Assembly: GCA_002493305.1 (NCBI GenBank)
Contig: DKYJ01000032.1
Coordinates: 16,141-80,140, forward strand
Direction: 5' to 3'
Origin: Clostridiales bacterium UBA7103
GTDB lineage: Bacteria; Bacillota; Clostridia; Oscillospirales; Oscillospiraceae
Length of the DNA stretch: 64,000 nt
Shown: piece after piece, positions 1 through 64,000 of the stretch
How the letters are laid out: each line of letters opens with the position of its first letter
How positions within the stretch are numbered: the first letter of the stretch is position 1
Program-made: the position numbers and the translations under genes
The notes under the pieces: generated by a model
What the model was told of the DNA's origin: nothing
The model's input: only the letters and a program-made list of their open reading frames with translations
Databases searched by the model: none

Positions 1-219
1 GTAAACAAATACCAGAGCGAGGGGGAAGCAGGTCTGGAGCCAAAGAAGAAACCCGGTAATCCACTGTCACGCTATGAGCGCCGCAAGGAACTCACCTATG
101 AAGAGCAACTCCAGTATCAAATCGAGCTGCTCAAGCGGGAACTATTAAAGAAAGATGCGGAGGTAGCCCGTTTAAAACGACGAAACGCACGAAAGGAGGG
201 CGATGCTCAAAGAAAATAA
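1..219 (+). CDS. IS3-family transposase OrfA, C-terminal part (5' end outside window)
   Basis: Frame 1 is open from base 1 to TAA at 217-219. It translates to ...KELTYEEQLQYQIELLKRELLKKDAEVARLKRRNARKEGDAQRK, the leucine-zipper-like tail typical of IS3 OrfA. It lies directly upstream of, and overlaps, the DDE ORF in the -1 frame. Confidence 0.7.
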   Translation, partial: VNKYQSEGEAGLEPKKKPGNPLSRYERRKELTYEEQLQYQIELLKRELLKKDAEVARLKRRNARKEGDAQRK

Positions 220-1091
220 CTCAGGAGATATATGCCGAAATCCAGCATCAGGCGGATCAACATTCCGTCACAGAGCTTTGCGGTATCTACGGCGTTTCAA
301 GAAGCGGATATTACAAATGGCTGCGGCGCAATGGCAAGCCAAATCGCTATGAGCTTTCTCAGCAAACGTTAGACGCCTATGTCTCGGATATCCATGCACA
401 TCACCCTATGATGGGATACCGATCCATGCAGGACATGCTGGCTTTGCAGTTCGGCTTGGTGGTAAGTGACCCAACTGTCTTGAAGTCCATGCAAAGGCTG
501 CACATTCATGGATATACGCGGCAGAGAAAAAAGCAGTCCTTCGGAAGCGGAATGGAGCATTCCCGTTTCCCTGACCTGCTCAAACGGGACTTCAAAGCTA
601 CAGCCCCCTTGCAGAAAGTGCTTACGGATATTACCTATATCAAGCATCAGGGTAAGTGGCACTATCTTGCTGCGTATCTCGACCTGTACAATAACGAGAT
701 TCTTGAATGGGAACTAAGCGACCGTTTCGACAATTTCCTTGTTATGAGACCCGCTGAACGCCTCTTAAAAAGAACAGAGAGTACTCCACACCCAATCCTC
801 TTACACAGCGACCAAGGTGTACAGTACTCATCTGCCGGTTATTGCAACCTGCTTACAAAATACAACGTAATTCAGAGTATGTCAAGAGCCGGTATGCCCC
901 GCGACATCGCCGTTATGGAGAGCTTCTGGGGCCGTTTCAAGGATACACTCAGAAAACATTTTCGTTTCTGGGAAAAGGATAATCTCCATGCTGTCGTTGA
1001 GCAGTGCGTTCATTATTTCAACTTCATTCGCCCTCTTCGCAAACTCAACGGTAAACCACCAGCCCTGTTTCGCTCAGAGCTGGTGGCTTAA
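171..1091 (+). CDS. IS3-family transposase OrfB (DDE integrase-like domain), probably made as an OrfAB fusion by -1 frameshift
   Basis: The frame of the 408..1091 ORF stays open back to about 171 without an ATG. Its N-terminal part reads ELCGIYGVSRSGYYKWLRR (HTH_21-like). DDE-type motifs are present: VLTDITYI, LLHSDQGVQYSS, MESFWGRFK. The heptamer T TTA AAA at 171-177 sits in the OrfA frame. Confidence 0.8.
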   Translation, partial: FKTTKRTKGGRCSKKITQEIYAEIQHQADQHSVTELCGIYGVSRSGYYKWLRRNGKPNRYELSQQTLDAYVSDIHAHHPMMGYRSMQDMLALQFGLVVSDPTVLKSMQRLHIHGYTRQRKKQSFGSGMEHSRFPDLLKRDFKATAPLQKVLTDITYIKHQGKWHYLAAYLDLYNNEILEWELSDRFDNFLVMRPAERLLKRTESTPHPILLHSDQGVQYSSAGYCNLLTKYNVIQSMSRAGMPRDIAVMESFWGRFKDTLRKHFRFWEKDNLHAVVEQCVHYFNFIRPLRKLNGKPPALFRSELVA

Positions 1092-1330
1092 TTGGGTCTT
1101 TTGTGTCTTCTTTCTATTGACTATTTCACTCGTAAGAGAGCGGATTTTTGTAATGAGTGACGAAGTCGCTTCGCTGATGAATAATTGATTTGCTTTTGGC
1201 ACGAATTCCCGCCTTGTGGCGAGGGTCAATGCAGGTCGGGCTTGTTTTCCGTTTACGAACCACACCTGCGTTGCCTGGCTGTGGTTTGGCTTTGCGGTCT
1301 TTGCGCATCCTTGGTGTAAAGATTACGCAC

Positions 1331-1360
1331 AAAAAACCGATGCTTTCGCATCGGTTTTTT
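1331..1360 (-). terminator. Rho-independent terminator downstream of the tup operon (bidirectional shape)
   Basis: aaaaaaccgatgc-tttc-gcatcggtttttt: a perfect GC-containing stem flanked by an A-run and a T-run, 49 nt downstream of the ATPase stop. Confidence 0.7.
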
Positions 1361-1408
1361 CAATAAAATTTGTTTTTTTGATTCTGCCGCGGCTTGAAAA
1401 ATATATCA

Positions 1409-2062
1409 TCACGCGTAAAACTCCAAAAACCGTTTGGTTTCCGGCTTATCAGGGGAGTCGAGCAGCTTGGCTTTCGCGCCCTGCTCCAAAAGCCGCCCGG
1501 CGTGAAAAAACATGACTTCGTCCGCCGTCCGGCGGGCCTGCTGTAAGCTGTGGGTCACCAGTATCAGGGCGCAATTGGTCTCCCTGCAATAGTCCATGAT
1601 AAGCGCTTCGGCCAGCGAGCTGCTTTCCATGTCCATCGCGGCGGTAGGCTCATCCAAAATCACCAAATCAAAGCACCCCATCATCAGCCGTGCCAGAGCC
1701 ATGCGGGCCGTCTCTCCGCCGGAGAGGCGGTCAGCGCGTTTATCGGCCAGATTGGAGATCCGCAGGCGCTCCATTAACTGCTCCGCCCGGGGCCTGTCCT
1801 TTCCACCCAGCAGGATATTGGCCCTGACGCTCATGCGAAAGGCATAGTTTTTTTGGGGCATATAGCCCACGCTCAGCCCCGGCTCCAGTTTGTTCCCCGG
1901 CAGGTCAGCGGGGAGCACACCGGCAAGCACACGGGCAAAGGTGGATTTGCCGCTGCCGTTAGCGCCTATAACACCGTAAATTTTCCCACGTTCCAGCACA
2001 GCACCGGGGAAATCCAGAACTTTTCTGTTTCCATAGGTTTTGGTAAAGGCCTCTGTTTTCAT
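1409..2062 (-). CDS. tupC: ABC transporter ATP-binding protein (tungstate-type, TupC-like)
   Basis: Walker A GANGSGKST, signature LSGGE, Walker B LVILDEPT. I moved the start to the internal MKTEAF (ATG 2060-2062), which overlaps the stop of the permease gene. The longer N-terminus in the ORF track is Arg/Gly-rich junk. Confidence 0.8.
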   Translation of the reverse strand: MKTEAFTKTYGNRKVLDFPGAVLERGKIYGVIGANGSGKSTFARVLAGVLPADLPGNKLEPGLSVGYMPQKNYAFRMSVRANILLGGKDRPRAEQLMERLRISNLADKRADRLSGGETARMALARLMMGCFDLVILDEPTAAMDMESSSLAEALIMDYCRETNCALILVTHSLQQARRTADEVMFFHAGRLLEQGAKAKLLDSPDKPETKRFLEFYA

Positions 2063-2745
2063 CGGCTCAGCCTCCTTTGCAGCAGGGAGATCGCCGCGTT
2101 CACCAGCAGCGACACCGCCAGCAGGATCAGACCCAGAGCAATGCCCAATGAGAAGTTGCCCCGATTGGTGTACTGCATGATGGCGGTTGTCATCACGTTG
2201 GTCTTCCATGCTATGGCGCCGCCAACCATGGACACCGCGCCTACCTCCGCGATGCTGCGGGCGAAGGCCAGCAGATAGGCGGAAAAAATCTGATAAACGC
2301 ATTCGTTGCCCAGCAGCAGCAAGGTGCGCAGACGGCTCAGACCCAGACCCTTCGCCGTCTCACGGACGGCAGGGGCAAGGTCGGATACATAGCTCTCCAT
2401 ATTTCCGATGACAATGGGGGTGATAAGCACCACCTGAGCTATCACCATGATCTCCACCGTGAACAGCAGCTTATACTGTCTGAAAGGGCCAACGCCGGAA
2501 AACAGCATATAGAACAACAGCCCGCAGACCACTGGCGGCAGACCCATCAGCGTGCGGTTTATAACCAGCAGCAGTCCACGGCCACGGAAGCGACAAGCGC
2601 CGAGCCAGATGCCCAGCGGAACGCCGATCAGCAGAGCGATAAGCGAGCTCGACAAACTCATACGCGCCGTGACGGACAGAATGCTGCACAGCTCCGCGTC
2701 GGCAGTGAGGATCAATTCAATTGCTTTCTCGGCGGCACTGTGCAT
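2059..2745 (-). CDS. tupB: ABC transporter permease (TupB-like)
   Basis: 228-aa multi-TM protein of the binding-protein-dependent permease type, lying between the TupA-like binding protein and the ATPase. Confidence 0.8.
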   Translation of the reverse strand: MHSAAEKAIELILTADAELCSILSVTARMSLSSSLIALLIGVPLGIWLGACRFRGRGLLLVINRTLMGLPPVVCGLLFYMLFSGVGPFRQYKLLFTVEIMVIAQVVLITPIVIGNMESYVSDLAPAVRETAKGLGLSRLRTLLLLGNECVYQIFSAYLLAFARSIAEVGAVSMVGGAIAWKTNVMTTAIMQYTNRGNFSLGIALGLILLAVSLLVNAAISLLQRRLSR

Positions 2746-2823
2746 GATTTCTCTCCTTTACTGATCATCCCCACGGGAGCAATACTCCCGTGGGGATAAT
2801 TTTAGACTATTACGCCTGTAAAA

Positions 2824-3861
2824 TCAAGCGATCTGACCGTTGTTGGCGGCAAAGGTCAGAAAGGTGGCCTTGTCGGTAAGGATATAGCCTTCCATCTGCT
2901 CGGCCATGACAAGGCAGGCGCCCATGCCGGCGTTGGCGGAAACATACCACTCAGTATAGTCGGCAAAGGAATCAGCCTCGGCGGTGATGCCCAGATCCTC
3001 CGGCCAGAGGGACAGCTCCTTGGTGTGGGTGCCGGAACCATCACCGCGGGAGATAAAGGTGAACTTGCCTTCGGCAATGGCGGCAAAAGCGTCTTTCACG
3101 CTGGCGCAGGCGGCTGCACCGGCAGGGTCGGCAGAGGGGCCGCAGAGCACAAAATAGTTATAGATAAAGGAGACGCGCTCGGCCTCGAAGCCGTCTACCA
3201 CGCGGGCAAAGCCCGCCTCAACAAACTTCTCCTCCTGGGACTTGGCATGGACGAGGATCAGGTCGGCATTGCCGTACTGGGCGGCGGCTATGGCTTTTCC
3301 TGTACCGGCGGACTGCACCTCGACCGTGTAGCCATACTCGCGCTCAAAGGCTGGCAGCAGATAGTCAAGCAGACCTGAATCCTTCACGGAGGTAGTGGTA
3401 GACAGGCGAATGGTCTTTGTTTCCCCGGTGGCGGCGGCGATATCCCCGGCATAGACCGGAGCGTCGTCCTTCAAATAGAACAGGTGCTCGCCATAGTCCG
3501 CCATGCCGAAGTCTGCGGCCATATCCAGTGCGGCCTGACTCAGCATCCAATGAATCAGCGCATCGGCACCGGCGGTGTTTACCGCCACATCGGAAACGGC
3601 GTTGCCGTCTGCGTCGGTAAAAGGCGCGTCGGGGTTGACGGCGATAAGCGTATAGGTATTGAGCATGCTGTCGTCAGCTTCGTAGAGGATCCGGGTGTCA
3701 ACGGCAGCGGCGGGCTCCTCCGCGGGAGCTTCCGACTGGGCGGGAGCAGGCTCCTCAGAGGCAGCGGGAGCCTGACTCTCAGCGGGCGCGTTGGAAGTGC
3801 CGCAGGCGCACAGCCCCAGAACCATAACAAGGGCCAGCAGCAAAGCAAGTGTTTTTTTCAT
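2824..3861 (-). CDS. tupA: Tungstate/oxyanion-binding lipoprotein (TupA-like, PBP_like_2), apparently circularly permuted
   Basis: The start is set at MKKTLALLLALVMVLGLCACG (lipobox LCAC), ATG at 3859-3861, with GGAGGA 8 nt upstream. It carries the TTTS motif (RLSTTTSVKDSGLLD), GTGKA, and SRGDGSGTH. The upstream 100 aa of the track ORF are rejected. Confidence 0.8.
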   Translation of the reverse strand: MKKTLALLLALVMVLGLCACGTSNAPAESQAPAASEEPAPAQSEAPAEEPAAAVDTRILYEADDSMLNTYTLIAVNPDAPFTDADGNAVSDVAVNTAGADALIHWMLSQAALDMAADFGMADYGEHLFYLKDDAPVYAGDIAAATGETKTIRLSTTTSVKDSGLLDYLLPAFEREYGYTVEVQSAGTGKAIAAAQYGNADLILVHAKSQEEKFVEAGFARVVDGFEAERVSFIYNYFVLCGPSADPAGAAACASVKDAFAAIAEGKFTFISRGDGSGTHTKELSLWPEDLGITAEADSFADYTEWYVSANAGMGACLVMAEQMEGYILTDKATFLTFAANNGQIA

Positions 3862-4115
3862 ATTTTTCCTCCGTAAAAATAAAAATGACCAGCCGATTTC
3901 CAGACCAATCCCTTGACACAACATGCGTGCCAAAGTAGTTTCCGGAAAGAGGCTCGTCCACCGCTTTTCAAGAACATTATTCAGCCAGAAAATCAGCCGA
4001 CTGATTTGTGTAAACAGTATAGCACAGCTTTCACCGGCTTTCAAATATTTTTTCTTTTCAAGCCGGGGCAGCGGGTGTATAGTGATCATATAAAATAAAA
4101 CCGGAGGTGTCGGGC

Positions 4116-4511
4116 ATGAGCAAGCAGAGCCCTTCCATGGATCAGTGGCTGAGAGAGGCAAAGACCCATGAAAGCGCCCCGAAGGTGGGCATGTACTTAT
4201 TCCATAACGGCGTGGTGCGCCGGAGCGCCAAAGCCGCGGTGCGGCAGGGGGACGAGACAGCCGCCCCGGTCACCGGTATGTTGTTCTCCTATGACCAGGA
4301 GAAGGTGGCCGCTGCCGTGGCCGAAGCCTACGGGCTGCCGGGTGTGTTTTATATCCGGGTCTGGCTCAACGAGGGGGAGCTTAATGTGGGGGACGACATC
4401 ATGTTCGTCCTCATCGGCGGCGATATCCGCCCGCATGTGGTGGATGCTCTGCAATTTCTGGTGGGCAAAATCAAAAACGAGTGCGTCACCGAGACGGAGA
4501 TAAGCCGGTAA
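4116..4511 (+). CDS. MoaE-like protein (divergent molybdopterin synthase catalytic subunit family)
   Basis: ATG at 4116 lies 8 nt after GGAGG. The pattern GMYLFHNGVVR ... LFSYD ... IRVWLNEGELNVGDDIMFVLIGGDIRPH ... FLVGKIK ... TE resembles the MoaE fold signature. It sits next to Moco genes. The assignment is from memory of the family pattern only. Confidence 0.45.
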   Translation: MSKQSPSMDQWLREAKTHESAPKVGMYLFHNGVVRRSAKAAVRQGDETAAPVTGMLFSYDQEKVAAAVAEAYGLPGVFYIRVWLNEGELNVGDDIMFVLIGGDIRPHVVDALQFLVGKIKNECVTETEISR

Positions 4512-4518
4512 GCTTAAA

Positions 4519-4555
4519 CAGCCTCTGCTCAGAAAATGAGCAGAGGCTGTTTTTC
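4519..4555. terminator. Bidirectional Rho-independent terminator between the convergent MoaE-like and mog genes
   Basis: cagcctctgctca-gaaaa-tgagcagaggctg followed by ttttt: a 13-bp perfect stem. Confidence 0.8.
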
Positions 4556-5057
4556 ACTTGCCACAGTCGGCGCTGCCTTTGCCCTGAAGCATTTCCAGCC
4601 CGTGACCTATGGGGTCAATAACGGCAAGCAGATTCTCAGCAGAGGCTTTTTTGCTGCCGGGCAGGTTCACAATCAGGCTGCGCCCGCGTATGCCGGCGGC
4701 GGAGCGGGACAGGCAGCCCCGGGGAGTGATCTTCATGCTCTCTGCGCGCATTGCCTCCGGGATACCGGGTGTCGGGCGCTCCACAACGGCCATGGTGGCC
4801 TCAGGGGTGATGTCCCGCGGGGAAAAGCCCGTGCCCCCGGTGGTCAGCACCAGCGCGATATGAAGCTCGTCGGCACATTTGATAAGCTCCGCCTGAATCT
4901 GCTCCGCCTCGTCCGGCACAAGAGCCGTATGGCGCACATCGAAGCCGCGCTCGCGGAGAAGGGCGCAGAGATTGGGGCCGCTGGTGTCCTCGCGTTCGCC
5001 GCAAAAGCCCTTGTCGCTGACGGTGATAACCGCCGCCGTATATGTCATAGCCGTCAT
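4554..5057 (-). CDS. mog: Molybdenum cofactor biosynthesis protein MogA/MoaB (MPT adenylyltransferase domain)
   Basis: 167 aa with AAVITVSDKG ... LVLTTGGTGFSPRD ... PGSKKA, the typical MoCF_biosynth domain. It is the last gene of the minus-strand Moco operon. Confidence 0.85.
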   Translation of the reverse strand: MTAMTYTAAVITVSDKGFCGEREDTSGPNLCALLRERGFDVRHTALVPDEAEQIQAELIKCADELHIALVLTTGGTGFSPRDITPEATMAVVERPTPGIPEAMRAESMKITPRGCLSRSAAGIRGRSLIVNLPGSKKASAENLLAVIDPIGHGLEMLQGKGSADCGK

Positions 5058-5530
5058 TCCTTTCGTTCAAAATCGCCGTGGACGCCGCCAGATTTTTTCA
5101 GCAGGCGAATGTCCGTGATGACCATATCTTTCTGCACCGCCTTGCACATGTCATACACCGTCAAAGCGGCGGTGCTGACGGCGGTGAGGGCCTCCATTTC
5201 CACCCCTGTGCGCCCGTCGCAGGAGACAGTGGCCTGAATCTCTACGGAACAGCGCTCCTCATCCAGATTCAGCTTCAGGTCGATGCCGTCCATCAGAATG
5301 GGGTGGCACATGGGGATCAGCTCCGGGGTGCGCTTTGCCCCCATTACTCCTGCCACCTGAGCCACCGTGAGCACATCTCCCTTCTTCATGCCGCCGGAGT
5401 GGATCAGCGAAAAGGTCTCCCGGTTCACCAGCACCCGGGCGGCGGCGGTGGCTGCCCGCCGGGTAGAGGACTTTTCGCCTACATCGACCATTTTTGCCCG
5501 GCCCTGCTCGTTAAAATGGGTAAAATCCAT
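5054..5530 (-). CDS. moaC: Cyclic pyranopterin monophosphate synthase MoaC
   Basis: The start is at MDFTHFNEQG (ATG 5528-5530) with GGAGG upstream. It reads MVDVGEK ... IPMCHP ... GVEMEAL ... VYDMCKA. Confidence 0.9.
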   Translation of the reverse strand: MDFTHFNEQGRAKMVDVGEKSSTRRAATAAARVLVNRETFSLIHSGGMKKGDVLTVAQVAGVMGAKRTPELIPMCHPILMDGIDLKLNLDEERCSVEIQATVSCDGRTGVEMEALTAVSTAALTVYDMCKAVQKDMVITDIRLLKKSGGVHGDFERKE

Positions 5531-5535
5531 GGTTT

Positions 5536-6486
5536 TCAGCCTCCGATCTGGTTCATGCTGCGGCCTGCATGGCTGGGGTTTTGAGCGTTCAGCTCTCCGT
5601 GCCATTCGGGCTTGCAGTTGATGGTCTGTATCATGACGGCGCGCATCTGCTCCCGATCCAGTCCCTTAATGCTGTATTCCTCCGCAGAGTGGAGGCAGGG
5701 CTTGAGCCTGCCGTCGGCAGTCAGGCGGATACGGTTGCACGCGGCGCAAAAGTGTGCGTTCACCGGGCTTATAAGCCCCACATTTCCCATAGCGCCCGGC
5801 AGCCTGTAAAGCCTGGCCACGCCGCCGTCCGCTGGCTGTTCCTCCAGCTCAGGCAGAGCCTCCAACACTCTGGCGTTGGAGATAAAGCTCTCCGGAGCAA
5901 AGCCGCTGTCTATCATGGGCATCATCTCGATAAAGCGCAGATCAAGAGGATAGCGCCGGGTAAGCTCGGCCAGAGAGGCTATTTCATCATCATTAAAGCC
6001 GCCGATCAGCACTGTGTTCAGCTTCACCTTTTCAAAGCCCGCGGCAAGAGCGGCCCGTATGCCCGCCGCCGCCTGCCGTAAGCTGCCCACGCGGGTGATA
6101 TAGGCGTATTTTTCCGGGTTCAGGGTGTCCAGACTGATGTTCAGCCGCCGGACGCCCGCCTCTTTCAGCGGCACCGCCAGCTCCGGAAGGAGGAGGCCGT
6201 TTGTGGTGAGGCAGAGCTCCCGTATTCCCTCCACCGCCGCTGCCCGGCGGCAGATGGAGACGATATTTTTCTTCACCAGCGGCTCGCCCCCGGTGATGCG
6301 CAGCTTTGTGATGCCCAGAGAGGCAGCAGCTTCCACTGCCTGGATCAGCTCATCTTCCCGCAGCATGTCCTCGTGCCGCTTTTTGCAGATGCCCTCCTCG
6401 GGCATGCAGTAACGGCAGCGGAGATTGCACAGCTCTGTCACCGATATACGAAGATAGCTTATATTTCTGCCAAAGTTGTCCTTCAT
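5536..6486 (-). CDS. moaA: GTP 3',8-cyclase MoaA (radical SAM)
   Basis: CNLRCRYCMP radical-SAM cluster motif plus a C-terminal CAACNRIRLTADGRLKPCL second-cluster motif. Confidence 0.92.
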   Translation of the reverse strand: MKDNFGRNISYLRISVTELCNLRCRYCMPEEGICKKRHEDMLREDELIQAVEAAASLGITKLRITGGEPLVKKNIVSICRRAAAVEGIRELCLTTNGLLLPELAVPLKEAGVRRLNISLDTLNPEKYAYITRVGSLRQAAAGIRAALAAGFEKVKLNTVLIGGFNDDEIASLAELTRRYPLDLRFIEMMPMIDSGFAPESFISNARVLEALPELEEQPADGGVARLYRLPGAMGNVGLISPVNAHFCAACNRIRLTADGRLKPCLHSAEEYSIKGLDREQMRAVMIQTINCKPEWHGELNAQNPSHAGRSMNQIGG

Positions 6487-6542
6487 TGCCTGCTCCGTGT
6501 CAAGTGTTGAGTGGATCTTTTCATTGTTTGCTTCGCACCGCT

Positions 6543-8453
6543 TCAGTCGATCGAGATGATCTCGCCCGGGCGGTCAAGAGTATAGCCGCCCATGGCCAAA
6601 AGTTTATCCCGGAAGGCCTGACTTTTAAGCACCTCCACCATCTGCCGCACAAGCGGGCTGTCCCAGGCATGGTCGGGGATAAGCAGGTCATATTCCTCAA
6701 TGCAGACCGGCAAAAAATCCAGGTCATAAAGCCTCGCGGCAGAGTAAATGCCCATGCCGGCGTCAGCGGAGCCGCTGGCAAGCTGCGCGGCCACGCTGGT
6801 ATGGGTCAGCTCCTCCCGCTCATAGCCGTAGATGGAGTCAGTAGTTAGCCCCGCATTTTTGCACAGATAATCTGTCAGGATCCGTGTGCCGGAGCCCTTC
6901 TGGCGGTTCACATAGCGCAGACCGGGCCGGGCAATGTCGGCAAATCTTTCAATACCCAGGGGGTTGCCCTTTTGCAGCATAAGCCCCTGCTGCCGCCCGA
7001 CGCAGCGGAGCAGCTTCACGCCCCCTTTGGGAAAGTATTTTCTTATAAAGGAGCGGTTGTATTCCCCTGTCTCCGTGTCCAGCAGGTGGCAGCCCGCGGC
7101 ATGAGCCTCGCCGCGGCGAATAGCCATGATCCCGCCCATGGAGCCCACATGGGCGGAGCTCATGTACACGCCGCAGTTTTTCAGGTGCATGAGGTTTGCC
7201 AGCTCGTCCAGCAGCGGGTCGTGGCTGCCGATGACGACCAGAGTGTTCCTCAGCTTATCCTCCCGGCTTAAGAGACGCACCTGTACCTGTTCCCCGACCT
7301 CGTAGCCCTCCACCTCCTGAGGGATGGGGAGAATACCGTCGGCCTTCATGAAGCTGGAGACCATGCCGCTGCCCCGGTTGAGGGGCGAGGCCATCAGCTT
7401 GCCGCCCACATAGCCCATGCGCACCCGGACAAATTCCTGATATTTAAGGCCCGAAACCACGGGTCTTGTCAGGGTGGCCATGGCGGTTGGCGCGGGCGCG
7501 GCGGCTGTGCTCAGCCAATATTCAATAAGAGGTTTTAGCAGTTCCTCAATAACAATAATGCCGGAAACCGGGTACCCGGGGACGCCCAGAACGGGCTTTG
7601 CCCCCAAACAGCCCAGAATGGCGGGCTTGCCGGGCTTCATCGCAATGCCGTGGTACAGCACCTGCCCCAGCTCACCGATGACCCGGGCGGAAAAATCCTC
7701 TCGCCCGGCGGAGGAACCGGCGTTGAGGATAGCAATGTCACACTCGGCAGCGGCTTTGGAAACGGCGGCCTTGATCTCATCGAACCTGTCCGGCACGATG
7801 GGATATGTTTTGCTCTCCGCGCCCCACTGATCCAGCATGGCGGAGAAAATGGAGGAATTGAACTCCATGATGTCCCCGGGTTTAGGGTCAGTGCAGGGAG
7901 GAACGATCTCGTCACCGGTGGGAATTATGCCCACCAGCGGCTTGCAGAGCACCGAAAGCTCCAACACGCCGCCGGCCAGCATTGCCCCGATGGCGGAGGG
8001 GCTTACCACCGTGTGGGCGGGGAGTATCATTTCCCCGGCGCAGACATCTTCTCCGATCTGGCGAATATGCTGCCAGGGAGCGGCGGCGGAATGAATGGTG
8101 ATGGAGCCGTCGTAGTTTTTCACAATATCCTCCACCATGATGACTGCGTCCCTGCCCTCCGGAATGGCGTCACCCGTGTCAAGAACCATGAACTGATCTG
8201 GGCGGAGCGTGACAGGAGTCGTCTCCGTCGCGCCGAAGGTATCCCGTGCCGTGACCGCCACGCCGTCCATGGCGCTTGCGGCGTAGTGCGGTGCGCAGAT
8301 ATGGGCGTAAACCGCCTCGGCGGTGACCCGGCCGCAGGCCTGCTGTACCGGGATTACCTGAGTTTTGGGCGCGTAGCCATGCTCAACAAGCAGGCTGAGA
8401 TAGTCCCTCTTTGCTTGCTCAAGCGGCATGTTTGTGAGGTATGTAAAGGGCAT
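6543..8453 (-). CDS. moeA: MoeA-family molybdopterin molybdenum/tungsten transferase fused to a C-terminal PBP-like domain
   Basis: 636 aa. The N-terminal ~400 aa are MoeA-like (SAMDGVAV, IIPTGDE, SSAGRED). The C-terminal ~230 aa (VVIGSHDPLLDEL ... NRQKGSGTR ... ADAGMGI) resemble the periplasmic-binding-like oxyanion domain seen fused to some MoeA proteins. Confidence 0.8.
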   Translation of the reverse strand: MPFTYLTNMPLEQAKRDYLSLLVEHGYAPKTQVIPVQQACGRVTAEAVYAHICAPHYAASAMDGVAVTARDTFGATETTPVTLRPDQFMVLDTGDAIPEGRDAVIMVEDIVKNYDGSITIHSAAAPWQHIRQIGEDVCAGEMILPAHTVVSPSAIGAMLAGGVLELSVLCKPLVGIIPTGDEIVPPCTDPKPGDIMEFNSSIFSAMLDQWGAESKTYPIVPDRFDEIKAAVSKAAAECDIAILNAGSSAGREDFSARVIGELGQVLYHGIAMKPGKPAILGCLGAKPVLGVPGYPVSGIIVIEELLKPLIEYWLSTAAAPAPTAMATLTRPVVSGLKYQEFVRVRMGYVGGKLMASPLNRGSGMVSSFMKADGILPIPQEVEGYEVGEQVQVRLLSREDKLRNTLVVIGSHDPLLDELANLMHLKNCGVYMSSAHVGSMGGIMAIRRGEAHAAGCHLLDTETGEYNRSFIRKYFPKGGVKLLRCVGRQQGLMLQKGNPLGIERFADIARPGLRYVNRQKGSGTRILTDYLCKNAGLTTDSIYGYEREELTHTSVAAQLASGSADAGMGIYSAARLYDLDFLPVCIEEYDLLIPDHAWDSPLVRQMVEVLKSQAFRDKLLAMGGYTLDRPGEIISID

Positions 8454-8464
8454 AATAAGTCCTC

Positions 8465-9679
8465 CTATTGGGTTATCACCTGAATTTCGGCGTTCTCCGG
8501 CAGACCCTCACAGTCCCGGTCAATGCAGAAAAAGCCGTCGGCCCCGGCAAGGGTGGTTATGAGGCCGGACTTGCCGCGGATAGGGAATGCGACCAGCCGC
8601 CCCTGCTCCTCGCGCAGCCTGACGCACTGATATTGAGCACGGCCGTGGTTTGCGCTCATGCTCTCTGAAAGATACGCGGTAACTGTAAAAACCGGCGTTT
8701 TTTGACCCATTAAGCGGTTCAAAAGCGGCAGAATGAAAAGCTTTGTAACAAAATATGCGGCCACGGGATGGCCGGGCAGACCCACTATGGGCTTGATGCC
8801 GCATTTGCCGAGAATGGTGGGCTTACCGGGCTTGATGGCAATGCCGTGGAGCAGGAGCGTACCCAGCGCCTCAATGATCCTGCATGTGGCGTCCTTCACA
8901 CCTACGCTGCTGCCGCCGGAAATGACCACCATGTCGCAGGCGGCTGCGGCGGCTTTTACGGCGGCTTCCAGCTGCTCCTGCTCGTCCTTTATGATGCCAT
9001 AATACTCCACCTCTGCCCCAGCAGCGGCAAACATGGCCTGAAGCATGGGGCCGTTCACGTCGCGGATCTGGCCGGGGCCAGGGCTCTGCTCCGGCGGCAC
9101 CAGCTCATCGCCGGTGGAAATGATGCCCACCCGGGGCCGTTTTACCACCGGCACCTGCACGCGGCCTATGGCGGCCAGCGCGCCGACGTCCCGGTCGGCC
9201 AGCAGGCGGCCTTTTTCCAGCACGGGTTTGCCGGGGTACACGTCGTCCCCCTTGAAAATCATGTTCTGCCCCGGAGCGGCGGCTCTGGCGATGCCTATGC
9301 TGCCGTCGCCATAGTCCTCGGCATACTCCAGCATCACAACGCTGTCCGCCCCGGAGGGAACCTCGCCGCCGGTGGGCACCGCGATGCAGCAGTCCGGCTC
9401 CAGAGGCTTATCCGCTCCCTGACCCATCTGTACCTGCCCGCGCAGGCTGAGAATTGCCGGAACAGCGTCGGAGCAGCCAAAGGTGTCTCCGGCGCGGACG
9501 GCGTAACCGTCCACGGTCGAGCGGTCAAAGGCGGGAACATATTCCCCTGCGGTGATATCCTCCGCTAAAACCCTGCCGACGGCGGCGCGGAGGGGGACAG
9601 CCTCTGCCCGGCCGGGCAGAGGCGCAAATTCGCTCTCTATTATTGCCAGAACCTCCTCCGGCGTTTTGACACTGAGCAT
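8465..9679 (-). CDS. moeA: Molybdopterin molybdotransferase MoeA
   Basis: 404 aa with STVDGYAV, GIISTGDELV, ISGGSSVGVKD and the C-terminal MoeA_C region. First gene of the operon. Confidence 0.88.
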   Translation of the reverse strand: MLSVKTPEEVLAIIESEFAPLPGRAEAVPLRAAVGRVLAEDITAGEYVPAFDRSTVDGYAVRAGDTFGCSDAVPAILSLRGQVQMGQGADKPLEPDCCIAVPTGGEVPSGADSVVMLEYAEDYGDGSIGIARAAAPGQNMIFKGDDVYPGKPVLEKGRLLADRDVGALAAIGRVQVPVVKRPRVGIISTGDELVPPEQSPGPGQIRDVNGPMLQAMFAAAGAEVEYYGIIKDEQEQLEAAVKAAAAACDMVVISGGSSVGVKDATCRIIEALGTLLLHGIAIKPGKPTILGKCGIKPIVGLPGHPVAAYFVTKLFILPLLNRLMGQKTPVFTVTAYLSESMSANHGRAQYQCVRLREEQGRLVAFPIRGKSGLITTLAGADGFFCIDRDCEGLPENAEIQVITQ

Positions 9680-9711
9680 CCTGCACCTCGGATTTGAAAG
9701 ATTATGCCTAT

Positions 9712-9741
9712 ATTATACGCTTTTTCATGGTCACTGCACAA
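9712..9741 (-). promoter_or_regulatory. Candidate sigma-A promoter for the moeA-moaA-moaC-mog operon
   Basis: On the minus strand: TTGTGC - 18 nt - TATAAT, about 33 nt upstream of the moeA ATG. Confidence 0.3.
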
Positions 9742-9774
9742 GGGCAAAAGTGTAATATCTCTTTTTCAAGACGC

Positions 9775-9804
9775 TTGACTTATGCACAGGTGAGAAAGTA
9801 AAAT
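9775..9804 (+). promoter_or_regulatory. Candidate sigma-A promoter for the ThiF/MoeB-like gene
   Basis: TTGACT (9775-9780) - 18 nt - TAAAAT (9799-9804). Confidence 0.3.
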
Positions 9805-9826
9805 AAAAGAAAACGATTTACCGGAG

Positions 9827-10519
9827 GTGGCAGAGACGGAAAAGCGTTACGAGCGAAATATCCCGGCGCTGTCGGTGGCGGAATGTGAGCTGCTGCGAGA
9901 TAAGCGCGTGGCCGTTATCGGCCTCGGCGGCCTCGGCGGCTATCTTGTCGAGCTGCTCTCCCGCGTCGGCGTGGGTCATATCCGCGCGGTGGACGGGGAC
10001 TTGTTTGAGGAAAGCAATCTCAACCGGCAGCTGCTCAGTGAGCGGGAGCTTATAGGCTGCTCCAAGGCTTCCGCTGCGGCAGCCCGGGTGCGGCGCATCG
10101 CTCCGGACATTGAGGTTGAAGCCGTGGCGGCTTATCTGAAAGAAAACAACGCCGGTGAGCTCATCTCCGGCTGTGATATAATCTTGGACGGGCTGGACAA
10201 TATCCCCGCCAGACGGGTGCTGGCCGCCGCCTGTGCGGAGGCGGGTCTGCCCTATGTTTACGGAGCTGTCTCCGGCTGGGCGGCTCAGGCGGCAATCTCC
10301 ATGCCCGGTGACGGACTGATCGACGCGCTGTATCCGGAGAATGCGGTTGCGCGGGACAAAAGCGCCCTCAGCTTTGCGCCGGCTCTCTGCGCCTCGATGC
10401 AGGCGGCCCTCTGCGTGAAGCTGCTGGCGGGCCGACCGGTGAAGAGCGGAACGCTGTATTACTTTGACCTTATGAATATGGAGCTTGAGACGGTCAAACT
10501 GAAAAAAGGTGGAGCGTAA
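9827..10519 (+). CDS. ThiF/MoeB/HesA-family adenylyltransferase (E1-like)
   Basis: VAVIGLGGLGGYLVELL Rossmann motif and NLNRQ. GTG at 9827 is the only start candidate after the in-frame TGA at 9791, but the GGAGG directly abuts it, so the start is uncertain. Confidence 0.75.
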   Translation: MAETEKRYERNIPALSVAECELLRDKRVAVIGLGGLGGYLVELLSRVGVGHIRAVDGDLFEESNLNRQLLSERELIGCSKASAAAARVRRIAPDIEVEAVAAYLKENNAGELISGCDIILDGLDNIPARRVLAAACAEAGLPYVYGAVSGWAAQAAISMPGDGLIDALYPENAVARDKSALSFAPALCASMQAALCVKLLAGRPVKSGTLYYFDLMNMELETVKLKKGGA

Positions 10520-10535
10520 GCTCCACCTTTTTTTC
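10509..10535. terminator. Bidirectional terminator between ThiF-like and XRE genes
   Basis: aaaaaa-ggtggagc-gtaa-gctccacc-ttttttt. Confidence 0.75.
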
Positions 10536-11118
10536 AGTTGATCAGCTTTATTAAAAGGCCCGCGATCGCCGCCGCGACAAGTCCGGCCGCGGCGCCGGCT
10601 AAGGGCTTTAAAACGGCCTGATAAGGCCGCTTGCCGATCTCGCGCTGGGTCTGAATGTCGTCGAGGGTTTTGCCCTCGCTGAAGGCGACTATCTCCCGGT
10701 AGGTGTGCAGGTCGTTGGCTTTCTTGAGCTTCTCCAGCCGAAAGCCGAAGCCGAGCGGTATCAGGTTTAAGCCCGCCCAGATGGTAAGCCCCGTGGTTTT
10801 CAAAAACACATAGAGCGGGATAAAAGCCAGCAGGCTGAACACGAACATGATCGAAAATATCCTGCCAAGCCTGTTAAACTCTGCCACATCTGCCTTGTTG
10901 ATCTCTTTTTTCATGATGTCAATGTCCTCCTTGACTAATTGATCAAGAGAAACATTGAATACTCCGCCCAGCAGCATAAGACTGTGGACATCGGGATAGC
11001 TCTTTCCCGTCTCCCAGTTTGAGATCGTCTGCCGGGTCACGAAAATCTTCTCCGCCAGCGCCTCTTGGGAAAGCCCCTGCGCACCGCGGTATTTTTTTAT
11101 CTGGGAGCCGATCTCCAT
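10534..11118 (-). CDS. XRE-family HTH protein with C-terminal transmembrane segments
   Basis: MEIGSQIKKYRGAQGLSQEALAEKIFVTRQTISNWETGKSYPD is a Cro/C1 HTH. Hydrophobic helices follow in the C-terminal half. The start is chosen at the internal Met, and the RBS is weak. Confidence 0.7.
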   Translation of the reverse strand: MEIGSQIKKYRGAQGLSQEALAEKIFVTRQTISNWETGKSYPDVHSLMLLGGVFNVSLDQLVKEDIDIMKKEINKADVAEFNRLGRIFSIMFVFSLLAFIPLYVFLKTTGLTIWAGLNLIPLGFGFRLEKLKKANDLHTYREIVAFSEGKTLDDIQTQREIGKRPYQAVLKPLAGAAAGLVAAAIAGLLIKLIN

Positions 11119-11194
11119 ACGCTTCACCGCCGCTTTGGTTTTGTTTTTCTCCTGACCTACCGTTTTTATACCACGGACAGGGCAGGGCACGCTA

Positions 11195-11962
11195 TCAAAA
11201 GTCTTTTACATGGGGTCTTATCGAGATCTCCCCAAAGCGTAGCGCTTGCGTGCCGTTGTCGCCGATGATTTGCAGGGACATATCCTCGTTGATGCCCACG
11301 GCGTGAGCCGGACGGCTCTCCCCGTTTTGCAGGACGAGGATATCCTGCCCCGGCGTGGAGCATCGGCGGCGGTACTCGGCCAAAAACGCGCGGCTGTCGG
11401 CCTTCCACAGCGGGAAAAGCCCGTCAAGCTCCGCGATAAGCCGCCGGGCAACGGCGGAGATATCCGTTTTGCGCCCGGTGCAGCCGAATATGGAGCAGGC
11501 CGTATCCCGCAGCGCGGGGGAAAAGCTATCCGGCGGAGTGTTCACGTTCACACCGACGCCCAGCACCAGCGAGGCTTCGGCCCCCTGAACGCTCAGCTCC
11601 GTGAGTATGCCGCAGAGCTTTCTGCCGTCGAGGAGCACATCGTTCGGCCATTTTATCTCCGGCGACAGGCCGCATACGGCCTCTACTGTGCGGCAGACTG
11701 CCACTGCCGCCATGGGCGTTATTGTAAGCGTCCGCTCTGCCGGGAGCGTGGTTTTCAGCAGCATGGACAGATACAGCCCCTCCGGGGGCGATTCAAATGA
11801 GCGCCCAAGCCGCCCGCGCCCGCCGGTCTGCTGCCGGGCAATGAGCACTGTGCCGCTCTCCGCGCCAGCCCTTGCCAGCGCCTTGAGCGCCGTGTTGGTG
11901 GAATCCACGGTTTCCTCAAATATAACAGGGGCAAGCCGCCCTTTGATATTATACTCCATCAT
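11195..11962 (-). CDS. birA: Biotin--[acetyl-CoA-carboxylase] ligase (no N-terminal HTH)
   Basis: QQTGGRGRLGRSF signature plus KWPNDVL. Confidence 0.85.
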   Translation of the reverse strand: MMEYNIKGRLAPVIFEETVDSTNTALKALARAGAESGTVLIARQQTGGRGRLGRSFESPPEGLYLSMLLKTTLPAERTLTITPMAAVAVCRTVEAVCGLSPEIKWPNDVLLDGRKLCGILTELSVQGAEASLVLGVGVNVNTPPDSFSPALRDTACSIFGCTGRKTDISAVARRLIAELDGLFPLWKADSRAFLAEYRRRCSTPGQDILVLQNGESRPAHAVGINEDMSLQIIGDNGTQALRFGEISIRPHVKDF

Positions 11963-12738
11963 TCGCCAAAAACCCGCAGCAGGGCGCTCACAACCTGCCT
12001 GCTGCCCGCCAAAATCGTGGGGCGGCTGCCGTCATAGGGCAGAGGCGAGCCGTCGAGCGTTGAGCAGACCGCGCCCGCCTCCTCGGCAATGAGCACCCCG
12101 GCAGCAAAATCCCACAGGCTGACCTGAAGCTCAAAATACGCTCCGGCGCGCCCCGCCGCCACCGTGCACAGGTCCAACGCCGCGGCGCCCTCCCTGCGCA
12201 GGTCAAGACCGGCGAGGAAGGCTTTTTTCATCAAATCAAAGCTCTGATCCGCCCGCTCCGGGGAGTAGGGCGAGGTACCGCAGCAGATAAGGCTATCGGC
12301 AAGCGGCGTGTCAGTCACATGTATGGCTTTGCCGTTTAAAAACGCCCCGCCGCCCCTCTCGGCGGTGAACATCTCATCAAGATAAGGGTTGTAGACCGCT
12401 CCGGCCAGCACCGTGCCCCGGCTCATATAGGCCACCGAAATGCAGCTGTGGTGGAAGCCATGGACAAAGTTCATCGTGCCGTCGATGGGGTCGATTATAA
12501 ACAGAGTCTCCGCCGCAAGCTCGTCCCGCTGCATATTCTCCTCGCAGAAGAAGGCTGCCTCCGGCAGAGCCTCTTTCAACCGACGCATCAAAAGCTCCTG
12601 CACCCGCCTATCGTATTCCGTCACCACATCGCGCTTGCCGGTCTTGGTCTCTGCCAGAATACTGCGGGCGTGGAGCATAAGCTCCGCAGCCTCCCGCTCC
12701 GCGCACCGGATAAGGCTTAGAATTTCCGCTGTTGACAT
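11959..12738 (-). CDS. Inositol monophosphatase family protein (SuhB-like)
   Basis: FIIDPIDGTMNFVHG and WDFAAG motifs, with AGGAG upstream of the ATG. Confidence 0.85.
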   Translation of the reverse strand: MSTAEILSLIRCAEREAAELMLHARSILAETKTGKRDVVTEYDRRVQELLMRRLKEALPEAAFFCEENMQRDELAAETLFIIDPIDGTMNFVHGFHHSCISVAYMSRGTVLAGAVYNPYLDEMFTAERGGGAFLNGKAIHVTDTPLADSLICCGTSPYSPERADQSFDLMKKAFLAGLDLRREGAAALDLCTVAAGRAGAYFELQVSLWDFAAGVLIAEEAGAVCSTLDGSPLPYDGSRPTILAGSRQVVSALLRVFGE

Positions 12739-12845
12739 AGTAAAATCTCCTGTAAATATAAAGTAAGGACAGAATATTCGTTATAGTTCACCGAACGAGG
12801 GCGGCTCAAATTAGAAGCTTAAGTATGGACGGTCACCACACCAAA

Positions 12846-13014
12846 CCTTGGCGCCCCCCTGAGGGGGAGCTGGCACGGCGTAGCCGTGACTGAAGGGGGG
12901 GGATGTTTTGCAGCGCGGTTGATTGGAGTATTGCTCTCCTGCTTTACCGTGGTGCAGACCGGCCCCCCTATCGGCTCGCACGGCTCGCCACTTCCCCCTC
13001 TATGGGGAAGCAAG
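12846..13014 (-). repeat. GC-rich multi-hairpin repeat, family 1, copy A (reverse orientation)
   Basis: The reverse complement aligns with 25617-25732 and 53027-53156. Shared blocks are cttcccc..ggggaag, cgataggggggc, cccccttcagtca, a stem-loop, and gctccccctcagggggRgc. Confidence 0.75.
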
Positions 13015-13066
13015 AATTAGTGCAGTGAGGTCTATCGTGCCCGAAAGCCGTTTTGCAATAAATCAT

Positions 13067-13088
13067 TGACCGGGCTTGCGCCCGGTCA
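13067..13088 (-). terminator. Hairpin downstream of the hydrolase gene
   Basis: tgaccgggc-ttgc-gcccggtca lies immediately after the stop at 13092. Only a weak T-tract follows on the minus strand. Confidence 0.45.
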
Positions 13089-13091
13089 TGC

Positions 13092-14072
13092 TCATATATT
13101 AGTCGGCGCGACGCGCTCTTCAAGTCTCAGGATATCCCGCACGGCGGTGCCCCAGGCTCTTGGTTCGTTCTTGATGGGCGAATGGGCGGAGTTTTCAAAC
13201 CATAGCCACTGTTTCCTTGGTGCCTTGAGCATATTGAACCACTCCTCGGCCAGAGGGATAGGCGTGTTCTGGTCATGCCGCCCCTCGGTGAGGTAAACCG
13301 GCATTTTAAGCTCCGGCACACTGAAGCGCAGATCATAGTCCACGACCTCGTCCCAAAGGGCGCGGAGGCTGAAAAACGCTCCCTTATAATACTTGTACAT
13401 ATCCAGCAGCGAATACTCCGGAGAACGGAGAATGGGCATGACGACGCTCGCGATTATCCCATCGCTCTCGCCGTAATCTTCGCCGCCGTACTTGGACATA
13501 AGATCCCGCTGTACCATAAGGTCGTCGAGGCTGGCATAGTGCCCCTCGTGGGGCCAGCCGATGCGCGCAAGCGCGTCGAGAGCCTTTTTGTCCTCCCGGG
13601 CCTTGGCCTCATTGAGTACAAATTCATAGGACAGGCGCTCGTTCTCCGGGCCGCTGACGAACTGCCCCATGCCGATGTAGCAGGCCACATCCTCCGGGTA
13701 TTTCTGGGCAAGGAGCGTCCCCAGCAGGGAGCCCCAAGAATGACCCACAATGTAGATCGCCCGCTTCTGGAAGCGGCGCTTGAGATAGCACAGCAGCTCG
13801 TGCGCGTCCTCCACCATCAGGCCGACGGACATATCCTCTTCCCTGAGCTTTCCTGACCAGCTCAGCCCCGCGCCGCGCTGATCCCAGCAGACCATGGTGC
13901 AGACCCGGGCAAGGGCGGACTGCTTATCCAGCACCCAATGCCTGTCGCATACGCCGGGGCCGCCGTGGATAAACAGCAGTACGGGCAGCGCCGCGTCACT
14001 GCTGAGGATCCTGACCGCCTGGGGATAACCGCCCAGCTCCAGATCAAATTTCTCGTCTATCGCGTAGCGCAT
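13092..14072 (-). CDS. Alpha/beta hydrolase (proline iminopeptidase-like)
   Basis: HGGPG oxyanion motif, GHSWGS nucleophile elbow, AAGGAG RBS. Confidence 0.8.
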   Translation of the reverse strand: MRYAIDEKFDLELGGYPQAVRILSSDAALPVLLFIHGGPGVCDRHWVLDKQSALARVCTMVCWDQRGAGLSWSGKLREEDMSVGLMVEDAHELLCYLKRRFQKRAIYIVGHSWGSLLGTLLAQKYPEDVACYIGMGQFVSGPENERLSYEFVLNEAKAREDKKALDALARIGWPHEGHYASLDDLMVQRDLMSKYGGEDYGESDGIIASVVMPILRSPEYSLLDMYKYYKGAFFSLRALWDEVVDYDLRFSVPELKMPVYLTEGRHDQNTPIPLAEEWFNMLKAPRKQWLWFENSAHSPIKNEPRAWGTAVRDILRLEERVAPTNI

Positions 14073-14075
14073 GGC

Positions 14076-15470
14076 TTATTCTCCTTCATTCCAGTAATCG
14101 TCCCCATAGCTCTCCCGCTCACGGCGGCGCTGCTCAGCGATGCGCTTGCGGCGCAGATACTCACGCCTTGCCCGCCTGTACCTTATGACCAGCATAATGT
14201 ACAGCACAGCCAGCACCAAAATGACGGCAAAGACAATGATGACCCACTTGTTGGAGAACACAGCCTTCAGCCGCTGCATAAAGAACTGGCCCTTTGCAAG
14301 CTCAACGGACACATTGTTGACAAGATTTACCGAGCCAAGCTCCTCGCCGTTTAGGCTGATGGTGGCTCTGCCCAGAACGGTGCCGGCCTTGATGGGGGCG
14401 GTGAGCTGCTCCTCAATGGGGGAGGCGGCTACCTGCACCTGACTTATATCCAGATCTGCTGGCAGAAGATAACTGATGTCATGCTCCGGGTAGAGGATAA
14501 GATTGCCGTCCCCCTCGGCCAGATCGACCGAGACCTGAAGCACGGGGTCGGCGGTGGTGAGCACCGGCCGCCGGAAAAAGTTGTTGAAAACCCAGTTGTA
14601 GAGAGTCACGCTGTCGGAAAAGCTCCTGTATTCCTCGATGTTTGCGTTGAGCCAGCCGTTGCAGCCCATAACGACCGCCAGCACCCGCACGCCGTATTTA
14701 TCGGCGGTGGAGATAAGGCAGTAGCCCGCGGCGCGGGTATACCCGGTCTTGACGCCGGAGGCACCCTCGTAGAGGTAGCCATCACGGTAATAAATGGACT
14801 GGCTTGTTAAAAGAGCATTGGAATTTGTAAGGGCCTGACCCCCTTTTATGCTCTGCTCCTGGGGCTGATAGCTCACGGTGTTGCATATTTCCATGAACTC
14901 CGGGTACTTCGCAGCCTCCCGGGTTATGAGGTACATGTCATAAGCGGAGCTGTAATGACCCTCGCCGTGGAGCCCGTTGGGATCAAGAAAATGGGTGTTG
15001 ACACAGCCGAGCTCTGCCGCCCGCTGGTTCATCAAGTCCACAAAGGCGCTGACGCTGCCGGAGACATAGCTTGCCAGCACGTTGCAGGCTTCATTCGCCG
15101 AGGCGATAAGCGCGCAGTAGAGATACTCCCTGACAGTTGTCTGGATCCCGGGCATGATGCCGGCGTTGCTGCTGTCTTCTTCCAGACCGTCCCAGCAGTC
15201 GGGCGGCGCGGTGACCATGTCGTCCATGCTTATCTGACCGTTTTCGACTGCCTCCAGAACCAGAAGCGCCGTCATGACCTTGGTGAGACTGGCGGGGGAG
15301 CGCTGCTCATTCATGTTCTTTTCATAGAGCACTCTGCCGCTGTCAAGATCCACAAGGATCGCCGCCTGCGCGTCAAGCGTCGGATCGTCCAGCGCCAGCG
15401 CCATGGGGGCGCTCAGGGAAAATATGACACAGATGATAAGAATTATCGGTAAAAGTTTGAATTTTTTCAT
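14076..15470 (-). CDS. D-alanyl-D-alanine carboxypeptidase (S11, PBP5/6 type) with C-terminal TM anchor
   Basis: Signal peptide, SPASLTKVMT (SxxK), SANEA (SxN-like), KTGYT (KTG). Confidence 0.85.
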   Translation of the reverse strand: MKKFKLLPIILIICVIFSLSAPMALALDDPTLDAQAAILVDLDSGRVLYEKNMNEQRSPASLTKVMTALLVLEAVENGQISMDDMVTAPPDCWDGLEEDSSNAGIMPGIQTTVREYLYCALIASANEACNVLASYVSGSVSAFVDLMNQRAAELGCVNTHFLDPNGLHGEGHYSSAYDMYLITREAAKYPEFMEICNTVSYQPQEQSIKGGQALTNSNALLTSQSIYYRDGYLYEGASGVKTGYTRAAGYCLISTADKYGVRVLAVVMGCNGWLNANIEEYRSFSDSVTLYNWVFNNFFRRPVLTTADPVLQVSVDLAEGDGNLILYPEHDISYLLPADLDISQVQVAASPIEEQLTAPIKAGTVLGRATISLNGEELGSVNLVNNVSVELAKGQFFMQRLKAVFSNKWVIIVFAVILVLAVLYIMLVIRYRRARREYLRRKRIAEQRRRERESYGDDYWNEGE

Positions 15471-15598
15471 TTTGCTCTCCCGTTCTCTGCAAAATGTGAT
15501 ATAATATCTCAGATACTCTATTTATTATAGAGACAAGTTCCCTCAAATGCAACTTAATTCTTGAAATCTTACGAAATTCTCAAGGTTTTTATTATACG

Positions 15599-15997
15599 AT
15601 GATAAGTACGCGAAAAGCCGCCCTCCTCTCCGGGGCCGCGGCGCTGGCCTTTGTTATATGGCTCGTTATATGGACTTCCGCTCAGCGCCCCGGCCCGGAG
15701 CGGGAGATCGTTGCTCTGCCCGCGGCGAGCGAGGCGATACTCACCGGCGGCAACGACCCGGCTCAGCCGCCGCTGGAGCTGCTGCCCGGGGCGCTTATCG
15801 ATATCAACACCGCCCCGGCGGAGGAGCTGACGCTTCTGCCCGGAATAGGCGAGGCGCTTGCCAACGCGATAGTTACCTACCGCGTGGAAAACGGGGCCTT
15901 TAAGAGCCTTGAACAGCTGATGGAGGTGCCGGGCATAGGTGTGGGGCGCTTTGACGCGGTAAAAGACAAAATCTGCCTTGGAGAGGGTTTACCATGA
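15599..15997 (+). CDS. comEA: ComEA-family helix-hairpin-helix DNA-binding protein
   Basis: N-terminal TM segment, then DINTAPAEELTLLPGIGEALANAIV ... LMEVPGIGVGRF (tandem HhH). Confidence 0.8.
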   Translation: MISTRKAALLSGAAALAFVIWLVIWTSAQRPGPEREIVALPAASEAILTGGNDPAQPPLELLPGALIDINTAPAEELTLLPGIGEALANAIVTYRVENGAFKSLEQLMEVPGIGVGRFDAVKDKICLGEGLP

Positions 15998-16677
15998 AAA
16001 TTCTTGTTGTTGACGACGAGCGCCTTCTGGTCAAGGGCATAAAATTCAATCTTGAAAACGAAGGCTACACGGTGGACGCCTGTTATGACGGGGAGAGCGC
16101 CGTGAACATGGCCCGCACCGGGGGCTACGACCTTATTATCCTCGACCTGATGATGCCTAAAAAGGACGGGCTCCAGGCCTGTCAGGAGATACGGGGCTTT
16201 TCCACCGTGCCTGTCATCATGCTCACCGCCCGAAGCGAGGGCGCCGATCTGCTCATGGGCTTTGAGTCCGGGGCAGACGATTATGTTACAAAGCCCTTCA
16301 ATATCCTTGAACTTAAGGCCCGAGTCCGCGCGCTGCTGCGCCGCTCGTCCATCACCGCCCCGGCGGCGGAGGCCGGCGCCGTGCTGCGCAAGGGCGAGAT
16401 CGCCGTCGATGAGAGCAGGCGGCAGGCTTTCAAGGGCGAGCAGCCGGTGGAGCTGACGATGAAGGAATTTGATCTGATCCTCTTCCTGATGAAAAATCCC
16501 GGCCGGGTATACAGCCGGGAAAGCCTGCTCGATCTTGTCTGGGGCTATGACTATCAGGGGGATACACGCACTGTCGATGTGCATATCCGCCGCCTGCGCG
16601 AAAAGCTGGAGCAGGATCCCGCCCACCCGGTGCATATCATCACCAAGTGGGGCGTGGGCTACTATCTGGCGGATTGA
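15994..16677 (+). CDS. OmpR-family response regulator
   Basis: Receiver domain (ILVVDDE, DLIILDLMMP) plus a winged-helix output (LTMKEFDLILFL ... WGVGY). ATGA overlap with comEA. Confidence 0.9.
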   Translation: MKILVVDDERLLVKGIKFNLENEGYTVDACYDGESAVNMARTGGYDLIILDLMMPKKDGLQACQEIRGFSTVPVIMLTARSEGADLLMGFESGADDYVTKPFNILELKARVRALLRRSSITAPAAEAGAVLRKGEIAVDESRRQAFKGEQPVELTMKEFDLILFLMKNPGRVYSRESLLDLVWGYDYQGDTRTVDVHIRRLREKLEQDPAHPVHIITKWGVGYYLAD

Positions 16678-16686
16678 GGGCACGGT

Positions 16687-18084
16687 ATGAGAAGCATACG
16701 CTTTCAGTTTCTGGGCTTTATAACGGCTCTGCTGCTGATCCTTCTGCTGCTTTTGAACACCTACCCCCTGACATCCGCGAGGGACGCGGTCTTTGAGGAA
16801 AAGCGCAGCTCCCTTTCGGGTCAGGCGGCGGTCATCGGCTCCTCCCTTGCCGGGCTTGACAGCCTGGACGGGGACAGCGTGGCCGAGGTTCTGCGGGTGC
16901 TGAATATCAGCGGTTTTTCCCGCATCATGGTGGTAGACGAATCGGGCTCGGTGCTGTATAATTCCAGCGGCAGCTCCGGGAGTGAGAATGCCGTGGAGGA
17001 TCTTTTCACCGCCCTGACGGGGAAAGTGGTCGTCCGCTCAAGGTTTGCCGATTCCGCCTTCTCAAGCTCCTGTGCCATGCCCATAAGCTATCAGGGGGAG
17101 CTGTCCGGCGCGGTGTTCATCTCCGAGCACGACACCGAGCGGGCGGAGATCATTCTCACTGTTCAAAACAGGATACGGGTGCTGTCGGTCATCATCGGCG
17201 CGGCGGCACTGGTGCTGGCGGGGATATTTATGGTTCTGCTGATGACCCGCCTGCGAGAGCTTGTGCGCTCGATGCACATTGTGGCCGGGGGCGATTATGC
17301 CTATCGCCATAATGTCAGCGGACAGGACGAGATAAGCGAGCTTGGAAATGAGTTTAATCAGCTGACCGAGCGCCTGCAGACCACGGAGGAGCAGCGCCGG
17401 CGCTTTGTGTCCGACGCGTCCCATGAGCTTAAAACGCCGCTTGCGTCCATAAGGCTCCTGTCGGACAGCATCGTCCAGACGGAGAACATGGATCCTGCCA
17501 CCGTGCGGGAGTTCGTGGCGGATATCGGCAACGAGGCTCAGCGCCTCCAGCGCACCACGGAAAAGCTGCTGGATCTGTCCCGGCTTGACGATGATGTGCA
17601 GGTAGTGCCCGAGCCGGTGGACGTAAAGCAGATAACGGTTGACGCGCTGGTCATGCTCCGCCCTTTGGCGGCGGAACGCAATGTGCGCGTCAGGTGCGAC
17701 CTTGACGACGGCTGCGTGGTCATGGCCACAGGGGACGATATGTTCCACATCGTCTTTAACCTCATGGAAAACGCGGTGAAATACAATGTGGACGGCGGCA
17801 GCGTTAATATCTCCCTCAAGGGAGACGAGGCCACGGTGCGCCTCACGGTGTCCGATACCGGTATTGGTATCCCGGAGGAGGACAGGCTCAATATATTCTC
17901 AAGATTTTACCGCGTGGATAAAGCCCGCTCAAGAGAGGCGGGCGGCAGCGGACTTGGCCTTAGTATAGTGCACGATGCGGTGCAGGCCCACGGGGGCAGC
18001 ATCGCAGTCGGTCAAAATAAGCCGCAGGGTTCAAAATTTATCGTCAGCTTCCCGCGGCCAAGCTCAGAGGAGACAGGAATATGA
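16687..18084 (+). CDS. Sensor histidine kinase (HAMP-HisKA-HATPase)
   Basis: Two TM segments, H-box SDASHELKTPL, N-box NLMENAVKYN, G-boxes DTGIGI and GGSGLGLSIV. Confidence 0.9.
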   Translation: MRSIRFQFLGFITALLLILLLLLNTYPLTSARDAVFEEKRSSLSGQAAVIGSSLAGLDSLDGDSVAEVLRVLNISGFSRIMVVDESGSVLYNSSGSSGSENAVEDLFTALTGKVVVRSRFADSAFSSSCAMPISYQGELSGAVFISEHDTERAEIILTVQNRIRVLSVIIGAAALVLAGIFMVLLMTRLRELVRSMHIVAGGDYAYRHNVSGQDEISELGNEFNQLTERLQTTEEQRRRFVSDASHELKTPLASIRLLSDSIVQTENMDPATVREFVADIGNEAQRLQRTTEKLLDLSRLDDDVQVVPEPVDVKQITVDALVMLRPLAAERNVRVRCDLDDGCVVMATGDDMFHIVFNLMENAVKYNVDGGSVNISLKGDEATVRLTVSDTGIGIPEEDRLNIFSRFYRVDKARSREAGGSGLGLSIVHDAVQAHGGSIAVGQNKPQGSKFIVSFPRPSSEETGI

Positions 18085-19151
18085 ACAACATTGCTAAAAT
18101 CCGGAAAGCACTTATTGAAAACGATCTTGACGCGCTGCTCATCACCGATGAGAAAAATCAGCGCTACGCGGCGGGCTTCCCCTTTACCGACGGCTATGTC
18201 CTCGTCACAAGGGAGAAAGCCTGGCTCATTACCGACTCCCGCTACATCGAAGCGGCGGAGCTTGCCGCCGGCGGCTGCGCCACGGTGCAGATGTATGACC
18301 GGCAGCACAGCGCTCTGAGCCTTGTCAAGGCTGCGCTTACCGAGGCGGGAGTATCCCGGCTCGGCGGCGAAGAGCGCAAATTAAGTCACGGCGATTATCA
18401 GGACATCGAAAAAGAGCTGGGGCTGCCCCTGCTCCCGGCGCAGCAGCTCCTTGCTGATCTCCGCGCCTCAAAGAGCGCCGAGGAGATCGCCAGCATGATA
18501 AAGGCGCAGCGGATAAGCGAGGCCGCGCTTGAAGAGACGCTGCACATTATTAAGCCTGGCATGACCGAACGCGAGGTCGCCGCGGAGCTGGTTTACCGCA
18601 TGCTGCGCCACGGCAGCGAGGGCAATTCTTTTGACCCCATTGTTGTCACCGGCGCAAAGACCAGCATGCCCCACGGCGTGCCCGGAGACGAGGTCATCAA
18701 GTCCGGCGATTTTATTACCATGGACTTCGGCAGCCTTAAGGACGGCTACTGCTCCGACATGACGCGCACCGTCGCCGTTGGCAGCGCAAGCGAGGAAATG
18801 CGCAATGTTTACTCCGTGGTGCTTGAGGCTCAGCTTGCCGGCATAGCCGCTGCCAAAGCCGGCGTTCCCGGCAAGGTCATTGACGGCGCGGCGAGAGCGG
18901 TCATCGAAAAAGCGGGCTACGGCGAGTATTTTGGCCACGGCTTCGGCCACAGTCTGGGGCTCGATATCCACGAGGCACCCAACGCCAACCCCCGCGGCGA
19001 AGCGCTTATGCCCGAGGGCGCTGTGGTCAGCGCCGAGCCGGGGATATACCTGCCAGGCCGCTTCGGCGTGCGCATCGAGGATGTTATGGTGCTGCATAAC
19101 GACGGGGCGGAGGTCATCACCAAAGCGCCCAAGGAGCTTATCATCCTGTAA
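18081..19151 (+). CDS. M24-family Xaa-Pro aminopeptidase
   Basis: Creatinase N-domain plus the metal ligand pattern DFG..DGYCSDMTR, HGFGHSLGLDIHE, EPG, IED. Confidence 0.85.
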   Translation: MNNIAKIRKALIENDLDALLITDEKNQRYAAGFPFTDGYVLVTREKAWLITDSRYIEAAELAAGGCATVQMYDRQHSALSLVKAALTEAGVSRLGGEERKLSHGDYQDIEKELGLPLLPAQQLLADLRASKSAEEIASMIKAQRISEAALEETLHIIKPGMTEREVAAELVYRMLRHGSEGNSFDPIVVTGAKTSMPHGVPGDEVIKSGDFITMDFGSLKDGYCSDMTRTVAVGSASEEMRNVYSVVLEAQLAGIAAAKAGVPGKVIDGAARAVIEKAGYGEYFGHGFGHSLGLDIHEAPNANPRGEALMPEGAVVSAEPGIYLPGRFGVRIEDVMVLHNDGAEVITKAPKELIIL

Positions 19152-19179
19152 TTTAAGTGACTAAGCGAGAGAGAAAGAC

Positions 19180-21579
19180 TTGAAACAGAACAAAACAATG
19201 CTGCTGCTGTCTCTGTTCGCGGCAGTTCTCGTGGTACTGAATTTAATAATTCCTGACCGGCGACAGGAGCCTGTCCCGGCGGAAAGCTCCGCTCCTGTGG
19301 AAAGCCCCGCCGCCGAGCCTTTGCCGGCGAAAATCGTCATCTCCGAGCTGATGATAAAAAACCGCGCCTGTCTTATGGCGGCCGACGGCAGCTTTCCCGA
19401 CTGGATAGAGCTGTATAACCGCTCCGGGGAGAAGGTGTCCCTTGAGGGCTGGGCTATAAGCGACAGGGAGGGGGAGCGCGGGAGCGTTTTTCCTGATATA
19501 AGCCTCGCCCCCGGGGAGCGGCTGCTTGTCTATGCCGACAAAAAGGGCGGCATGGACGCTCTGCACGCGAATTTCGCTCTCTCAGAGGGGGAAAGCGTGT
19601 TTCTCTATGACCAGAACGGCTTTCTTGCCTGCTGCGTCCCCTGCGGAGAACTGGGGGCCGATGTGTCCCTGAGCCTTGGCGAGGACGGGGAATACAGCCT
19701 AAGCCTTTACCCCACGCCCGGGCAGGAGAACACGCCTGCCGGGTATGAGGCGATTCAGTGCGCCCTTGAAACGCCGGCAGGCCTGAGCATAAACGAGGTG
19801 GCGGTGGCCAGCTATGACCGTTTCAGCGGAGACACGAGCCTTGACTGTGACTGGGTGGAGCTTAAAAATAACTCCGACAGCACCGTGGAGCTGGGGGATT
19901 TCTTTCTCTCCGACGATGATGACGACCTGCATAAGTGCCGCCTGCCGCAGACGAGCCTTGCCCCGGGGCAGGTATACCTGCTCTGCTGCGACGGGCAGGA
20001 TCAGTTCGTAAACGGCTATGACTGGCTGAAAATGGATCTGGATTCCGTCTCCGAGGAGCTGTATCTCAGCAGCGCCGGGGGAATAGTCGACTATGTCTCC
20101 CTGCGGGATATACCCTATGCCTGCAGCTACGGCAGAGTGCCGGGGGAAAACGGCTGGTTCTATTTTGACGAGCAAAGCCCTGCCATGGAAAACGGCAGCG
20201 GGTATCGCCGCGTTTCCAAGGCGCCCACAGCCCTGACCGAAGACGGCGTGTTTGAAAATGTGTCCTCGGTGACGGCGGAGCTTCAGGGCGAGGGCGATAT
20301 ATATTACACCACCGATGGAAGCCTGCCCACGACTGAGAGCCGCCTTTATACCGGCCCCATAACCGTGAGCGAGACGGGCACGATTCGCGCGATAGCCGTT
20401 GAGGACGGGGCGATGCCCTCCCGCGCGCTGACGCTCAATTACTTTATAAACGAAGGGCACAGCCTGCCGGTGCTGAGCCTTTCTTACGATGACGCCACGG
20501 CCTTTACGCATATGTACGATGTGGGCCGCAAGGATTTTGAGACTCCGGGCAGCCTCTCCCTCTACGAGCAGGGCGGCTCCTTCACAATACCCTGCGGAAT
20601 AAAGATGCACGGGGAGACCAGCCTCACCCTTATGAAAAAGAACATGAGCATCCGGTTCCGGGGTGCTTACGGGCAGGAGACGTTAAATTATGACCTCTTC
20701 GGCGGCGGAGTAACGGAGTTTACGAATCTTGTCGTCCGCGCCGGGCAGGATCAGTACGGCTCCATTATCAGAAACGAGCTTTTTGAAAATCTGGCCCTTC
20801 AGGCCGACAGTGCCGCCGTATCCACCCGCAGCAAATACTGCGTTTTATACATAGGCGGCCGGTACAGCGGTATCTACGCTCTGTCCGAAAAGACCAACGA
20901 GCAGCTATACGCCTCGCGTGAGGGGGTCAGCCGGGACAGCGTTGAGTGCCTTGAGGGCAATGTCCGGCAGGATACGGAGCTTTACGACAAGGTGTTCCGT
21001 TTCTGCTATGATAACGACCTGTCTCTGCCGGAAAATTATGATAAGCTCTGTTCTGTTCTGGATGTGGACAGCATAATAGACTGGGCGATTTTCGAGGGCT
21101 ATTCCGGCAACGAGGATCTGACCAGCGGCAATGTGCGCTACTGTCATTCCACGGAGAACGACGGCAAATGGCGGCTGATGTTCTACGACCTGGACGCGGG
21201 TCTGCGCTCGAAGCAGTCCTGCTTCTACAATGTGCTGGGCGGATACAGCACAGCATACCGCCAGCCCTGCACTCTGCTTGGTGAGCTTATGGCAAATGAG
21301 CAGTTCTGCCAACGCTTTCTGGAGCGGGCGGGGGAGCTTTTGGACGGGGAGCTGAGCGACGAAAGCGTTCTTGCCGAGATCGACCGTCTGGAAGAGCTTC
21401 TTCAGCCTGAGGCAGAGCGCAACTTTGACCGATATGGAAGGACTGAGGAGCAGTGGCACGCGGATATCGAGTATCTGCGCAGCCTTATCAGGGACGGCTG
21501 GAGAGACAGCTGTATTGACGCGCTTTGCGATATTTTCAGCCTGAAAGGCCAGCAGCGCGCTGAATATTTTGGGGAGTAG
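19180..21579 (+). CDS. CotH kinase-family protein with two N-terminal lamin-tail domains and a chitobiase-type Ig-like domain
   Basis: Two LTD-like segments (ISELM..DWIELYN; INEVA..DWVELKN), then GDIYYTTDGSLPT, then a CotH core (RNELFENL, YCVLYIGGRYSGIYALSEK, YDLD). TTG at 19180 or ATG at 19198 are both possible starts. Confidence 0.75.
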   Translation: MKQNKTMLLLSLFAAVLVVLNLIIPDRRQEPVPAESSAPVESPAAEPLPAKIVISELMIKNRACLMAADGSFPDWIELYNRSGEKVSLEGWAISDREGERGSVFPDISLAPGERLLVYADKKGGMDALHANFALSEGESVFLYDQNGFLACCVPCGELGADVSLSLGEDGEYSLSLYPTPGQENTPAGYEAIQCALETPAGLSINEVAVASYDRFSGDTSLDCDWVELKNNSDSTVELGDFFLSDDDDDLHKCRLPQTSLAPGQVYLLCCDGQDQFVNGYDWLKMDLDSVSEELYLSSAGGIVDYVSLRDIPYACSYGRVPGENGWFYFDEQSPAMENGSGYRRVSKAPTALTEDGVFENVSSVTAELQGEGDIYYTTDGSLPTTESRLYTGPITVSETGTIRAIAVEDGAMPSRALTLNYFINEGHSLPVLSLSYDDATAFTHMYDVGRKDFETPGSLSLYEQGGSFTIPCGIKMHGETSLTLMKKNMSIRFRGAYGQETLNYDLFGGGVTEFTNLVVRAGQDQYGSIIRNELFENLALQADSAAVSTRSKYCVLYIGGRYSGIYALSEKTNEQLYASREGVSRDSVECLEGNVRQDTELYDKVFRFCYDNDLSLPENYDKLCSVLDVDSIIDWAIFEGYSGNEDLTSGNVRYCHSTENDGKWRLMFYDLDAGLRSKQSCFYNVLGGYSTAYRQPCTLLGELMANEQFCQRFLERAGELLDGELSDESVLAEIDRLEELLQPEAERNFDRYGRTEEQWHADIEYLRSLIRDGWRDSCIDALCDIFSLKGQQRAEYFGE

Positions 21580-21583
21580 CGCC

Positions 21584-22306
21584 ATGGGAGATACGAAGCT
21601 TACCTTCAGGCGCTACGAGAAGAAATATATGCTCACACCGGAGAAGTATCGGAGTATTATGGCGCGCATCTGCGACTACATAGAGCCGGACGAGTACCCC
21701 CGGAGCACGGTTTGCAGCATTTATTATGACGGCTGGGATTATCACCTTATCCGGCACTCCATAGACAGACCCGTGTATAAGGAGAAGCTCCGCCTGCGCA
21801 GCTATGGCGTGCCCGGGGAAAATGACCCGGTGTTTCTGGAGTTGAAGAAGAAATACAAGGGCGTTGTGTATAAACGCAGAGCGGTTATGCCCGCGGCGGA
21901 GGCTGAGGCCTATCTCGCCGGAAAAGCGGCTCCTGACCGGAGCGGTCAGGTCATCAATGAGATCGACTGGTTTTTGAAGGAAAACAGACCCAGCCCCAAG
22001 GTGCTCATCGCCTGTGACAGAAGCAGCTACCGGGGCCGGGAGGACAAGGAGCTGCGAATAACCTTTGATGAAAATATCCGCTGGCGGCGGGAGGAGCTGT
22101 CTCTCACCGCAGGCAGCCACGGTGAGCCGCTGGTCAAGGACGGCGGCATACTGATGGAGATAAAAATACCGGGCGCCGCCCCTATGTGGCTTGCCCGGGT
22201 GCTCAGTGAACTGGAGATCTTTCCGGCGAGCTTTTCAAAATACGGCACCTGCTATACAAAAAATATCCTCAGAGAGCAGGTGGAAGGGTTGGTTTTTGAT
22301 GTTTAA
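21584..22306 (+). CDS. VTC (polyphosphate polymerase-like) domain protein
   Basis: KLTFRRYEKKYML ... YYD ... LRLRSY ... LELKKK ... ITFD pattern of bacterial VTC-domain proteins. ATG at 21584 lies 7 nt after GGGGAG. Confidence 0.7.
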   Translation: MGDTKLTFRRYEKKYMLTPEKYRSIMARICDYIEPDEYPRSTVCSIYYDGWDYHLIRHSIDRPVYKEKLRLRSYGVPGENDPVFLELKKKYKGVVYKRRAVMPAAEAEAYLAGKAAPDRSGQVINEIDWFLKENRPSPKVLIACDRSSYRGREDKELRITFDENIRWRREELSLTAGSHGEPLVKDGGILMEIKIPGAAPMWLARVLSELEIFPASFSKYGTCYTKNILREQVEGLVFDV

Positions 22307-22961
22307 CAGTGTTATTGGCGCAGAGATGACCGTGTCCGCGTTTCTCATCTGCATGGGCGTGTCCATTGTGCTGGGCGTGCTGTCTGCGCTGGTGTTTTCC
22401 GCGAAGAATTTCCACAGCAGCTCCTTTGCGCAGTCGCTTGCTATGCTGCCGCCTATCGTGACCCTTGTCATAATGATGGTCAACGGCAATATCGGCGCGG
22501 GGCTTGCCGTGGCGGGAACCTTCGCTCTGGTGCGTTTTCGCAGCGTGCCGGGAACGGCGCGGGAAATAACAGGGCTGTTCTTCACCGTGGCGATAGGCCT
22601 TGCCTGCGGCATGGGCTATGTCGGCTTCGCGGCGCTGTTTTTCGTGGTCATGGCGATCTTCACCTCGGCGCTCACGGCGCTGCACTTCGGCGAGGGCGGG
22701 AGCTTTCGCCGCCAGCTCAAGATCACCATTCCCGAGAATCTTGACTATGACGGGCTTTTTGACGACCTTTTTGAGAAATACACCAACAAGCACGAGCTTA
22801 TCCGTGTCCGCACCACCAATATGGGCACGCTCTATGAGCTTACTTACAGCGTAAATCTCAAAAGCGCCGAGATAAGCAAGCAGTTTATTGACGATATCCG
22901 CTGCCGCAACGGGAATTTGAACATCATCTGCGGCAGGGACAACGACAGGGATATAATGTGA
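22299..22961 (+). CDS. DUF4956-type membrane protein
   Basis: The internal Met start overlaps the VTC stop. There are 4-5 TM helices followed by a soluble tail. This gene type commonly follows VTC genes in Firmicutes (from memory). Confidence 0.6.
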   Translation: MFNSVIGAEMTVSAFLICMGVSIVLGVLSALVFSAKNFHSSSFAQSLAMLPPIVTLVIMMVNGNIGAGLAVAGTFALVRFRSVPGTAREITGLFFTVAIGLACGMGYVGFAALFFVVMAIFTSALTALHFGEGGSFRRQLKITIPENLDYDGLFDDLFEKYTNKHELIRVRTTNMGTLYELTYSVNLKSAEISKQFIDDIRCRNGNLNIICGRDNDRDIM

Positions 22962-24202
22962 TGAAAGACTTTAAGAAAATTCTCTCCGCTGTATTGCTTA
23001 CAGCACTCACTTTTGGCCTCTGCGCCTGCGGCGGTTCCCCTGCGGGAGGGACGACGGCAGACGGCCCCGCTTCGGACGAGACGCTCATAACCCTCAGCGG
23101 GGATTCCGCCTCCGTCAAGGGCGGCGGAGCCTCCGCCAGCGGCAGCACCGTGAACATAAAAGCCGCTGGGACTTACCGTGTAAGCGGCAGCCTCGACGAT
23201 GGCTGCGTCATCGTGGACACCGGAGAAGTCGCGACCGAGGTCACGCTCATTTTGGACGGGGCGGACATCTGCTGCACGAGCGGCCCGGCCATACACATAA
23301 AGCAGGCGAAAGACCTGCGCGTTGTTCTTGCCGACGGCTCCGCGAACACACTCACCTCCGGCATAAAGGGCAGCCCCGTGACAGAGGACGCCTCCGGCGC
23401 CGCGCTCTACTGCGAGGACGATATAGACATCGAGGGCAACGGCGCGCTCGAGGTGAGGGCTTATATCAACAACGGCATCGGCAGCAAAAAAGATCTGGAC
23501 ATTAACTCCGGAACTATCTTTGTAAGCGCGGTGAATAACGGTATTCGCGGGGCAAACTCCGTGGAGATAAAGGGCGGCGCAGTGACCGTTCATGCTGATA
23601 ACGACGGCGTGAAGGCTACCGAGACCGAAAAGCCCGGCAAGGGCTATGTCAGCGTCAGCGGTGGGGAAGTCGCGGTGATAGCTATGGGCGACGGGATCTC
23701 CGCCGCGACGGAGCTTAATATCACCGGCGGCACGCTCGCGGTCGATGCCGTGGGCGACGGGCAAGTAAAGAGCAGCAAGGCTCTAAAGGCCGTCACTGAT
23801 TTGAACATCAGCGGCGGCAGCGTCACGCTCCTCTCCTTTGCAAGCACCGCCGCTTCCTGCGACGGGAATATCTGCGTCTCCGGCGGGGAGATCGCCATAA
23901 GCGCCGCAAAGCGCGCCTTTAACGCCACCGGCAGCTTTATCCTCTCCGGAGGCGAGGTGCTGGCCGTCATCGGCTCAGAAAAGAACGCCGCGCCCACCGG
24001 CGGCGGGCAGAGCTATATTTGCGCCCCGCTCAGTGGCAGACTTGGAGACAGCATAACCGTCAGCGGCGAGGTACTGCTGGCCTCCGCCGAAGCGCGCACG
24101 GACTATGCGCAGGTTCTCTATTCCGCGCCCGATATTGCGGCAGGGGAAGAGTACACCGCCGCAAACCAAAACCGCAGCGTCAGCACTGTGGCGTTAAAAT
24201 GA
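22958..24202 (+). CDS. Lipoprotein with beta-helix repeats (Cthe_2159-type carbohydrate-binding-like domain)
   Basis: Lipobox LCACGG. Periodic G..V.I.GG.V.V.A.DDG repeats run through the protein. Confidence 0.6.
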   Translation: MMKDFKKILSAVLLTALTFGLCACGGSPAGGTTADGPASDETLITLSGDSASVKGGGASASGSTVNIKAAGTYRVSGSLDDGCVIVDTGEVATEVTLILDGADICCTSGPAIHIKQAKDLRVVLADGSANTLTSGIKGSPVTEDASGAALYCEDDIDIEGNGALEVRAYINNGIGSKKDLDINSGTIFVSAVNNGIRGANSVEIKGGAVTVHADNDGVKATETEKPGKGYVSVSGGEVAVIAMGDGISAATELNITGGTLAVDAVGDGQVKSSKALKAVTDLNISGGSVTLLSFASTAASCDGNICVSGGEIAISAAKRAFNATGSFILSGGEVLAVIGSEKNAAPTGGGQSYICAPLSGRLGDSITVSGEVLLASAEARTDYAQVLYSAPDIAAGEEYTAANQNRSVSTVALK

Positions 24203-24250
24203 TAAAAGGATAGTATGCAAGCGCCTCCGATCCGGCAGGATCGGGGGCGC

Positions 24251-24279
24251 TTGCCTATTTTGCGCTCATTGTGTATAAT
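24251..24279 (+). promoter_or_regulatory. Candidate promoter of the LysR gene
   Basis: TTGCCT - 17 nt - TATAAT with a TGtG extended -10, about 30 nt upstream of the ATG at 24311. Confidence 0.4.
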
Positions 24280-24310
24280 TAAGAAGCGACATGAGAAAAG
24301 GAGGGCGGAC

Positions 24311-25180
24311 ATGGAGCTGCGCCAGTTGGAGAATTTCATCGAGGTCTGCCGTCAGATGAGCATAACCAAGGCGGCGAACAATATGTACATCACCCAGCAG
24401 GGTATGAGCAAGAGTATCCGCAGCCTTGAAACAGAGCTGGGTGTACCGCTCTTTATTCGCACAGCAAACACCCTCGTGCCCACGGAATACGGCCGCGTGC
24501 TGCTCAAATATGCCGAGCAGATCGACAACTTGTATCTGCAAAGCCTGTACGAGATAAGCAATATCAAAGCCAGCGGCAGCGTCAATCTCAACATAGGCAT
24601 ACCTCATGGGCTTGTGAATATCATGCCCCGAAGCTGCTTTTTGAAGTTCATGGAGAACCACCCGGACATCAGCCTGAGCATGGAAGAGTATGACGACGAG
24701 GTGCTGGACGAGGCGGTTCGCAACGGGACGCTGGACATCGGCTTTTGTGTTGAGCCTGTCTTACGTGAGGGGATAACAGTCCACGCCTCGCAGACCTATA
24801 AAACCTTCTACATGCTTGCCGAGAACCATCCGCTGGCACGGGAGGAATCCATTGATCTGCGCCTTTTGAAGGATGAAAACTTCATCGGCTTCGGTGAGGG
24901 GAACAAGGGTCATAAGCAGCTCGCCGAGCGCTGCCTGCGTGCGGGCTTCACTCCGAAAATCGGCATACACTCAAACGATATGGAGCTTATCCGCCAGATG
25001 TGCCGCATGGGTCTGGGCATCGGCTTCTTTGTGGGCGACGCGAACACAAAGCTGCCGGGGCTGAGCATAGTGCCCGATAAAGTGCCGAATTGGAATCACA
25101 CCATCTGCCTGTGTACAAGCTCCTCAAAATGCCTCAGCGCCGCCGAGCGCGCTTTTTTGGAGGATTTCTCCCGCTGGTGA
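24311..25180 (+). CDS. LysR-family transcriptional regulator
   Basis: MELRQLENFIEVCRQMSITKAANNMYITQQGMSKSIRSLETELG (LysR HTH) plus a LysR substrate-binding domain. AAGGAGGG RBS. The track N-terminus is rejected. Confidence 0.88.
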   Translation: MELRQLENFIEVCRQMSITKAANNMYITQQGMSKSIRSLETELGVPLFIRTANTLVPTEYGRVLLKYAEQIDNLYLQSLYEISNIKASGSVNLNIGIPHGLVNIMPRSCFLKFMENHPDISLSMEEYDDEVLDEAVRNGTLDIGFCVEPVLREGITVHASQTYKTFYMLAENHPLAREESIDLRLLKDENFIGFGEGNKGHKQLAERCLRAGFTPKIGIHSNDMELIRQMCRMGLGIGFFVGDANTKLPGLSIVPDKVPNWNHTICLCTSSSKCLSAAERAFLEDFSRW

Positions 25181-25195
25181 GCAAAGGGGCGTAGC

Positions 25196-25233
25196 CTCCA
25201 CTTTTCTTTTGTCCCGCCAAAAGAAAAGTGGAG
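25196..25233. other. 15-bp perfect stem-loop immediately after the LysR stop
   Basis: ctccacttttctttt-gtcccgcc-aaaagaaaagtggag. No clean T-tract follows, so it may be a terminator or another repeat unit. Confidence 0.5.
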
Positions 25234-25249
25234 AGAAAATAAAATGCGG

Positions 25250-25416
25250 CTTAAGTAAACGATGATTAAATCGGCAAGGCAGATTGCGAGAGAATTTGTG
25301 TTCTGATGAAGGCAGTTTTTTGCAGCCATACTTTGTGTATTGCAAGAAAAACTGACAAAATCAGGGCGCATATTGTCCGCAAGATGCCTTGCCGATTTAT
25401 TCAGCGTTTACTTAGG
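25250..25416. repeat. Imperfect 32-bp inverted repeat pair enclosing ~100 nt (MITE-like or long hairpin)
   Basis: cttaagtaaacgatgattaaatcggcaaggca (25250-25281) against tgccttgccgatttattcagcgtttacttagg (25385-25416). The arms are reverse complements except for a few positions. Confidence 0.6.
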
Positions 25417-25616
25417 GGAGAGGTTTCTCCCTTAAGAATCTCTCTCCGGTGGTGGTTTTAGCATTGTAGCTTCTTAGCTCGCCCTTAGTCGTTACTGCTG
25501 GTTTACCTCGATTGTTATCCTTCTACGGGTTTTTACTGCACGACGCGAATCATCTTTACAAGGCTCGGCTCAAAGTGGGTGAGAATGGGTGTGACTTCTA
25601 ACACCACCGCACTGAT

Positions 25617-25732
25617 CTTGCTTCCACCTGAGGGGGAAGTTTCAAGCCGCTCTGCGGCTTGACGATAGGGGGGCCCTGCGGCAAGGTAAGTCAGGTGCAT
25701 TAATCCCCCTCAGTCAGCTTACGCTGACAGCT
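25617..25732 (+). repeat. GC-rich multi-hairpin repeat, family 1, copy B (3' part diverged)
   Basis: cttgcttccacctgagggggaag ... cgataggggggc ... ccccctcagtcagcttacgctgacagct aligns with copies A and C. Confidence 0.7.
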
Positions 25733-26192
25733 TTTCTCCGCGCTAAGAGCCGCCGCGATGCGGCGGTTGCACTCCAAAACGCGCCTGTGGGTGCAGGCTT
25801 ACACGGGTAAGCCTTTGGAACAGCGCAATTTCAAATCACGCCGCACCCGTCAGCTCACCCCCCGTGGGAAGCGGAGGTTCAGATGGCGTTTGATTTCACT
25901 TCCCGCCCACAACTTATGAAGCGATAAATGAGACGAGCCTTTGCCGGTATCAGCCCGGTATCTCCGGAAGAAAACTCCCGGGGATACCGGGCTTTTCGCG
26001 CCCTTTTGAGGTTAAAAATTTTAGCAAATTGTTAAAAAATCGACACAACTAAAAATTGTGGACACTACAAATTACCGGTGGTGTTTTTTTTAACAATCTA
26101 TTGCTAAAATGTTGTCAACATAAGCTTGAGCCAGTATGAATTTTGCCCGCCCGACTTACTCATTATAAACGAAAAAGAAAAGGAGTGCTGTT

Positions 26193-28178
26193 ATGTACCA
26201 GATCAAGTATCCCAATCTTTTTAAGCCCTTAAAGCTCGGCAGGACTATCCTGCGCAACAGAATTTTTGCCGCGCCCACCGGCTATTGTGACCTGACCCCC
26301 CAGCGCATCGCCACCGAGCCGCTGATGGCCTACTATGAGGCCAAGGCACGCGGCGGCGCGGCTGTTGTCCATGTGGGCGAGGCATATGTAGACTCCGTTC
26401 ACGGTGTGGATATTCCGAAGTTCCTCGCGCTGGACACCGATGAGTGCGTCTCCCACCTCGCCACCGTCGCGGACGCTATCTCCAAGCACGGCGCGGTTGC
26501 TTCTATTGAGCTTATGCACGCCGGCATGTTCTCCAGCCAGTCCTACATCGAGGGCAACACCGTCTGGGCGCCGTCCGAGACCGTTATCGGCGGCGACAGC
26601 GACAAAGCCAGTGCCCGTCTGCACGGCGCGACCCTGCCCGAAATGCCCGAAGAAGCTATCCTTGACACTATTGAAAAATACGCCGAGGCAGCGCTGCGCG
26701 TGAAGAAAGCGGGCTTTAACATGGTTCTGCTCCACGGCGGCCACGGCTGGCTGCTCAACCAGTTCATGTCCCCGCTGGTCAACCACCGCACGGATAAATG
26801 GGGCGGTAGCGTTGAAAACCGCATGCGTTTCCCCATCGCCGTATGCGATAGGATAAAGGAGGTCTGCGGTAAGGATTTCCTGATAGATTTCAGAATGTCT
26901 GCCTCCGAAGCAAACTCTGTCGGCTACGGCATTGAGGACGGCATCGAGATGGCAAAGCAGATAGACGGCCACTGCGATATTATTCACTGCTCCTGCGGCA
27001 ATCACGAGGTCATCGAGTCCTTCGTCGTGATGCACCCCTCCATGTTCCTGCCTGAGGGTGTGAACATGAAGTATGCCGCAGCCGTCAAAAAGGTGGTCAA
27101 GACCCCCGTCGCCACTGTCGGCTCGTTCAGCGACCCCGCCTTCATGGAAAAGGCTATTGCCGACGGCGTTGTCGATGTCATCGAGATAGCCCGCGGCCTC
27201 ATCGCAGATCCCGACCTGCCCAACAAGGCCAGAGCTGGTAAGGACTGCGATATTAACGAGTGCCTGCGCTGCTATACCTGCTTCAGCCAGCTCATAACCA
27301 CCGGCCAGTACGGCTGCGCGATAAATCCCATCATCGGCAGAGAGCTTGAAAACAAGTACGATGTGCCGCCCACGAATAAGCAGAAGGTCGTCATCGTCGG
27401 CGGCGGTATCGCCGGCATGGAAGCGGCGCTTGACTGCGCAAAGCGCGGCCACACCGTCACCCTTATTGAGAAGGCGGCAGAGCTTGGCGGCGTGCTGCTG
27501 ATAGAGAAGGAGGTCTCCTTCAAGAAAAAGCTCGACCTCTACATCCAGCGTCAGGCGCAGCGTGTGCTGAATAACCCCAATATTACCGTTATGCTCAACA
27601 CCCCTGCCACCAAGGAGCTGGTTGACAGCCTTGAGCCTGACGCGGTCATCGCGGCGCTCGGCTCCGTTCCCAAGGTGCCCACCTATCTCAAGGGCTATGA
27701 CAGGAGCAATGTTATGGCTGCCGACTATGCCTACACCCACACGGACGAGGTCGGCAAGAAGGTCGTCGTTATCGGCGGCGGTCTTGTGGGCGCGGAGCTT
27801 GCCATTCATCTGGCGATACTCGGCCACGATGTCACCGTCATGCACCGCCACAGCGAGATAAAGATCGGCGCGAACGGCCTGCACGGTCAGGCCATAGGCG
27901 AGCAGTTCCATATCCGCGGCGTACACACTGCCATGAACACCAGCCCCGTTGAGATAACCGATAAGGGTGTTGTTGGCAAGAGCGCCGAGGGCGAGAAGCT
28001 CTACGAGGCGGACACGGTCATCTATGCCGTGGGTCAGACCCCGCTTGCGGACGAGGCGGAGCAGTTCCGCTTCTGCGCGCCCTGCTTCAGCGTCATTGGC
28101 GACTGCGTTGTCCCCGCGACTATCTATCAGGCGACCTCTCAGGCTTATTATGCAGCAAGAGACATCGGCAGGATATAA
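26193..28178 (+). CDS. OYE-like FMN / 4Fe-4S / FAD-NAD(P) ene-reductase (2,4-dienoyl-CoA reductase / 2-enoate reductase / BaiCD-BaiH family)
   Basis: HGGHGWLLNQFMSP, Cys cluster CLRCYTCF..C, two GxGxxG motifs (VGGGIAGMEAAL, IGGGLVGAELA), AAAGGAG RBS. Confidence 0.85.
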   Translation: MYQIKYPNLFKPLKLGRTILRNRIFAAPTGYCDLTPQRIATEPLMAYYEAKARGGAAVVHVGEAYVDSVHGVDIPKFLALDTDECVSHLATVADAISKHGAVASIELMHAGMFSSQSYIEGNTVWAPSETVIGGDSDKASARLHGATLPEMPEEAILDTIEKYAEAALRVKKAGFNMVLLHGGHGWLLNQFMSPLVNHRTDKWGGSVENRMRFPIAVCDRIKEVCGKDFLIDFRMSASEANSVGYGIEDGIEMAKQIDGHCDIIHCSCGNHEVIESFVVMHPSMFLPEGVNMKYAAAVKKVVKTPVATVGSFSDPAFMEKAIADGVVDVIEIARGLIADPDLPNKARAGKDCDINECLRCYTCFSQLITTGQYGCAINPIIGRELENKYDVPPTNKQKVVIVGGGIAGMEAALDCAKRGHTVTLIEKAAELGGVLLIEKEVSFKKKLDLYIQRQAQRVLNNPNITVMLNTPATKELVDSLEPDAVIAALGSVPKVPTYLKGYDRSNVMAADYAYTHTDEVGKKVVVIGGGLVGAELAIHLAILGHDVTVMHRHSEIKIGANGLHGQAIGEQFHIRGVHTAMNTSPVEITDKGVVGKSAEGEKLYEADTVIYAVGQTPLADEAEQFRFCAPCFSVIGDCVVPATIYQATSQAYYAARDIGRI

Positions 28179-28187
28179 GGGGGATAT

Positions 28188-30143
28188 ATGAGCAGCTTTA
28201 ATCATTATAAATATGTTTTCACGCCGATCAGGATCGGCAATATGGAGGTCAAGAACCGGATCCAGTTCTCCCCGATGGTCAGCAGCCTTTCCACCCCCAG
28301 CGGCGGCGTGTCCGCGGAGCTGCTTGGCTATGTGAAGAATCAGGCCAGAACCGGCGTTGGTGTTATCACCATTGGTTCCACCCCGATAGACCACATAAAC
28401 GGCGTTGACTTCTTCGGCGCGCTGGATGTCACCAGCGATGACAACATGACCGACCTGCGGCGCCTGTCCGAGGCAGCCCACCGCTACGGTGCAAAGCTCT
28501 CGGTTGAGCTTGTCCACGCGGGACGCTCCGCCCCGAAGCAGTTTCGACCCGGCGAGGACGCTATCGCGCCCACACCTATCCCCGTGGAGGGCGGTGACAA
28601 CCATATCCGCGAGATGACCGTGGAGGACATGGATACTATCAAGCGCGAATACTGCGATGTGAGCGAGCGTGTGATGAAGTCCGGCTTTGACATGGTCATG
28701 ATCCACGCCGCGCACGGAAACCTCCTGGCGCAGTTCCTTTCCCCGCGCTTTAACCACCGCGTGGACAACTACGGTGGCAGCTTTGAAAACCGCGTCCGTT
28801 ACCCGCTGGAGGTTCTGGCGGCCATCAGAGAGCGCGTCGGCAGGGGCATCTGCATAGATATGCGCATCAGCGGCGACGAGCTTATCCCCGGCGGTATGCA
28901 GATCGAGGAGACAATCGCCTTTATAAAGCTCGCGCAGCAGTACATCGACACCGTTCATGTCTCTCAGGGGCTTATTGTGGAGCCGAGATATATGCCCTAC
29001 ACCATGCCCGCCTTCTACCTGCCCCACTGTCACAATACCAAGTGGTCGCAGGCCGTGAAGAATGACCCCGATATACACATTCCCGTCACCGTTGTCGGCA
29101 GCATAACCACCATTGACGAGGCAGAGGAGATCATCGCCTCCGGCAAGGCCGATATGGTTGCCATGGCGCGCCAGCTCATGTGCGACCCCAAGACCCTGTA
29201 TAACGCCTATCGCGGACAGGAGGACAAGACCCGTCCCTGCCTGCGCTGCCACGAGTGTGCCCCGGCGGACATTGTCCACCTGCGCTGTGCAACAAACCCC
29301 ATGCTGGGCCGAGAGGCGGAGTTGGGCGAGATCCAGCCCTCCCGCCACCCACAAAAGGTCGTTGTTGTCGGCGGCGGCGTTGCCGGCTGCATGGCGGCAA
29401 AGACTCTTGTCGACAGAGGACACGAAGTAACGCTCATTGAAAAAGGGGATAAGCTCGGCGGCAGACTGCACGAGATAAGCTGCCTGTCCTTTAAGTTTGA
29501 TATGCGCCGCCACCTCGACTGGCTCATGCGCAGCACCATGGAATGCGGCGCAAAGATTCTTCTTAACACCGAAGCCACGGCCGAGAGCATCATGGCCATG
29601 GAGCCTGACGCGGTGTTCGTAGCCACCGGCTCTGAGCGGCTAAAGCTGCCCATACCCGGCCTTGACCGCCCCAATGTCCACCATGTGCTGGATGTGGATA
29701 CCGGCAGGGAAAAGGTCGGCGAAAAGATCGTTGTCTGCGGCGGCGGTCTGTCCGGCATGGAGTCCGCGCTGGAGCTTGCCATGGAGGGCAAGAGTGTCAC
29801 CGTGGTTGATATGCTCCCCGTGGAGCAGTTTGCCCGCGACCATTCACCGGCGCCCCGCGGTATGCTCCTTGAGCTGCTGGCAAAACACAATGTAAAGCTT
29901 ATCGGCAGCAGCAGGGTCTGCGCCGTCACCGATGAGGGCGTGGAGATCGAGGATCACAACTGGAAGCACACTGTTCTTCCCTGCGATGATGTCGTTGCGG
30001 CCTTCGGCATGAGAAAGAACGACGCGCTGCTGCGCGAGCTGCGCAACCTCATGCCCGATGTTTTCGCCATTGGCGACTGCGAGATGGTCAAGAACATCAA
30101 GCACGCGAACCACAGCGCCTTCAACATGGCGCTTGAGCTGTAA
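28188..30143 (+). CDS. Second OYE-like FMN / 4Fe-4S / FAD-NAD(P) ene-reductase paralogue
   Basis: HAAHGNLLAQFLSP, CLRCHEC..C, VGGGVAGCMAA, CGGGLSGMESA. It starts 10 nt after the first paralogue ends. Confidence 0.85.
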   Translation: MSSFNHYKYVFTPIRIGNMEVKNRIQFSPMVSSLSTPSGGVSAELLGYVKNQARTGVGVITIGSTPIDHINGVDFFGALDVTSDDNMTDLRRLSEAAHRYGAKLSVELVHAGRSAPKQFRPGEDAIAPTPIPVEGGDNHIREMTVEDMDTIKREYCDVSERVMKSGFDMVMIHAAHGNLLAQFLSPRFNHRVDNYGGSFENRVRYPLEVLAAIRERVGRGICIDMRISGDELIPGGMQIEETIAFIKLAQQYIDTVHVSQGLIVEPRYMPYTMPAFYLPHCHNTKWSQAVKNDPDIHIPVTVVGSITTIDEAEEIIASGKADMVAMARQLMCDPKTLYNAYRGQEDKTRPCLRCHECAPADIVHLRCATNPMLGREAELGEIQPSRHPQKVVVVGGGVAGCMAAKTLVDRGHEVTLIEKGDKLGGRLHEISCLSFKFDMRRHLDWLMRSTMECGAKILLNTEATAESIMAMEPDAVFVATGSERLKLPIPGLDRPNVHHVLDVDTGREKVGEKIVVCGGGLSGMESALELAMEGKSVTVVDMLPVEQFARDHSPAPRGMLLELLAKHNVKLIGSSRVCAVTDEGVEIEDHNWKHTVLPCDDVVAAFGMRKNDALLRELRNLMPDVFAIGDCEMVKNIKHANHSAFNMALEL

Positions 30144-30187
30144 TTATTTTTTGAAATAAGAAATAATAAACAAAAGGAGAAAAGAAA

Positions 30188-31363
30188 ATGGAAAATTCCA
30201 AAGTTAAGAACAGAGGTCTTATGACACTGGCCATTCTGTTCGTCTCCGCTCTTGAAATGGGCGGAATGGGACTTCAGCCGGCACTTGCAGATATTGCCGC
30301 CGCATTCCCCAACATTCCCACCGTGTGGATGCAGGAAATGTCCAACTGGCCCGGCTTCGCAATGCTCATCGGCTGCGCCATCTCCACCCTGCTTGCAACT
30401 AAGGTCTCCAAGAAGGTCCTGTGCCAGATAGGCGTTGGCTTTGTTGTGGCCTATGCCATCCTCGGCTACGCCCTGCACACCAGCTTCATTATGCTGATGA
30501 TGTGGCAGACTATCCTTGGCCTTGGCTTTGGCTTCCTTATGCCCACCTCCAACGGCATCATCGCCGAGAACTATGATGAGGCCGGCCGCAGCAAGATCAT
30601 GGGTATTCAGGATCTGTTCACCAATGGCGGCGGTATGTATCTCACCCTTGTCGGCGGCGTCCTCGCGGCCAAGGCTTGGAACTACACCTACCTTGCTTTC
30701 CTCTACGCGCTCATTCCTCTGGTGCTTGGCTGCATCTACTTCCCCGCTGACAAGCCCGCGGAAGCCAAGGGCGAGAAGAGCCACCTCAAGGTCGCTCCAA
30801 TCACCTGGCTCTTTGGCGCTATCATCTTCGTGTTTATAAACTCCTACGGCGTTATGGGCGCGAACATCTCCTTCATCATCACCGAGCGCGGCTTCGGAGA
30901 CGCGGCCCTCACCGGTACCGCAATGGCCATCTTCCTCGTCGGAGGTATGTTCGGCGGCCTGATATTCAACCCCTTTGAGAAAAAGCTTCATGAGTATGTC
31001 CTCTGCTGCGGCTTTATCGCCCTTGTTATCGGCTTCCTGATCATCTACATGGCGCCCTCTCTGGTTGTTGTGTTCATCGGTGCGTTCATTGTCGGAACGT
31101 CTATCGGCTTTGAGATGCCCGGCACGCTCCTCTACGCAACCAATTACAACACTGTCGAAGCTTCGACCGCGGGCTGTGCGATCATCCACATGGCCGGACA
31201 GCTGGGCACTGTCTGCTCCGCCCTGTTCTATACTCCCGTCTCCGGCCTTATCAAGCCTAACGACACCTCTTTCCGCTTCCTGTTCGCGGCCATCGTATGC
31301 GTGGTTCTGACCGTTCTGGTCGCCGTCGCCGTCGGCGTCGCGAGAAAGAAGAGAGCCGCATAA
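30188..31363 (+). CDS. MFS transporter
   Basis: 391 aa, about 12 TM helices, strong RBS. Confidence 0.8.
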   Translation: MENSKVKNRGLMTLAILFVSALEMGGMGLQPALADIAAAFPNIPTVWMQEMSNWPGFAMLIGCAISTLLATKVSKKVLCQIGVGFVVAYAILGYALHTSFIMLMMWQTILGLGFGFLMPTSNGIIAENYDEAGRSKIMGIQDLFTNGGGMYLTLVGGVLAAKAWNYTYLAFLYALIPLVLGCIYFPADKPAEAKGEKSHLKVAPITWLFGAIIFVFINSYGVMGANISFIITERGFGDAALTGTAMAIFLVGGMFGGLIFNPFEKKLHEYVLCCGFIALVIGFLIIYMAPSLVVVFIGAFIVGTSIGFEMPGTLLYATNYNTVEASTAGCAIIHMAGQLGTVCSALFYTPVSGLIKPNDTSFRFLFAAIVCVVLTVLVAVAVGVARKKRAA

Positions 31364-31392
31364 AAAGTCGTCTTCGTGCTCACACTTCTCCT

Positions 31393-31430
31393 TTGCATAT
31401 TACAGCCCCATTTGGGGCTGTAATATGCAA
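31393..31430 (+). terminator. Rho-independent terminator after the first MFS gene
   Basis: ttgcatattacagcccc-attt-ggggctgtaatatgcaa, a 17-bp stem followed by an A/T-rich tail. Confidence 0.65.
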
Positions 31431-31477
31431 AAACAAAAGCATGTTTCGTTAATTCAATAACTAAATGGGGCGTAAAA

Positions 31478-32680
31478 ATGGAAAAATCATCAAAACGAGC
31501 CACATTGTTAGGCATAATTGTCCTTATTTTTGCCAACTCCGCGGCTGGCGGCGCCGAATGGTGCTCTTCCGCGCTGGCGGACATTGCAAACACCTTCCCT
31601 ACGGTGCCATATTGGGTCATCACTCTGGTCAATAATATACCGAATCTCTGCGCCGTGGTATTCACTGTCGTGGCCGGGGTGCTGGTGAACCGAAAAATCA
31701 GCCTGCGCAATATGCTTCTTATCGGTATCGGCTGCCATTTCCTCGGCGGGATCTTGCCCGCACTGGCGGGCAGCTCCAGCATGACGCTTATGTTTGCCGG
31801 GCGTTTTGCCTTTGGTATAGGCTACGGCCTTATGCAGGGCATCGGAGTCTCCATGAGCTTCAAGCTGGTTTCTGATCCCAAGCTGCGAGTCCATGCCATG
31901 GGCTGGGCGGTCGCCGCGCAGTACGCCATGAACATGGTGGCGCAGGTCGTTGTCGGCAAGCTTGTCGCCATCCAGTGGAACTATGCTTTCTTCATCTACG
32001 CGTGGAGCTTTATTCCGTTTCTGGTCGTGCTCTTCCTCTGCCCGCGCTTCAAGCTTGACGCCGATGACAACGGCGCACTCGGCGCCGCAGTCTCTGCGGG
32101 CAAAAAGTCCATCATCAGCAGCATCAAGGCGCTGCCCGGCTCTGTATGGGTCATCACCGTCATGGTCGCGGTCTATATGCTCTGTTACTATCCCATGTTC
32201 CTGTTGATTGCCCAGATCGTTGTGGGCAGGGGCTTCGGTGAGGCTGTCGATGTGGGCTATGCCATGGTGTTTTACAGCGTGGCTACCATCGTTGGCGGCG
32301 TCGTGTTCGGCAGTGTGGAGAAGGTCTGCAAGGATAAGACTCTGTGCATTTTCCTCTGCGGCGTGGCGGCGAGCCTTGTCGGGCTTTACTTTGCCTCCAG
32401 TTTCACGGCGGTGTGCGCATGGCTTGTGGTCAGCGGCATTGCCTCCACCGGCATTATCCCCGCCTGCATCAACACCTATAATAATCAGATCCCGGAGTCA
32501 GAGTCCTTCCTCGCCACCGGTATCACGGAGTCCGGTATCAACATTGGCGCCTTCCTCGGTACTCCCTTCATCGCCATCGTGGAGAGCTGCGGCATCAGCG
32601 TTGCCAGCACTCTGCTCATATCTCCGGTCATTCTCGTGATAATGGGCTTTGTATCTATCAAGATCTGCAGGAAAACCTGA
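31478..32680 (+). CDS. MFS transporter (second, distinct)
   Basis: 400 aa, about 12 TM helices. Confidence 0.8.
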   Translation: MEKSSKRATLLGIIVLIFANSAAGGAEWCSSALADIANTFPTVPYWVITLVNNIPNLCAVVFTVVAGVLVNRKISLRNMLLIGIGCHFLGGILPALAGSSSMTLMFAGRFAFGIGYGLMQGIGVSMSFKLVSDPKLRVHAMGWAVAAQYAMNMVAQVVVGKLVAIQWNYAFFIYAWSFIPFLVVLFLCPRFKLDADDNGALGAAVSAGKKSIISSIKALPGSVWVITVMVAVYMLCYYPMFLLIAQIVVGRGFGEAVDVGYAMVFYSVATIVGGVVFGSVEKVCKDKTLCIFLCGVAASLVGLYFASSFTAVCAWLVVSGIASTGIIPACINTYNNQIPESESFLATGITESGINIGAFLGTPFIAIVESCGISVASTLLISPVILVIMGFVSIKICRKT

Positions 32681-32697
32681 ATTCCGTAATACGCGTG

Positions 32698-32730
32698 CAG
32701 CCGGTCAGAAGCTCTGACCGGCTGTTTGTT
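32698..32730 (+). terminator. Rho-independent terminator after the second MFS gene
   Basis: cagccggtcag-aagct-ctgaccggctg followed by tttgtttt. Confidence 0.75.
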
Positions 32731-32745
32731 TTAAGGAGAGATAGT

Positions 32746-33621
32746 ATGTATTTGATAAGCGCGCTTTTCACCGGCGTTTTGATCACCATAATGGTGACAT
32801 TAAATGGTAAGCTCAGCGATGGCAGCGGGATATACTCCGCCACGGTGGTCATTTATATAGTGTCGGTGGTATTCTCCGGGCTTATCCTGCTGCTCAGGCG
32901 AATGCCCGTCCGGCCAAAGAAAAAGCTACCCGTCTGGATGTACAGCGCGGGACTCATCAGCGTGTTTTCGACAGTATTCACAAACTTTGCCTTCGGCAAA
33001 ATAAGCGTTGTGGCGATCACCGCGCTTGCGCTGCTTGCGCAGACGGCGACCTCCTTTGTCATAGATACTCTCGGGCTTTTGGGAGCGGAAAAACGCCGCG
33101 CCGGTAAAGCGTCAGTGCTGTGCCTGCTGGTGTCGGTGCTGGGCTGCGCCGTGATGCTTTCAGACGCGGGAGGATTGCAGGTTCTGGCGATGCTGCTTGC
33201 CTTTGCCTCCGGTATCACACTGGTGACCTCACGCATGATAAACGCAGATCTTGCAAGATCCACCGGCGCGGTCAGCGGCGCTTTCATCAATCATGCTGTT
33301 GGCCTGCCCGCGGCGGTTCTGGCGTTGCTTCTGCTCGGCCGCGGCGAGGCGGGGCTTACGGCCGGTATCGGAGCTCTTCCGTGGTGGGCGTATATGGGCG
33401 GTGTGCTCGGTATCATCATCGTCGTACTGACAAACTGGTTCGTGCCGAAAATCTCCGCGCTCAATGGCTCTCTGCTGCTCTTTGTGGGGCAGCTTGCTTC
33501 CAGTGTGCTAATTGACACCGCCTGTGGCTTTGAAAACCCACCCCGGCTCATTATCGGCGGCGCGGTCATTGCCCTCGGCGTTGCCACAGGGACGATACTC
33601 GACGGAAAAAACAGAAAATAG
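32746..33621 (+). CDS. DMT-superfamily membrane protein (duplicated DUF606/YdcZ-like)
   Basis: ATG at 32746 after AAGGAGAG. About 10 TM helices in two similar halves. The track start at 32695 lies inside the terminator hairpin and is rejected. Confidence 0.65.
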   Translation: MYLISALFTGVLITIMVTLNGKLSDGSGIYSATVVIYIVSVVFSGLILLLRRMPVRPKKKLPVWMYSAGLISVFSTVFTNFAFGKISVVAITALALLAQTATSFVIDTLGLLGAEKRRAGKASVLCLLVSVLGCAVMLSDAGGLQVLAMLLAFASGITLVTSRMINADLARSTGAVSGAFINHAVGLPAAVLALLLLGRGEAGLTAGIGALPWWAYMGGVLGIIIVVLTNWFVPKISALNGSLLLFVGQLASSVLIDTACGFENPPRLIIGGAVIALGVATGTILDGKNRK

Positions 33622-33639
33622 TAAAGGCAGCGATGAAAA

Positions 33640-33669
33640 ACCCCCGGTTTGATAAATCAAACCGGGGGT
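33640..33669. terminator. Bidirectional terminator
   Basis: acccccggtttga-taaa-tcaaaccgggggt flanked by an A-run and a T-rich tail, between convergent genes. Confidence 0.75.
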
Positions 33670-33680
33670 AGGTTTTCGTC

Positions 33681-34373
33681 TCAAGCCTCAGCCTCAGAGG
33701 TGCGGCGAAGCTTCGGCAGGTAGAATTTCTTCCCGAATACCAGCGCCTCAGCCAGCAGGCACACCGGCAGGGCCGCCAGCACATCTATGGCGGAGTGCTG
33801 CTTTACAAAACAGACCGCGAGACAGACCATTATAACAAAGACGGTCAGCGCCGCCTTCCAGCCGGCGGCGAGGCGCTTATCCTTCAGCGCGGCCGAGAGT
33901 ATGCCCACGGAATAGGCAACGTGCAGCGAGGGGCAGACCCCCGTGGGAGTGTCAAAGGAGTAGATAATGCCCATGAGCCAGGTCAGCACATTTTCCCTGG
34001 GGAAGCTCTCGGGCCTGAGCTGCTGCACGCTGGGCCAGACTATGTAACAGAGCATGGCTACTGCCTGAGTTATCATGATGTAGATCTGCACATTGCGGAA
34101 GTTTTCCACATCGAAAAACAGGGTGTACGCAAGACTCCCGAATACCAGCAGGTACCAGCCTACATAGAAGATAACGAAAAACTCGTTGAAAGGTATCATA
34201 TCGTCCAGCGCACAGTGCACAACATGGCAGCGCTCGAGGGGGATCAGGTTCTCGGTGATAAAATACAGCGCGAAATAGCCGATCCAGCCGGCCAGCAGCT
34301 TGATATGTGAAAAGCGCGGTTCATTCAGCCGCCGCAGGGAAAAGCCGCTGTAATCAACCAAGGCTTTCTTCAT
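33681..34373 (-). CDS. PAP2-family membrane phosphatase
   Basis: The start is at MKKALVDYSG (ATG 34371-34373). Motifs PSLH and KQHSAID (PAP2 C2/C3-like), multiple TM helices. Confidence 0.7.
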   Translation of the reverse strand: MKKALVDYSGFSLRRLNEPRFSHIKLLAGWIGYFALYFITENLIPLERCHVVHCALDDMIPFNEFFVIFYVGWYLLVFGSLAYTLFFDVENFRNVQIYIMITQAVAMLCYIVWPSVQQLRPESFPRENVLTWLMGIIYSFDTPTGVCPSLHVAYSVGILSAALKDKRLAAGWKAALTVFVIMVCLAVCFVKQHSAIDVLAALPVCLLAEALVFGKKFYLPKLRRTSEAEA

Positions 34374-35130
34374 GGCAATAGACCTCCAGAGGGATATTTT
34401 TTGGATAGAGCTTTTTGGATATGTTGGGGTAGGGCACGACCGTGTGCTCCGGCTGAGCGACGGCGATAGCGGTGATGCCGTCCATAAGCTCATTGCAGAT
34501 CCTCCGCCGCTCCTCGGCGATGGGCGCATCGGCATTGAAGCGGATGGGCTTGCCGTAGAATATGGTGGCCAGTCGGGGCGCGAGGTACATGGGCACAAAG
34601 CTCAGCTCCACGCCGGTTTTCTTATGATAAAGCCGCGCCAGATCCACAAACTTCTCCTGAAACTCATGGACAATGTTATTGTGCTCTGTGTAACATTCGG
34701 GGAAAATCACAAGGCTGCTGCCAGCATCAAGCCTTTCCATGGACAGGCGGAAGGTGGTGCGCAGCCGGGAATCGTGAAAGACGGGTATAGTGTGCGCGTT
34801 ATTAAAAATCAGCAGTGACAGCGGCACGATGAGATGGCTCAGCAGCTTATAAAACCAGCGCACAGCCTTTGGCTTGTTCGACCAGAAGTCCTTATATGCG
34901 TAGGCTGCCACCTCGTCCCGGCACATCATCTCCCCGGTGCACCATATATCGTGCTTTATAGGGGTGTACAGCTCCGAGGCGATCGGCCCGTACATCTGGC
35001 TGTGGTTGCCGACTATAACGCAGGCCTCACCGGGAAGGTTCTCCGCGCCCACCACCTTGAACTTCGGCGCGAACAGCCAAACCAACCAGCGCACTATTTT
35101 GAACAGAAAGCTCGTCTTTTTCTCATCCAT
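34354..35130 (-). CDS. Lysophospholipid/1-acylglycerol-3-phosphate acyltransferase family protein
   Basis: VGNHSQMYGP (HX4-type box), FPE motif, N-terminal membrane segment. Confidence 0.65.
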   Translation of the reverse strand: MDEKKTSFLFKIVRWLVWLFAPKFKVVGAENLPGEACVIVGNHSQMYGPIASELYTPIKHDIWCTGEMMCRDEVAAYAYKDFWSNKPKAVRWFYKLLSHLIVPLSLLIFNNAHTIPVFHDSRLRTTFRLSMERLDAGSSLVIFPECYTEHNNIVHEFQEKFVDLARLYHKKTGVELSFVPMYLAPRLATIFYGKPIRFNADAPIAEERRRICNELMDGITAIAVAQPEHTVVPYPNISKKLYPKNIPLEVYCHEESLG

Positions 35131-35154
35131 TTCGGTTCCTCATCCAATCGGAGC

Positions 35155-35481
35155 TCAGGCGGGCTGATAGACCCGCGCGAAATTTATCAGCGCGTCCACC
35201 ACCGGCAAAAAGGCGCTGCCCTTGTCGGTGAGGGAATACTCCACCTTGGGCGGAACCTCCCGGTAGACCTCCCGGTGGACAAGGCCGAACTCCTCGAGCG
35301 TCCGTAGCTCGCGGGTAAGCTTTGCCTGGGTGACCATAGGCAGCTTTCGGCTCAGTTCTCCAAAGCGCAGTGTGCCCGTGCTGAGAAAATAGACGATTAT
35401 CACCGTCCACTTGCCGCGGATAACCGGCTGTATGCCCGCAAAGGGGCAGTCCAAAAGACCCTCAAGCCGTTCTACTTTCAT
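35155..35481 (-). CDS. HxlR-family winged-helix transcriptional regulator
   Basis: CPFAGIQPVIRGKWTVIIVYFL ... RFGEL ... PKVEYSLT. ATG at 35479-35481 lies 8 nt after GGAGG. Confidence 0.85.
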   Translation of the reverse strand: MKVERLEGLLDCPFAGIQPVIRGKWTVIIVYFLSTGTLRFGELSRKLPMVTQAKLTRELRTLEEFGLVHREVYREVPPKVEYSLTDKGSAFLPVVDALINFARVYQPA

Positions 35482-35686
35482 GCCACGCCTCCATACTATC
35501 AAAAATAGAAGTACATATAAAAATGTACAGTATAAATAAAATCAGCATTGAGTATGATACCACGAAGCAAAAATTTTTCAAGGCCATAAACGGGAGACAA
35601 TTGTCAATTTTTTATGAACTTCGTGAATGGTTCAACATACAGGACAGGGGATGATAAAAGCGGCTGCCCTTCATCTGCCGCCGGCA

Positions 35687-35768
35687 GCGGGTGTCCGCTT
35701 TTCCCAACGAGCAACGCTCGTCGGCCTCATAACCCTCAGGAGTTGACCGCAAATGCTCCTCCATCCGC
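35687..35768 (+). pseudogene. Decayed tRNA-fMet-like remnant
   Basis: gctcgtcggcctcataaccc (35716-35735) differs at one position from the D-stem/anticodon arm of the tRNA-fMet at 40888-40963 (gctcgtcgggctcataaccc). GCGGGTG at 35687-35693 can pair with CATCCGC at 35762-35768. There is no intact D-loop, anticodon stem or T-arm. Confidence 0.4.
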
Positions 35769-35774
35769 GCAAAA

Positions 35775-35806
35775 AATTAAAGCACCGCTTTTGCGGTGCT
35801 TTAATT
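35775..35806. terminator. Bidirectional terminator-like hairpin
   Basis: aattaaagcaccgc-tttt-gcggtgctttaatt: a 14-bp perfect stem with A-run and T-run flanks. Confidence 0.6.
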
Positions 35807-35979
35807 TTCAGTGGCTCGTAGCACCAAAAAAGATATCACGGGTTTTTCAGGAAAATCCACCTGTGACAAGGCTTTTTCGGACTTTTTAATATTCTTTTGG
35901 CCTTCGTCCTTTGTGGTCGGAGGCATTTCTTGTCTTTTCAATTGCGAACCGAAAAAGATACCTGTTCAAATCGATGTTT

Positions 35980-36030
35980 TTCCCATTTTCAAAACCGGAG
36001 TTACCGGGTTCAAAAGTGGGAACCTATTCA
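35980..36030. repeat. 51-bp direct repeat, left copy (island boundary)
   Basis: ttcccattttcaaaaccggagttaccgggttcaaaagtgggaacctattca. By manual alignment, 46 of 51 positions are identical to 40836-40886. Confidence 0.8.
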
Positions 36031-36046
36031 ATTTTGCCCCAAAATA

Positions 36047-36075
36047 TTGACTTTTGTCCCAATATGATTTAATAT
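36047..36075 (+). promoter_or_regulatory. Candidate sigma-A promoter of the ATPase-protease operon
   Basis: TTGACT (36047-36052) - 17 nt - TAATAT (36070-36075), with an alternative TATAAT at 36073-36078. This implies a very short leader before GAGGTG/GTG. Confidence 0.35.
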
Positions 36076-36094
36076 AATATTGAGGTGATAATCT

Positions 36095-37132
36095 GTGAAA
36101 AAGCAAAGCTTAATTAACCTTGTGAAATATCATGTTGAAAAGAATGATGAAGCCTTTGCTATTGAAGTAGCTGAGATAGCAAAGGAATTTGATGTAGCTG
36201 GAGATTCTGCTGCTGCACAATATCTTATGGAATTAATCTCAAATGCAAATTTCTATGTGCCCCAGTCAAATTATCGGAATCTTCGTTTTCTCAGAAAAAT
36301 TGAATACTCCTCTAAACCATTATTATTACCCACAATTATTGAGGAAGAGGTAATCGGAATTACAAAGGCAATAAACAACATGACAGGCATATCGAAATTT
36401 CTGTTTTTTGGGGCTCCTGGTAGCGGTAAAACAGAATCAGCGTGTCAAATTGGCAGATTGCTAAACAGAGATATCTTATCTGTCTCTTTTGAAAAACTTG
36501 TTGATAGCAGACTTGGTGAAACTGCAAAAAATGTTTCCACACTTTTTGACGAAATTAATCACTTAACCTATAGCAAGGTGATTGTGCTTTTCGATGAAAT
36601 TGATGCTCTCATTTTAGACAGAATTAACAGTAATGATCTGCGAGAAATGGGGCGTGTGACCTCGGTTTTTTTAAAAGAGCTAGATAGACTTAACGAAAAG
36701 GTGCCACTTATTGCAACAACCAATCTGATGGATAATTTCGACAAAGCTATTATTAGAAGATTTGATGCAATTGTTTCATTTAACCGCTATTCAAGAGAAG
36801 ATCTTATTGAAATTGCCGATTCCCTATTATCAATTAGTTTAAAACGTGCAACTAACTCTAAGCAAGATGTCAGACTTTTTAATAAGATATTGCGGAATCT
36901 GGAAGAGATTCCATTTCCCGGAGATTTGAAACAAGTGATTAAAACAGCTATTGCATTCAGTGATGAGTCTAATGAATACGATTACTTGCGTAGAATTTAC
37001 CTCGCCTTAAATGGTAACCAAGCTAGCATTGATATTCAGAAACTTAGCAATGAAGGATTTACAACAAGAGAAATTGAAATTCTTTCAAGAGTTCCTAAGA
37101 GCAGTGTTTCTAGAAAGTTGAGGGAAAACTAA
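36095..37132 (+). CDS. Classical AAA+ ATPase (IetA-like) with C-terminal HTH-like tail
   Basis: GTG start 7 nt after GAGGTG. Walker A GAPGSGKT, Walker B VIVLFDEID, sensor-1/SRH ATTNLMDNFDKAIIRRFD. The tail GFTTREIEILSRVPKSSVSRKL looks like a helix-turn-helix. AT-rich codon usage is unlike the neighbours. Confidence 0.85.
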   Translation: MKKQSLINLVKYHVEKNDEAFAIEVAEIAKEFDVAGDSAAAQYLMELISNANFYVPQSNYRNLRFLRKIEYSSKPLLLPTIIEEEVIGITKAINNMTGISKFLFFGAPGSGKTESACQIGRLLNRDILSVSFEKLVDSRLGETAKNVSTLFDEINHLTYSKVIVLFDEIDALILDRINSNDLREMGRVTSVFLKELDRLNEKVPLIATTNLMDNFDKAIIRRFDAIVSFNRYSREDLIEIADSLLSISLKRATNSKQDVRLFNKILRNLEEIPFPGDLKQVIKTAIAFSDESNEYDYLRRIYLALNGNQASIDIQKLSNEGFTTREIEILSRVPKSSVSRKLREN

Positions 37133-39385
37133 ATGAATCCTCTTTTACAAGTCAAGCTTCGTTTTTCCAATGAGGGAAACAATCAAAGACCAACTGCAAG
37201 AAATTTGAGGACACATGCAGAGACATCTGTGGAAAAAATATGCAGTCTAATTGAGTCACTTAAAGCAGTTAGACGATATTATTCAGATGTTCCTAAGATT
37301 CTCGAAAACATGCTTATCGATGTCAACTATAATGATATTATTGCCAAATCAAACAGAATTCATGACATATTGAAGCCTTCCGGAAAGTCAACGAACGACA
37401 TCGTTGTTGGGGCGCGGTTCTCCGGGGCTGATGAAGGCAAGGAAAATCATATAATAACCTACTATGTTGACTCTGCCACAGCAGAACGAACGATATCAGA
37501 ATTGGAAGTTGTAAAGGCTTTTCTTCGCGAGAAATTAGACGGAAAAGCAACTCCCCAAAACTTCAATGAGCCAGGTGCAAATATCAATTATAGTGGTTAC
37601 GAGCTCTCTAAAAACAAAATCAGGAATATTATTGTTGATTGCTCAGTAGTTGATTCTTTTTCAGTACCAGCGGTCACATCCACATCTGATCAGGAATCAT
37701 TTTTAGTTACATTTTTTAAGACTGAACTTCCTGTGACGAGTATTCTTGAAAAACTTGACATCGATAATATTCATTATCGGTATTCATTCTATGGAGATGA
37801 CACTCTTTCAATCCCGAACGATTTGTACCAGATTTTGAGTACTCAAATTCCATATCTTATTTCAATGGTTTCCACAGACTTATCTAAAATAACATTGGGA
37901 GAAATTAGTGAAAAGCAGGAACTTTCCCACATCGAGATTCCAAATCCCGAAAATGAACCAATTATTGGCGTCATAGATACGCTGTTTGATGAAAACGTAT
38001 ACTTTAGTAGGTGGGTGGAAAATGTAGATTACCTTGACGAAATTGAGCGACTCGCAGCGCGCAGTGATCCGAGAGAACACGGAACAGAAGTAACATCAAT
38101 TATTGTTGATGGCCCACGGCTTAATCCTTGGCTGGATGATCACTGCGGAAGATTTAGAGTCAAGCACTTCGGCGTGTGTACAGAAAAAATATCTATTCCC
38201 AGACTTGTTCGCAAAATCAAAGAGATTGTTATAAACAATCCTAACATACATGTTTGGAATCTGTCTCTTGGGACAGAAGATGAAGTATCAAAAAACTTTA
38301 TATCATATGATGCTGCAGTTCTTGATGAGTTGCAATCTCAGCGTAATGTTATCTTTGTAATTTCTGGAACAAACGACAACCGTTCTGAGAAAAACGGAAT
38401 TTTAAAGGTAGGATCACCCGCAGATTCTTTAAATGCAATTGTTGTTAATTCTGTAAAACGAAACGAAACACCGGCATCATATTCCCGTAAGGGTAATGTA
38501 CTATCGTTTTTCAACAAGCCCGATGTTTCCTATTATGGCGGGGATTATGATGATAGAATAATTGCCTATTCTCCCCTCAGCGGTGAAGAACCTGTATATG
38601 GAACTTCTTTTGCTGCTCCATGGATTAGTAGAAAACTGTGTTATTTAATTGATATCATGGGATTTCCCAGAGAAATAGCGAAAGCGCTTGTAATTGATTC
38701 AGCAGCAAGTTGGGACTATAAGCGCTCAACATATAAGAATAAAGAAATCGTTGGTTATGGAATCGTGCCTATAGACATTGGTGAAATCCTCTCTTCGAAT
38801 AACGATGAAATCAAATTCATGGTGCATGGAACATCCGAATCATATAAAACTACAAATTACGCAATACCCGTCCCACGAGATGAGGATGGAAAATACCCTT
38901 ATGTCGCAAGAGCTACCTTATGTTACTTTCCTATGTGTACAAGATCTCAAGGCGTTGATTATACCAACCGGGAACTGTCCCTGAAATTTGGTCGTATAAA
39001 TGCCAAGGGCGTTATTGATGATATTAACGACAACACCCAGGATGAGATTGGTGCACATGTCGATGAAAGGGCTTCCCGCAGAGAATTTAGGAAATGGGAA
39101 AATACGAAGTTTATTTCACGTGTCGTAAGGAACAACAAACCTTTAAAAGCATATGATGAAAGATTATGGGGTATTGCAATTACGTCTAAAGAAAGGCTGA
39201 CCACCCGTACAGAAAGAAACTTAAATTTTGGCGCGGTAATAACCCTCAGGGAAGTTAATGGGGTTAACCGGATTAACGATTTTGTTCGAGCCTGTAATCT
39301 TAGAGGCTGGATTGTAAATGAAATCAATGTTCAAGCTCAGCTTAACCTATACAATGCGAACCAAGAAGAGCTGAATTTTGAATGA
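37133..39385 (+). CDS. Large intracellular S8 (subtilisin-like) serine peptidase (IetS-like)
   Basis: ATG immediately follows the ATPase TAA. Catalytic residues are Asp282 (IIGVIDTL), His316 (EHGTEVTS), oxyanion Asn376 (WNLSLG) and Ser492 (YGTSFAAP). There is no signal peptide. About 270 aa N-terminal and about 230 aa C-terminal are unassigned. Confidence 0.85.
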   Translation: MNPLLQVKLRFSNEGNNQRPTARNLRTHAETSVEKICSLIESLKAVRRYYSDVPKILENMLIDVNYNDIIAKSNRIHDILKPSGKSTNDIVVGARFSGADEGKENHIITYYVDSATAERTISELEVVKAFLREKLDGKATPQNFNEPGANINYSGYELSKNKIRNIIVDCSVVDSFSVPAVTSTSDQESFLVTFFKTELPVTSILEKLDIDNIHYRYSFYGDDTLSIPNDLYQILSTQIPYLISMVSTDLSKITLGEISEKQELSHIEIPNPENEPIIGVIDTLFDENVYFSRWVENVDYLDEIERLAARSDPREHGTEVTSIIVDGPRLNPWLDDHCGRFRVKHFGVCTEKISIPRLVRKIKEIVINNPNIHVWNLSLGTEDEVSKNFISYDAAVLDELQSQRNVIFVISGTNDNRSEKNGILKVGSPADSLNAIVVNSVKRNETPASYSRKGNVLSFFNKPDVSYYGGDYDDRIIAYSPLSGEEPVYGTSFAAPWISRKLCYLIDIMGFPREIAKALVIDSAASWDYKRSTYKNKEIVGYGIVPIDIGEILSSNNDEIKFMVHGTSESYKTTNYAIPVPRDEDGKYPYVARATLCYFPMCTRSQGVDYTNRELSLKFGRINAKGVIDDINDNTQDEIGAHVDERASRREFRKWENTKFISRVVRNNKPLKAYDERLWGIAITSKERLTTRTERNLNFGAVITLREVNGVNRINDFVRACNLRGWIVNEINVQAQLNLYNANQEELNFE

Positions 39386-39388
39386 GTG

Positions 39389-39427
39389 AGTACTGCTTTT
39401 CGATTAATTTGTTCGAAAAGCAGTACT
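39389..39427 (+). terminator. Strong hairpin after the protease gene
   Basis: agtactgcttttcga-ttaatttgt-tcgaaaagcagtact: a 15-bp perfect stem starting 4 nt after the stop. The T-tract is poor. Confidence 0.6.
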
Positions 39428-39460
39428 TGCCATATATTGAGGGCTTTTCAATTTACATGA

Positions 39461-39589
39461 GCCGAGATATGCAAAATTCTCCCGGATGTAAGCCCGACTA
39501 CCGTTGAAGCTGTACTCGGCGCTATGGTAAAGAGCGGCACAATAAAACGAATTGGTTCATCGAGGGCAGCGCGATATATTAAGGCGTAG
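39461..39589 (+). pseudogene. Remnant encoding only the C-terminal winged-helix tail of a larger protein
   Basis: AEICKILPDVSPTTVEAVLGAMVKSGTIKRIGSSRAARYIKA* is preceded directly by an in-frame TGA. It resembles the C-terminal wHTH of Fic-type or ATP-binding regulator proteins (from memory). Confidence 0.4.
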
Positions 39590-39599
39590 AACAAGACGA

Positions 39600-40835
39600 G
39601 TTGTTACACGACATTATGGTGAGTATTTTCTTTCTTGCTATAATAAGTACAGCCTTATTATAGCAGAGGAGTTGAATCATCATGGGACAAAAGCATTATT
39701 CACAGATAATCAGAGACGAAGCAGTTCTGTTTTATGAGCGCGGTCACACATTTGCAGAAACACACGAAAAATACGGCATGGCTGAAAGCACATTTTTTGA
39801 ATGGAAAAAACAATTTGATCGGGCGCACCCTTTGCACGGAACTGCCATGAGCAGCGCAAGAGCGGCAAGAAAAGCCCGGCTTCATTTGGAAAAGCTGGCC
39901 TTAGAATTGGAAGTGATACGCCAGTGTCCGTATGGTGTCAACGCGTCAACGGATGATAAAATGGATGCAATCGATACCTTGCGGGGGAGATACTCTGTCC
40001 ATGTACTGTGTGAAGCGCTGAATCTTCCTCGCGGAACATATTATAACCGAAAACGGCGGGAGGGACAATTAACATCGTATGAAATAAGCGATATCGAACT
40101 TAAGCCATTGATTGAACAGATTTTCCGCGACAGTAAAAACCGCTTTGGCAGGAAACCTATACGCCAAAAGCTATCCGAAATAGGGTACCATATAAGTGAA
40201 AAAAGAATTGCCCGCATTATGAAAGAGCTGGGTTTAGAAGTCGCAAAGCCAGCCTATAAAGCGGAACACCAGAAGCCATTACCGCGATCCTACTTTAAAA
40301 ATCTGCTCTCTCGTCAGTTTGACCAGCCAGAGCCAAACCTTATTTGGGTGAGCGATATCACCTATGTAAAGGTCGGCGATCAATATTACTATATTTGCGT
40401 GATTCTGGACTTGTTTTCCAGAAGGCTGCTTTCTTATCGTATTTCAGACACCATTGATACAAGCCTGAGCCTCTCAACTTTTGATGCTGCGTTCCAACAG
40501 CGATGCAGGCCAAACAACCTAATGTTTCACAGCGATCAGGGCATACAATACACCGCATACGCTTTTCGTAAACACTTGCGTGAATTGAAGATAAAGCAAT
40601 CATTTTCAACGCCCGGTAACCCTTATGACAACTCTGTATGCGAGTCTTTTTTTCACACATTAAAAAAAGAAGCCCTCTACCACCATCTTTACAAAACGCC
40701 ACAAGAATTGGAAGAGACCTTGAAAGAATATATTGAGTTTTACAATAGCTACAGGCCCCACAGAAAGTTGAACATGAAAACTCCGATTCAGTATGAGGCG
40801 GAGTTCTTTTCTGCTGTCTGCAAATAAACGAAAAG
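39600..40835 (+). mobile_element. IS3-family insertion sequence (ends not resolved)
   Basis: Contains the transposase gene. I could not find convincing terminal inverted repeats by eye. The right end must lie between the stop (40827) and the repeat at 40836. Confidence 0.55.
39682..40827 (+). CDS. IS3-family transposase (single 381-aa ORF: HTH plus DDE domain)
   Basis: N-terminal HTH (ETHEKYGMAESTFFEWKKQF), HTH_21-like (VHVLCEALNLPRGTYYNRK), and DDE core (WVSDITYV, MFHSDQGIQYT, NPYDNSVCESFF). It is not the same element as the IS3 copy at the window start. Confidence 0.88.
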   Translation: MGQKHYSQIIRDEAVLFYERGHTFAETHEKYGMAESTFFEWKKQFDRAHPLHGTAMSSARAARKARLHLEKLALELEVIRQCPYGVNASTDDKMDAIDTLRGRYSVHVLCEALNLPRGTYYNRKRREGQLTSYEISDIELKPLIEQIFRDSKNRFGRKPIRQKLSEIGYHISEKRIARIMKELGLEVAKPAYKAEHQKPLPRSYFKNLLSRQFDQPEPNLIWVSDITYVKVGDQYYYICVILDLFSRRLLSYRISDTIDTSLSLSTFDAAFQQRCRPNNLMFHSDQGIQYTAYAFRKHLRELKIKQSFSTPGNPYDNSVCESFFHTLKKEALYHHLYKTPQELEETLKEYIEFYNSYRPHRKLNMKTPIQYEAEFFSAVCK

Positions 40836-40886
40836 CTCCCACTTTCGAATCCGGAGTTACCGGGTTCAAAAGTGGGAGCCTATTCA
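40836..40886 (-). terminator. 51-bp direct repeat, right copy; forms the terminator hairpin of tRNA-fMet on the minus strand
   Basis: On the minus strand: gctcccacttt..(ccgg-taact-ccgg)..aaagtgggagc followed by ttttcgttt, starting 2 nt after the tRNA CCA end. Confidence 0.7.
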
Positions 40887-40887
40887 G

Positions 40888-40963
<76 letters not shown>

Positions 40964-40982
40964 ATATCTTGTTAGCTTAGTA

Positions 40983-41011
40983 AGGATACCACAAAGAAGC
41001 GCGGCCGTCAA
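40983..41011 (-). promoter_or_regulatory. Candidate promoter of tRNA-fMet
   Basis: On the minus strand: TTGACG - 17 nt - TATCCT, about 20 nt upstream of the tRNA 5' end. Confidence 0.4.
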
Positions 41012-41041
41012 GCCCTAAATTCAATTTTCTTTGCCGGAAGC

Positions 41042-42478
41042 CTACGCCCGCCAGGCGTGGCGCGAGAAGAGCACAAGGATCGGGTAGATTTCCAGTCTGC
41101 CGATGAGCATGGCCAGAGACAGGGCGAGCTTGACCCCGTGGGAGAAAATGTCAAAATTCCCGGTCGGGCCCACGAGCGACATACCCGGGCCGATATTGGA
41201 CAGGCAGGAGAGCGCCGTGGTGAAATTCGTGGCTATATCAAAGCCGTCGAGCGAGACAATGAAGGTGAACAGCAGCAGGAAAAATATATACTGCGCAAAA
41301 TACACCGACACCGCCTTGATCGTTCCGTCGCTGACTCTGCGCCCGTCCATCTGTACAAGGCTCACGCTCTGGGGGTGGGCGGTCTGCTTGACCTCCACCT
41401 GAGCGGTTTTCACGAGAATGGCGACGCGGGAGATCTTCAGCCCGCCGCCGGTGCTGCCCGCGCAGGCGCCGGTGAACATAAGCAGCACCAGTATCCACTT
41501 GCAGTATTCCGGCCAGACGGTGTAATCCACCGTGCAGAAGCCGGTGGTGCTGATGATGGAAGCCACATAGAAATAGCTGTGCCGCAGGGCGAGCCCGAAG
41601 CCCCCGTAGAGCTTGCTGATACCCAGCGCGATGGCAAGCACCGCCGCAGCGACGATACCGAGATACCAGTGCAGCTCCTCATTTTTCACCACGTCCTTCC
41701 CGCGCTTTATGAGCAGCAGGAAATAGAGGTTGAAGTTCACGCCGAAGAGGATCATAAATGTGGCGGTGACAAGCTCGATATACAGGCTGTCAAAGGCGGC
41801 GATGCTGGCGGCCCGTGTGGAGAAGCCGCCCGTACCGGCGGTGGCGAAGGCGTGCAGCAGCGCGTCATAAAAGCTCATGCCGCCGCAGAGGAGGAAAACC
41901 GTCTCGGCAAGGGTGAGCGCAATATAAATAAGGTAGAGTATGGTGGCGGTCTGCCTTGCCCGGGGCACGAGCTTGCCCACGGTAGGGCCGGGAACCTCGG
42001 CGCGCATAATGTGCATGGAGTGCTCATTGCTGTTGGGCAGCACCGCCATAATGAACACCAGCACGCCCATGCCGCCTATCCAGTGGGTAAACTGCCGCCA
42101 GAACATATCGCCCCGTGGCATGGCCTCAATATTGTTCAGAACCGACGCGCCGGTTGTGGTCAAGCCGGAGACAGTCTCAAAAACGGCGTCTATATAATTG
42201 GGGATACTGCCGCTTATCACAAAGGGCAGCGCGCCGATAAGGCTCATCAGTATCCAGCCCAGCCCCACAATGGCAAACCCGTCCCGGGCAAAGAGGCGGT
42301 TGTCCCTCGGGCGCAGCAGGCGCAGCAGTGCGCCCGCGGAGGCGGCTACAGCGATGCTTATCACAAAATTCAGCACGTTTTCCCCATAGCACAGCCCTGC
42401 GGCAAGGGGCAGCAGCAACAGCCCCGCAAGACACAGGAGTATAGCGCCGAGAACGCGGCAGATCATACGATAGTTCAT
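41042..42478 (-). CDS. trkH: TrkH/KtrB-family potassium uptake membrane subunit
   Basis: 478 aa with repeated M1-P-M2 units and selectivity-filter-like TTTG/TAGTGG/STTGF/GSTGGG motifs. Confidence 0.88.
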   Translation of the reverse strand: MNYRMICRVLGAILLCLAGLLLLPLAAGLCYGENVLNFVISIAVAASAGALLRLLRPRDNRLFARDGFAIVGLGWILMSLIGALPFVISGSIPNYIDAVFETVSGLTTTGASVLNNIEAMPRGDMFWRQFTHWIGGMGVLVFIMAVLPNSNEHSMHIMRAEVPGPTVGKLVPRARQTATILYLIYIALTLAETVFLLCGGMSFYDALLHAFATAGTGGFSTRAASIAAFDSLYIELVTATFMILFGVNFNLYFLLLIKRGKDVVKNEELHWYLGIVAAAVLAIALGISKLYGGFGLALRHSYFYVASIISTTGFCTVDYTVWPEYCKWILVLLMFTGACAGSTGGGLKISRVAILVKTAQVEVKQTAHPQSVSLVQMDGRRVSDGTIKAVSVYFAQYIFFLLLFTFIVSLDGFDIATNFTTALSCLSNIGPGMSLVGPTGNFDIFSHGVKLALSLAMLIGRLEIYPILVLFSRHAWRA

Positions 42479-43839
42479 TATTTATCCTCGACAATTGCGT
42501 TTATGTCTTTAAGCCGGCCGGCGGCGGTGATGATGATGGCGTGGTCGCCGGGGAGAATGACGGAGCTGCCGTCAGGTACGATGCCCCGCCCGCCCCGGAT
42601 AATGGCGCAGATCAGGATGTTGGGCTTGAGGCGCAGATCCTTCAGCGGCGTGTTTATAAAGGCGGCGCTCGCGTCCACCTTGAATTCCAGCGCCTCCACC
42701 TTGCCGTCAGCCAGACGGTAGAGCGTCTCCATGCTGCCGCCTTCGGAGTTCTGCATGGCGCGGACATAGCGGGCCAGCTTTAAAGCGACCAACTGCTTCG
42801 GCGTTACAACGCTGTCAAGTCCGGACTGCTCCAGAATGGCGGTAAAATGCTCTTTGTTGACCTTGACGACCACCTTGCCCACATTGAAGCTTCGGGCATA
42901 GAGCGCGGTGATAACATTGTCCCCGTCGTCCCCGGTGAGAGCGACAAAGCCGTCGGTGCTTTGTATGCCGCTTTCCAGCAGCACATCCTTGCGCGTCGCG
43001 TCCCCGCAGACGATGTGCGCCTTTGGTATAAGCTCGCACAGCAGCTCGCAGCGGCTGCGGCTGCGCTCGACAATGGTGACGCTCATACCGCTCTCGATAA
43101 GCGTTTTTGCCAGATACGCCGCGACTCTGCCGCCGCCCATGAGCATGACCTTGCGCACGGGCTTCTGGTACTCCCCGGCGGAGATGAAGAAGCGGCGCAG
43201 CTCGGAAAAAGCGCCGGTGACGCTGAGCTTGTCCCCGCTGCGCAGGACAAAATCGCCGTTGGGGATAAGGGCTTCCCGCCCGCGCTCCACAACGCCCACG
43301 AGAACTTTGGCGTTGAACATCTTGGGCAGGAGCTTGAGCTGTACCCCGTCCAGCTTGCTGTTTTCCCGGATGCGGTGCTCGATGATCTCCACATTGCCCT
43401 TGGAAAACGCGTCCACCCGGACGGCGCTGGGGAAGCGCAGCACGCGGGAGATCTCCATGGCGCACTCATATTCGGGGTTGAGCACCACATCAAGCCCCAG
43501 CGCATCCCGCAGGAAATTGGTCTGCTTAAGGTATTCCGGGTCGCGGATACGCCCGACCACATGGCGCGTGCCGAGCTTGCGGGCGGATATGCCGCAGACC
43601 ATGTTCACCTCGTCCTTCTCGGTGGCGGCGAGGAGGAGATCCGCTGTCTCGGCGCCCGCCTCCTGAAGCGTCTCAGGATTGGTGGCGCTGCCCTCGACGC
43701 AGATGACATCCAGGGCGTTTGAAAGGATCTGAATAGTCTCCGGATCCCGGTCGATAACGGTGATGTCATGACCCTCGTCGGAGAGCGTTTCCGCCACAGT
43801 GTGGCCGACCTTCCCGGCACCGGCTATGATAATCTTCAT
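42478..43839 (-). CDS. trkA: TrkA potassium uptake protein (tandem RCK/NAD-binding domains)
   Basis: MKIIIAGAGKVGHTV and a second MLMGGGRVAAYLA Rossmann motif, with TrkA_C segments. Confidence 0.9.
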   Translation of the reverse strand: MKIIIAGAGKVGHTVAETLSDEGHDITVIDRDPETIQILSNALDVICVEGSATNPETLQEAGAETADLLLAATEKDEVNMVCGISARKLGTRHVVGRIRDPEYLKQTNFLRDALGLDVVLNPEYECAMEISRVLRFPSAVRVDAFSKGNVEIIEHRIRENSKLDGVQLKLLPKMFNAKVLVGVVERGREALIPNGDFVLRSGDKLSVTGAFSELRRFFISAGEYQKPVRKVMLMGGGRVAAYLAKTLIESGMSVTIVERSRSRCELLCELIPKAHIVCGDATRKDVLLESGIQSTDGFVALTGDDGDNVITALYARSFNVGKVVVKVNKEHFTAILEQSGLDSVVTPKQLVALKLARYVRAMQNSEGGSMETLYRLADGKVEALEFKVDASAAFINTPLKDLRLKPNILICAIIRGGRGIVPDGSSVILPGDHAIIITAAGRLKDINAIVEDK

Positions 43840-43966
43840 TCGTGTTTCTCTCCTGAACAGACTAAAATTGCTGTATTAAATGATACAGATTGCAGGCAAA
43901 GCTATCGGCGATGAACAGATAAGCAAGGGGAGAGTGCAGAGAAGGGACGGGAGTCCCCTTGAGACT

Positions 43967-44170
43967 GTCAAAAAACCTATGCTGCCAATGAACGACAATA
44001 GAGCAGCGGGGGAGGACGAGGGGGCAAGGCCCGCCTCGTGTACAATAGCCCGCCGCAGAAAAGGCCGGTATGTCGGGCTTTTCGGGCGAAGCGGCGTTTT
44101 GAACAATTTCAAAACGCTCGGCGGGAGAAGCGGTCAAAAAAATCCCAGCGGGACTTTTTTGACAAGCTGG
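43967..44170 (+). repeat. ~205-nt multi-hairpin repeat, family 2, copy a
   Basis: It begins with gtcaaaaaa and ends with ttttttgacaagctgg. It aligns over its whole length with the reverse complement of 51353-51557, and is flanked by the 17-nt direct repeat gggacgggagtcccctt (43944-43960 and 44173-44189). Confidence 0.75.
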
Positions 44171-44374
44171 AGGGGACGGGAGTCCCCTTTATGCGTTCAA
44201 TCAAATATAATATTAAGGCGTCGACTTTGTCGATGTCTTAATATTATAGCATTTGTTTTGCGCATTGTACAGCTTTACGATTGCGAATTTGTCTGTCGCT
44301 TGTTATAATACTGGGCAGAACATAGGCAGGCGGCAATAGTTCGGTTCCCGTCTGCTTAAGACGGGAGTCGATAC

Positions 44375-45586
44375 ATGAACACGATCGCGGTCATCGGCGG
44401 CGGCGCGTCGGGCATTATGGCGGCGCTCACCGCGGCGGAGGATAAAAATAACAGGGTGCTGCTCATAGAGCGGCAGCAGCGCATTGGACGCAAGCTCCTT
44501 GCTACCGGCAACGGGCGCTGCAACCTGAGCAATATCGGGGCGCGCATGGAAAATTACCACGGCAAGCACCCGGAATTTGTGATCCTGGCGCTGGAGGAAT
44601 TTCCCCCGGAGGCGGCGCTGGAGTTTTTCCACAGCCTCGGCCTGCTCACGGTGACGGAGGACGGCGGGCGGGTGTATCCGCTCTCAAACTCCGCCAACAG
44701 CGTGCTGGATGTGCTGCGCTTCGCCCTTGAAAAGCAGGGCGTGGAGCTGATGACGGCCTGCCCCGTGCGGGAGATACACCGGGAGAAAAAAGGCTATACC
44801 CTCATTACCGATGAGGGCGGGATCTATGCCGACAAGCTGATTGTCGCCTGCGGAGGCGCTGCGGGCGCGAAGCTCGGCGGCGTTATGGACGGGTATAAGC
44901 TCCTTGCCCCGCTTGGCCACCAGCGCACGGTGCTGCACCCGGCGCTGGTGCAGCTTACCACCGAGCCGGAGTACCCCAGAGCGCTCAAGGGCGTGCGCTC
45001 CGACGGCAGGATATGGCTCACCGCCGGCGGAAAAATTCTAACGGAAAGCGCCGGGGAGATACAGTTTACGGAAAAGGGCGTGTCCGGCATCGCGGCCTTT
45101 GACATCTCCCGCGCCGCCGCTTTCTGTGCGGAGGGCGGGCAGGTGCATATGGACTTCATACGCGCTTACTCAGCCACAGAGGTCTTTGAGCTGCTGAGCC
45201 GCCGCAGGGAGCAGCTGCCGGAGCTCTTGGCCGAGGAGCTGTTTACCGGTATGCTCCACAACCGCCTTGGCCGCATGATAGTCAAATACGCGGGGCTTGA
45301 CCGCGCCGCCGCGCTGGGTAGGCTGTCGGATAAGGAGCTTCGCACCGCCGCCGAAAGCTGCAAGGACTTCACGCTCAAGCTCCGGGGCACGGAGGGCTTT
45401 GACGCGGCGCAGGTCACTGCCGGCGGGCTGATGACCAAAGATTTTGACCCCCAGACCCTTGAAAGCCGCATTTGCCCCGGCCTTTTTGCCTGCGGAGAGC
45501 TGCTGGATATTGACGGGGACTGCGGCGGCTACAACCTCCAGTGGGCTTGGGCCAGCGGCCGTCTGGCGGGGAGGCTCGGAAGATGA
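44375..45586 (+). CDS. HI0933/BaiN-like FAD-dependent oxidoreductase
   Basis: IAVIGGGASGIMAAL, GRKLLATGNGRCNLSN, and C-terminal GGYNLQWAW. Confidence 0.8.
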   Translation: MNTIAVIGGGASGIMAALTAAEDKNNRVLLIERQQRIGRKLLATGNGRCNLSNIGARMENYHGKHPEFVILALEEFPPEAALEFFHSLGLLTVTEDGGRVYPLSNSANSVLDVLRFALEKQGVELMTACPVREIHREKKGYTLITDEGGIYADKLIVACGGAAGAKLGGVMDGYKLLAPLGHQRTVLHPALVQLTTEPEYPRALKGVRSDGRIWLTAGGKILTESAGEIQFTEKGVSGIAAFDISRAAAFCAEGGQVHMDFIRAYSATEVFELLSRRREQLPELLAEELFTGMLHNRLGRMIVKYAGLDRAAALGRLSDKELRTAAESCKDFTLKLRGTEGFDAAQVTAGGLMTKDFDPQTLESRICPGLFACGELLDIDGDCGGYNLQWAWASGRLAGRLGR

Positions 45587-47181
45587 TACTTGTGCGTGAC
45601 CTGCGCCTTATGCCGGGTGAGCCGGTGGAGGCGCTGCGGCAGAGAGCCGCCAAAAAGCTGCGCGTATCCGAGGATAAAATAGGGGAGCTTCGCCTTGTAA
45701 AGCGCTCCCTCGACGCCCGGAAGAAGGACGATATTCACTATGTCTGCTCCGTGGCAGTCAGTATCAGCGGAGAGGATAAGATTTTAAAGCGGCTGAGCAG
45801 CCGGGACGCCGCGCCATATACCGAGCCGAAGCTGAATATTCCCGCGTTCACCCCGAAGCTGCCGCCCGTGGTGGTCGGCTTCGGGCCGGGCGGGATGTTC
45901 GCGGCGCTGGTGCTGGCGATGGCGGGGGCAAAGCCCATCGTCATCGAGCGCGGTCGGGACGCGCTGAGCCGCAAGGCGCTGGTGGACGCCTTCCGCGCCG
46001 GGTGCGCGCTTGATAGCGAGTGCAATGTGCAGTTCGGCGAGGGCGGCGCGGGCACATTTTCCGACGGTAAGCTCAACACCGGCGTTAAGGACGCCCGCAT
46101 GGGCTGGATGCTGCGGCAATTTGTGCTGCACGGCGCGCCGGAGAGCATAATTTACGACGCGAAGCCCCACATCGGCACGGACATACTCATTGATGTTGTG
46201 CAGAACATCAGAAAGGACATAATCGCCCGCGGCGGGCAGGTGCTTTTTGAAACCAAGCTCACCGCGCTTGAAATTCAAAACGGCGCTGTCTGCGGCGCGC
46301 GGGTGAGGGATAAGGACGGAGAGCGGGCGATCCCCTGCTCGGCACTGATCCTCGCCATCGGACACTCGGCGCGCGACACCTTTGAGGTGCTCAATACGCA
46401 GGGCGTCCCCATGGAACAAAAGCCTTTTTCCATGGGCGTGCGCATAGAACACCGGCAGACGGACATAGACTTTTCACAGTACGGCAGAGAGCGCGGGGAG
46501 CTGCCCCCGGCGGACTATTCGCTCAATGTCCATCTGCCCGACGGCAGCAGCGCCTATACCTTCTGCATGTGCCCCGGCGGGGAGGTCTTTGCCGCCGCGT
46601 CCGAGGCCGGGGGAGTTGTCACCAACGGCATGAGCTATTCAAAGCGCGACGGGGAGAACGCAAACTCCGCCCTGCTTGTGACGCTGCACACAGAGGACTT
46701 TCCCGGCGAGGGGGTTCTCGCCGGTATGTACTGGCAGCGGGAGATAGAGCGGGCGGCCTACGCCTACGGCGGCGGGAACTACCGCGCGCCCGCCCAGCTG
46801 GTAGTGGATTTCCTTGCCCATAGACCCAGCGCCGGGGCAGGCGCTGTCACACCTAGCTATAAGCCGGGCGTGGTCTGGGGCGAGCTGCGCGAGGTCTTGC
46901 CGGAGAAGATATGCTCCGTCATAGAAAAAGCTCTCCCTGAGCTGGGCAGGAAGCTGCGCGGCTTTGACGCGCCCGATGCGGTCATGACCGCGCCGGAGAC
47001 CCGCTCCTCAAGCCCCGTGCGCATCCTGCGCGGCAAGGATTTGCAGTCCGATATCGCGGGGCTGTATCCCTGCGGCGAGGGCGCGGGCTACGCCGGGGGC
47101 ATATCCTCCGCCGCGCTGGACGGTATCCGCTGCGCGCTGGCAGTGGTAAACGCCGTTGACGAAACACCGGAAAAATGTTAA
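45583..47181 (+). CDS. Uncharacterised FAD-dependent dehydrogenase (COG2509-like)
   Basis: ATGA overlap with the upstream gene. VVGFGPGGMFAAL dinucleotide motif, FSDGKLNT, CPGGEV, GYAGGI. Confidence 0.7.
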   Translation: MILVRDLRLMPGEPVEALRQRAAKKLRVSEDKIGELRLVKRSLDARKKDDIHYVCSVAVSISGEDKILKRLSSRDAAPYTEPKLNIPAFTPKLPPVVVGFGPGGMFAALVLAMAGAKPIVIERGRDALSRKALVDAFRAGCALDSECNVQFGEGGAGTFSDGKLNTGVKDARMGWMLRQFVLHGAPESIIYDAKPHIGTDILIDVVQNIRKDIIARGGQVLFETKLTALEIQNGAVCGARVRDKDGERAIPCSALILAIGHSARDTFEVLNTQGVPMEQKPFSMGVRIEHRQTDIDFSQYGRERGELPPADYSLNVHLPDGSSAYTFCMCPGGEVFAAASEAGGVVTNGMSYSKRDGENANSALLVTLHTEDFPGEGVLAGMYWQREIERAAYAYGGGNYRAPAQLVVDFLAHRPSAGAGAVTPSYKPGVVWGELREVLPEKICSVIEKALPELGRKLRGFDAPDAVMTAPETRSSSPVRILRGKDLQSDIAGLYPCGEGAGYAGGISSAALDGIRCALAVVNAVDETPEKC

Positions 47182-47227
47182 AATGAAAACAGACTAAACA
47201 ACAAAAATTTTTAATGGAGGAAACAAC

Positions 47228-47440
47228 ATGAGCTTCAGAACCATGACCGTCAAAGAGTGCTTTGACAACCCCAAGTGCGTTGCCATCATCAAGGAGTACG
47301 CGCCCAACATCATGAAGTACCCCATCAAGCTCTTCAACAAGAAAAGCTGCGGCGAGGTTTTTGACCTCGTAGTCAGCAAGAAAATCGTCCCCGAGGATGT
47401 GGCCAAAAAAGTCGAGGAAGCCATCAACGCAATACTGTAA
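47228..47440 (+). CDS. Small hypothetical protein (70 aa)
   Basis: GGAGGAAACAAC-ATG RBS, normal-looking composition, followed by a terminator. No family recognised. Confidence 0.55.
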   Translation: MSFRTMTVKECFDNPKCVAIIKEYAPNIMKYPIKLFNKKSCGEVFDLVVSKKIVPEDVAKKVEEAINAIL

Positions 47441-47453
47441 AATGAAGTAATGA

Positions 47454-47490
47454 CACAGCCGCCGAATTTTCGGCGGCTGTGCTGGTTTTT
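47454..47490 (+). terminator. Rho-independent terminator
   Basis: cacagccgccg-aatttt-cggcggctgtg then ctggttttt. Confidence 0.75.
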
Positions 47491-47608
47491 GTGCGCAAAC
47501 CCTTAATTTTGCTTAATATTGGCCATAAAACTTGACGAGGATAAACGGATATAATAGAATATGAGCGGTCAAAACAGTGCGGTCAGACCGTTGAGAGGTG
47601 ATGCGCTG

Positions 47609-48121
47609 ATGAGAAAACGAATCAGAATTTTCGCAATTTTAGCCCTTGTGATAGCGGCAACGCTGATCATCAAGAGCAATTTCCACGATCAGCGGGAGTT
47701 CGAGTGGTATACACGGCATTTTCACTATGTGAAAACAGGTGAGGATGCCATCAGAGTATACGGTACGCCGAAGGGAACTGAATATAGTTATAGCAGTGAC
47801 CTGCAGGGCAAAAGCTACATCTCATATATAACATTATATTATGACGGCTTCTCTTTTGGCATTTTAGGAAGCGATGAAACGAGACACATCTGTAAGATCG
47901 CGATAGACAAGCCCGGTTTACTGCCTCTGCGTTACAGAATTGATATAGGGTCGCCGCGTTATGCTGTCGAGCTTGCATATTTTGATGCGCCGAAATCAAC
48001 GGAAGGCGATGCATATTACTTAAAGCACAGAAACGAAATCTCATGGGAGGGCATATGGATATTCCCGGTTTATGATGAAAATGATATTTTGGTGCAATTC
48101 GAAATTACGGACGGCCTTTGA
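47609..48121 (+). CDS. Hypothetical membrane-anchored protein
   Basis: The start is at MRKRIRIFAILALVIAATLII (signal-anchor). Lower-GC gene, no family recognised. Confidence 0.5.
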   Translation: MRKRIRIFAILALVIAATLIIKSNFHDQREFEWYTRHFHYVKTGEDAIRVYGTPKGTEYSYSSDLQGKSYISYITLYYDGFSFGILGSDETRHICKIAIDKPGLLPLRYRIDIGSPRYAVELAYFDAPKSTEGDAYYLKHRNEISWEGIWIFPVYDENDILVQFEITDGL

Positions 48122-48377
48122 CGGGCTGGGAGTATGGGATGAAGTAAGTCTTGCGCGGCGCAGGATGGAAGAACACTGTACTAAGCCTTTGGAAAGGGTC
48201 ACCCAATAGGGGAAACCGCCGCCGCGGTGTCCCCTGTTGGCCGTTTCAATTAGGGTGGTTTTTAGGAGGGGAAGAAAACGGAATCTTCCCCTCCTAAATT
48301 TTTCTTTGCAACTTTCTTGAAACCAAGAAAGTTGACAAAAACACTCTCTTGACGCGGAAAGCTTTATTTGACATTTT

Positions 48378-49406
48378 TCATTTCCTGTGCTTCAGCTTTG
48401 TAAACAGGGCGGGGGCAAGCTCGCCGGTTTTGGCCACTGCGTGGAATGCGGTGAGGGTCAGGTCGGGGTTGCCGCTGCGCAGGACGCGGCAGAGCGTCTC
48501 CGTGGGCAGGCCGCCGGAGGTGTCCCGGCAGCGGGCGAGAACCTGCTCGTTTGTGATGATCTCTTCGGCGACGCGGCGCTTTTCCGCCCGCGTCAGCGTG
48601 CAGGAGCGGGAGAAGAGATTGGTAAGGCAGGAGAAAACGCTCTTTGCGAACATATACCGGAAATCCGCTTCATTCTCCGCACCAAGCTCCCGGCAGAGAG
48701 CCTGAACGCGCCGGTCTATCTCGAGGCAGACGGCAAATTTCCTGTCGTAATAGCGGGTTATAAGGCTCTCGCCCTCGTGCATGATGTAATGATACTTGCA
48801 CTCCGGCAGCACAGTTACACGCCCGACCTTTTCAAGACAGGAGAAGATAAAGAGCCTGTCCTCGCCCCAACGGTAATCAGGAAAGCGTATGTTGTTCCGG
48901 CGAATAAGCTCCGCCGAATATAGCTTGCCCCAGACTTGATTCAAAAGATTGGCCTTATAAAGCCGCGCGAGACTGTGCCCCAGCTCCGCGCGGTCAATGC
49001 TCTGCTCCGGCTCGTTATATTCCCTGTGAGAGCCGTCAACATTGTCTATCGCGTAGCCAAAAACGACCATATCCGCATCTACGGCGCCCCTGAGGGCGTA
49101 TTCCACCGCATCGGGCGCGAGCGCGTCATCCGCGTCGATAAACATCACATATTCCGCCTCCGGGGAGACAAGCTCCAGCGCGCGGTTGCGCGCCATGGCG
49201 GGGCCGCCGTTTTGAACGCTCACCGGGCGCAGGCGCCCGTCCTCCGCCGCCATCCGGCGCAGGAGCTCCGCCGTGCCGTCATGGGAGCCGTCGTCAATGA
49301 CTATAAGCTCCAGCTCCCTGTGGCTCTGGGAAAGAACGCTTTTCACCGAGCCTTCGATGAACTTCTCTGCGTTGTAAGCCGGCATAATGACAGATACCTT
49401 GCTCAT
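48378..49406 (-). CDS. Family 2 glycosyltransferase
   Basis: VSVIMPAYNAEKFI ... LIVIDDGSHDGT ... FIDADD. Confidence 0.85.
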   Translation of the reverse strand: MSKVSVIMPAYNAEKFIEGSVKSVLSQSHRELELIVIDDGSHDGTAELLRRMAAEDGRLRPVSVQNGGPAMARNRALELVSPEAEYVMFIDADDALAPDAVEYALRGAVDADMVVFGYAIDNVDGSHREYNEPEQSIDRAELGHSLARLYKANLLNQVWGKLYSAELIRRNNIRFPDYRWGEDRLFIFSCLEKVGRVTVLPECKYHYIMHEGESLITRYYDRKFAVCLEIDRRVQALCRELGAENEADFRYMFAKSVFSCLTNLFSRSCTLTRAEKRRVAEEIITNEQVLARCRDTSGGLPTETLCRVLRSGNPDLTLTAFHAVAKTGELAPALFTKLKHRK

Positions 49407-50077
49407 TTGGCCTCCGTTTCCGCGGCGAGAGCCGCCTCAGACAGAAAATCGTACAGCTCCATAAGCTCAAGATACGCCGCGCATACGGTCTGCGGCAGCA
49501 TTTCGGTCAGCTCCTCACCGCCGCAGTCGACCCTGTGGGTCACATACAGCGTGCGCCGGTTATACCAGTTTGCCGTGTGCCCCTCGGCCTTGCCCTTGGG
49601 CCGCTTATACTCCTGACCGCCGACAAACCAGCGCCCGCTGTCCTCAATTTTGGCCGCTATGCGCTCAAAGCGCGCGGGGTTTGCGTCGACAGCCTTGCGA
49701 AAGGCCGCCATCAGCGCGGGAGTCGGCTCTGAAAAGCCCATGCCGTACTCATACCGCGCAGCGCCAATCTCAAACCAGAAATCCGGCGCGAGCCCGGAGC
49801 GCCGCTTGCTCCATATGGAAAACCACATATGATCCTTAAACGGCCCTCTGCCGAAAAGCCGCCGCGCGTCCCGGTAGATGCGGGAGACATGGAGTTGAAA
49901 ATCCTCCCCGGGGAAGCGCGCGTTCATTATTTCAAGACAGTCCGCCCCCAACTCCTTCATGGGTCGGTGGACACACTCCTCAAACAGCGCCTTTCGAGGG
50001 AGAAACCACTCCCGCTCATTATTAAAACTGATACCCCAAAAAAATTCGGCGGTATCTTTGGTAAAGCCCTTAAACAT
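49403..50077 (-). CDS. DUF2461 (TIGR02453) family protein
   Basis: The start is at MFKGFTKDTAEFFWGISFNNEREWF (ATG 50075-50077) after AGGAGAGG, a typical N-terminal signature of the family. Confidence 0.7.
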   Translation of the reverse strand: MFKGFTKDTAEFFWGISFNNEREWFLPRKALFEECVHRPMKELGADCLEIMNARFPGEDFQLHVSRIYRDARRLFGRGPFKDHMWFSIWSKRRSGLAPDFWFEIGAARYEYGMGFSEPTPALMAAFRKAVDANPARFERIAAKIEDSGRWFVGGQEYKRPKGKAEGHTANWYNRRTLYVTHRVDCGGEELTEMLPQTVCAAYLELMELYDFLSEAALAAETEAK

Positions 50078-50226
50078 CTCAGTATCCTCTCCTGCATGGT
50101 ATGCCTGAATTTTACCACAGAGTCCGGGAGATATGCAAGAAAAGGCTTGCAAAAACAGCGTTTATACTGTAATATGTAAGGGCTAAAAATTTATTATAGA
50201 TAATATTTGTTCGGGAGGGCCCATTT

Positions 50227-50784
50227 ATGATTACAGCAGGCGATTTCAGAAACGGCGTTACCTTTGAGATGGACGGTCAGGTCATGCAGGTCGTTGAGTT
50301 CCAGCATGTCAAGCCCGGTAAGGGCGCGGCCTTTGTCCGCACCAAGATGAAAAATGTCATCACCGGTGCCGTCACCGAAACTTCCTTTAACCCCACCGCG
50401 AAGTTTGAAAACGCGACCGTTGACCGCATGACCATGGAGTACAGCTATGCCGACGGTAACCTTTATTACTTCATGAACCCCGAGACTTATGAGCTTGAGC
50501 CGGTGGACGAGTCCGTCCTGGGCGACAACTTCAAGTTCGTCAAGGAAAATATGGAGTGCACCATCTACTCCTACAAGGGCAAGGTCTTTAATGTTGAGCC
50601 GCCCTTCTTCGTGGAGCTTGAGGTCACTGAGACCGATCCGGGTTTTGCCGGCAACACCGCCACCAATGCCACCAAGCCCGCCACCCTTGAGACTGGCGCC
50701 GAGATAAAGGTTCCTCTCTTTATAGAGCGCGGCGAGAAGATCAAGGTCGATACCCGTACCGGCGAGTATCTGTCCAGAGCGTAA
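50227..50784 (+). CDS. efp: Elongation factor P
   Basis: [44 protein letters not shown], the canonical EF-P N-terminus including the KPGKG loop. Confidence 0.95.
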
Positions 50785-50844
50785 GAGCCCGATTGGCGGC
50801 CTTGCCATAGTTGTCCGATTTAAGCCAGCGAAAAGGAGGTTTTC

Positions 50845-51315
50845 ATCATAACAGTTGTTGAAAAAGCGGCATACCTGAAGGGTCTTGTCGAGGGGCTGGG
50901 CGTTGAGCCCGATTCCAGAGACGGGAAGCTCTGGGGCGCATTGACGGATCTCTTGTCCGATATGGCTCACGAGGTGGAGGATCTTCAGGCCAGCGACCTT
51001 GACTTTGCCGAGGCTCTGGACGAGATCAGCGAGGATCTTACCTATCTGGAGGAGCTGACCTGCGATCTGGATATGCCGGAGGATGAGGACGAAGAATGTT
51101 TTGGCGATTGTGCCTCATGCCTTGATCCCTGTGACCAAGCAGATGAGGACGATGAGGAGCTGGAGTATGATGGCGTTTTGTATGACGCGACCTGCCCCGG
51201 CTGCGGCGAGGAGATAACCTTTGATCAGGACACGCTGGACGAGGGCTCCATCAAGTGCCCCAACTGCGGGGAGCTGCTTGAGTTCGACCTCAGCGACGCT
51301 GACGGCGAGGAATAA
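50845..51315 (+). CDS. Acidic protein with C-terminal zinc ribbon (CD1247-N-domain-like); start codon uncertain or non-canonical
   Basis: The frame is open from 50824. AAAGGAGG lies at 50832-50839, but the first canonical start is TTG at 50941. The upstream in-frame sequence ITVVEKAAYLKGLVEGLGV looks like genuine protein. C-terminal CPGCGEE...CPNCGE. Confidence 0.6.
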   Translation: MITVVEKAAYLKGLVEGLGVEPDSRDGKLWGALTDLLSDMAHEVEDLQASDLDFAEALDEISEDLTYLEELTCDLDMPEDEDEECFGDCASCLDPCDQADEDDEELEYDGVLYDATCPGCGEEITFDQDTLDEGSIKCPNCGELLEFDLSDADGEE

Positions 51316-51329
51316 ATCACAATAAACAG

Positions 51330-51351
51330 GGGGCTGTCTGTTGACAGCCCC
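51330..51351 (+). terminator. Terminator hairpin of the zinc-ribbon gene
   Basis: ggggctgtc-tgtt-gacagcccc then tt. The family-2 repeat starts right after it. Confidence 0.5.
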
Positions 51352-51352
51352 T

Positions 51353-51557
51353 TCAGCTTGTCAAAAAAGTCCTTGCAGGACTTTTTTGACCGCTTCAGCC
51401 GCCGAGTGTTTTGAATAAGTTCAAAACGCTGCTTCGCCCGAAAATCCCGTATTTACGGGCTTTTCTGCGGCGGGTTATTTTACACGAGGCGGGCCTTGCC
51501 CCCTCGAGCACCCCCGCTGTTCTATTGTCGTTCACTGGCAGTATAGGCTTTTTTGAC
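51353..51557 (-). repeat. ~205-nt multi-hairpin repeat, family 2, copy b (reverse orientation relative to copy a)
   Basis: The reverse complement aligns with 43967-44170. It is flanked by the 11-nt direct repeat gacagcccctt (51343-51353 and 51555-51565). Confidence 0.75.
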
Positions 51558-51683
51558 AGCCCCTTATTTTTGCCCATATTCTCGCTCCGCGAGAGAGATT
51601 TACGGTCTGCGGGCTGGTAAATTATCTGCCGCTTTGGTAGGATCCAAGCAGACCGGTCAATAAAATCAAAGGGTGACATCAAA

Positions 51684-52943
51684 ATGGAAAAGAAATCTAT
51701 CGGCTCTTTCATCGCCGCGCTGAGAAAAGCCAAGGGGCTTACGCAGCGGGAGCTGGCGGAAAAGCTGAATGTGTCCGACAAGGCGGTGAGCCGCTGGGAG
51801 CGGGAGGAGAGCCTGCCCGATCTGAGCCTTATCCCCGCCATTGCGGAGATCTTCGGCGTGACGGCGGACGAGCTTCTGCGCGGGGAGCGCATGAAGGAGG
51901 GGGAGAGCCTGCCCCGCGCCGAGGAAAAGAGCGAAAAGCAGCTTAAGAATCTGGTCAGCCGCAGCCTTTTGCGCTTCAATAACCGCAGCATCATTGCCGC
52001 CGGGGTCGCGCTGGCGGGGCTTATCGGCGCGATGGTTGCCAATGTTGGCTTTAACAAAGCATGGGTCGCCTTTTTCATCGCCCTCGTGTTCTATCTGGCT
52101 GCAGCGCTGTGCGAGACGGGCTTCACCGTCGCCGCAATGGCGGCGCTGAATGTGGAGGAGGACAGCGAAGCGATTCGGGGGGCGCGGCACAAGATTTTGA
52201 ACCGGGCGCTGCTGGTGTTCGGGCTTGTTATCGTCCTCTTTGCCGCGACACTGCCGCTGATTATTTTCCCGTGGAGCGCCTATATGGGACTTACCGGGGA
52301 TAGCTGGCTTGTTAACGGCGCAATCTGCGGCTGTTATGGGCTGCTGGCGAGTATGTTTGTTGCGTGGCTAAGTGTGGGCATTGCCGTCAAACGCGGGCTG
52401 TTCAGTCTTGACGCAAAGCAGCGCGCCCGCCGCCGTCTGCGTGTGATAAGCGTCCTGACCACACTGGGCGTAATGGGGCTGACCCTCGTTGCCGATATCC
52501 TGCTGACGGAGAATGTGACCATGTACGCGGACGCAATAGTTTTTGACAATTACGAGGATTTCACAACTTATATGATGCGCAAGGAGGAAGTGGGCGAGCA
52601 GTACGGCGGTGTGGCCATTGCGCCTGAGAGCAGCATAACCTACTACGATGAGGACGGAAACCCCACCACGGAGGCAAAATCCCGCATGCAGGAGATAGTC
52701 AACACCGAGGGGGAGACGGTGCTTCGCTATTACCGCCGAAACGACAACGCCGTCATCATCCGCTATGAAGCCAGCGACAGCTGCCTACCTATTACGGTCA
52801 TTACGCAGGATGCGCTGAACGGTGCTCATGCCACAGTGGACATATTGGATAAGGTTTTTGCCGCCCTGTATATCGCGGAGCTTGTCGCCGCCATCGTCAT
52901 ATACATGATAAAAAGCCGGCGCATCGAAAAGCGCGCGGCGTGA
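51684..52943 (+). CDS. XRE-family HTH protein fused to a multi-TM and extracytoplasmic region
   Basis: IAALRKAKGLTQRELAEKLNVSDKAVSRWEREESLPD, followed by several TM helices. Confidence 0.75.
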   Translation: MEKKSIGSFIAALRKAKGLTQRELAEKLNVSDKAVSRWEREESLPDLSLIPAIAEIFGVTADELLRGERMKEGESLPRAEEKSEKQLKNLVSRSLLRFNNRSIIAAGVALAGLIGAMVANVGFNKAWVAFFIALVFYLAAALCETGFTVAAMAALNVEEDSEAIRGARHKILNRALLVFGLVIVLFAATLPLIIFPWSAYMGLTGDSWLVNGAICGCYGLLASMFVAWLSVGIAVKRGLFSLDAKQRARRRLRVISVLTTLGVMGLTLVADILLTENVTMYADAIVFDNYEDFTTYMMRKEEVGEQYGGVAIAPESSITYYDEDGNPTTEAKSRMQEIVNTEGETVLRYYRRNDNAVIIRYEASDSCLPITVITQDALNGAHATVDILDKVFAALYIAELVAAIVIYMIKSRRIEKRAA

Positions 52944-53026
52944 CAAATAGGAAAGAGCATGGTATAATGACCTTGAGCAATATGCTCAGGGTCATTATTG
53001 TTGTCAAAGTGTATACCCAGCCCAAC

Positions 53027-53156
53027 CTGCTTCCCCCTGAGGGGGAAGTGGCGCGAAGCGCCGATAGGGGGGCTGCCCTGCACCAAGGTGAGATAGGAGC
53101 AAGACTCCCCCCTTCAGTCAGCTTGCGCTGACAGCTCCCCCTCAGGGGGAGCCAAG
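53027..53156 (+). repeat. GC-rich multi-hairpin repeat, family 1, copy C (most compact)
   Basis: cttccccctgagggggaag / ggcgcgaagcgcc / gataggggggc...cccccc / gtcagcttgcgctgac / gctccccctcagggggagc. Confidence 0.75.
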
Positions 53157-53241
53157 GGCTTTTACGGTGAGGAGGCATGAGGTTTTTGGCAGTCTCAATG
53201 ACGTACGCTCAGGGTAATTATTTTTTTGCGAGGTGAGGGTG

Positions 53242-54492
53242 ATGTACAAGCCTCTTGCGGATGAAATCCGCCCCGACAGTCTGGACGATGTTGTCGGGCA
53301 GAAGCATATTTTGGGGCGGGACGGCATGCTCCGCCGTATCGTGGAGAGCGGGCAGATACCGAACATGATCTTCTACGGCCCGTCCGGCACGGGAAAAACC
53401 ACCGTCGCCCGCATTATCGCCCAGCGCACGCACCGCAGCCTGCGCAAGCTCAACGCTACCACCGCGGGCATTGCCGATATAAAGAAAATTATCGACGAGC
53501 TGGACACCTTCCTTGCCCCCGGCGGCGTGCTGCTGTATCTGGACGAGATCCAGTATTTCAACAAAAAGCAGCAGCAATCTCTGCTGGAATTTATCGAGGA
53601 CGGGCGCATTACGCTCATCGCCTCCACCACGGAAAATCCGTATTTCTGCGTGTTTAACGCCATTTTGAGCCGCAGCACCGTCTTTGAATTCAAGCCCATC
53701 TCCGCTGAGGACGCGCAGGGCGCGGTGCGGAGGGCTATTGACATCATGAACGGCCGTCGGGAGCGCCCCCTTGAGTTTGAGCCGGAGGTTATCCGCCATA
53801 TGGCGAGCGCCTGCGGGGGCGATGTGCGCAAGGCGATAAACTCGGTCGAGCTGCTTTTCTCCGCCGCCGGGACGCGCGATAAGATAAGCCTCGAGGACGC
53901 GAAGGCCATCTCCCAGCGCAGCGCCATGCGCTATGACCGGGAGGGGGACGAGCATTTTGACATTCTATCCTCCTTGATGAAGTCCCTGCGCGGCTCTGAC
54001 CCCGACGCGGCGATGCACTATCTGGCGCGGCTTTTGGAGGTGGGCGACCTTGTGGGCGCCTGCCGCCGCATCCTCTGCTCGGCGAGCGAGGATATCGGCC
54101 TTGCCTATCCGCAGGCCGTGCCCATCGTGAAAGCCTGCGTGGATTCTGCCTTGCAGCTCGGCCTGCCGGAGGCGCGCCTGCCGCTGGCAGAAGCCTGCCT
54201 GCTGCTGGCCACCGCGCCCAAGTCGAACACCGCCTGCATAGCGATAGATAAAGCTTTAGCCGATGTGCGCGCCGGCAGGACGGGCAGCATACCGCGCGAG
54301 CTTCAGAATGTCCACGCCGACGGCACGGGCTTTGAGCGGGAGCAGGGCTATAAATATCCCCACAATTACCCCGGCCACTGGGTAAAGCAGCAGTATTTGC
54401 CCGACCCAATCAAGAACGCCGTCTATTACGAGTACGGCGACAACAAGACCGAGCAGGCCGCCAAGCGCTATTGGGACGAGATAAAAAAGTAA
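53242..54492 (+). CDS. rarA: Replication-associated recombination protein A (RarA/MgsA AAA+ ATPase)
   Basis: GPSGTGKTT, LLYLDEIQYFNK, MgsA_C-type region (DEHFD, SALMKSLRGSDPDAA, HYLARLL). Confidence 0.92.
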   Translation: MYKPLADEIRPDSLDDVVGQKHILGRDGMLRRIVESGQIPNMIFYGPSGTGKTTVARIIAQRTHRSLRKLNATTAGIADIKKIIDELDTFLAPGGVLLYLDEIQYFNKKQQQSLLEFIEDGRITLIASTTENPYFCVFNAILSRSTVFEFKPISAEDAQGAVRRAIDIMNGRRERPLEFEPEVIRHMASACGGDVRKAINSVELLFSAAGTRDKISLEDAKAISQRSAMRYDREGDEHFDILSSLMKSLRGSDPDAAMHYLARLLEVGDLVGACRRILCSASEDIGLAYPQAVPIVKACVDSALQLGLPEARLPLAEACLLLATAPKSNTACIAIDKALADVRAGRTGSIPRELQNVHADGTGFEREQGYKYPHNYPGHWVKQQYLPDPIKNAVYYEYGDNKTEQAAKRYWDEIKK

Positions 54493-54503
54493 TGGAGATT
54501 TGT

Positions 54504-54680
54504 ATGGATATTCAGGTCGGAGATGTGCTCACAATGAAAAAGCCCCACCCCTGCGGCAGCAGGGAATGGCTCGTTCTGCGCATCGGGGCGGATTTTAAGC
54601 TCCGGTGCATGGGCTGCGGCCATGAGGTCATGGGCGCGCGCTCGAAATTTGAAAAAAACGTGAAAGATATACGCCGATGA
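54504..54680 (+). CDS. DUF951-family small protein
   Basis: MDIQVGDVLTMKKPHPCGSREWLVLRIGADFKLRCMGCGHEVM. ATG at 54504 lies 6 nt after GGAG. Confidence 0.75.
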   Translation: MDIQVGDVLTMKKPHPCGSREWLVLRIGADFKLRCMGCGHEVMGARSKFEKNVKDIRR

Positions 54681-54931
54681 ATTGGGTGTATATTCTCCGC
54701 TGCTCCGATGATACGCTCTATTGCGGCTGGACAAATGACCTTGACCACCGGCTCAAGACCCACAACTCCGGCAAGGGCGCAAAGTATACCCGCTCCCGCC
54801 TGCCGGTGGAGCTTGTGTACAGCGAGGCGCTGGACAGCCCCTCCGCCGCCCTGCGCCGCGAATGCGAGATAAAAAAGCTCAGCAGGAGAGAAAAATTGAA
54901 ATTGATAGAAAAAAGCACTGAAAATCCGTGA
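54677..54931 (+). CDS. GIY-YIG nuclease-family protein (small, stand-alone)
   Basis: WVYILRCSDDTLYCGWTNDLDHRLKTHN ... E.KIK. Confidence 0.8.
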   Translation: MNWVYILRCSDDTLYCGWTNDLDHRLKTHNSGKGAKYTRSRLPVELVYSEALDSPSAALRRECEIKKLSRREKLKLIEKSTENP

Positions 54932-54947
54932 GTTTCAGTGCTTTTTT
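54909..54947. terminator. Bidirectional terminator
   Basis: aaaaaagcactgaaa-atccgtgag-tttcagtgctttttt. Confidence 0.75.
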
Positions 54948-54953
54948 ATCATC

Positions 54954-55529
54954 TCACCCCTCCAAATCGGGCTTGGCGAGCTTTATATACACCTTGCCGG
55001 AGACGGAGCTGAGGTTGAAGTTTTCAAGATAAATAATATATGTGTCGCTGTAATTGCCGTAAGGATAGGTGGTAGTCCTGTCACCCTTGGGCCAGAAGGT
55101 CAGGGAATCCTCAATGGGCACCGTCTCGGAGCTTGTGACCTCGCCAGTGTATTCAAGGGTATTAAAATCCACGGTGAAATTACCGGTTTTTACAACTCCT
55201 GTGGCGGTAAAATCAATTTTCAGCGTGTCCTTATGCTTAGAGTCATTGGCGGCGGTGTAGCCCTGCCGCAGGGCAAAGCCGTAGGACATCTGTACGGAGC
55301 TTATCTCCCCGGCGTTGTCCCCATCGGTGAGCTTGGAGTCGGCGCGAAAAGCCTTGAACTCGAAATAATCCAGCAGGTTTTCCGGCGTTATATCCACCTC
55401 ATATATCCTGTCGTAATCCACAGTGGCGCTCTCTTCCGGCTCGGCGGGGGTGGACTCATCGTCCTTGCCGCAGGCGCACAGGCACAAAAGCATCGCCGTG
55501 CAGAGAACAAAAGACATTATTTTTTTCAT
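54954..55529 (-). CDS. Hypothetical lipoprotein
   Basis: The start is at MKKIMSFVLCTAMLLCLCACGKDD (lipobox). No family recognised. Confidence 0.65.
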   Translation of the reverse strand: MKKIMSFVLCTAMLLCLCACGKDDESTPAEPEESATVDYDRIYEVDITPENLLDYFEFKAFRADSKLTDGDNAGEISSVQMSYGFALRQGYTAANDSKHKDTLKIDFTATGVVKTGNFTVDFNTLEYTGEVTSSETVPIEDSLTFWPKGDRTTTYPYGNYSDTYIIYLENFNLSSVSGKVYIKLAKPDLEG

Positions 55530-55763
55530 AAAAACACCCCCTGAGAGGGAAAATAAAAAAATCAAAAAATTCTTTTTTATATTATAGCACATACAGCGCC
55601 TTTTACGCAATCCACGGCTTTGATCACAGACAAAAATTAACAAGTCCCGCGCGGCGGCGCTTGTCGGCTTTGAGAGAAATATCCTACTTTAATTGCTGGT
55701 CGTCGGCGCATAATTATCATGCGGCATTTTTGTGAGATGATAATGCGCAGGAGGGAGATTACT

Positions 55764-56756
55764 ATGAAAAAAGCGCTTGTTTCAACGCTTTTGTGCTTTT
55801 CCCTTGCGGCGGCGCTGACCACGGGAGCTTTCGCCCAGGAGCTCACGGTTGGGGGACAGGTCGTCGGTATACAGATAAGCACGCAGGGCGTTATTGTGGC
55901 GGGAGTTTCACCGGTGGAGACGGCGGAAGGCAGCTGTTCTCCGGCGGAAGAGGCGGGGCTTTGCGAGGGCGATATTATAATAGAAGCCCAGGGCAAAACC
56001 GTTATGACCGCCACGGAGCTGATAGACATTGTCAATCAGGGTCAAGGCGCGCCGGTAGAGCTGACGGTGCAGCGCCAGAGCAAGACACTGAAGCTCTCTG
56101 TCACGCCGGTGAAGGCCGAGGAGGAGCAGTGGCGGCTCGGTATGTGGCTGCGTGACAGCGTTTCCGGTATTGGCACGCTGACCTTCTGCGACCCGGAGAC
56201 CGGAATCTACGGCGCGCTGGGGCACAGTATCAGCAGCGACACAAGCAACAACAAGGAGCTGCCCATAAGCCAGGGCAAGATAACCGATGCGGAAATAATA
56301 AGCATCGAAAAGGGCACGGCGGGCAGCCCGGGCGAGCTCAATGGCTGCGCCGATGTAGGCAGGGTGCTGGGGAGTGTCGAATCAAACGACGGCCACGGCA
56401 TCTACGGCAGACTGTACACCTCACTTGCCGGGCGGCGGCTTGAGACCGGCGAGATGTGCACAGGCCCCGCCAGCATACTCTGCACTGTAGCCGGGCGGCA
56501 GACCGCCGAATACAGTGTGCAGATATCCAGAGTGTATAACGATGCTGACGGCCGCCACGCCATGATATGTGTCACCGACCCGGAGCTCTGCGCCCTGACC
56601 GGCGGTATTGTGCAGGGAATGAGCGGCAGCCCCATTTTGCAAAACGGGAAGCTGGTGGGCGCCGTGACCCATGTTTTCATTAACGATCCTCAGAAGGGCT
56701 ACGGCATATGTATTCAGGATATGCTCAGCAGCGCGGGGCTTAGTGAAGCGGCATGA
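55764..56756 (+). CDS. spoIVB: SpoIVB sporulation signalling peptidase (S55) with PDZ domain
   Basis: The start is at MKKALVSTLL after GGAGGGAG. PDZ segment (GDIIIEAQGKTV), GIGTLTFCDPETGIYGALGH, and GMSGSPILQNGKLVGAVTHVF. Confidence 0.88.
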   Translation: MKKALVSTLLCFSLAAALTTGAFAQELTVGGQVVGIQISTQGVIVAGVSPVETAEGSCSPAEEAGLCEGDIIIEAQGKTVMTATELIDIVNQGQGAPVELTVQRQSKTLKLSVTPVKAEEEQWRLGMWLRDSVSGIGTLTFCDPETGIYGALGHSISSDTSNNKELPISQGKITDAEIISIEKGTAGSPGELNGCADVGRVLGSVESNDGHGIYGRLYTSLAGRRLETGEMCTGPASILCTVAGRQTAEYSVQISRVYNDADGRHAMICVTDPELCALTGGIVQGMSGSPILQNGKLVGAVTHVFINDPQKGYGICIQDMLSSAGLSEAA

Positions 56757-56940
56757 GGTATGCGGACGGTTGGGAAAGTCCAAAAAGGACTTTCCCAACA
56801 AAAATTGCTCCCCGGCAAAAAATATGACAATCTGCCGCAGAGCATGAAATATTTTTCTATTTTATGTTGCATTAACTCTATTATTCCTGTAAAATTAAAG
56901 TAAAATATGACTAAAATCTATAAGAGTAGAGGATAGAGCA

Positions 56941-58005
56941 ATGGAAAACGCCGCTTTGCAGTTTAAGTTTGAGGGAAAGCCTGTCAGTTGTGAGATGTAC
57001 GGCTGCGGGCATATAAACCGCACTTATCTTGTCGTCACCGACAGTGGCAAGCGATACATACTTCAAAAAATCAATAAACGGGTGTTCCCTGATGTTGAGG
57101 GTCTGATGGAGAACATCTCCTCTGTGACGGATTTTATATCCGCCAGAGTTTCTTCATCCAGAGAGTGCCTGCATCTGGTGAAAAGTTTTGATGGGCAGGT
57201 CACATGGCAGGACGGAGACGGGGAGTTCTGGCGCGCCTATGACTTTGTGGAGGACAGCATTTGCCTTCAGCACCCGGAGAATGAAATGGATTTCTACGAA
57301 AGCGCTGTCGCTTTCGGCACCTTCCAGAGCCAGCTGGCCGATTTTCCGGCAGAAACTCTGCACGAGACGATCGCAGACTTTCACAACACCCCCGACCGCT
57401 ACCGCAAGTTTAAGCTCGCGCTGGCGGAGGACAGCATGGGCAGAGCAGCCGGAGTTAAGGACGAGATAGCTTTTGTCCTCAGCCGCGAGGAGGAGGCGGG
57501 CTTCTTGCAGAAGCTCCGCGAGAGCGGGCAGCTTCCCCTGCGCGTGACGCATAACGACACAAAGCTCAACAATGTCATGCTGGACGCCAAGACCCGCAAG
57601 GCCCTGTGCATAATCGATCTTGACACCGTTATGCCCGGCCTTGCCGCCTATGATTTTGGCGACTCCATACGCTTCGGAGCGTCCACTGCGGCGGAGGATG
57701 AAAAGGATCTGAGCAAGGTGGAGATGAGCCTTGAGCTGTTTAAGACCTATACACGGGGCTTTCTGGGCGCCTGCCGCAGCCTGACGGCGCTGGAGAAGCA
57801 GACCCTGCCCATGGGCGCAAAGCTCATGACGCTTGAATGCGGCGTCCGCTTCCTGACGGACTATCTGGAGGGCGACAAATACTTTGCCACCGCCAGACCT
57901 GAGCACAATCTCGACAGAGCACGCACCCAGTTCAAGCTGGTTCGTGATATGGAAAAGAAATGGCAGCAGATGCAGGACATTATGGCAAGGGAGGGCAATC
58001 AATGA
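56941..58005 (+). CDS. N-acetylhexosamine 1-kinase-like phosphotransferase (NahK/APH family)
   Basis: GCGHINRTY..V......YILQKIN, HNDTKLNNVMLD, IDLDTVMPG. Confidence 0.75.
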   Translation: MENAALQFKFEGKPVSCEMYGCGHINRTYLVVTDSGKRYILQKINKRVFPDVEGLMENISSVTDFISARVSSSRECLHLVKSFDGQVTWQDGDGEFWRAYDFVEDSICLQHPENEMDFYESAVAFGTFQSQLADFPAETLHETIADFHNTPDRYRKFKLALAEDSMGRAAGVKDEIAFVLSREEEAGFLQKLRESGQLPLRVTHNDTKLNNVMLDAKTRKALCIIDLDTVMPGLAAYDFGDSIRFGASTAAEDEKDLSKVEMSLELFKTYTRGFLGACRSLTALEKQTLPMGAKLMTLECGVRFLTDYLEGDKYFATARPEHNLDRARTQFKLVRDMEKKWQQMQDIMAREGNQ

Positions 58006-59378
58006 AACTTTTTAATGTGGAGTTTTCCGTCAAAAACAAGCCTGAGCTTGATGAGAGCTTCATGCCGCTGGGGCTGTTCATGCGCGCGTACCGGGCGACG
58101 GCGCGAAAAAGCGTTGGCATCGCCGTGGAGCGTTCCGGCGGCCAGGTCGCCACGGTGAACACCTTTATCCGCGGCGGGGAGGAAAACAGAGATGCCGACA
58201 GGTATTACATCGACAGACTGGTGAAGTTCCTCCTGTGGATGAAGGGCGGCTTTAGGATCTGGGTCAGCGGAGACGAGAGCATTTTCGAGTACCTGCGCGA
58301 TACCTACGCCGTGGGCGGCGCGAGGGATTTTGACCGGGATCTGATGTCCGGCGTGTATGAGCGGCCCTTTGAAGTGCGCTTTTGCGAGAAGCTGCCGGAG
58401 GAGCGTTCGGCACCGCAGGCCATAGGCCGGCATCTGAGCGGCTGCCGCATCGGATTTGACGCCGGCGGCAGCGATAGGAAGGTTTCCGCCGTGATAGACG
58501 GCGTGCCCGTGTACAGCGAGGAGGTTGTGTGGTATCCGAAGATCAATGAGAATCCGGACTACCACTATGAGGGCATAGTCTCTGCTTTCAAGAGCGCGGC
58601 CGAGCATATGCCGCGGGTGGACGCTATCGGCATTTCCTCCGCCGGCATCTTCGTGGATAACCGCTGCATGGTGGCCTCTCTGTTTTTGAAGGTCTCGCCG
58701 GAGCTTTTTGAGAAAAAGGTAAAGGATATCTACCTGCGTGCGGCGAAGGAAATAGGTGATGTGCCGGTATCGGTCTGCAATGACGGCGACGTGACGGCGC
58801 TGGCCGGAGCGATGAGCCTTGAGCAGGGCAACATCCTCGGCATTGCCATGGGCACAAGCGAGGCCGTGGGCTATGTGGACGCAAGCAGCAATGTGACCGG
58901 CTGGCTCAACGAGCTTGCCTTCGCGCCGATGGATGTTTCCCCCGAGGCTATGCGCGACGAGTGGTCGGGGGACATCGGCTGCGGCGTGAAGTATTTTTCG
59001 CAGGACGGTGTCATCAAGCTTGCTGCCGCCGCGGGAATAGAGCTTGAGGAGAGCCTCGCCCCGGCGCAGAAGCTCAAGGCCGTGCAGGCGCTTATGGAGC
59101 AGGGCGACGAGCGTGCCGCCGCTATCTATCGCTCTATCGGCGTGTATCTGGGGCACAGCCTCGCGCTGTACCATGAGTTTTATGGCTGCGAGAGCGTGCT
59201 GCTGCTGGGCAGGGTCATGTCCGGACAGGGCGGCGACATTATTCTCAGCCGTGCTAAGGAGGTTCTCGCCGACGAGTACCCGGAGTACGCCGGTAAGATC
59301 AAGCCCATCGTGCCCGATGAGAAAGCCCGCCGTGTAGGACAGAGCGTGGCTGCGGCAAGCCTGCCGGAGCTGAACTGA
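58002..59378 (+). CDS. ROK/ASKHA-fold sugar-kinase-like protein with ~150-aa N-terminal extension
   Basis: ATGA overlap with the upstream gene. GFDAGGSD, GISSAGI, CNDGDVTALAG, GIAMGTSEAVG. Confidence 0.65.
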   Translation: MKLFNVEFSVKNKPELDESFMPLGLFMRAYRATARKSVGIAVERSGGQVATVNTFIRGGEENRDADRYYIDRLVKFLLWMKGGFRIWVSGDESIFEYLRDTYAVGGARDFDRDLMSGVYERPFEVRFCEKLPEERSAPQAIGRHLSGCRIGFDAGGSDRKVSAVIDGVPVYSEEVVWYPKINENPDYHYEGIVSAFKSAAEHMPRVDAIGISSAGIFVDNRCMVASLFLKVSPELFEKKVKDIYLRAAKEIGDVPVSVCNDGDVTALAGAMSLEQGNILGIAMGTSEAVGYVDASSNVTGWLNELAFAPMDVSPEAMRDEWSGDIGCGVKYFSQDGVIKLAAAAGIELEESLAPAQKLKAVQALMEQGDERAAAIYRSIGVYLGHSLALYHEFYGCESVLLLGRVMSGQGGDIILSRAKEVLADEYPEYAGKIKPIVPDEKARRVGQSVAAASLPELN

Positions 59379-59394
59379 GCAGGACAGATACGAA

Positions 59395-60240
59395 ATGAAT
59401 ATACTATATAATACAGAGAAGCTGGTGCAGCTCATAACGAGCCTCCAGAGCTTTACCGGTATACGCACTAACACCTTTGACGCAAACGGCAGGGATATTC
59501 AGCTCAGCGGCGGGCACAGCGAATTTTGCCGGCTTATCAATGCCTCTGCCGAGGGTCACGCCCGCTGCGAGGGCTGCGATATGAAAGCCTCGGAAGAGAG
59601 CTTCTCCTGCCGGGGGCCGTACAGCTATCGCTGCCACGCCGGTGTTTGCGAGACGGTGATCCCTGTGTTTGACAGCGGGGAGCCGGTAGCTTCTCTGGTG
59701 TTCGGCCAGCTTTTGGACGATACCCCCATAAAGCTCCAGTGGGAAAAAACTGTAAAGACCCTTGACTGGTACAAGGGCGATATGGAGGAGCTGAAGAAGG
59801 CATATTTTACCATGCGCCAGATGTCCCGCCGGGACATGGAGGCCTATACCGAGATACTGGAGGCCGTTGCCAGCTACATAGGCCGGGAGGGCATAATCGT
59901 TGCCACCGAACGCACCGATATCCAGCGGCTTGAGGAGTATCTTGACAGGCATTATACCGAGAAGCTGACCCTGAAGAAAATTTCTGCCGATCTCTGCATA
60001 GGCACTACCAAGCTCTGTGCCATCGCCAAGAAGATGTCCGGCGGCAGCACGCTTATGCACATCATCGCCCGAAGGCGGGTGGAGGAGGCAAAGCGGCTGC
60101 TGATAAAAAGCGACGAATCCATCTCCGCCGTGGCCGAAAAAGTGGGTTTTACGGACTATAATTATTTTACGAAAATATTCAAAAATATCACAGGGGTTCC
60201 ACCTAGGAGATATCGCATGGAAGCACGGCTGGGGCGCTGA
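59395..60240 (+). CDS. PocR-sensor / AraC-family transcriptional regulator
   Basis: Cys-rich PocR region (FCRLI...CEGCD...YRCHAGV) plus a C-terminal AraC HTH pair (VGFTDYNYFTKIFKNITGVPPRRYR). Confidence 0.8.
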   Translation: MNILYNTEKLVQLITSLQSFTGIRTNTFDANGRDIQLSGGHSEFCRLINASAEGHARCEGCDMKASEESFSCRGPYSYRCHAGVCETVIPVFDSGEPVASLVFGQLLDDTPIKLQWEKTVKTLDWYKGDMEELKKAYFTMRQMSRRDMEAYTEILEAVASYIGREGIIVATERTDIQRLEEYLDRHYTEKLTLKKISADLCIGTTKLCAIAKKMSGGSTLMHIIARRRVEEAKRLLIKSDESISAVAEKVGFTDYNYFTKIFKNITGVPPRRYRMEARLGR

Positions 60241-60493
60241 ACCGGCCAGCAAAAACTTGTTGATGTTGCACAAAACCGCTCTTTATATTTTGTGTAAAGA
60301 GCGGTTTTTTTGTGAGCCTTGGAAGATTTTACTAAAAACCGAATGAAATTACCTATATTATACAAACAGTAACAAGTATAATTCGTACGTATATGGTGCT
60401 TTTGTATAAATTTGTACATATATACGAAAGCGCCGATTCTTTAAGGAAGGGCAGATATGCCCTTCGAAAATTTAAGAACAAGGAGAAACGAAA

Positions 60494-61807
60494 ATGAAAA
60501 AGATTCTTGCACTGCTCCTGGCGCTGGTCATGGTTTTCGCGCTCTGCGCCTGCGGCCAGAAGGCCCCTGCCGAGAGCCAGGCCCCCGCTGAGGGCGAAGG
60601 CGAAGCCCCTGCCGGTGATGCCGTCGTTCTTGATGTCATCATCTCTCAGTACGGCAACAAGACCCAGGATTGGTGGACTCAGTTCGAGAAGGACTTTGAG
60701 GAAGCCAATCAGGGCATCGACCTGAACATCGAGATTGTTTCCTGGAACGATATTTATCAGGTCGTCAACACCCGCATTTCCACTAACTCCCAGCCCGACA
60801 TCCTCAACATCAGCGGCTTTGCCGATTATGTTGCCGATGATCTGCTCATGCCTGCCGAGGACTATGTCTCCGACACTGTCAAGGCAAACCTGATCCCCTC
60901 CTTCTGGGAGTCCAACGCCATTGACGGCACTGTCTGGGCGCTTCCCATTCTGGCTTCCTGCCGCGCCATGTTCTGCAATATGGATATCCTCAATGCTGCC
61001 GGTATTGAGAATCCTCCCGCCAACTGGGACGAGGTCATGGCAGCCTGCGAAGCAGTCAAGGCTTACGATGCCAGCATCGTTCCCTGGGGTCTGGATATCT
61101 CCACCGATGAAGGCCAGGCCGCTTTCTCTTACTACACCTTCAATAACGGCGGCGGCTTTGTCGATGCAAACGGCGACTGGGCAATCAACTCCCCCGAGAA
61201 CGTTGCGGCTGTTGAGTTCATTGCCGAGCTTTACAACAGCGGTTACTGCAATGCAAACCCCGCCACCGACACCCGTTATCCTCTCCAGGATTCCTTCAAT
61301 GCCGGTTCTCTGGCAATGATGATAGGCCCCTTCAACATGATCAAGGCTGACAGCACCGTCAACTATGCTGTTGCCGATCTGCCCACTCAGACCGGAACTG
61401 CTACTTCCCTTGGCGTTTGCGACCAGCTCATGGTATTCAAGGATGAAGAGGCTGCCGACCAGGATGCTCGTACCGCCGCAATAACCGCTTTCTTCGATGC
61501 TTTCTATGAGCTGGAGACTTATGCCGGTTACATGGTTTACGAAGGCTTCCTGCCCGCCACTCTGGACGCTTCCGAGCTGCTGGCCAAGTCTGCTGAGGAC
61601 TTCACCGACTGCAACGGCGCTGCCGGCCGCAGCGAGTTCTTTGCCACCTTCTGCGCCCAGCTCCCCAACTGCCAGTTCTACCCCATGCAGAAGGCTGAGT
61701 GGATGGATGTCCGCAACGGCGTTATTGATGTTGAGCAGCAGGTCAGCGAGGGTCTGAGTAGCGCTCAGGACGCTCTTGATGCTCTTCAGGCGAAGGTCGC
61801 CGGTTGA
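60494..61807 (+). CDS. Sugar ABC transporter substrate-binding lipoprotein (family 1)
   Basis: Lipobox LCACGQ, typical SBP_bac_1 composition, AAGGAGA RBS. Confidence 0.85.
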   Translation: MKKILALLLALVMVFALCACGQKAPAESQAPAEGEGEAPAGDAVVLDVIISQYGNKTQDWWTQFEKDFEEANQGIDLNIEIVSWNDIYQVVNTRISTNSQPDILNISGFADYVADDLLMPAEDYVSDTVKANLIPSFWESNAIDGTVWALPILASCRAMFCNMDILNAAGIENPPANWDEVMAACEAVKAYDASIVPWGLDISTDEGQAAFSYYTFNNGGGFVDANGDWAINSPENVAAVEFIAELYNSGYCNANPATDTRYPLQDSFNAGSLAMMIGPFNMIKADSTVNYAVADLPTQTGTATSLGVCDQLMVFKDEEAADQDARTAAITAFFDAFYELETYAGYMVYEGFLPATLDASELLAKSAEDFTDCNGAAGRSEFFATFCAQLPNCQFYPMQKAEWMDVRNGVIDVEQQVSEGLSSAQDALDALQAKVAG

Positions 61808-61941
61808 TTTTACTGAGAAACTAAAAAAAGAACTTATCAGGGGGGCCGGACTTGGTCCGGCCTCCCTGAGCATATCAAAGCCGCGCGAGACGGGCGGCTT
61901 TGATATGCTTTATAGCGTGTCAGGATTTAAGGAGGCGCGAA

Positions 61942-62838
61942 ATGAGAGAAAAGAAAAAGGGCGGTGCGCTGAAGGCCGCCGCTCCGTATGCTTGGCTTTT
62001 GCCCAGCACCGTGCTCATGGTTTTCATGATACTGGTGCCTATTTTCACAGTATTTCAGATTTCGTTTTCTGAGGTGGGGCGTACCGGCAAGATAAAGGGA
62101 TTCAATGGCCTTGCAAACTACATTGATATGTTTCATGAGCCGGTTTTCTGGCGCACGCTGGGCAACACCCTCGTCTGGACGGTGGTCGTGGTCGGTCTGT
62201 CCACGATTATCGGCTTCATTCTTGCAATGGTTCTCAATCAGGAGTTTCGGGGCAGAAAATTTGTGCGCGCTCTGGTCATTTTCCCGTGGGCGACCGCGCT
62301 TATCATCCAGTCGGTCGTGTGGAAATACATAATCAATGCCGATTACGGCGCGCTGAATGTGCTGCTGTCAAAGCTTGGCCTCATCAACCAGTATGTCAAC
62401 TGGACAGCCACGCCAAACGCGACTTTTGCGTGGGAATGTTGGATAGGGATTTTTGTCACGGTGCCATTCGTGACCTTCTGTGTGTTGTCAGGGCTCCAAA
62501 GCATTGACGGCTCGCTCTATGAGGCTGCGGAGGTCGATGGCGTGAGCTTCTGGAGCAGACTTTTTAAAATAACCATACCGCTTGTCATGCCGAGCCTTAC
62601 GGTGTCAACTGTGCTGAATATTATATATGTTTTCAATTCTTTCCCCATTGTGTGGACAATCTCCAAGGGCGCTCCGGCAGACCAGACCCATACGCTGGTG
62701 ACGTATCTTTATAAGCTGTCCTTCCTTGAGGGCAAGGGCGGCCATGCGGCGGCGGTTTCGGTTATCGGCTTTGTGATCTTGGCCATATGCGCGAGCATAT
62801 ATATGATTTCCAGCCTGAAGAGAGAGGGGGATGAGTAA
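61942..62838 (+). CDS. Carbohydrate ABC transporter permease (MalF/UgpA type)
   Basis: The start is at MREKKKGG after AAGGAGG. EAA-type loop YEAAEVDGVSFWSRLFKITIP. Confidence 0.85.
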   Translation: MREKKKGGALKAAAPYAWLLPSTVLMVFMILVPIFTVFQISFSEVGRTGKIKGFNGLANYIDMFHEPVFWRTLGNTLVWTVVVVGLSTIIGFILAMVLNQEFRGRKFVRALVIFPWATALIIQSVVWKYIINADYGALNVLLSKLGLINQYVNWTATPNATFAWECWIGIFVTVPFVTFCVLSGLQSIDGSLYEAAEVDGVSFWSRLFKITIPLVMPSLTVSTVLNIIYVFNSFPIVWTISKGAPADQTHTLVTYLYKLSFLEGKGGHAAAVSVIGFVILAICASIYMISSLKREGDE

Positions 62839-63668
62839 TGAAACAGAGCGCATGGAAGCGGACACTTCTTTATTTGTTTGTGTTTGTGGTCAGCATAATC
62901 ATTCTCTATCCGTACTTTGTCATGCTGACAACAGCCGCAAAGACCGATGCTGAGATGTATTCTTCTGCTCCGTCTCTGCTCCCCCATGTGTGGCAGTTGT
63001 CGAATTTCATTGATATTTGGTCAGCCGCCCCGGTATTTCGTTACTTCATCAATTCACTGGTCGTTGCCGGCGGAGCTACCGCCATCGCCATTATCTGCGG
63101 TATTCCCGCCGCCTACGCGCTCAGCCGTATGCGCTTTAAGGGCAAGGGAGTGTTTATGGGAGCGGTCATAATGAGCCAGATGTTCTCCCCCGTGGTCCTG
63201 CTGGTCGGCATTTACAGACTGATGGTGAATATTGGCCTTAACAACAGCCTTTTGGGCTTGGTTTTGCTCAACGCCGCGTTTAATCAGGCGTTTGCGATCT
63301 GGCTTCTTCGAGGCACATTTATGTCCATTTCCTCCGAGATGGAGCAGGCCGCAAAAATCGACGGCTGCGGCACTTTTGGTGCGCTTACGAAGGTGCTGCT
63401 GCCAATGGCTGCTCCCGGTATAGTCACTGCGCTTATCTTTGTTTTCATAAACGCGTGGAATGAGTATACCATCGCCCTCACCCTTATATCCGACAGCATA
63501 TATAACCCGATCACTGTGGGTATCAATGTGTTCTACGGATATAATATGATCCAGTGGCAATACCTGTTCGCGACCTCCCTTTTCGCCACCATCCCCGTGG
63601 TAATTCTCTTCCTGTGCATAGAAAAGCACCTTGTTGCCGGGCTTACCTCCGGCGGCGTGAAGGGATGA
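62838..63668 (+). CDS. Carbohydrate ABC transporter permease (MalG/UgpE type)
   Basis: EQAAKIDGCGTFGALTKVLLPMAAP loop, 6 TM helices. The start overlaps the previous stop. Confidence 0.85.
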   Translation: MKQSAWKRTLLYLFVFVVSIIILYPYFVMLTTAAKTDAEMYSSAPSLLPHVWQLSNFIDIWSAAPVFRYFINSLVVAGGATAIAIICGIPAAYALSRMRFKGKGVFMGAVIMSQMFSPVVLLVGIYRLMVNIGLNNSLLGLVLLNAAFNQAFAIWLLRGTFMSISSEMEQAAKIDGCGTFGALTKVLLPMAAPGIVTALIFVFINAWNEYTIALTLISDSIYNPITVGINVFYGYNMIQWQYLFATSLFATIPVVILFLCIEKHLVAGLTSGGVKG

Positions 63669-63733
63669 TAATTCAATATGGACACCGCCCCGGCCATTCA
63701 GGCCGGGGCGTTCTGCTTGCCCGGTTCCCCGGA

Positions 63734-64000
63734 TCAATTCTCATTGATCCGCCGCAGCACCCGGCAGGGGTTCCCAACAGCGATGCAGTCAGCGGGAACG
63801 TCGCGCGTCACCACGCTGCCCGCGCCGATAACGCTGCCCTGGCCTATGGTGACTCCGGGCAGGATAATGCTACCGCCGCCGATCCACACATTGTCCTCTA
63901 TTGTCACAGGGGCGGCACAGGTGATATAGAAGGTATTTCCAGCCGACAGGGCGGCAGGAGGCAGCCTGTCCTCAGCCCTCACAGGGTGGGTGGCGGTATA
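63734..64000 (-). CDS. Hexapeptide-repeat sugar O-acetyltransferase (maltose/galactoside acetyltransferase-like), C-terminal part only
   Basis: [49 protein letters not shown]. The ORF continues past the window end. Confidence 0.8.

Follow-up and report, generated by a model that had tools for sequence, protein, structure and literature searches.

A probable IetAS-type ATPase–protease pair on a small decayed islet beside tRNA-Met in a Clostridia genome

An AAA+ ATPase gene followed directly by a gene for a large intracellular subtilase raises the question of what such a pair does in the bacterium that carries it. The pair lies in a 64,000-nt stretch of contig DKYJ01000032.1 from Clostridiales bacterium UBA7103, referred to here as the window, and an earlier note had proposed an IetAS-like anti-phage module. 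With a probability of roughly 80%, the locus holds a two-gene module of IetAS type that belongs to a Firmicute/Mollicute clade and is carried on a decayed, horizontally acquired islet of ~4.8 kb just 3' of tRNA-Met. Its toxicity, neutralisation and phage protection would follow by extrapolation from homologues at 25-40% identity.

The composition of the region sets the two genes apart from their surroundings. GC content is 0.35 in ietA, 0.386 in ietS and 0.39 over the islet, against 0.57 and 0.56 in the flanks, which bears out the earlier description of two AT-rich genes amid GC-rich DNA (39% in the islet vs 57% around it). Frames of 345 and 750 codons at 35-39% GC, with the E-values found, lie far beyond chance. 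As had also been noted, the TAA of ietA (37130-37132) is followed at 37133 by the ATG of ietS in both the ORF list and the sequence, and to judge from this TAAATG junction the genes are translationally coupled. Each has a ribosome-binding site, GAGGTGA at 36082-36088 for ietA and GAGGGA, 7 nt before the ATG, for ietS. The islet is bordered by a 50-nt direct repeat with only two copies in the window, and GC content falls from the left copy (35981) onward (Table 1). A perfect inverted repeat behind ietS is likely the operon terminator; it lacks a T-run, and a terminator scan made no call there. Further on lie a gene remnant without start codon and N-terminal part, taken as a sign that the original element has decayed, and an IS3-family transposase (NCBIfam transpos_IS3, 4.3e-99 over 14-372; Pfam rve, HTH_21 and HTH_23), and no integrase is left on the islet. 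No defence island surrounds the pair in the window, where its neighbours are transporter and regulator genes and trkH, and no SNF2 helicase gene lies within the islet or adjoins it.

Table 1. Coordinates of the islet, its genes and the sequence elements discussed in the text
Feature	Position	Strand	Description
50-nt direct repeat, left copy	35981-36030		att-like scar, degenerate hairpin; 46/50 identical to right copy
ietAS promoter with candidate paired direct-repeat operator	36035-36078	+	
First candidate operator repeat, TGCCCCA	36035-36041	+	one mismatch
-35 box, TTGACT	36047-36052	+	
Second candidate operator repeat, TGTCCCA	36055-36061	+	
-10 box, TAATAT/TATAAT	36070-36078	+	
ietA	36095-37132	+	345 aa, GTG start; classical-clade AAA+ ATPase (putative antitoxin); Pfam, PADLOC, NCBIfam
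IetA Walker A	36410-36433	+	
IetA Walker B	36593-36598	+	
IetA HTH-like tail, aa 318-343	37046-37123	+	GFTTREIEILSRVPKSSVSRKL; conserved residues, weak HTH matches
ietS	37133-39385	+	750 aa, ATG start; predicted cytoplasmic S8 subtilase
IetS N-terminal region, aa 1-252	37133-37888	+	two alpha/beta (ferredoxin-like) units, AF2 models
IetS S8 catalytic domain, aa 275-545	37955-38767	+	Pfam, invariant residues, Foldseek
IetS C-terminal beta-rich domain, aa 555-750	38795-39385	+	conserved E645, K654, W655
Perfect 15-bp inverted repeat	39389-39427	+	arms 39389-39403 and 39413-39427, 100% complementary; 4 nt past ietS stop
Gene 3' end remnant, 43 codons	39461-39591	+	wHTH-like C-terminus ...GTIKRIGSSRAARYIKA*; translation
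IS3-family transposase	39682-40827	+	381 aa, single fused ORF; NCBIfam, Pfam
50-nt direct repeat, right copy	40837-40886		hairpin directly 3' of tRNA-Met; 20-nt arms, 90% complementary
tRNA-Met (CAT)	40888-40963	-	ARAGORN; Rfam tRNA 57.5 bits; islet abuts its 3' side

The ATPase carries a Pfam AAA domain (PF00004, aa 103-230, E 9e-25) in which K112 of GSGKT, D167/E168 of LFDEID, N210 and R221/R222 of RRFD are all present, and the earlier classification as a classical AAA ATPase is thereby confirmed. Its nearest PDB relatives are Rix7, Afg2 and Cdc48. An unfoldase mode is uncertain, because pore-loop 1 (SRLGET) lacks the customary aromatic residue. Hydropathy indicates neither export signal nor membrane segment (highest Kyte-Doolittle 19-residue mean 1.12). 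Weak hits suggest that the C-terminal tail is HTH-like: the residues G, T, R, I and SSV-R do not vary across 23 IetA tails, and the weak matches nearly all fall on HTH families (MarR_2 in 6 of 23, best 3.4e-4; HTH_7 at 0.003), while the tail of the window's own IetA has zero Pfam matches and no significant match in a PDB search. Canonical IteA ends in such a tail as well, as seen in the Acidovorax protein, and so does an Agrobacterium homologue. The HTH-like tail proposed earlier is therefore present; its description as unexplained does not hold, since the tail is family-wide.

The protease matches Peptidase_S8 (PF00082) over aa 275-543 with an E-value of 6.3e-30. Its full catalytic set, D282 (37976), H316 (38078), N376 and S492 (38606), stands where the earlier note had placed it and is invariant in an alignment of 131 homologues. 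The absence of a signal peptide is likewise borne out by hydropathy, which finds no signal peptide or membrane segment (highest Kyte-Doolittle 19-residue mean 1.26, polar N-terminus), and nothing indicates the secretion that had been named as evidence against the proposal. By these features, both proteins are intact, IetA as a classical AAA+ ATPase and IetS as a cytoplasmic subtilase.

Structural comparison extends this picture to the parts of IetS outside the catalytic core. The AF2 model is of high confidence (pLDDT 92.8 for the whole protein and 90.2 for the N-region alone) and matches subtilases in Foldseek with E-values down to 1e-20. The best fold matches are subtilases bearing C-terminal beta-sandwich domains, namely Tk-SP from Thermococcus, KP-43 and kexin/furin (3afg, E 1.3e-20). 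These pro-subtilases and IetS have the same architecture, in which an alpha/beta unit precedes the subtilisin core and a beta-sandwich follows it, at 10-18% sequence identity; the former are secreted and have cleavable propeptides, whereas IetS has no signal peptide. The C-terminal domain is mostly beta-strand in the model (DSSP) and collinear with canonical IteS up to the last residues. The N-terminal region carries an invariant K72-S73-x-R75 motif and has no Pfam or PDB sequence match. An earlier suggestion of I9-like propeptide segments in this region is faintly favoured by the pro-form subtilases heading the fold matches of the whole model, but the N-region searched alone gives no significant PDB match, the best being tandem ACT-like domains at E-values of at least 0.011.

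Family membership can be judged from several profile comparisons. The best PADLOC match of the ATPase is IetA (PDLC02196, 2.9e-34), three more IetA models also match, and a close IetA homologue covers positions 5-369 of the 374 in the PADLOC IetA profile. The protease matches IetS (PDLC02197, 4.9e-61), its aa 255-738 covering positions 237-748 of the 749 in that profile, so that the PADLOC comparison suggested in the earlier note is positive for both proteins. The best NCBIfam models are IteA (NF042959) and IteS (NF042956); their equivalog cut-offs are missed widely (95.7 vs 510 bits and 147.4 vs 900 bits), which is read as setting the pair outside the E. coli-type equivalogs, as these models cover a narrow proteobacterial orthologue group and not the wider family. 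BLASTP gives 25% identity to an NCBI-named IteS over aa 269-739 (E 3e-26) and 35% to IteA across the AAA core. When 131 clade members were compared with 50 canonical proteobacterial IteS proteins by hhalign, residues 22-730 aligned on 36-749 with a probability of 100% and an E-value of 5.6e-50. Because this alignment spans residues 22-730, the N- and C-terminal regions of IetS are family domains, and the earlier label "unassigned" must be dropped for both. PADLOC, the best NCBIfam models and hhalign settle the proposed membership in its favour. The pair is supported as a genuine, ordinary member of the IetAS family, and by these alignments the Firmicute/Mollicute clade, a very large one from the gut, belongs to that family across its whole length. 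The clade numbers over 7,500 proteins in the database, and ~240 of its clusters at 50% identity reach E <= 1e-30.

Canonical IetAS (IteAS) systems of E. coli, Pseudomonas and Acidovorax (Gao et al. 2020) place the ATPase gene ahead of the gene for a ~750-aa S8 protease, as here, and both they and this clade occur on mobile elements and beside other defence genes. Canonical ietA and ietS overlap by ~30 nt, whereas in the window the stop abuts the start; canonical IteS and the window's IetS share ~25% pairwise identity, with the N-region invisible to BLAST. Phage protection by E. coli IetAS (Gao 2020) is reported through PMC13069673 and bioRxiv 10.1101/2022.08.27.505566, and in B. cereus the ietAS system works through abortive infection, with yosG of SPbeta as the trigger (bioRxiv 10.1101/2022.08.27.505566). 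IetAS is also a plasmid-stabilising toxin-antitoxin pair in which the protease is required for defence and an ietA mutant resisted cloning (PMC13069673). The ietHAS system shares IetA and IetS and has an additional SNF2 helicase (NAR 2026, PMC13069673), in contrast to the two genes found here. The plasmid-stability system IetAS of Agrobacterium tumefaciens pTiC58 (Yamamoto et al. 2009), as presented in PMC13069673 and PMC8562856, has the logic of protease toxin and AAA antitoxin in common with the window pair. A homologue from another Agrobacterium plasmid, distinct from the pTiC58 proteins, is distant (26%, E 6e-20, aligned along the S8 domain plus some of the C-domain).

A closer counterpart is TA132/3 of Mycoplasma mycoides subsp. 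capri, in which the AAA-ATPase A132 and the subtilisin-like toxin T133 (PLoS Genet 2021) have the same gene order and similar sizes (353/757 aa vs 345/750 aa here). Full-length identity between IetS, N-region included, and a 757-aa S8 protein of M. mycoides capri is 38% (E 1e-160); we infer that protein to be T133 by its organism, its length and its annotation rather than by locus tag. TA132/3 lies in low-GC DNA with flanking direct repeats and IS elements close by (PMC8562856), likewise the arrangement here; its host is a Mollicute, whereas the window pair resides in a high-GC Clostridia-like genome. T133 lowers the counts of E. coli by 3-5 logs, A132 neutralises it fully (PMC8562856), and TA132/3 is known by experiment as a toxin-antitoxin pair only. 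Since the clade belongs to the IetAS family over its whole length, the Mycoplasma "kill-switch" toxin would be tied to IetAS defence.

The homologues keep the two genes together, in mobile-element and defence settings. All 60 informative loci, defined by a full-length protease and available upstream sequence, have ietA ahead of ietS at a distance of 3-21 nt; among five loci lacking ietA, four were cut by contig ends and one held a truncated copy. Homologues occur on an ICE/IME with integrase, relaxase and ArdA, on a primase/serine-recombinase island and on a C. perfringens plasmid beside ParAB. One clade homologue sits within a BREX operon between BrxC and PglX, RM and BREX genes are enriched among the nearest neighbours of homologues, and the Acidovorax plasmid ietAS adjoins Shedu. 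The earlier note had named a lack of co-conservation and a mainly housekeeping context as grounds for abandoning its proposal, and this survey speaks against both.

Such a setting could also belong to a purely selfish addiction module that stabilises its mobile DNA and gives its host no phage protection. This is unlikely, since other family members are phage-protective (Gao 2020, through the citing papers; B. cereus ietAS, bioRxiv 10.1101/2022.08.27.505566), and the placement of clade homologues inside BREX operons or beside RM genes is typical of defence genes and unneeded for stabilisation. What speaks for it is that IetAS entered the literature as a plasmid-stability system, according to PMC13069673 and PMC8562856, that the closest tested relative was shown to be a toxin-antitoxin pair only (PMC8562856), that homologues lie beside plasmid ParAB and on ICE/IME elements, and that in the window the pair stands by itself, on a small islet that also carries an IS element. 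The two roles are mutually compatible.

The state of the islet, with its lost integrase, gene remnant, IS3 transposase, degraded left hairpin and mismatched first operator repeat (TGCCCCA), might instead point to an inactive relic that is no longer expressed or functional. This is highly improbable: neither frame is shortened in comparison with hundreds of homologues, all catalytic and nucleotide-binding residues are intact, as are promoter, ribosome-binding sites and coupling, and identical copies of the pair occur in several metagenomes. In addition, a toxin gene could not safely outlast the decay of its antitoxin, and neither gene has decayed. A secretion-associated or housekeeping protease-chaperone, such as a mycosin/EccA-like T7SS pair or a regulated-proteolysis machine, is hardly credible. 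The weak NCBIfam matches to T7SS mycosin (1.4e-8) and EccA (6e-5) are confined to the generic S8 and AAA cores and fall far under the cut-offs (34 vs 279 bits for the mycosin model), and a mycosin/EccA pair was rejected for want of a membrane anchor and an ESX/T7SS cluster, with no secretion genes in the window neighbourhood. A single homologue in the database bears the name "type VII secretion-associated serine protease mycosin", and the AAA core is akin to Cdc48 and proteasomal ATPases; against this stand the missing signal peptide, the foreign composition, the patchy and mobile distribution of the clade and the toxicity of expressed homologues (PMC8562856).

For the preferred IetAS-type module, homologues suggest how the parts may act together. 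The protease activity of IetS would poison the cell and IetA would neutralise it, so that the pair would behave as an addiction module for its carrier element. During abortive infection, a phage-encoded trigger would free the protease, and the infected cell would halt growth or die before phage release. IetA may keep IetS inactive by ATP-dependent binding or remodelling, possibly via the conserved N-terminal region, and its loss or titration would then free the protease.

Regulation of the operon may involve the same ATPase. A promoter scan finds TTGACT-17-TAATAT ahead of ietA, which marks a sigma-70-type promoter of the operon's own. TGTCCCA repeats flank the -35 box on either side. With at most one mismatch allowed per repeat, pairs spaced by 20-21 nt are found in 45 of 56 distinct aligned upstream regions (shuffles, mean 0.025); a C. 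perfringens plasmid carries the same motif pair, and none was found upstream of the Acidovorax ietAS operon. Type II antitoxins autoregulate their own operons. By pure inference, the repeats could be a candidate operator, and the IetA tail might bind the two copies bracketing the -35 box and autoregulate the operon. A tentative and rather doubtful extension casts IetA as a DNA-binding AAA+ antitoxin whose HTH would read the TGTCCCA pair, spaced by two helical turns on either side of the -35 box, and the tandem alpha/beta N-terminal region of IetS, with its K-S-x-R motif, as an uncleaved prodomain-like lock held or remodelled by IetA.

As a family, IetAS is already validated in both defence and toxin-antitoxin roles, and the locus brings no new category to it. 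Such pairs in gut Clostridia should be annotated as IetAS-like and not as "S8 peptidase / mycosin", and the high-confidence IetS model could guide mutagenesis. What is new here is this model together with the conserved promoter and its two TGTCCCA repeats, a candidate cis-element for testing. If the extended scheme of a DNA-binding antitoxin and a prodomain-like lock is true, this well-modelled clade would offer a concrete handle, the first of its kind, on the regulation and structure by which IetAS is silenced and fires.

The two genes at the centre of this analysis form a self-contained, intact and translationally coupled operon of foreign origin, which encodes an AAA+ ATPase (IetA) and a cytoplasmic subtilase (IetS) of the IetAS family, also named IteAS. 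The TAA stop codon of ietA (37130-37132) directly abuts the ATG of ietS. The ietA product matches AAA in Pfam (PF00004, 9e-25, aa 103-230), and the ietS product matches Peptidase_S8 (PF00082, 6.3e-30, aa 275-543). The sequence carries the ATPase residues K112, D167/E168 and R221/R222 together with the protease residues D282 (37976), H316 (38078), N376 and S492 (38606), the latter four being conserved without exception across 131 aligned homologues. Neither protein contains a hydrophobic stretch that could serve as a signal peptide or membrane anchor, and GC content falls to 0.35 in ietA and 0.39 in ietS, against 0.57 and 0.56 in the flanks. The earlier note had described exactly this: the reading-frame layout with its GTG start and stop-to-start coupling, the AAA motifs, the S8 catalytic set, the lack of a signal peptide, and an AT-rich pair in a GC-rich region. 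That observation is confirmed in full and without reservation.

Assignment to the IetAS family is supported by several models. In PADLOC, the ATPase matches four IetA models (best 2.9e-34) and the protease eight IetS models, the best at 4.9e-61 with aa 255-738 on profile positions 237-748/749. The top NCBIfam matches are 'anti-phage ATPase IteA' (95.7 bits) and 'S8 family anti-phage peptidase IteS' (147 bits); since both scores miss the equivalog cut-offs of 510 and 900 bits, the pair falls outside the E. coli-type orthologue group. Compared with the NCBI-named iteA/iteS pair from Acidovorax plasmid p1-T1, the protease is 25% identical from residue 269 to 739 (E 3e-26, collinear to the C-terminus), with nothing aligned within the first 260 residues, and the ATPase is 35% identical over the AAA core. 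Profile comparison by hhalign reaches further: 131 proteins of the Firmicute/Mollicute clade to which the pair belongs, set against 50 canonical IteS proteins including an E. coli cluster of 1,093 sequences, align with 100% probability (E 5.6e-50) over 634 columns, residues 22-730 on 36-749, and the clade's invariant K72-S73-x-R75 pairs with K-S-H-R-P, which is likewise invariant in canonical IteS. Because this alignment spans them, the N-terminal 270 and C-terminal 200 residues that had been called unassigned are IetS family domains and not additions. The pair is thus a genuine IetAS system of the Firmicute/Mollicute clade that PADLOC recognises, and its 'extra' parts are those usual in the family; the IetAS-like reading of the earlier note is borne out by the PADLOC search it had proposed.

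The protease is predicted with high confidence by AlphaFold2 from the 131-sequence alignment (mean pLDDT 92.8, pTM 0.93). In this model, the N-terminal region comprises two alpha/beta units (about 31-134 and 160-252), and a linker of lower confidence (about 253-272) connects it to the subtilisin core (275-545). Beyond the core lie a domain rich in beta-strands (about 555-710) and a small alpha/beta element at the C-terminus. In a Foldseek search of the PDB, multi-domain and pro-form subtilases come at the top and mature subtilisins lower; the best match is 3afg (ProN-Tk-SP; E 1.3e-20, entire 505-residue target aligned), and KP-43, pro-EpiP, kexin/furin and PCSK9 are also found. This ranking agrees with a predicted core that has an alpha/beta unit on its N-terminal side and a beta-sandwich on its C-terminal side. 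A sequence search of the PDB with IetS detected no solved IetS-like structure. Modelled separately, the N-region (pLDDT 90.2) has PDB matches in Foldseek only at E 0.011 or above, led by a generic resemblance to tandem ACT/ferredoxin-like regulatory domains; its profile gives insignificant PDB matches only, and Pfam on 25 N-terminal regions gives neither a recurring family nor Inhibitor_I9. An I9 propeptide, to which this region had earlier been likened, was not adopted, as no Foldseek match fell below E 0.01, the only resemblance was ACT/ferredoxin-like, and Inhibitor_I9 was not recovered; what persists of that comparison is the lead of pro-form subtilases among the whole-model fold matches. 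The N-region is instead predicted to be an IetS-specific tandem alpha/beta module, and it is hypothesised to have a prodomain-like inhibitory role. Residues 1-20 reach pLDDT 91-96 in the whole model but just 63-73 in the N-region model, a difference which suggests that they are packed against other parts of the protein.

IetA belongs to the classical clade of AAA proteins, and its top PDB relatives are Rix7, Afg2 and Cdc48/p97 D2 (~1e-19); Walker A, Walker B, sensor-1 N210 and the RRF arginines are intact. The pore-loop-1 position, read from the sequence, is SRLGET and has no usual aromatic residue, so that substrate threading is possible yet not implied. The last 45 residues are conserved as strongly as the ATPase core, with invariant G, T, R, I and S-S-V-x-R; equivalent tails end the Acidovorax and Agrobacterium ATPases (…YGVSQRQIRNAI and …TGVSRDTIRKYQ), and the PADLOC IetA profile runs through this part. 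Pfam searches of 23 tails singly return weak matches only, 13 of the 20 families matched being helix-turn-helix DNA-binding ones, such as MarR_2 in six members (best 3.4e-4) and resolvase HTH_7 (0.003). The tail of the window's own IetA has no Pfam match, and a tail profile against the PDB gives insignificant matches only. Judged from these sequences, the tail is a family feature and probably a DNA-binding helix-turn-helix. The HTH-like tail noticed earlier is therefore present family-wide, its probable helix-turn-helix identity coming from weak matches.

A conserved promoter element, new in this analysis, lies upstream of ietA. When the 130 nt upstream of ietA were aligned for 56 distinct loci, the sole alignable block was TGTCCCAAAAT-(1-4)-TTGACA-TT-TGTCCCA-(about 10)-TATAAT. 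Two TGTCCCA repeats with at most one mismatch each, spaced 20 or 21 nt start to start, occur in 45 of the 56 regions (both exact in 35), against a mean of 0.025 regions in shuffled sequences, although shared ancestry of the promoters inflates these counts. The promoter of several of the 11 exceptions may fall outside the slice because their leaders are longer. In the window the block begins 5 nt past the end of the left direct repeat, and a C. perfringens plasmid has TGTCCCA-20-TGTCCCT at the same place, its protease being only 43% identical. The Acidovorax operon differs in lacking TGTCCCA repeats, and its IteA tail has a different recognition helix. Upstream of iteA on that plasmid (L085, 1925-1955), an inverted repeat TGATTCA…TGAATCA stands in place of the direct repeats and may be a different operator suited to its own recognition helix. 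Half-sites set two helical turns apart on either side of the -35 box would be the expected form of an autoregulatory operator; the TGTCCCA repeats are proposed as a candidate operator, to which the IetA tail may bind.

Two inverted matches between the ietA promoter and the start of the IS3 transposase gene were also considered: 36051-36072 with 39672-39693 (22 nt, 86%), which contains a third, inverted TGGGACA overlapping the transposase ATG, and 36086-36102 with 39696-39712 (17 nt, 88%). These were rejected as probably due to chance, as they are not collinear and TGTCCCAA occurs twice in the window against 1.85 expected.

The operon occupies a low-GC islet of about 36031 to 40836, bounded by a 50-nt direct repeat (46 of 50 positions identical) that has no further copy in the 64-kb window. 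The order between the repeats is ietAS promoter, ietA, ietS, inverted repeat, gene remnant and IS3 transposase gene.

Features of the ietAS islet and its borders
Feature	Position	Strand	Remarks
Left repeat copy	35981-36030		Degraded form of right-copy hairpin
Window promoter	TGCCCCA 36035-36041; TTGACT 36047-36052; TGTCCCA 36055-36061; TAATAT/TATAAT 36070-36078	+	
ietA	36095-37132	+	ORF list; GTG start, 345 aa; GAGGTGA upstream of start
ietS	37133-39385	+	ORF list; ATG start, 750 aa; GAGGGA 7 nt before ATG
Perfect 15-bp inverted repeat	39389-39427		Downstream of ietS
43-codon 3' gene remnant	39461-39591	+	Between ietS and IS3 transposase; ends …EICKILPDVSPTTVEAVLGAMVKSGTIKRIGSSRAARYIKA*; N-terminal part missing
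IS3-family transposase	39682-40827	+	NCBIfam 4.3e-99
Right repeat copy	40837-40886		Good hairpin, 1 nt from tRNA-Met 3' end
tRNA-Met (CAT)	40888-40963	-	Adjoins right repeat

The remnant resembles the C-terminal winged helix of a regulator or ATP-binding protein. The transposase is one fused 381-aa ORF, unlike the usual orfA/orfB pair with a frameshift. No integrase lies between the two repeats, and we infer that the islet is a decayed integrative element beside a tRNA gene. The arrangement recurs base for base in several metagenome assemblies; islet-bearing contigs mostly end ~116 nt past the transposase stop codon, within tRNA-Met. A junction pattern for the island-free site had no matches in metagenome contigs, a collection in which the species is hardly represented, and Megablast of the islet against plasmids gave no match. 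About 250 nt to the left of the islet, a 25-nt stretch (35716-35740, +; GCTCGTCGGCCTCATAACCCTCAGG) is 88% complementary to the tRNA-Met anticodon arm gene sequence at 40918-40942, in effect a tRNA-Met fragment in opposite orientation; ARAGORN and Rfam call no tRNA there, and the stretch may be left over from an earlier rearrangement of the site. The 590-nt gap between an hxlR-like gene and the islet also holds a perfect 16-bp inverted repeat (35773-35808; AAAATTAAAGCACCGC/GCGGTGCTTTAATTTT) followed by T-rich sequence, probably a bidirectional terminator. Other 1-kb bins of low GC (0.48-0.51, background ~0.57), at 1-1000, 47001-48000, 50001-51000, 55001-56000, 60001-61000 and 62001-63000, may be further acquired or intergenic stretches.

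Among 1.84 billion cluster representatives searched, 1,291 clusters match IetS at E <= 1e-3, and 237 of these reach E <= 1e-30; the top 150 of the 1,291 are mostly full-length, collinear proteins of ~710-800 aa with 33-59% identity, besides ~20 shorter fragments. A scan of one genome per species gave 65 loci. In 60 of the 60 with a full-length protease and upstream room, ietS begins 3-21 nt after the end of an ietA homologue (53-78% identical); of the remaining five, four are cut by contig ends and the fifth holds a truncated copy. Close homologues, at 68-74% identity, come from Lachnospiraceae, Oscillospiraceae, Synergistaceae, Acidaminococcaceae and Gastranaerophilales, a distribution that points to horizontal transfer. 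One relative lies in an integrative conjugative or mobilisable element with a tyrosine integrase, relaxase, ArdA and topoisomerase. In Extibacter muris the pair shares a small island with primase/VapE and a large serine recombinase, in C. perfringens it adjoins ParA/ParB on 56-kb plasmids, and on the Acidovorax plasmid it adjoins Shedu. Among the 102 nearest ORFs around the 60 loci, the commonest Pfam families are N6_Mtase (8), Eco57I (6), HsdM_N (5) and BrxC domains (3), and the commonest PADLOC family is PglX (4). An Eisenbergiella MAG contig (L036, 1-13510) reads BrxA-BrxB-BrxC-IetA-IetS-PglX, with the pair within a type I BREX operon. Two further loci, L038 and L060, probably share this arrangement, as their large flanking ORFs match those of L036 in size. 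Past pglX in L036, a 546-aa ORF (11870-13510) is a weak PADLOC match to pAgo (6.3e-15), not PglZ. These gene maps and neighbour families make the context of the relatives mobile and defensive, unlike that of the window pair, which stands alone. The co-occurrence and defence-island survey suggested in the earlier note thus came out in favour of its reading.

Two loci depart from the intact arrangement. In metagenome contig ERZ13688375 (L074, 6961-7996), a single-base insertion at position 201 splits ietA and leaves ietS intact. If true, this would be a toxin lacking its antitoxin; it was rejected as such, since the assembly is a hybrid ('opera') one and an assembly error is more likely. At L059 (6001-7443), a decayed copy, ietS is truncated to residues 271-750 and no ietA lies in the 6 kb upstream.

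Tested relatives indicate how such a pair may act. A 757-aa S8 peptidase of Mycoplasma mycoides subsp. capri (P0208/P0398) is 38% identical to IetS from residue 1 to 750 (E 1e-160) and, by organism, length and annotation, appears to be T133, the toxin of the TA132/3 pair. T133 lowers E. coli counts by 3-5 logs and causes elongation, blebbing and lysis, and A132, a 353-aa AAA-ATPase, neutralises it fully (PMC8562856). Direct repeats or IS elements flank TA132/3 (PMC8562856), much as the islet has its 50-nt repeats and IS3. With T133 as a clade homologue, toxin-antitoxin behaviour has been demonstrated within the pair's own clade. IetAS was originally found as a plasmid-stabilising toxin-antitoxin pair of protease toxin and ATPase antitoxin, and its phage defence needs protease activity (PMC13069673). 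In B. subtilis, ietAS from B. cereus acts by abortive infection and becomes toxic upon expression of SPbeta yosG (bioRxiv 10.1101/2022.08.27.505566). Over the first ~500 nt compared, the B. cereus m1293 IetA N-terminus and promoter are unlike those of the window clade. E. coli ietAS alone gives limited protection and shows synergy with Zorya II. By analogy with these homologues, IetS would be toxic and IetA would neutralise it; loss of IetA or a phage trigger would unleash proteolysis and stop the cell, which would both stabilise the carrier element and abort infection. IetA might keep IetS in check through ATP-dependent binding or remodelling, in which the N-region may take part, and the HTH tail with the TGTCCCA repeats may provide autoregulation of the operon.

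Other readings fare less well. Most of the data would also suit a purely selfish addiction module, which retains some weight as an unlikely explanation but fits awkwardly with the embedding of relatives among BREX and RM genes. An inactive relic is very improbable given that both genes are fully intact, and a secretion or housekeeping pair is hardly credible at all, as export signals are missing, base composition is foreign, distribution is mobile and homologues are toxic. The interpretation as an IetAS pair, like the observation behind it, stands, and family membership, which had been left undecided, is now resolved by tool comparisons. The locus itself is not strange; its value lies in what it can add on the mechanism of IetAS, with a candidate operator and a confident model of the protease.
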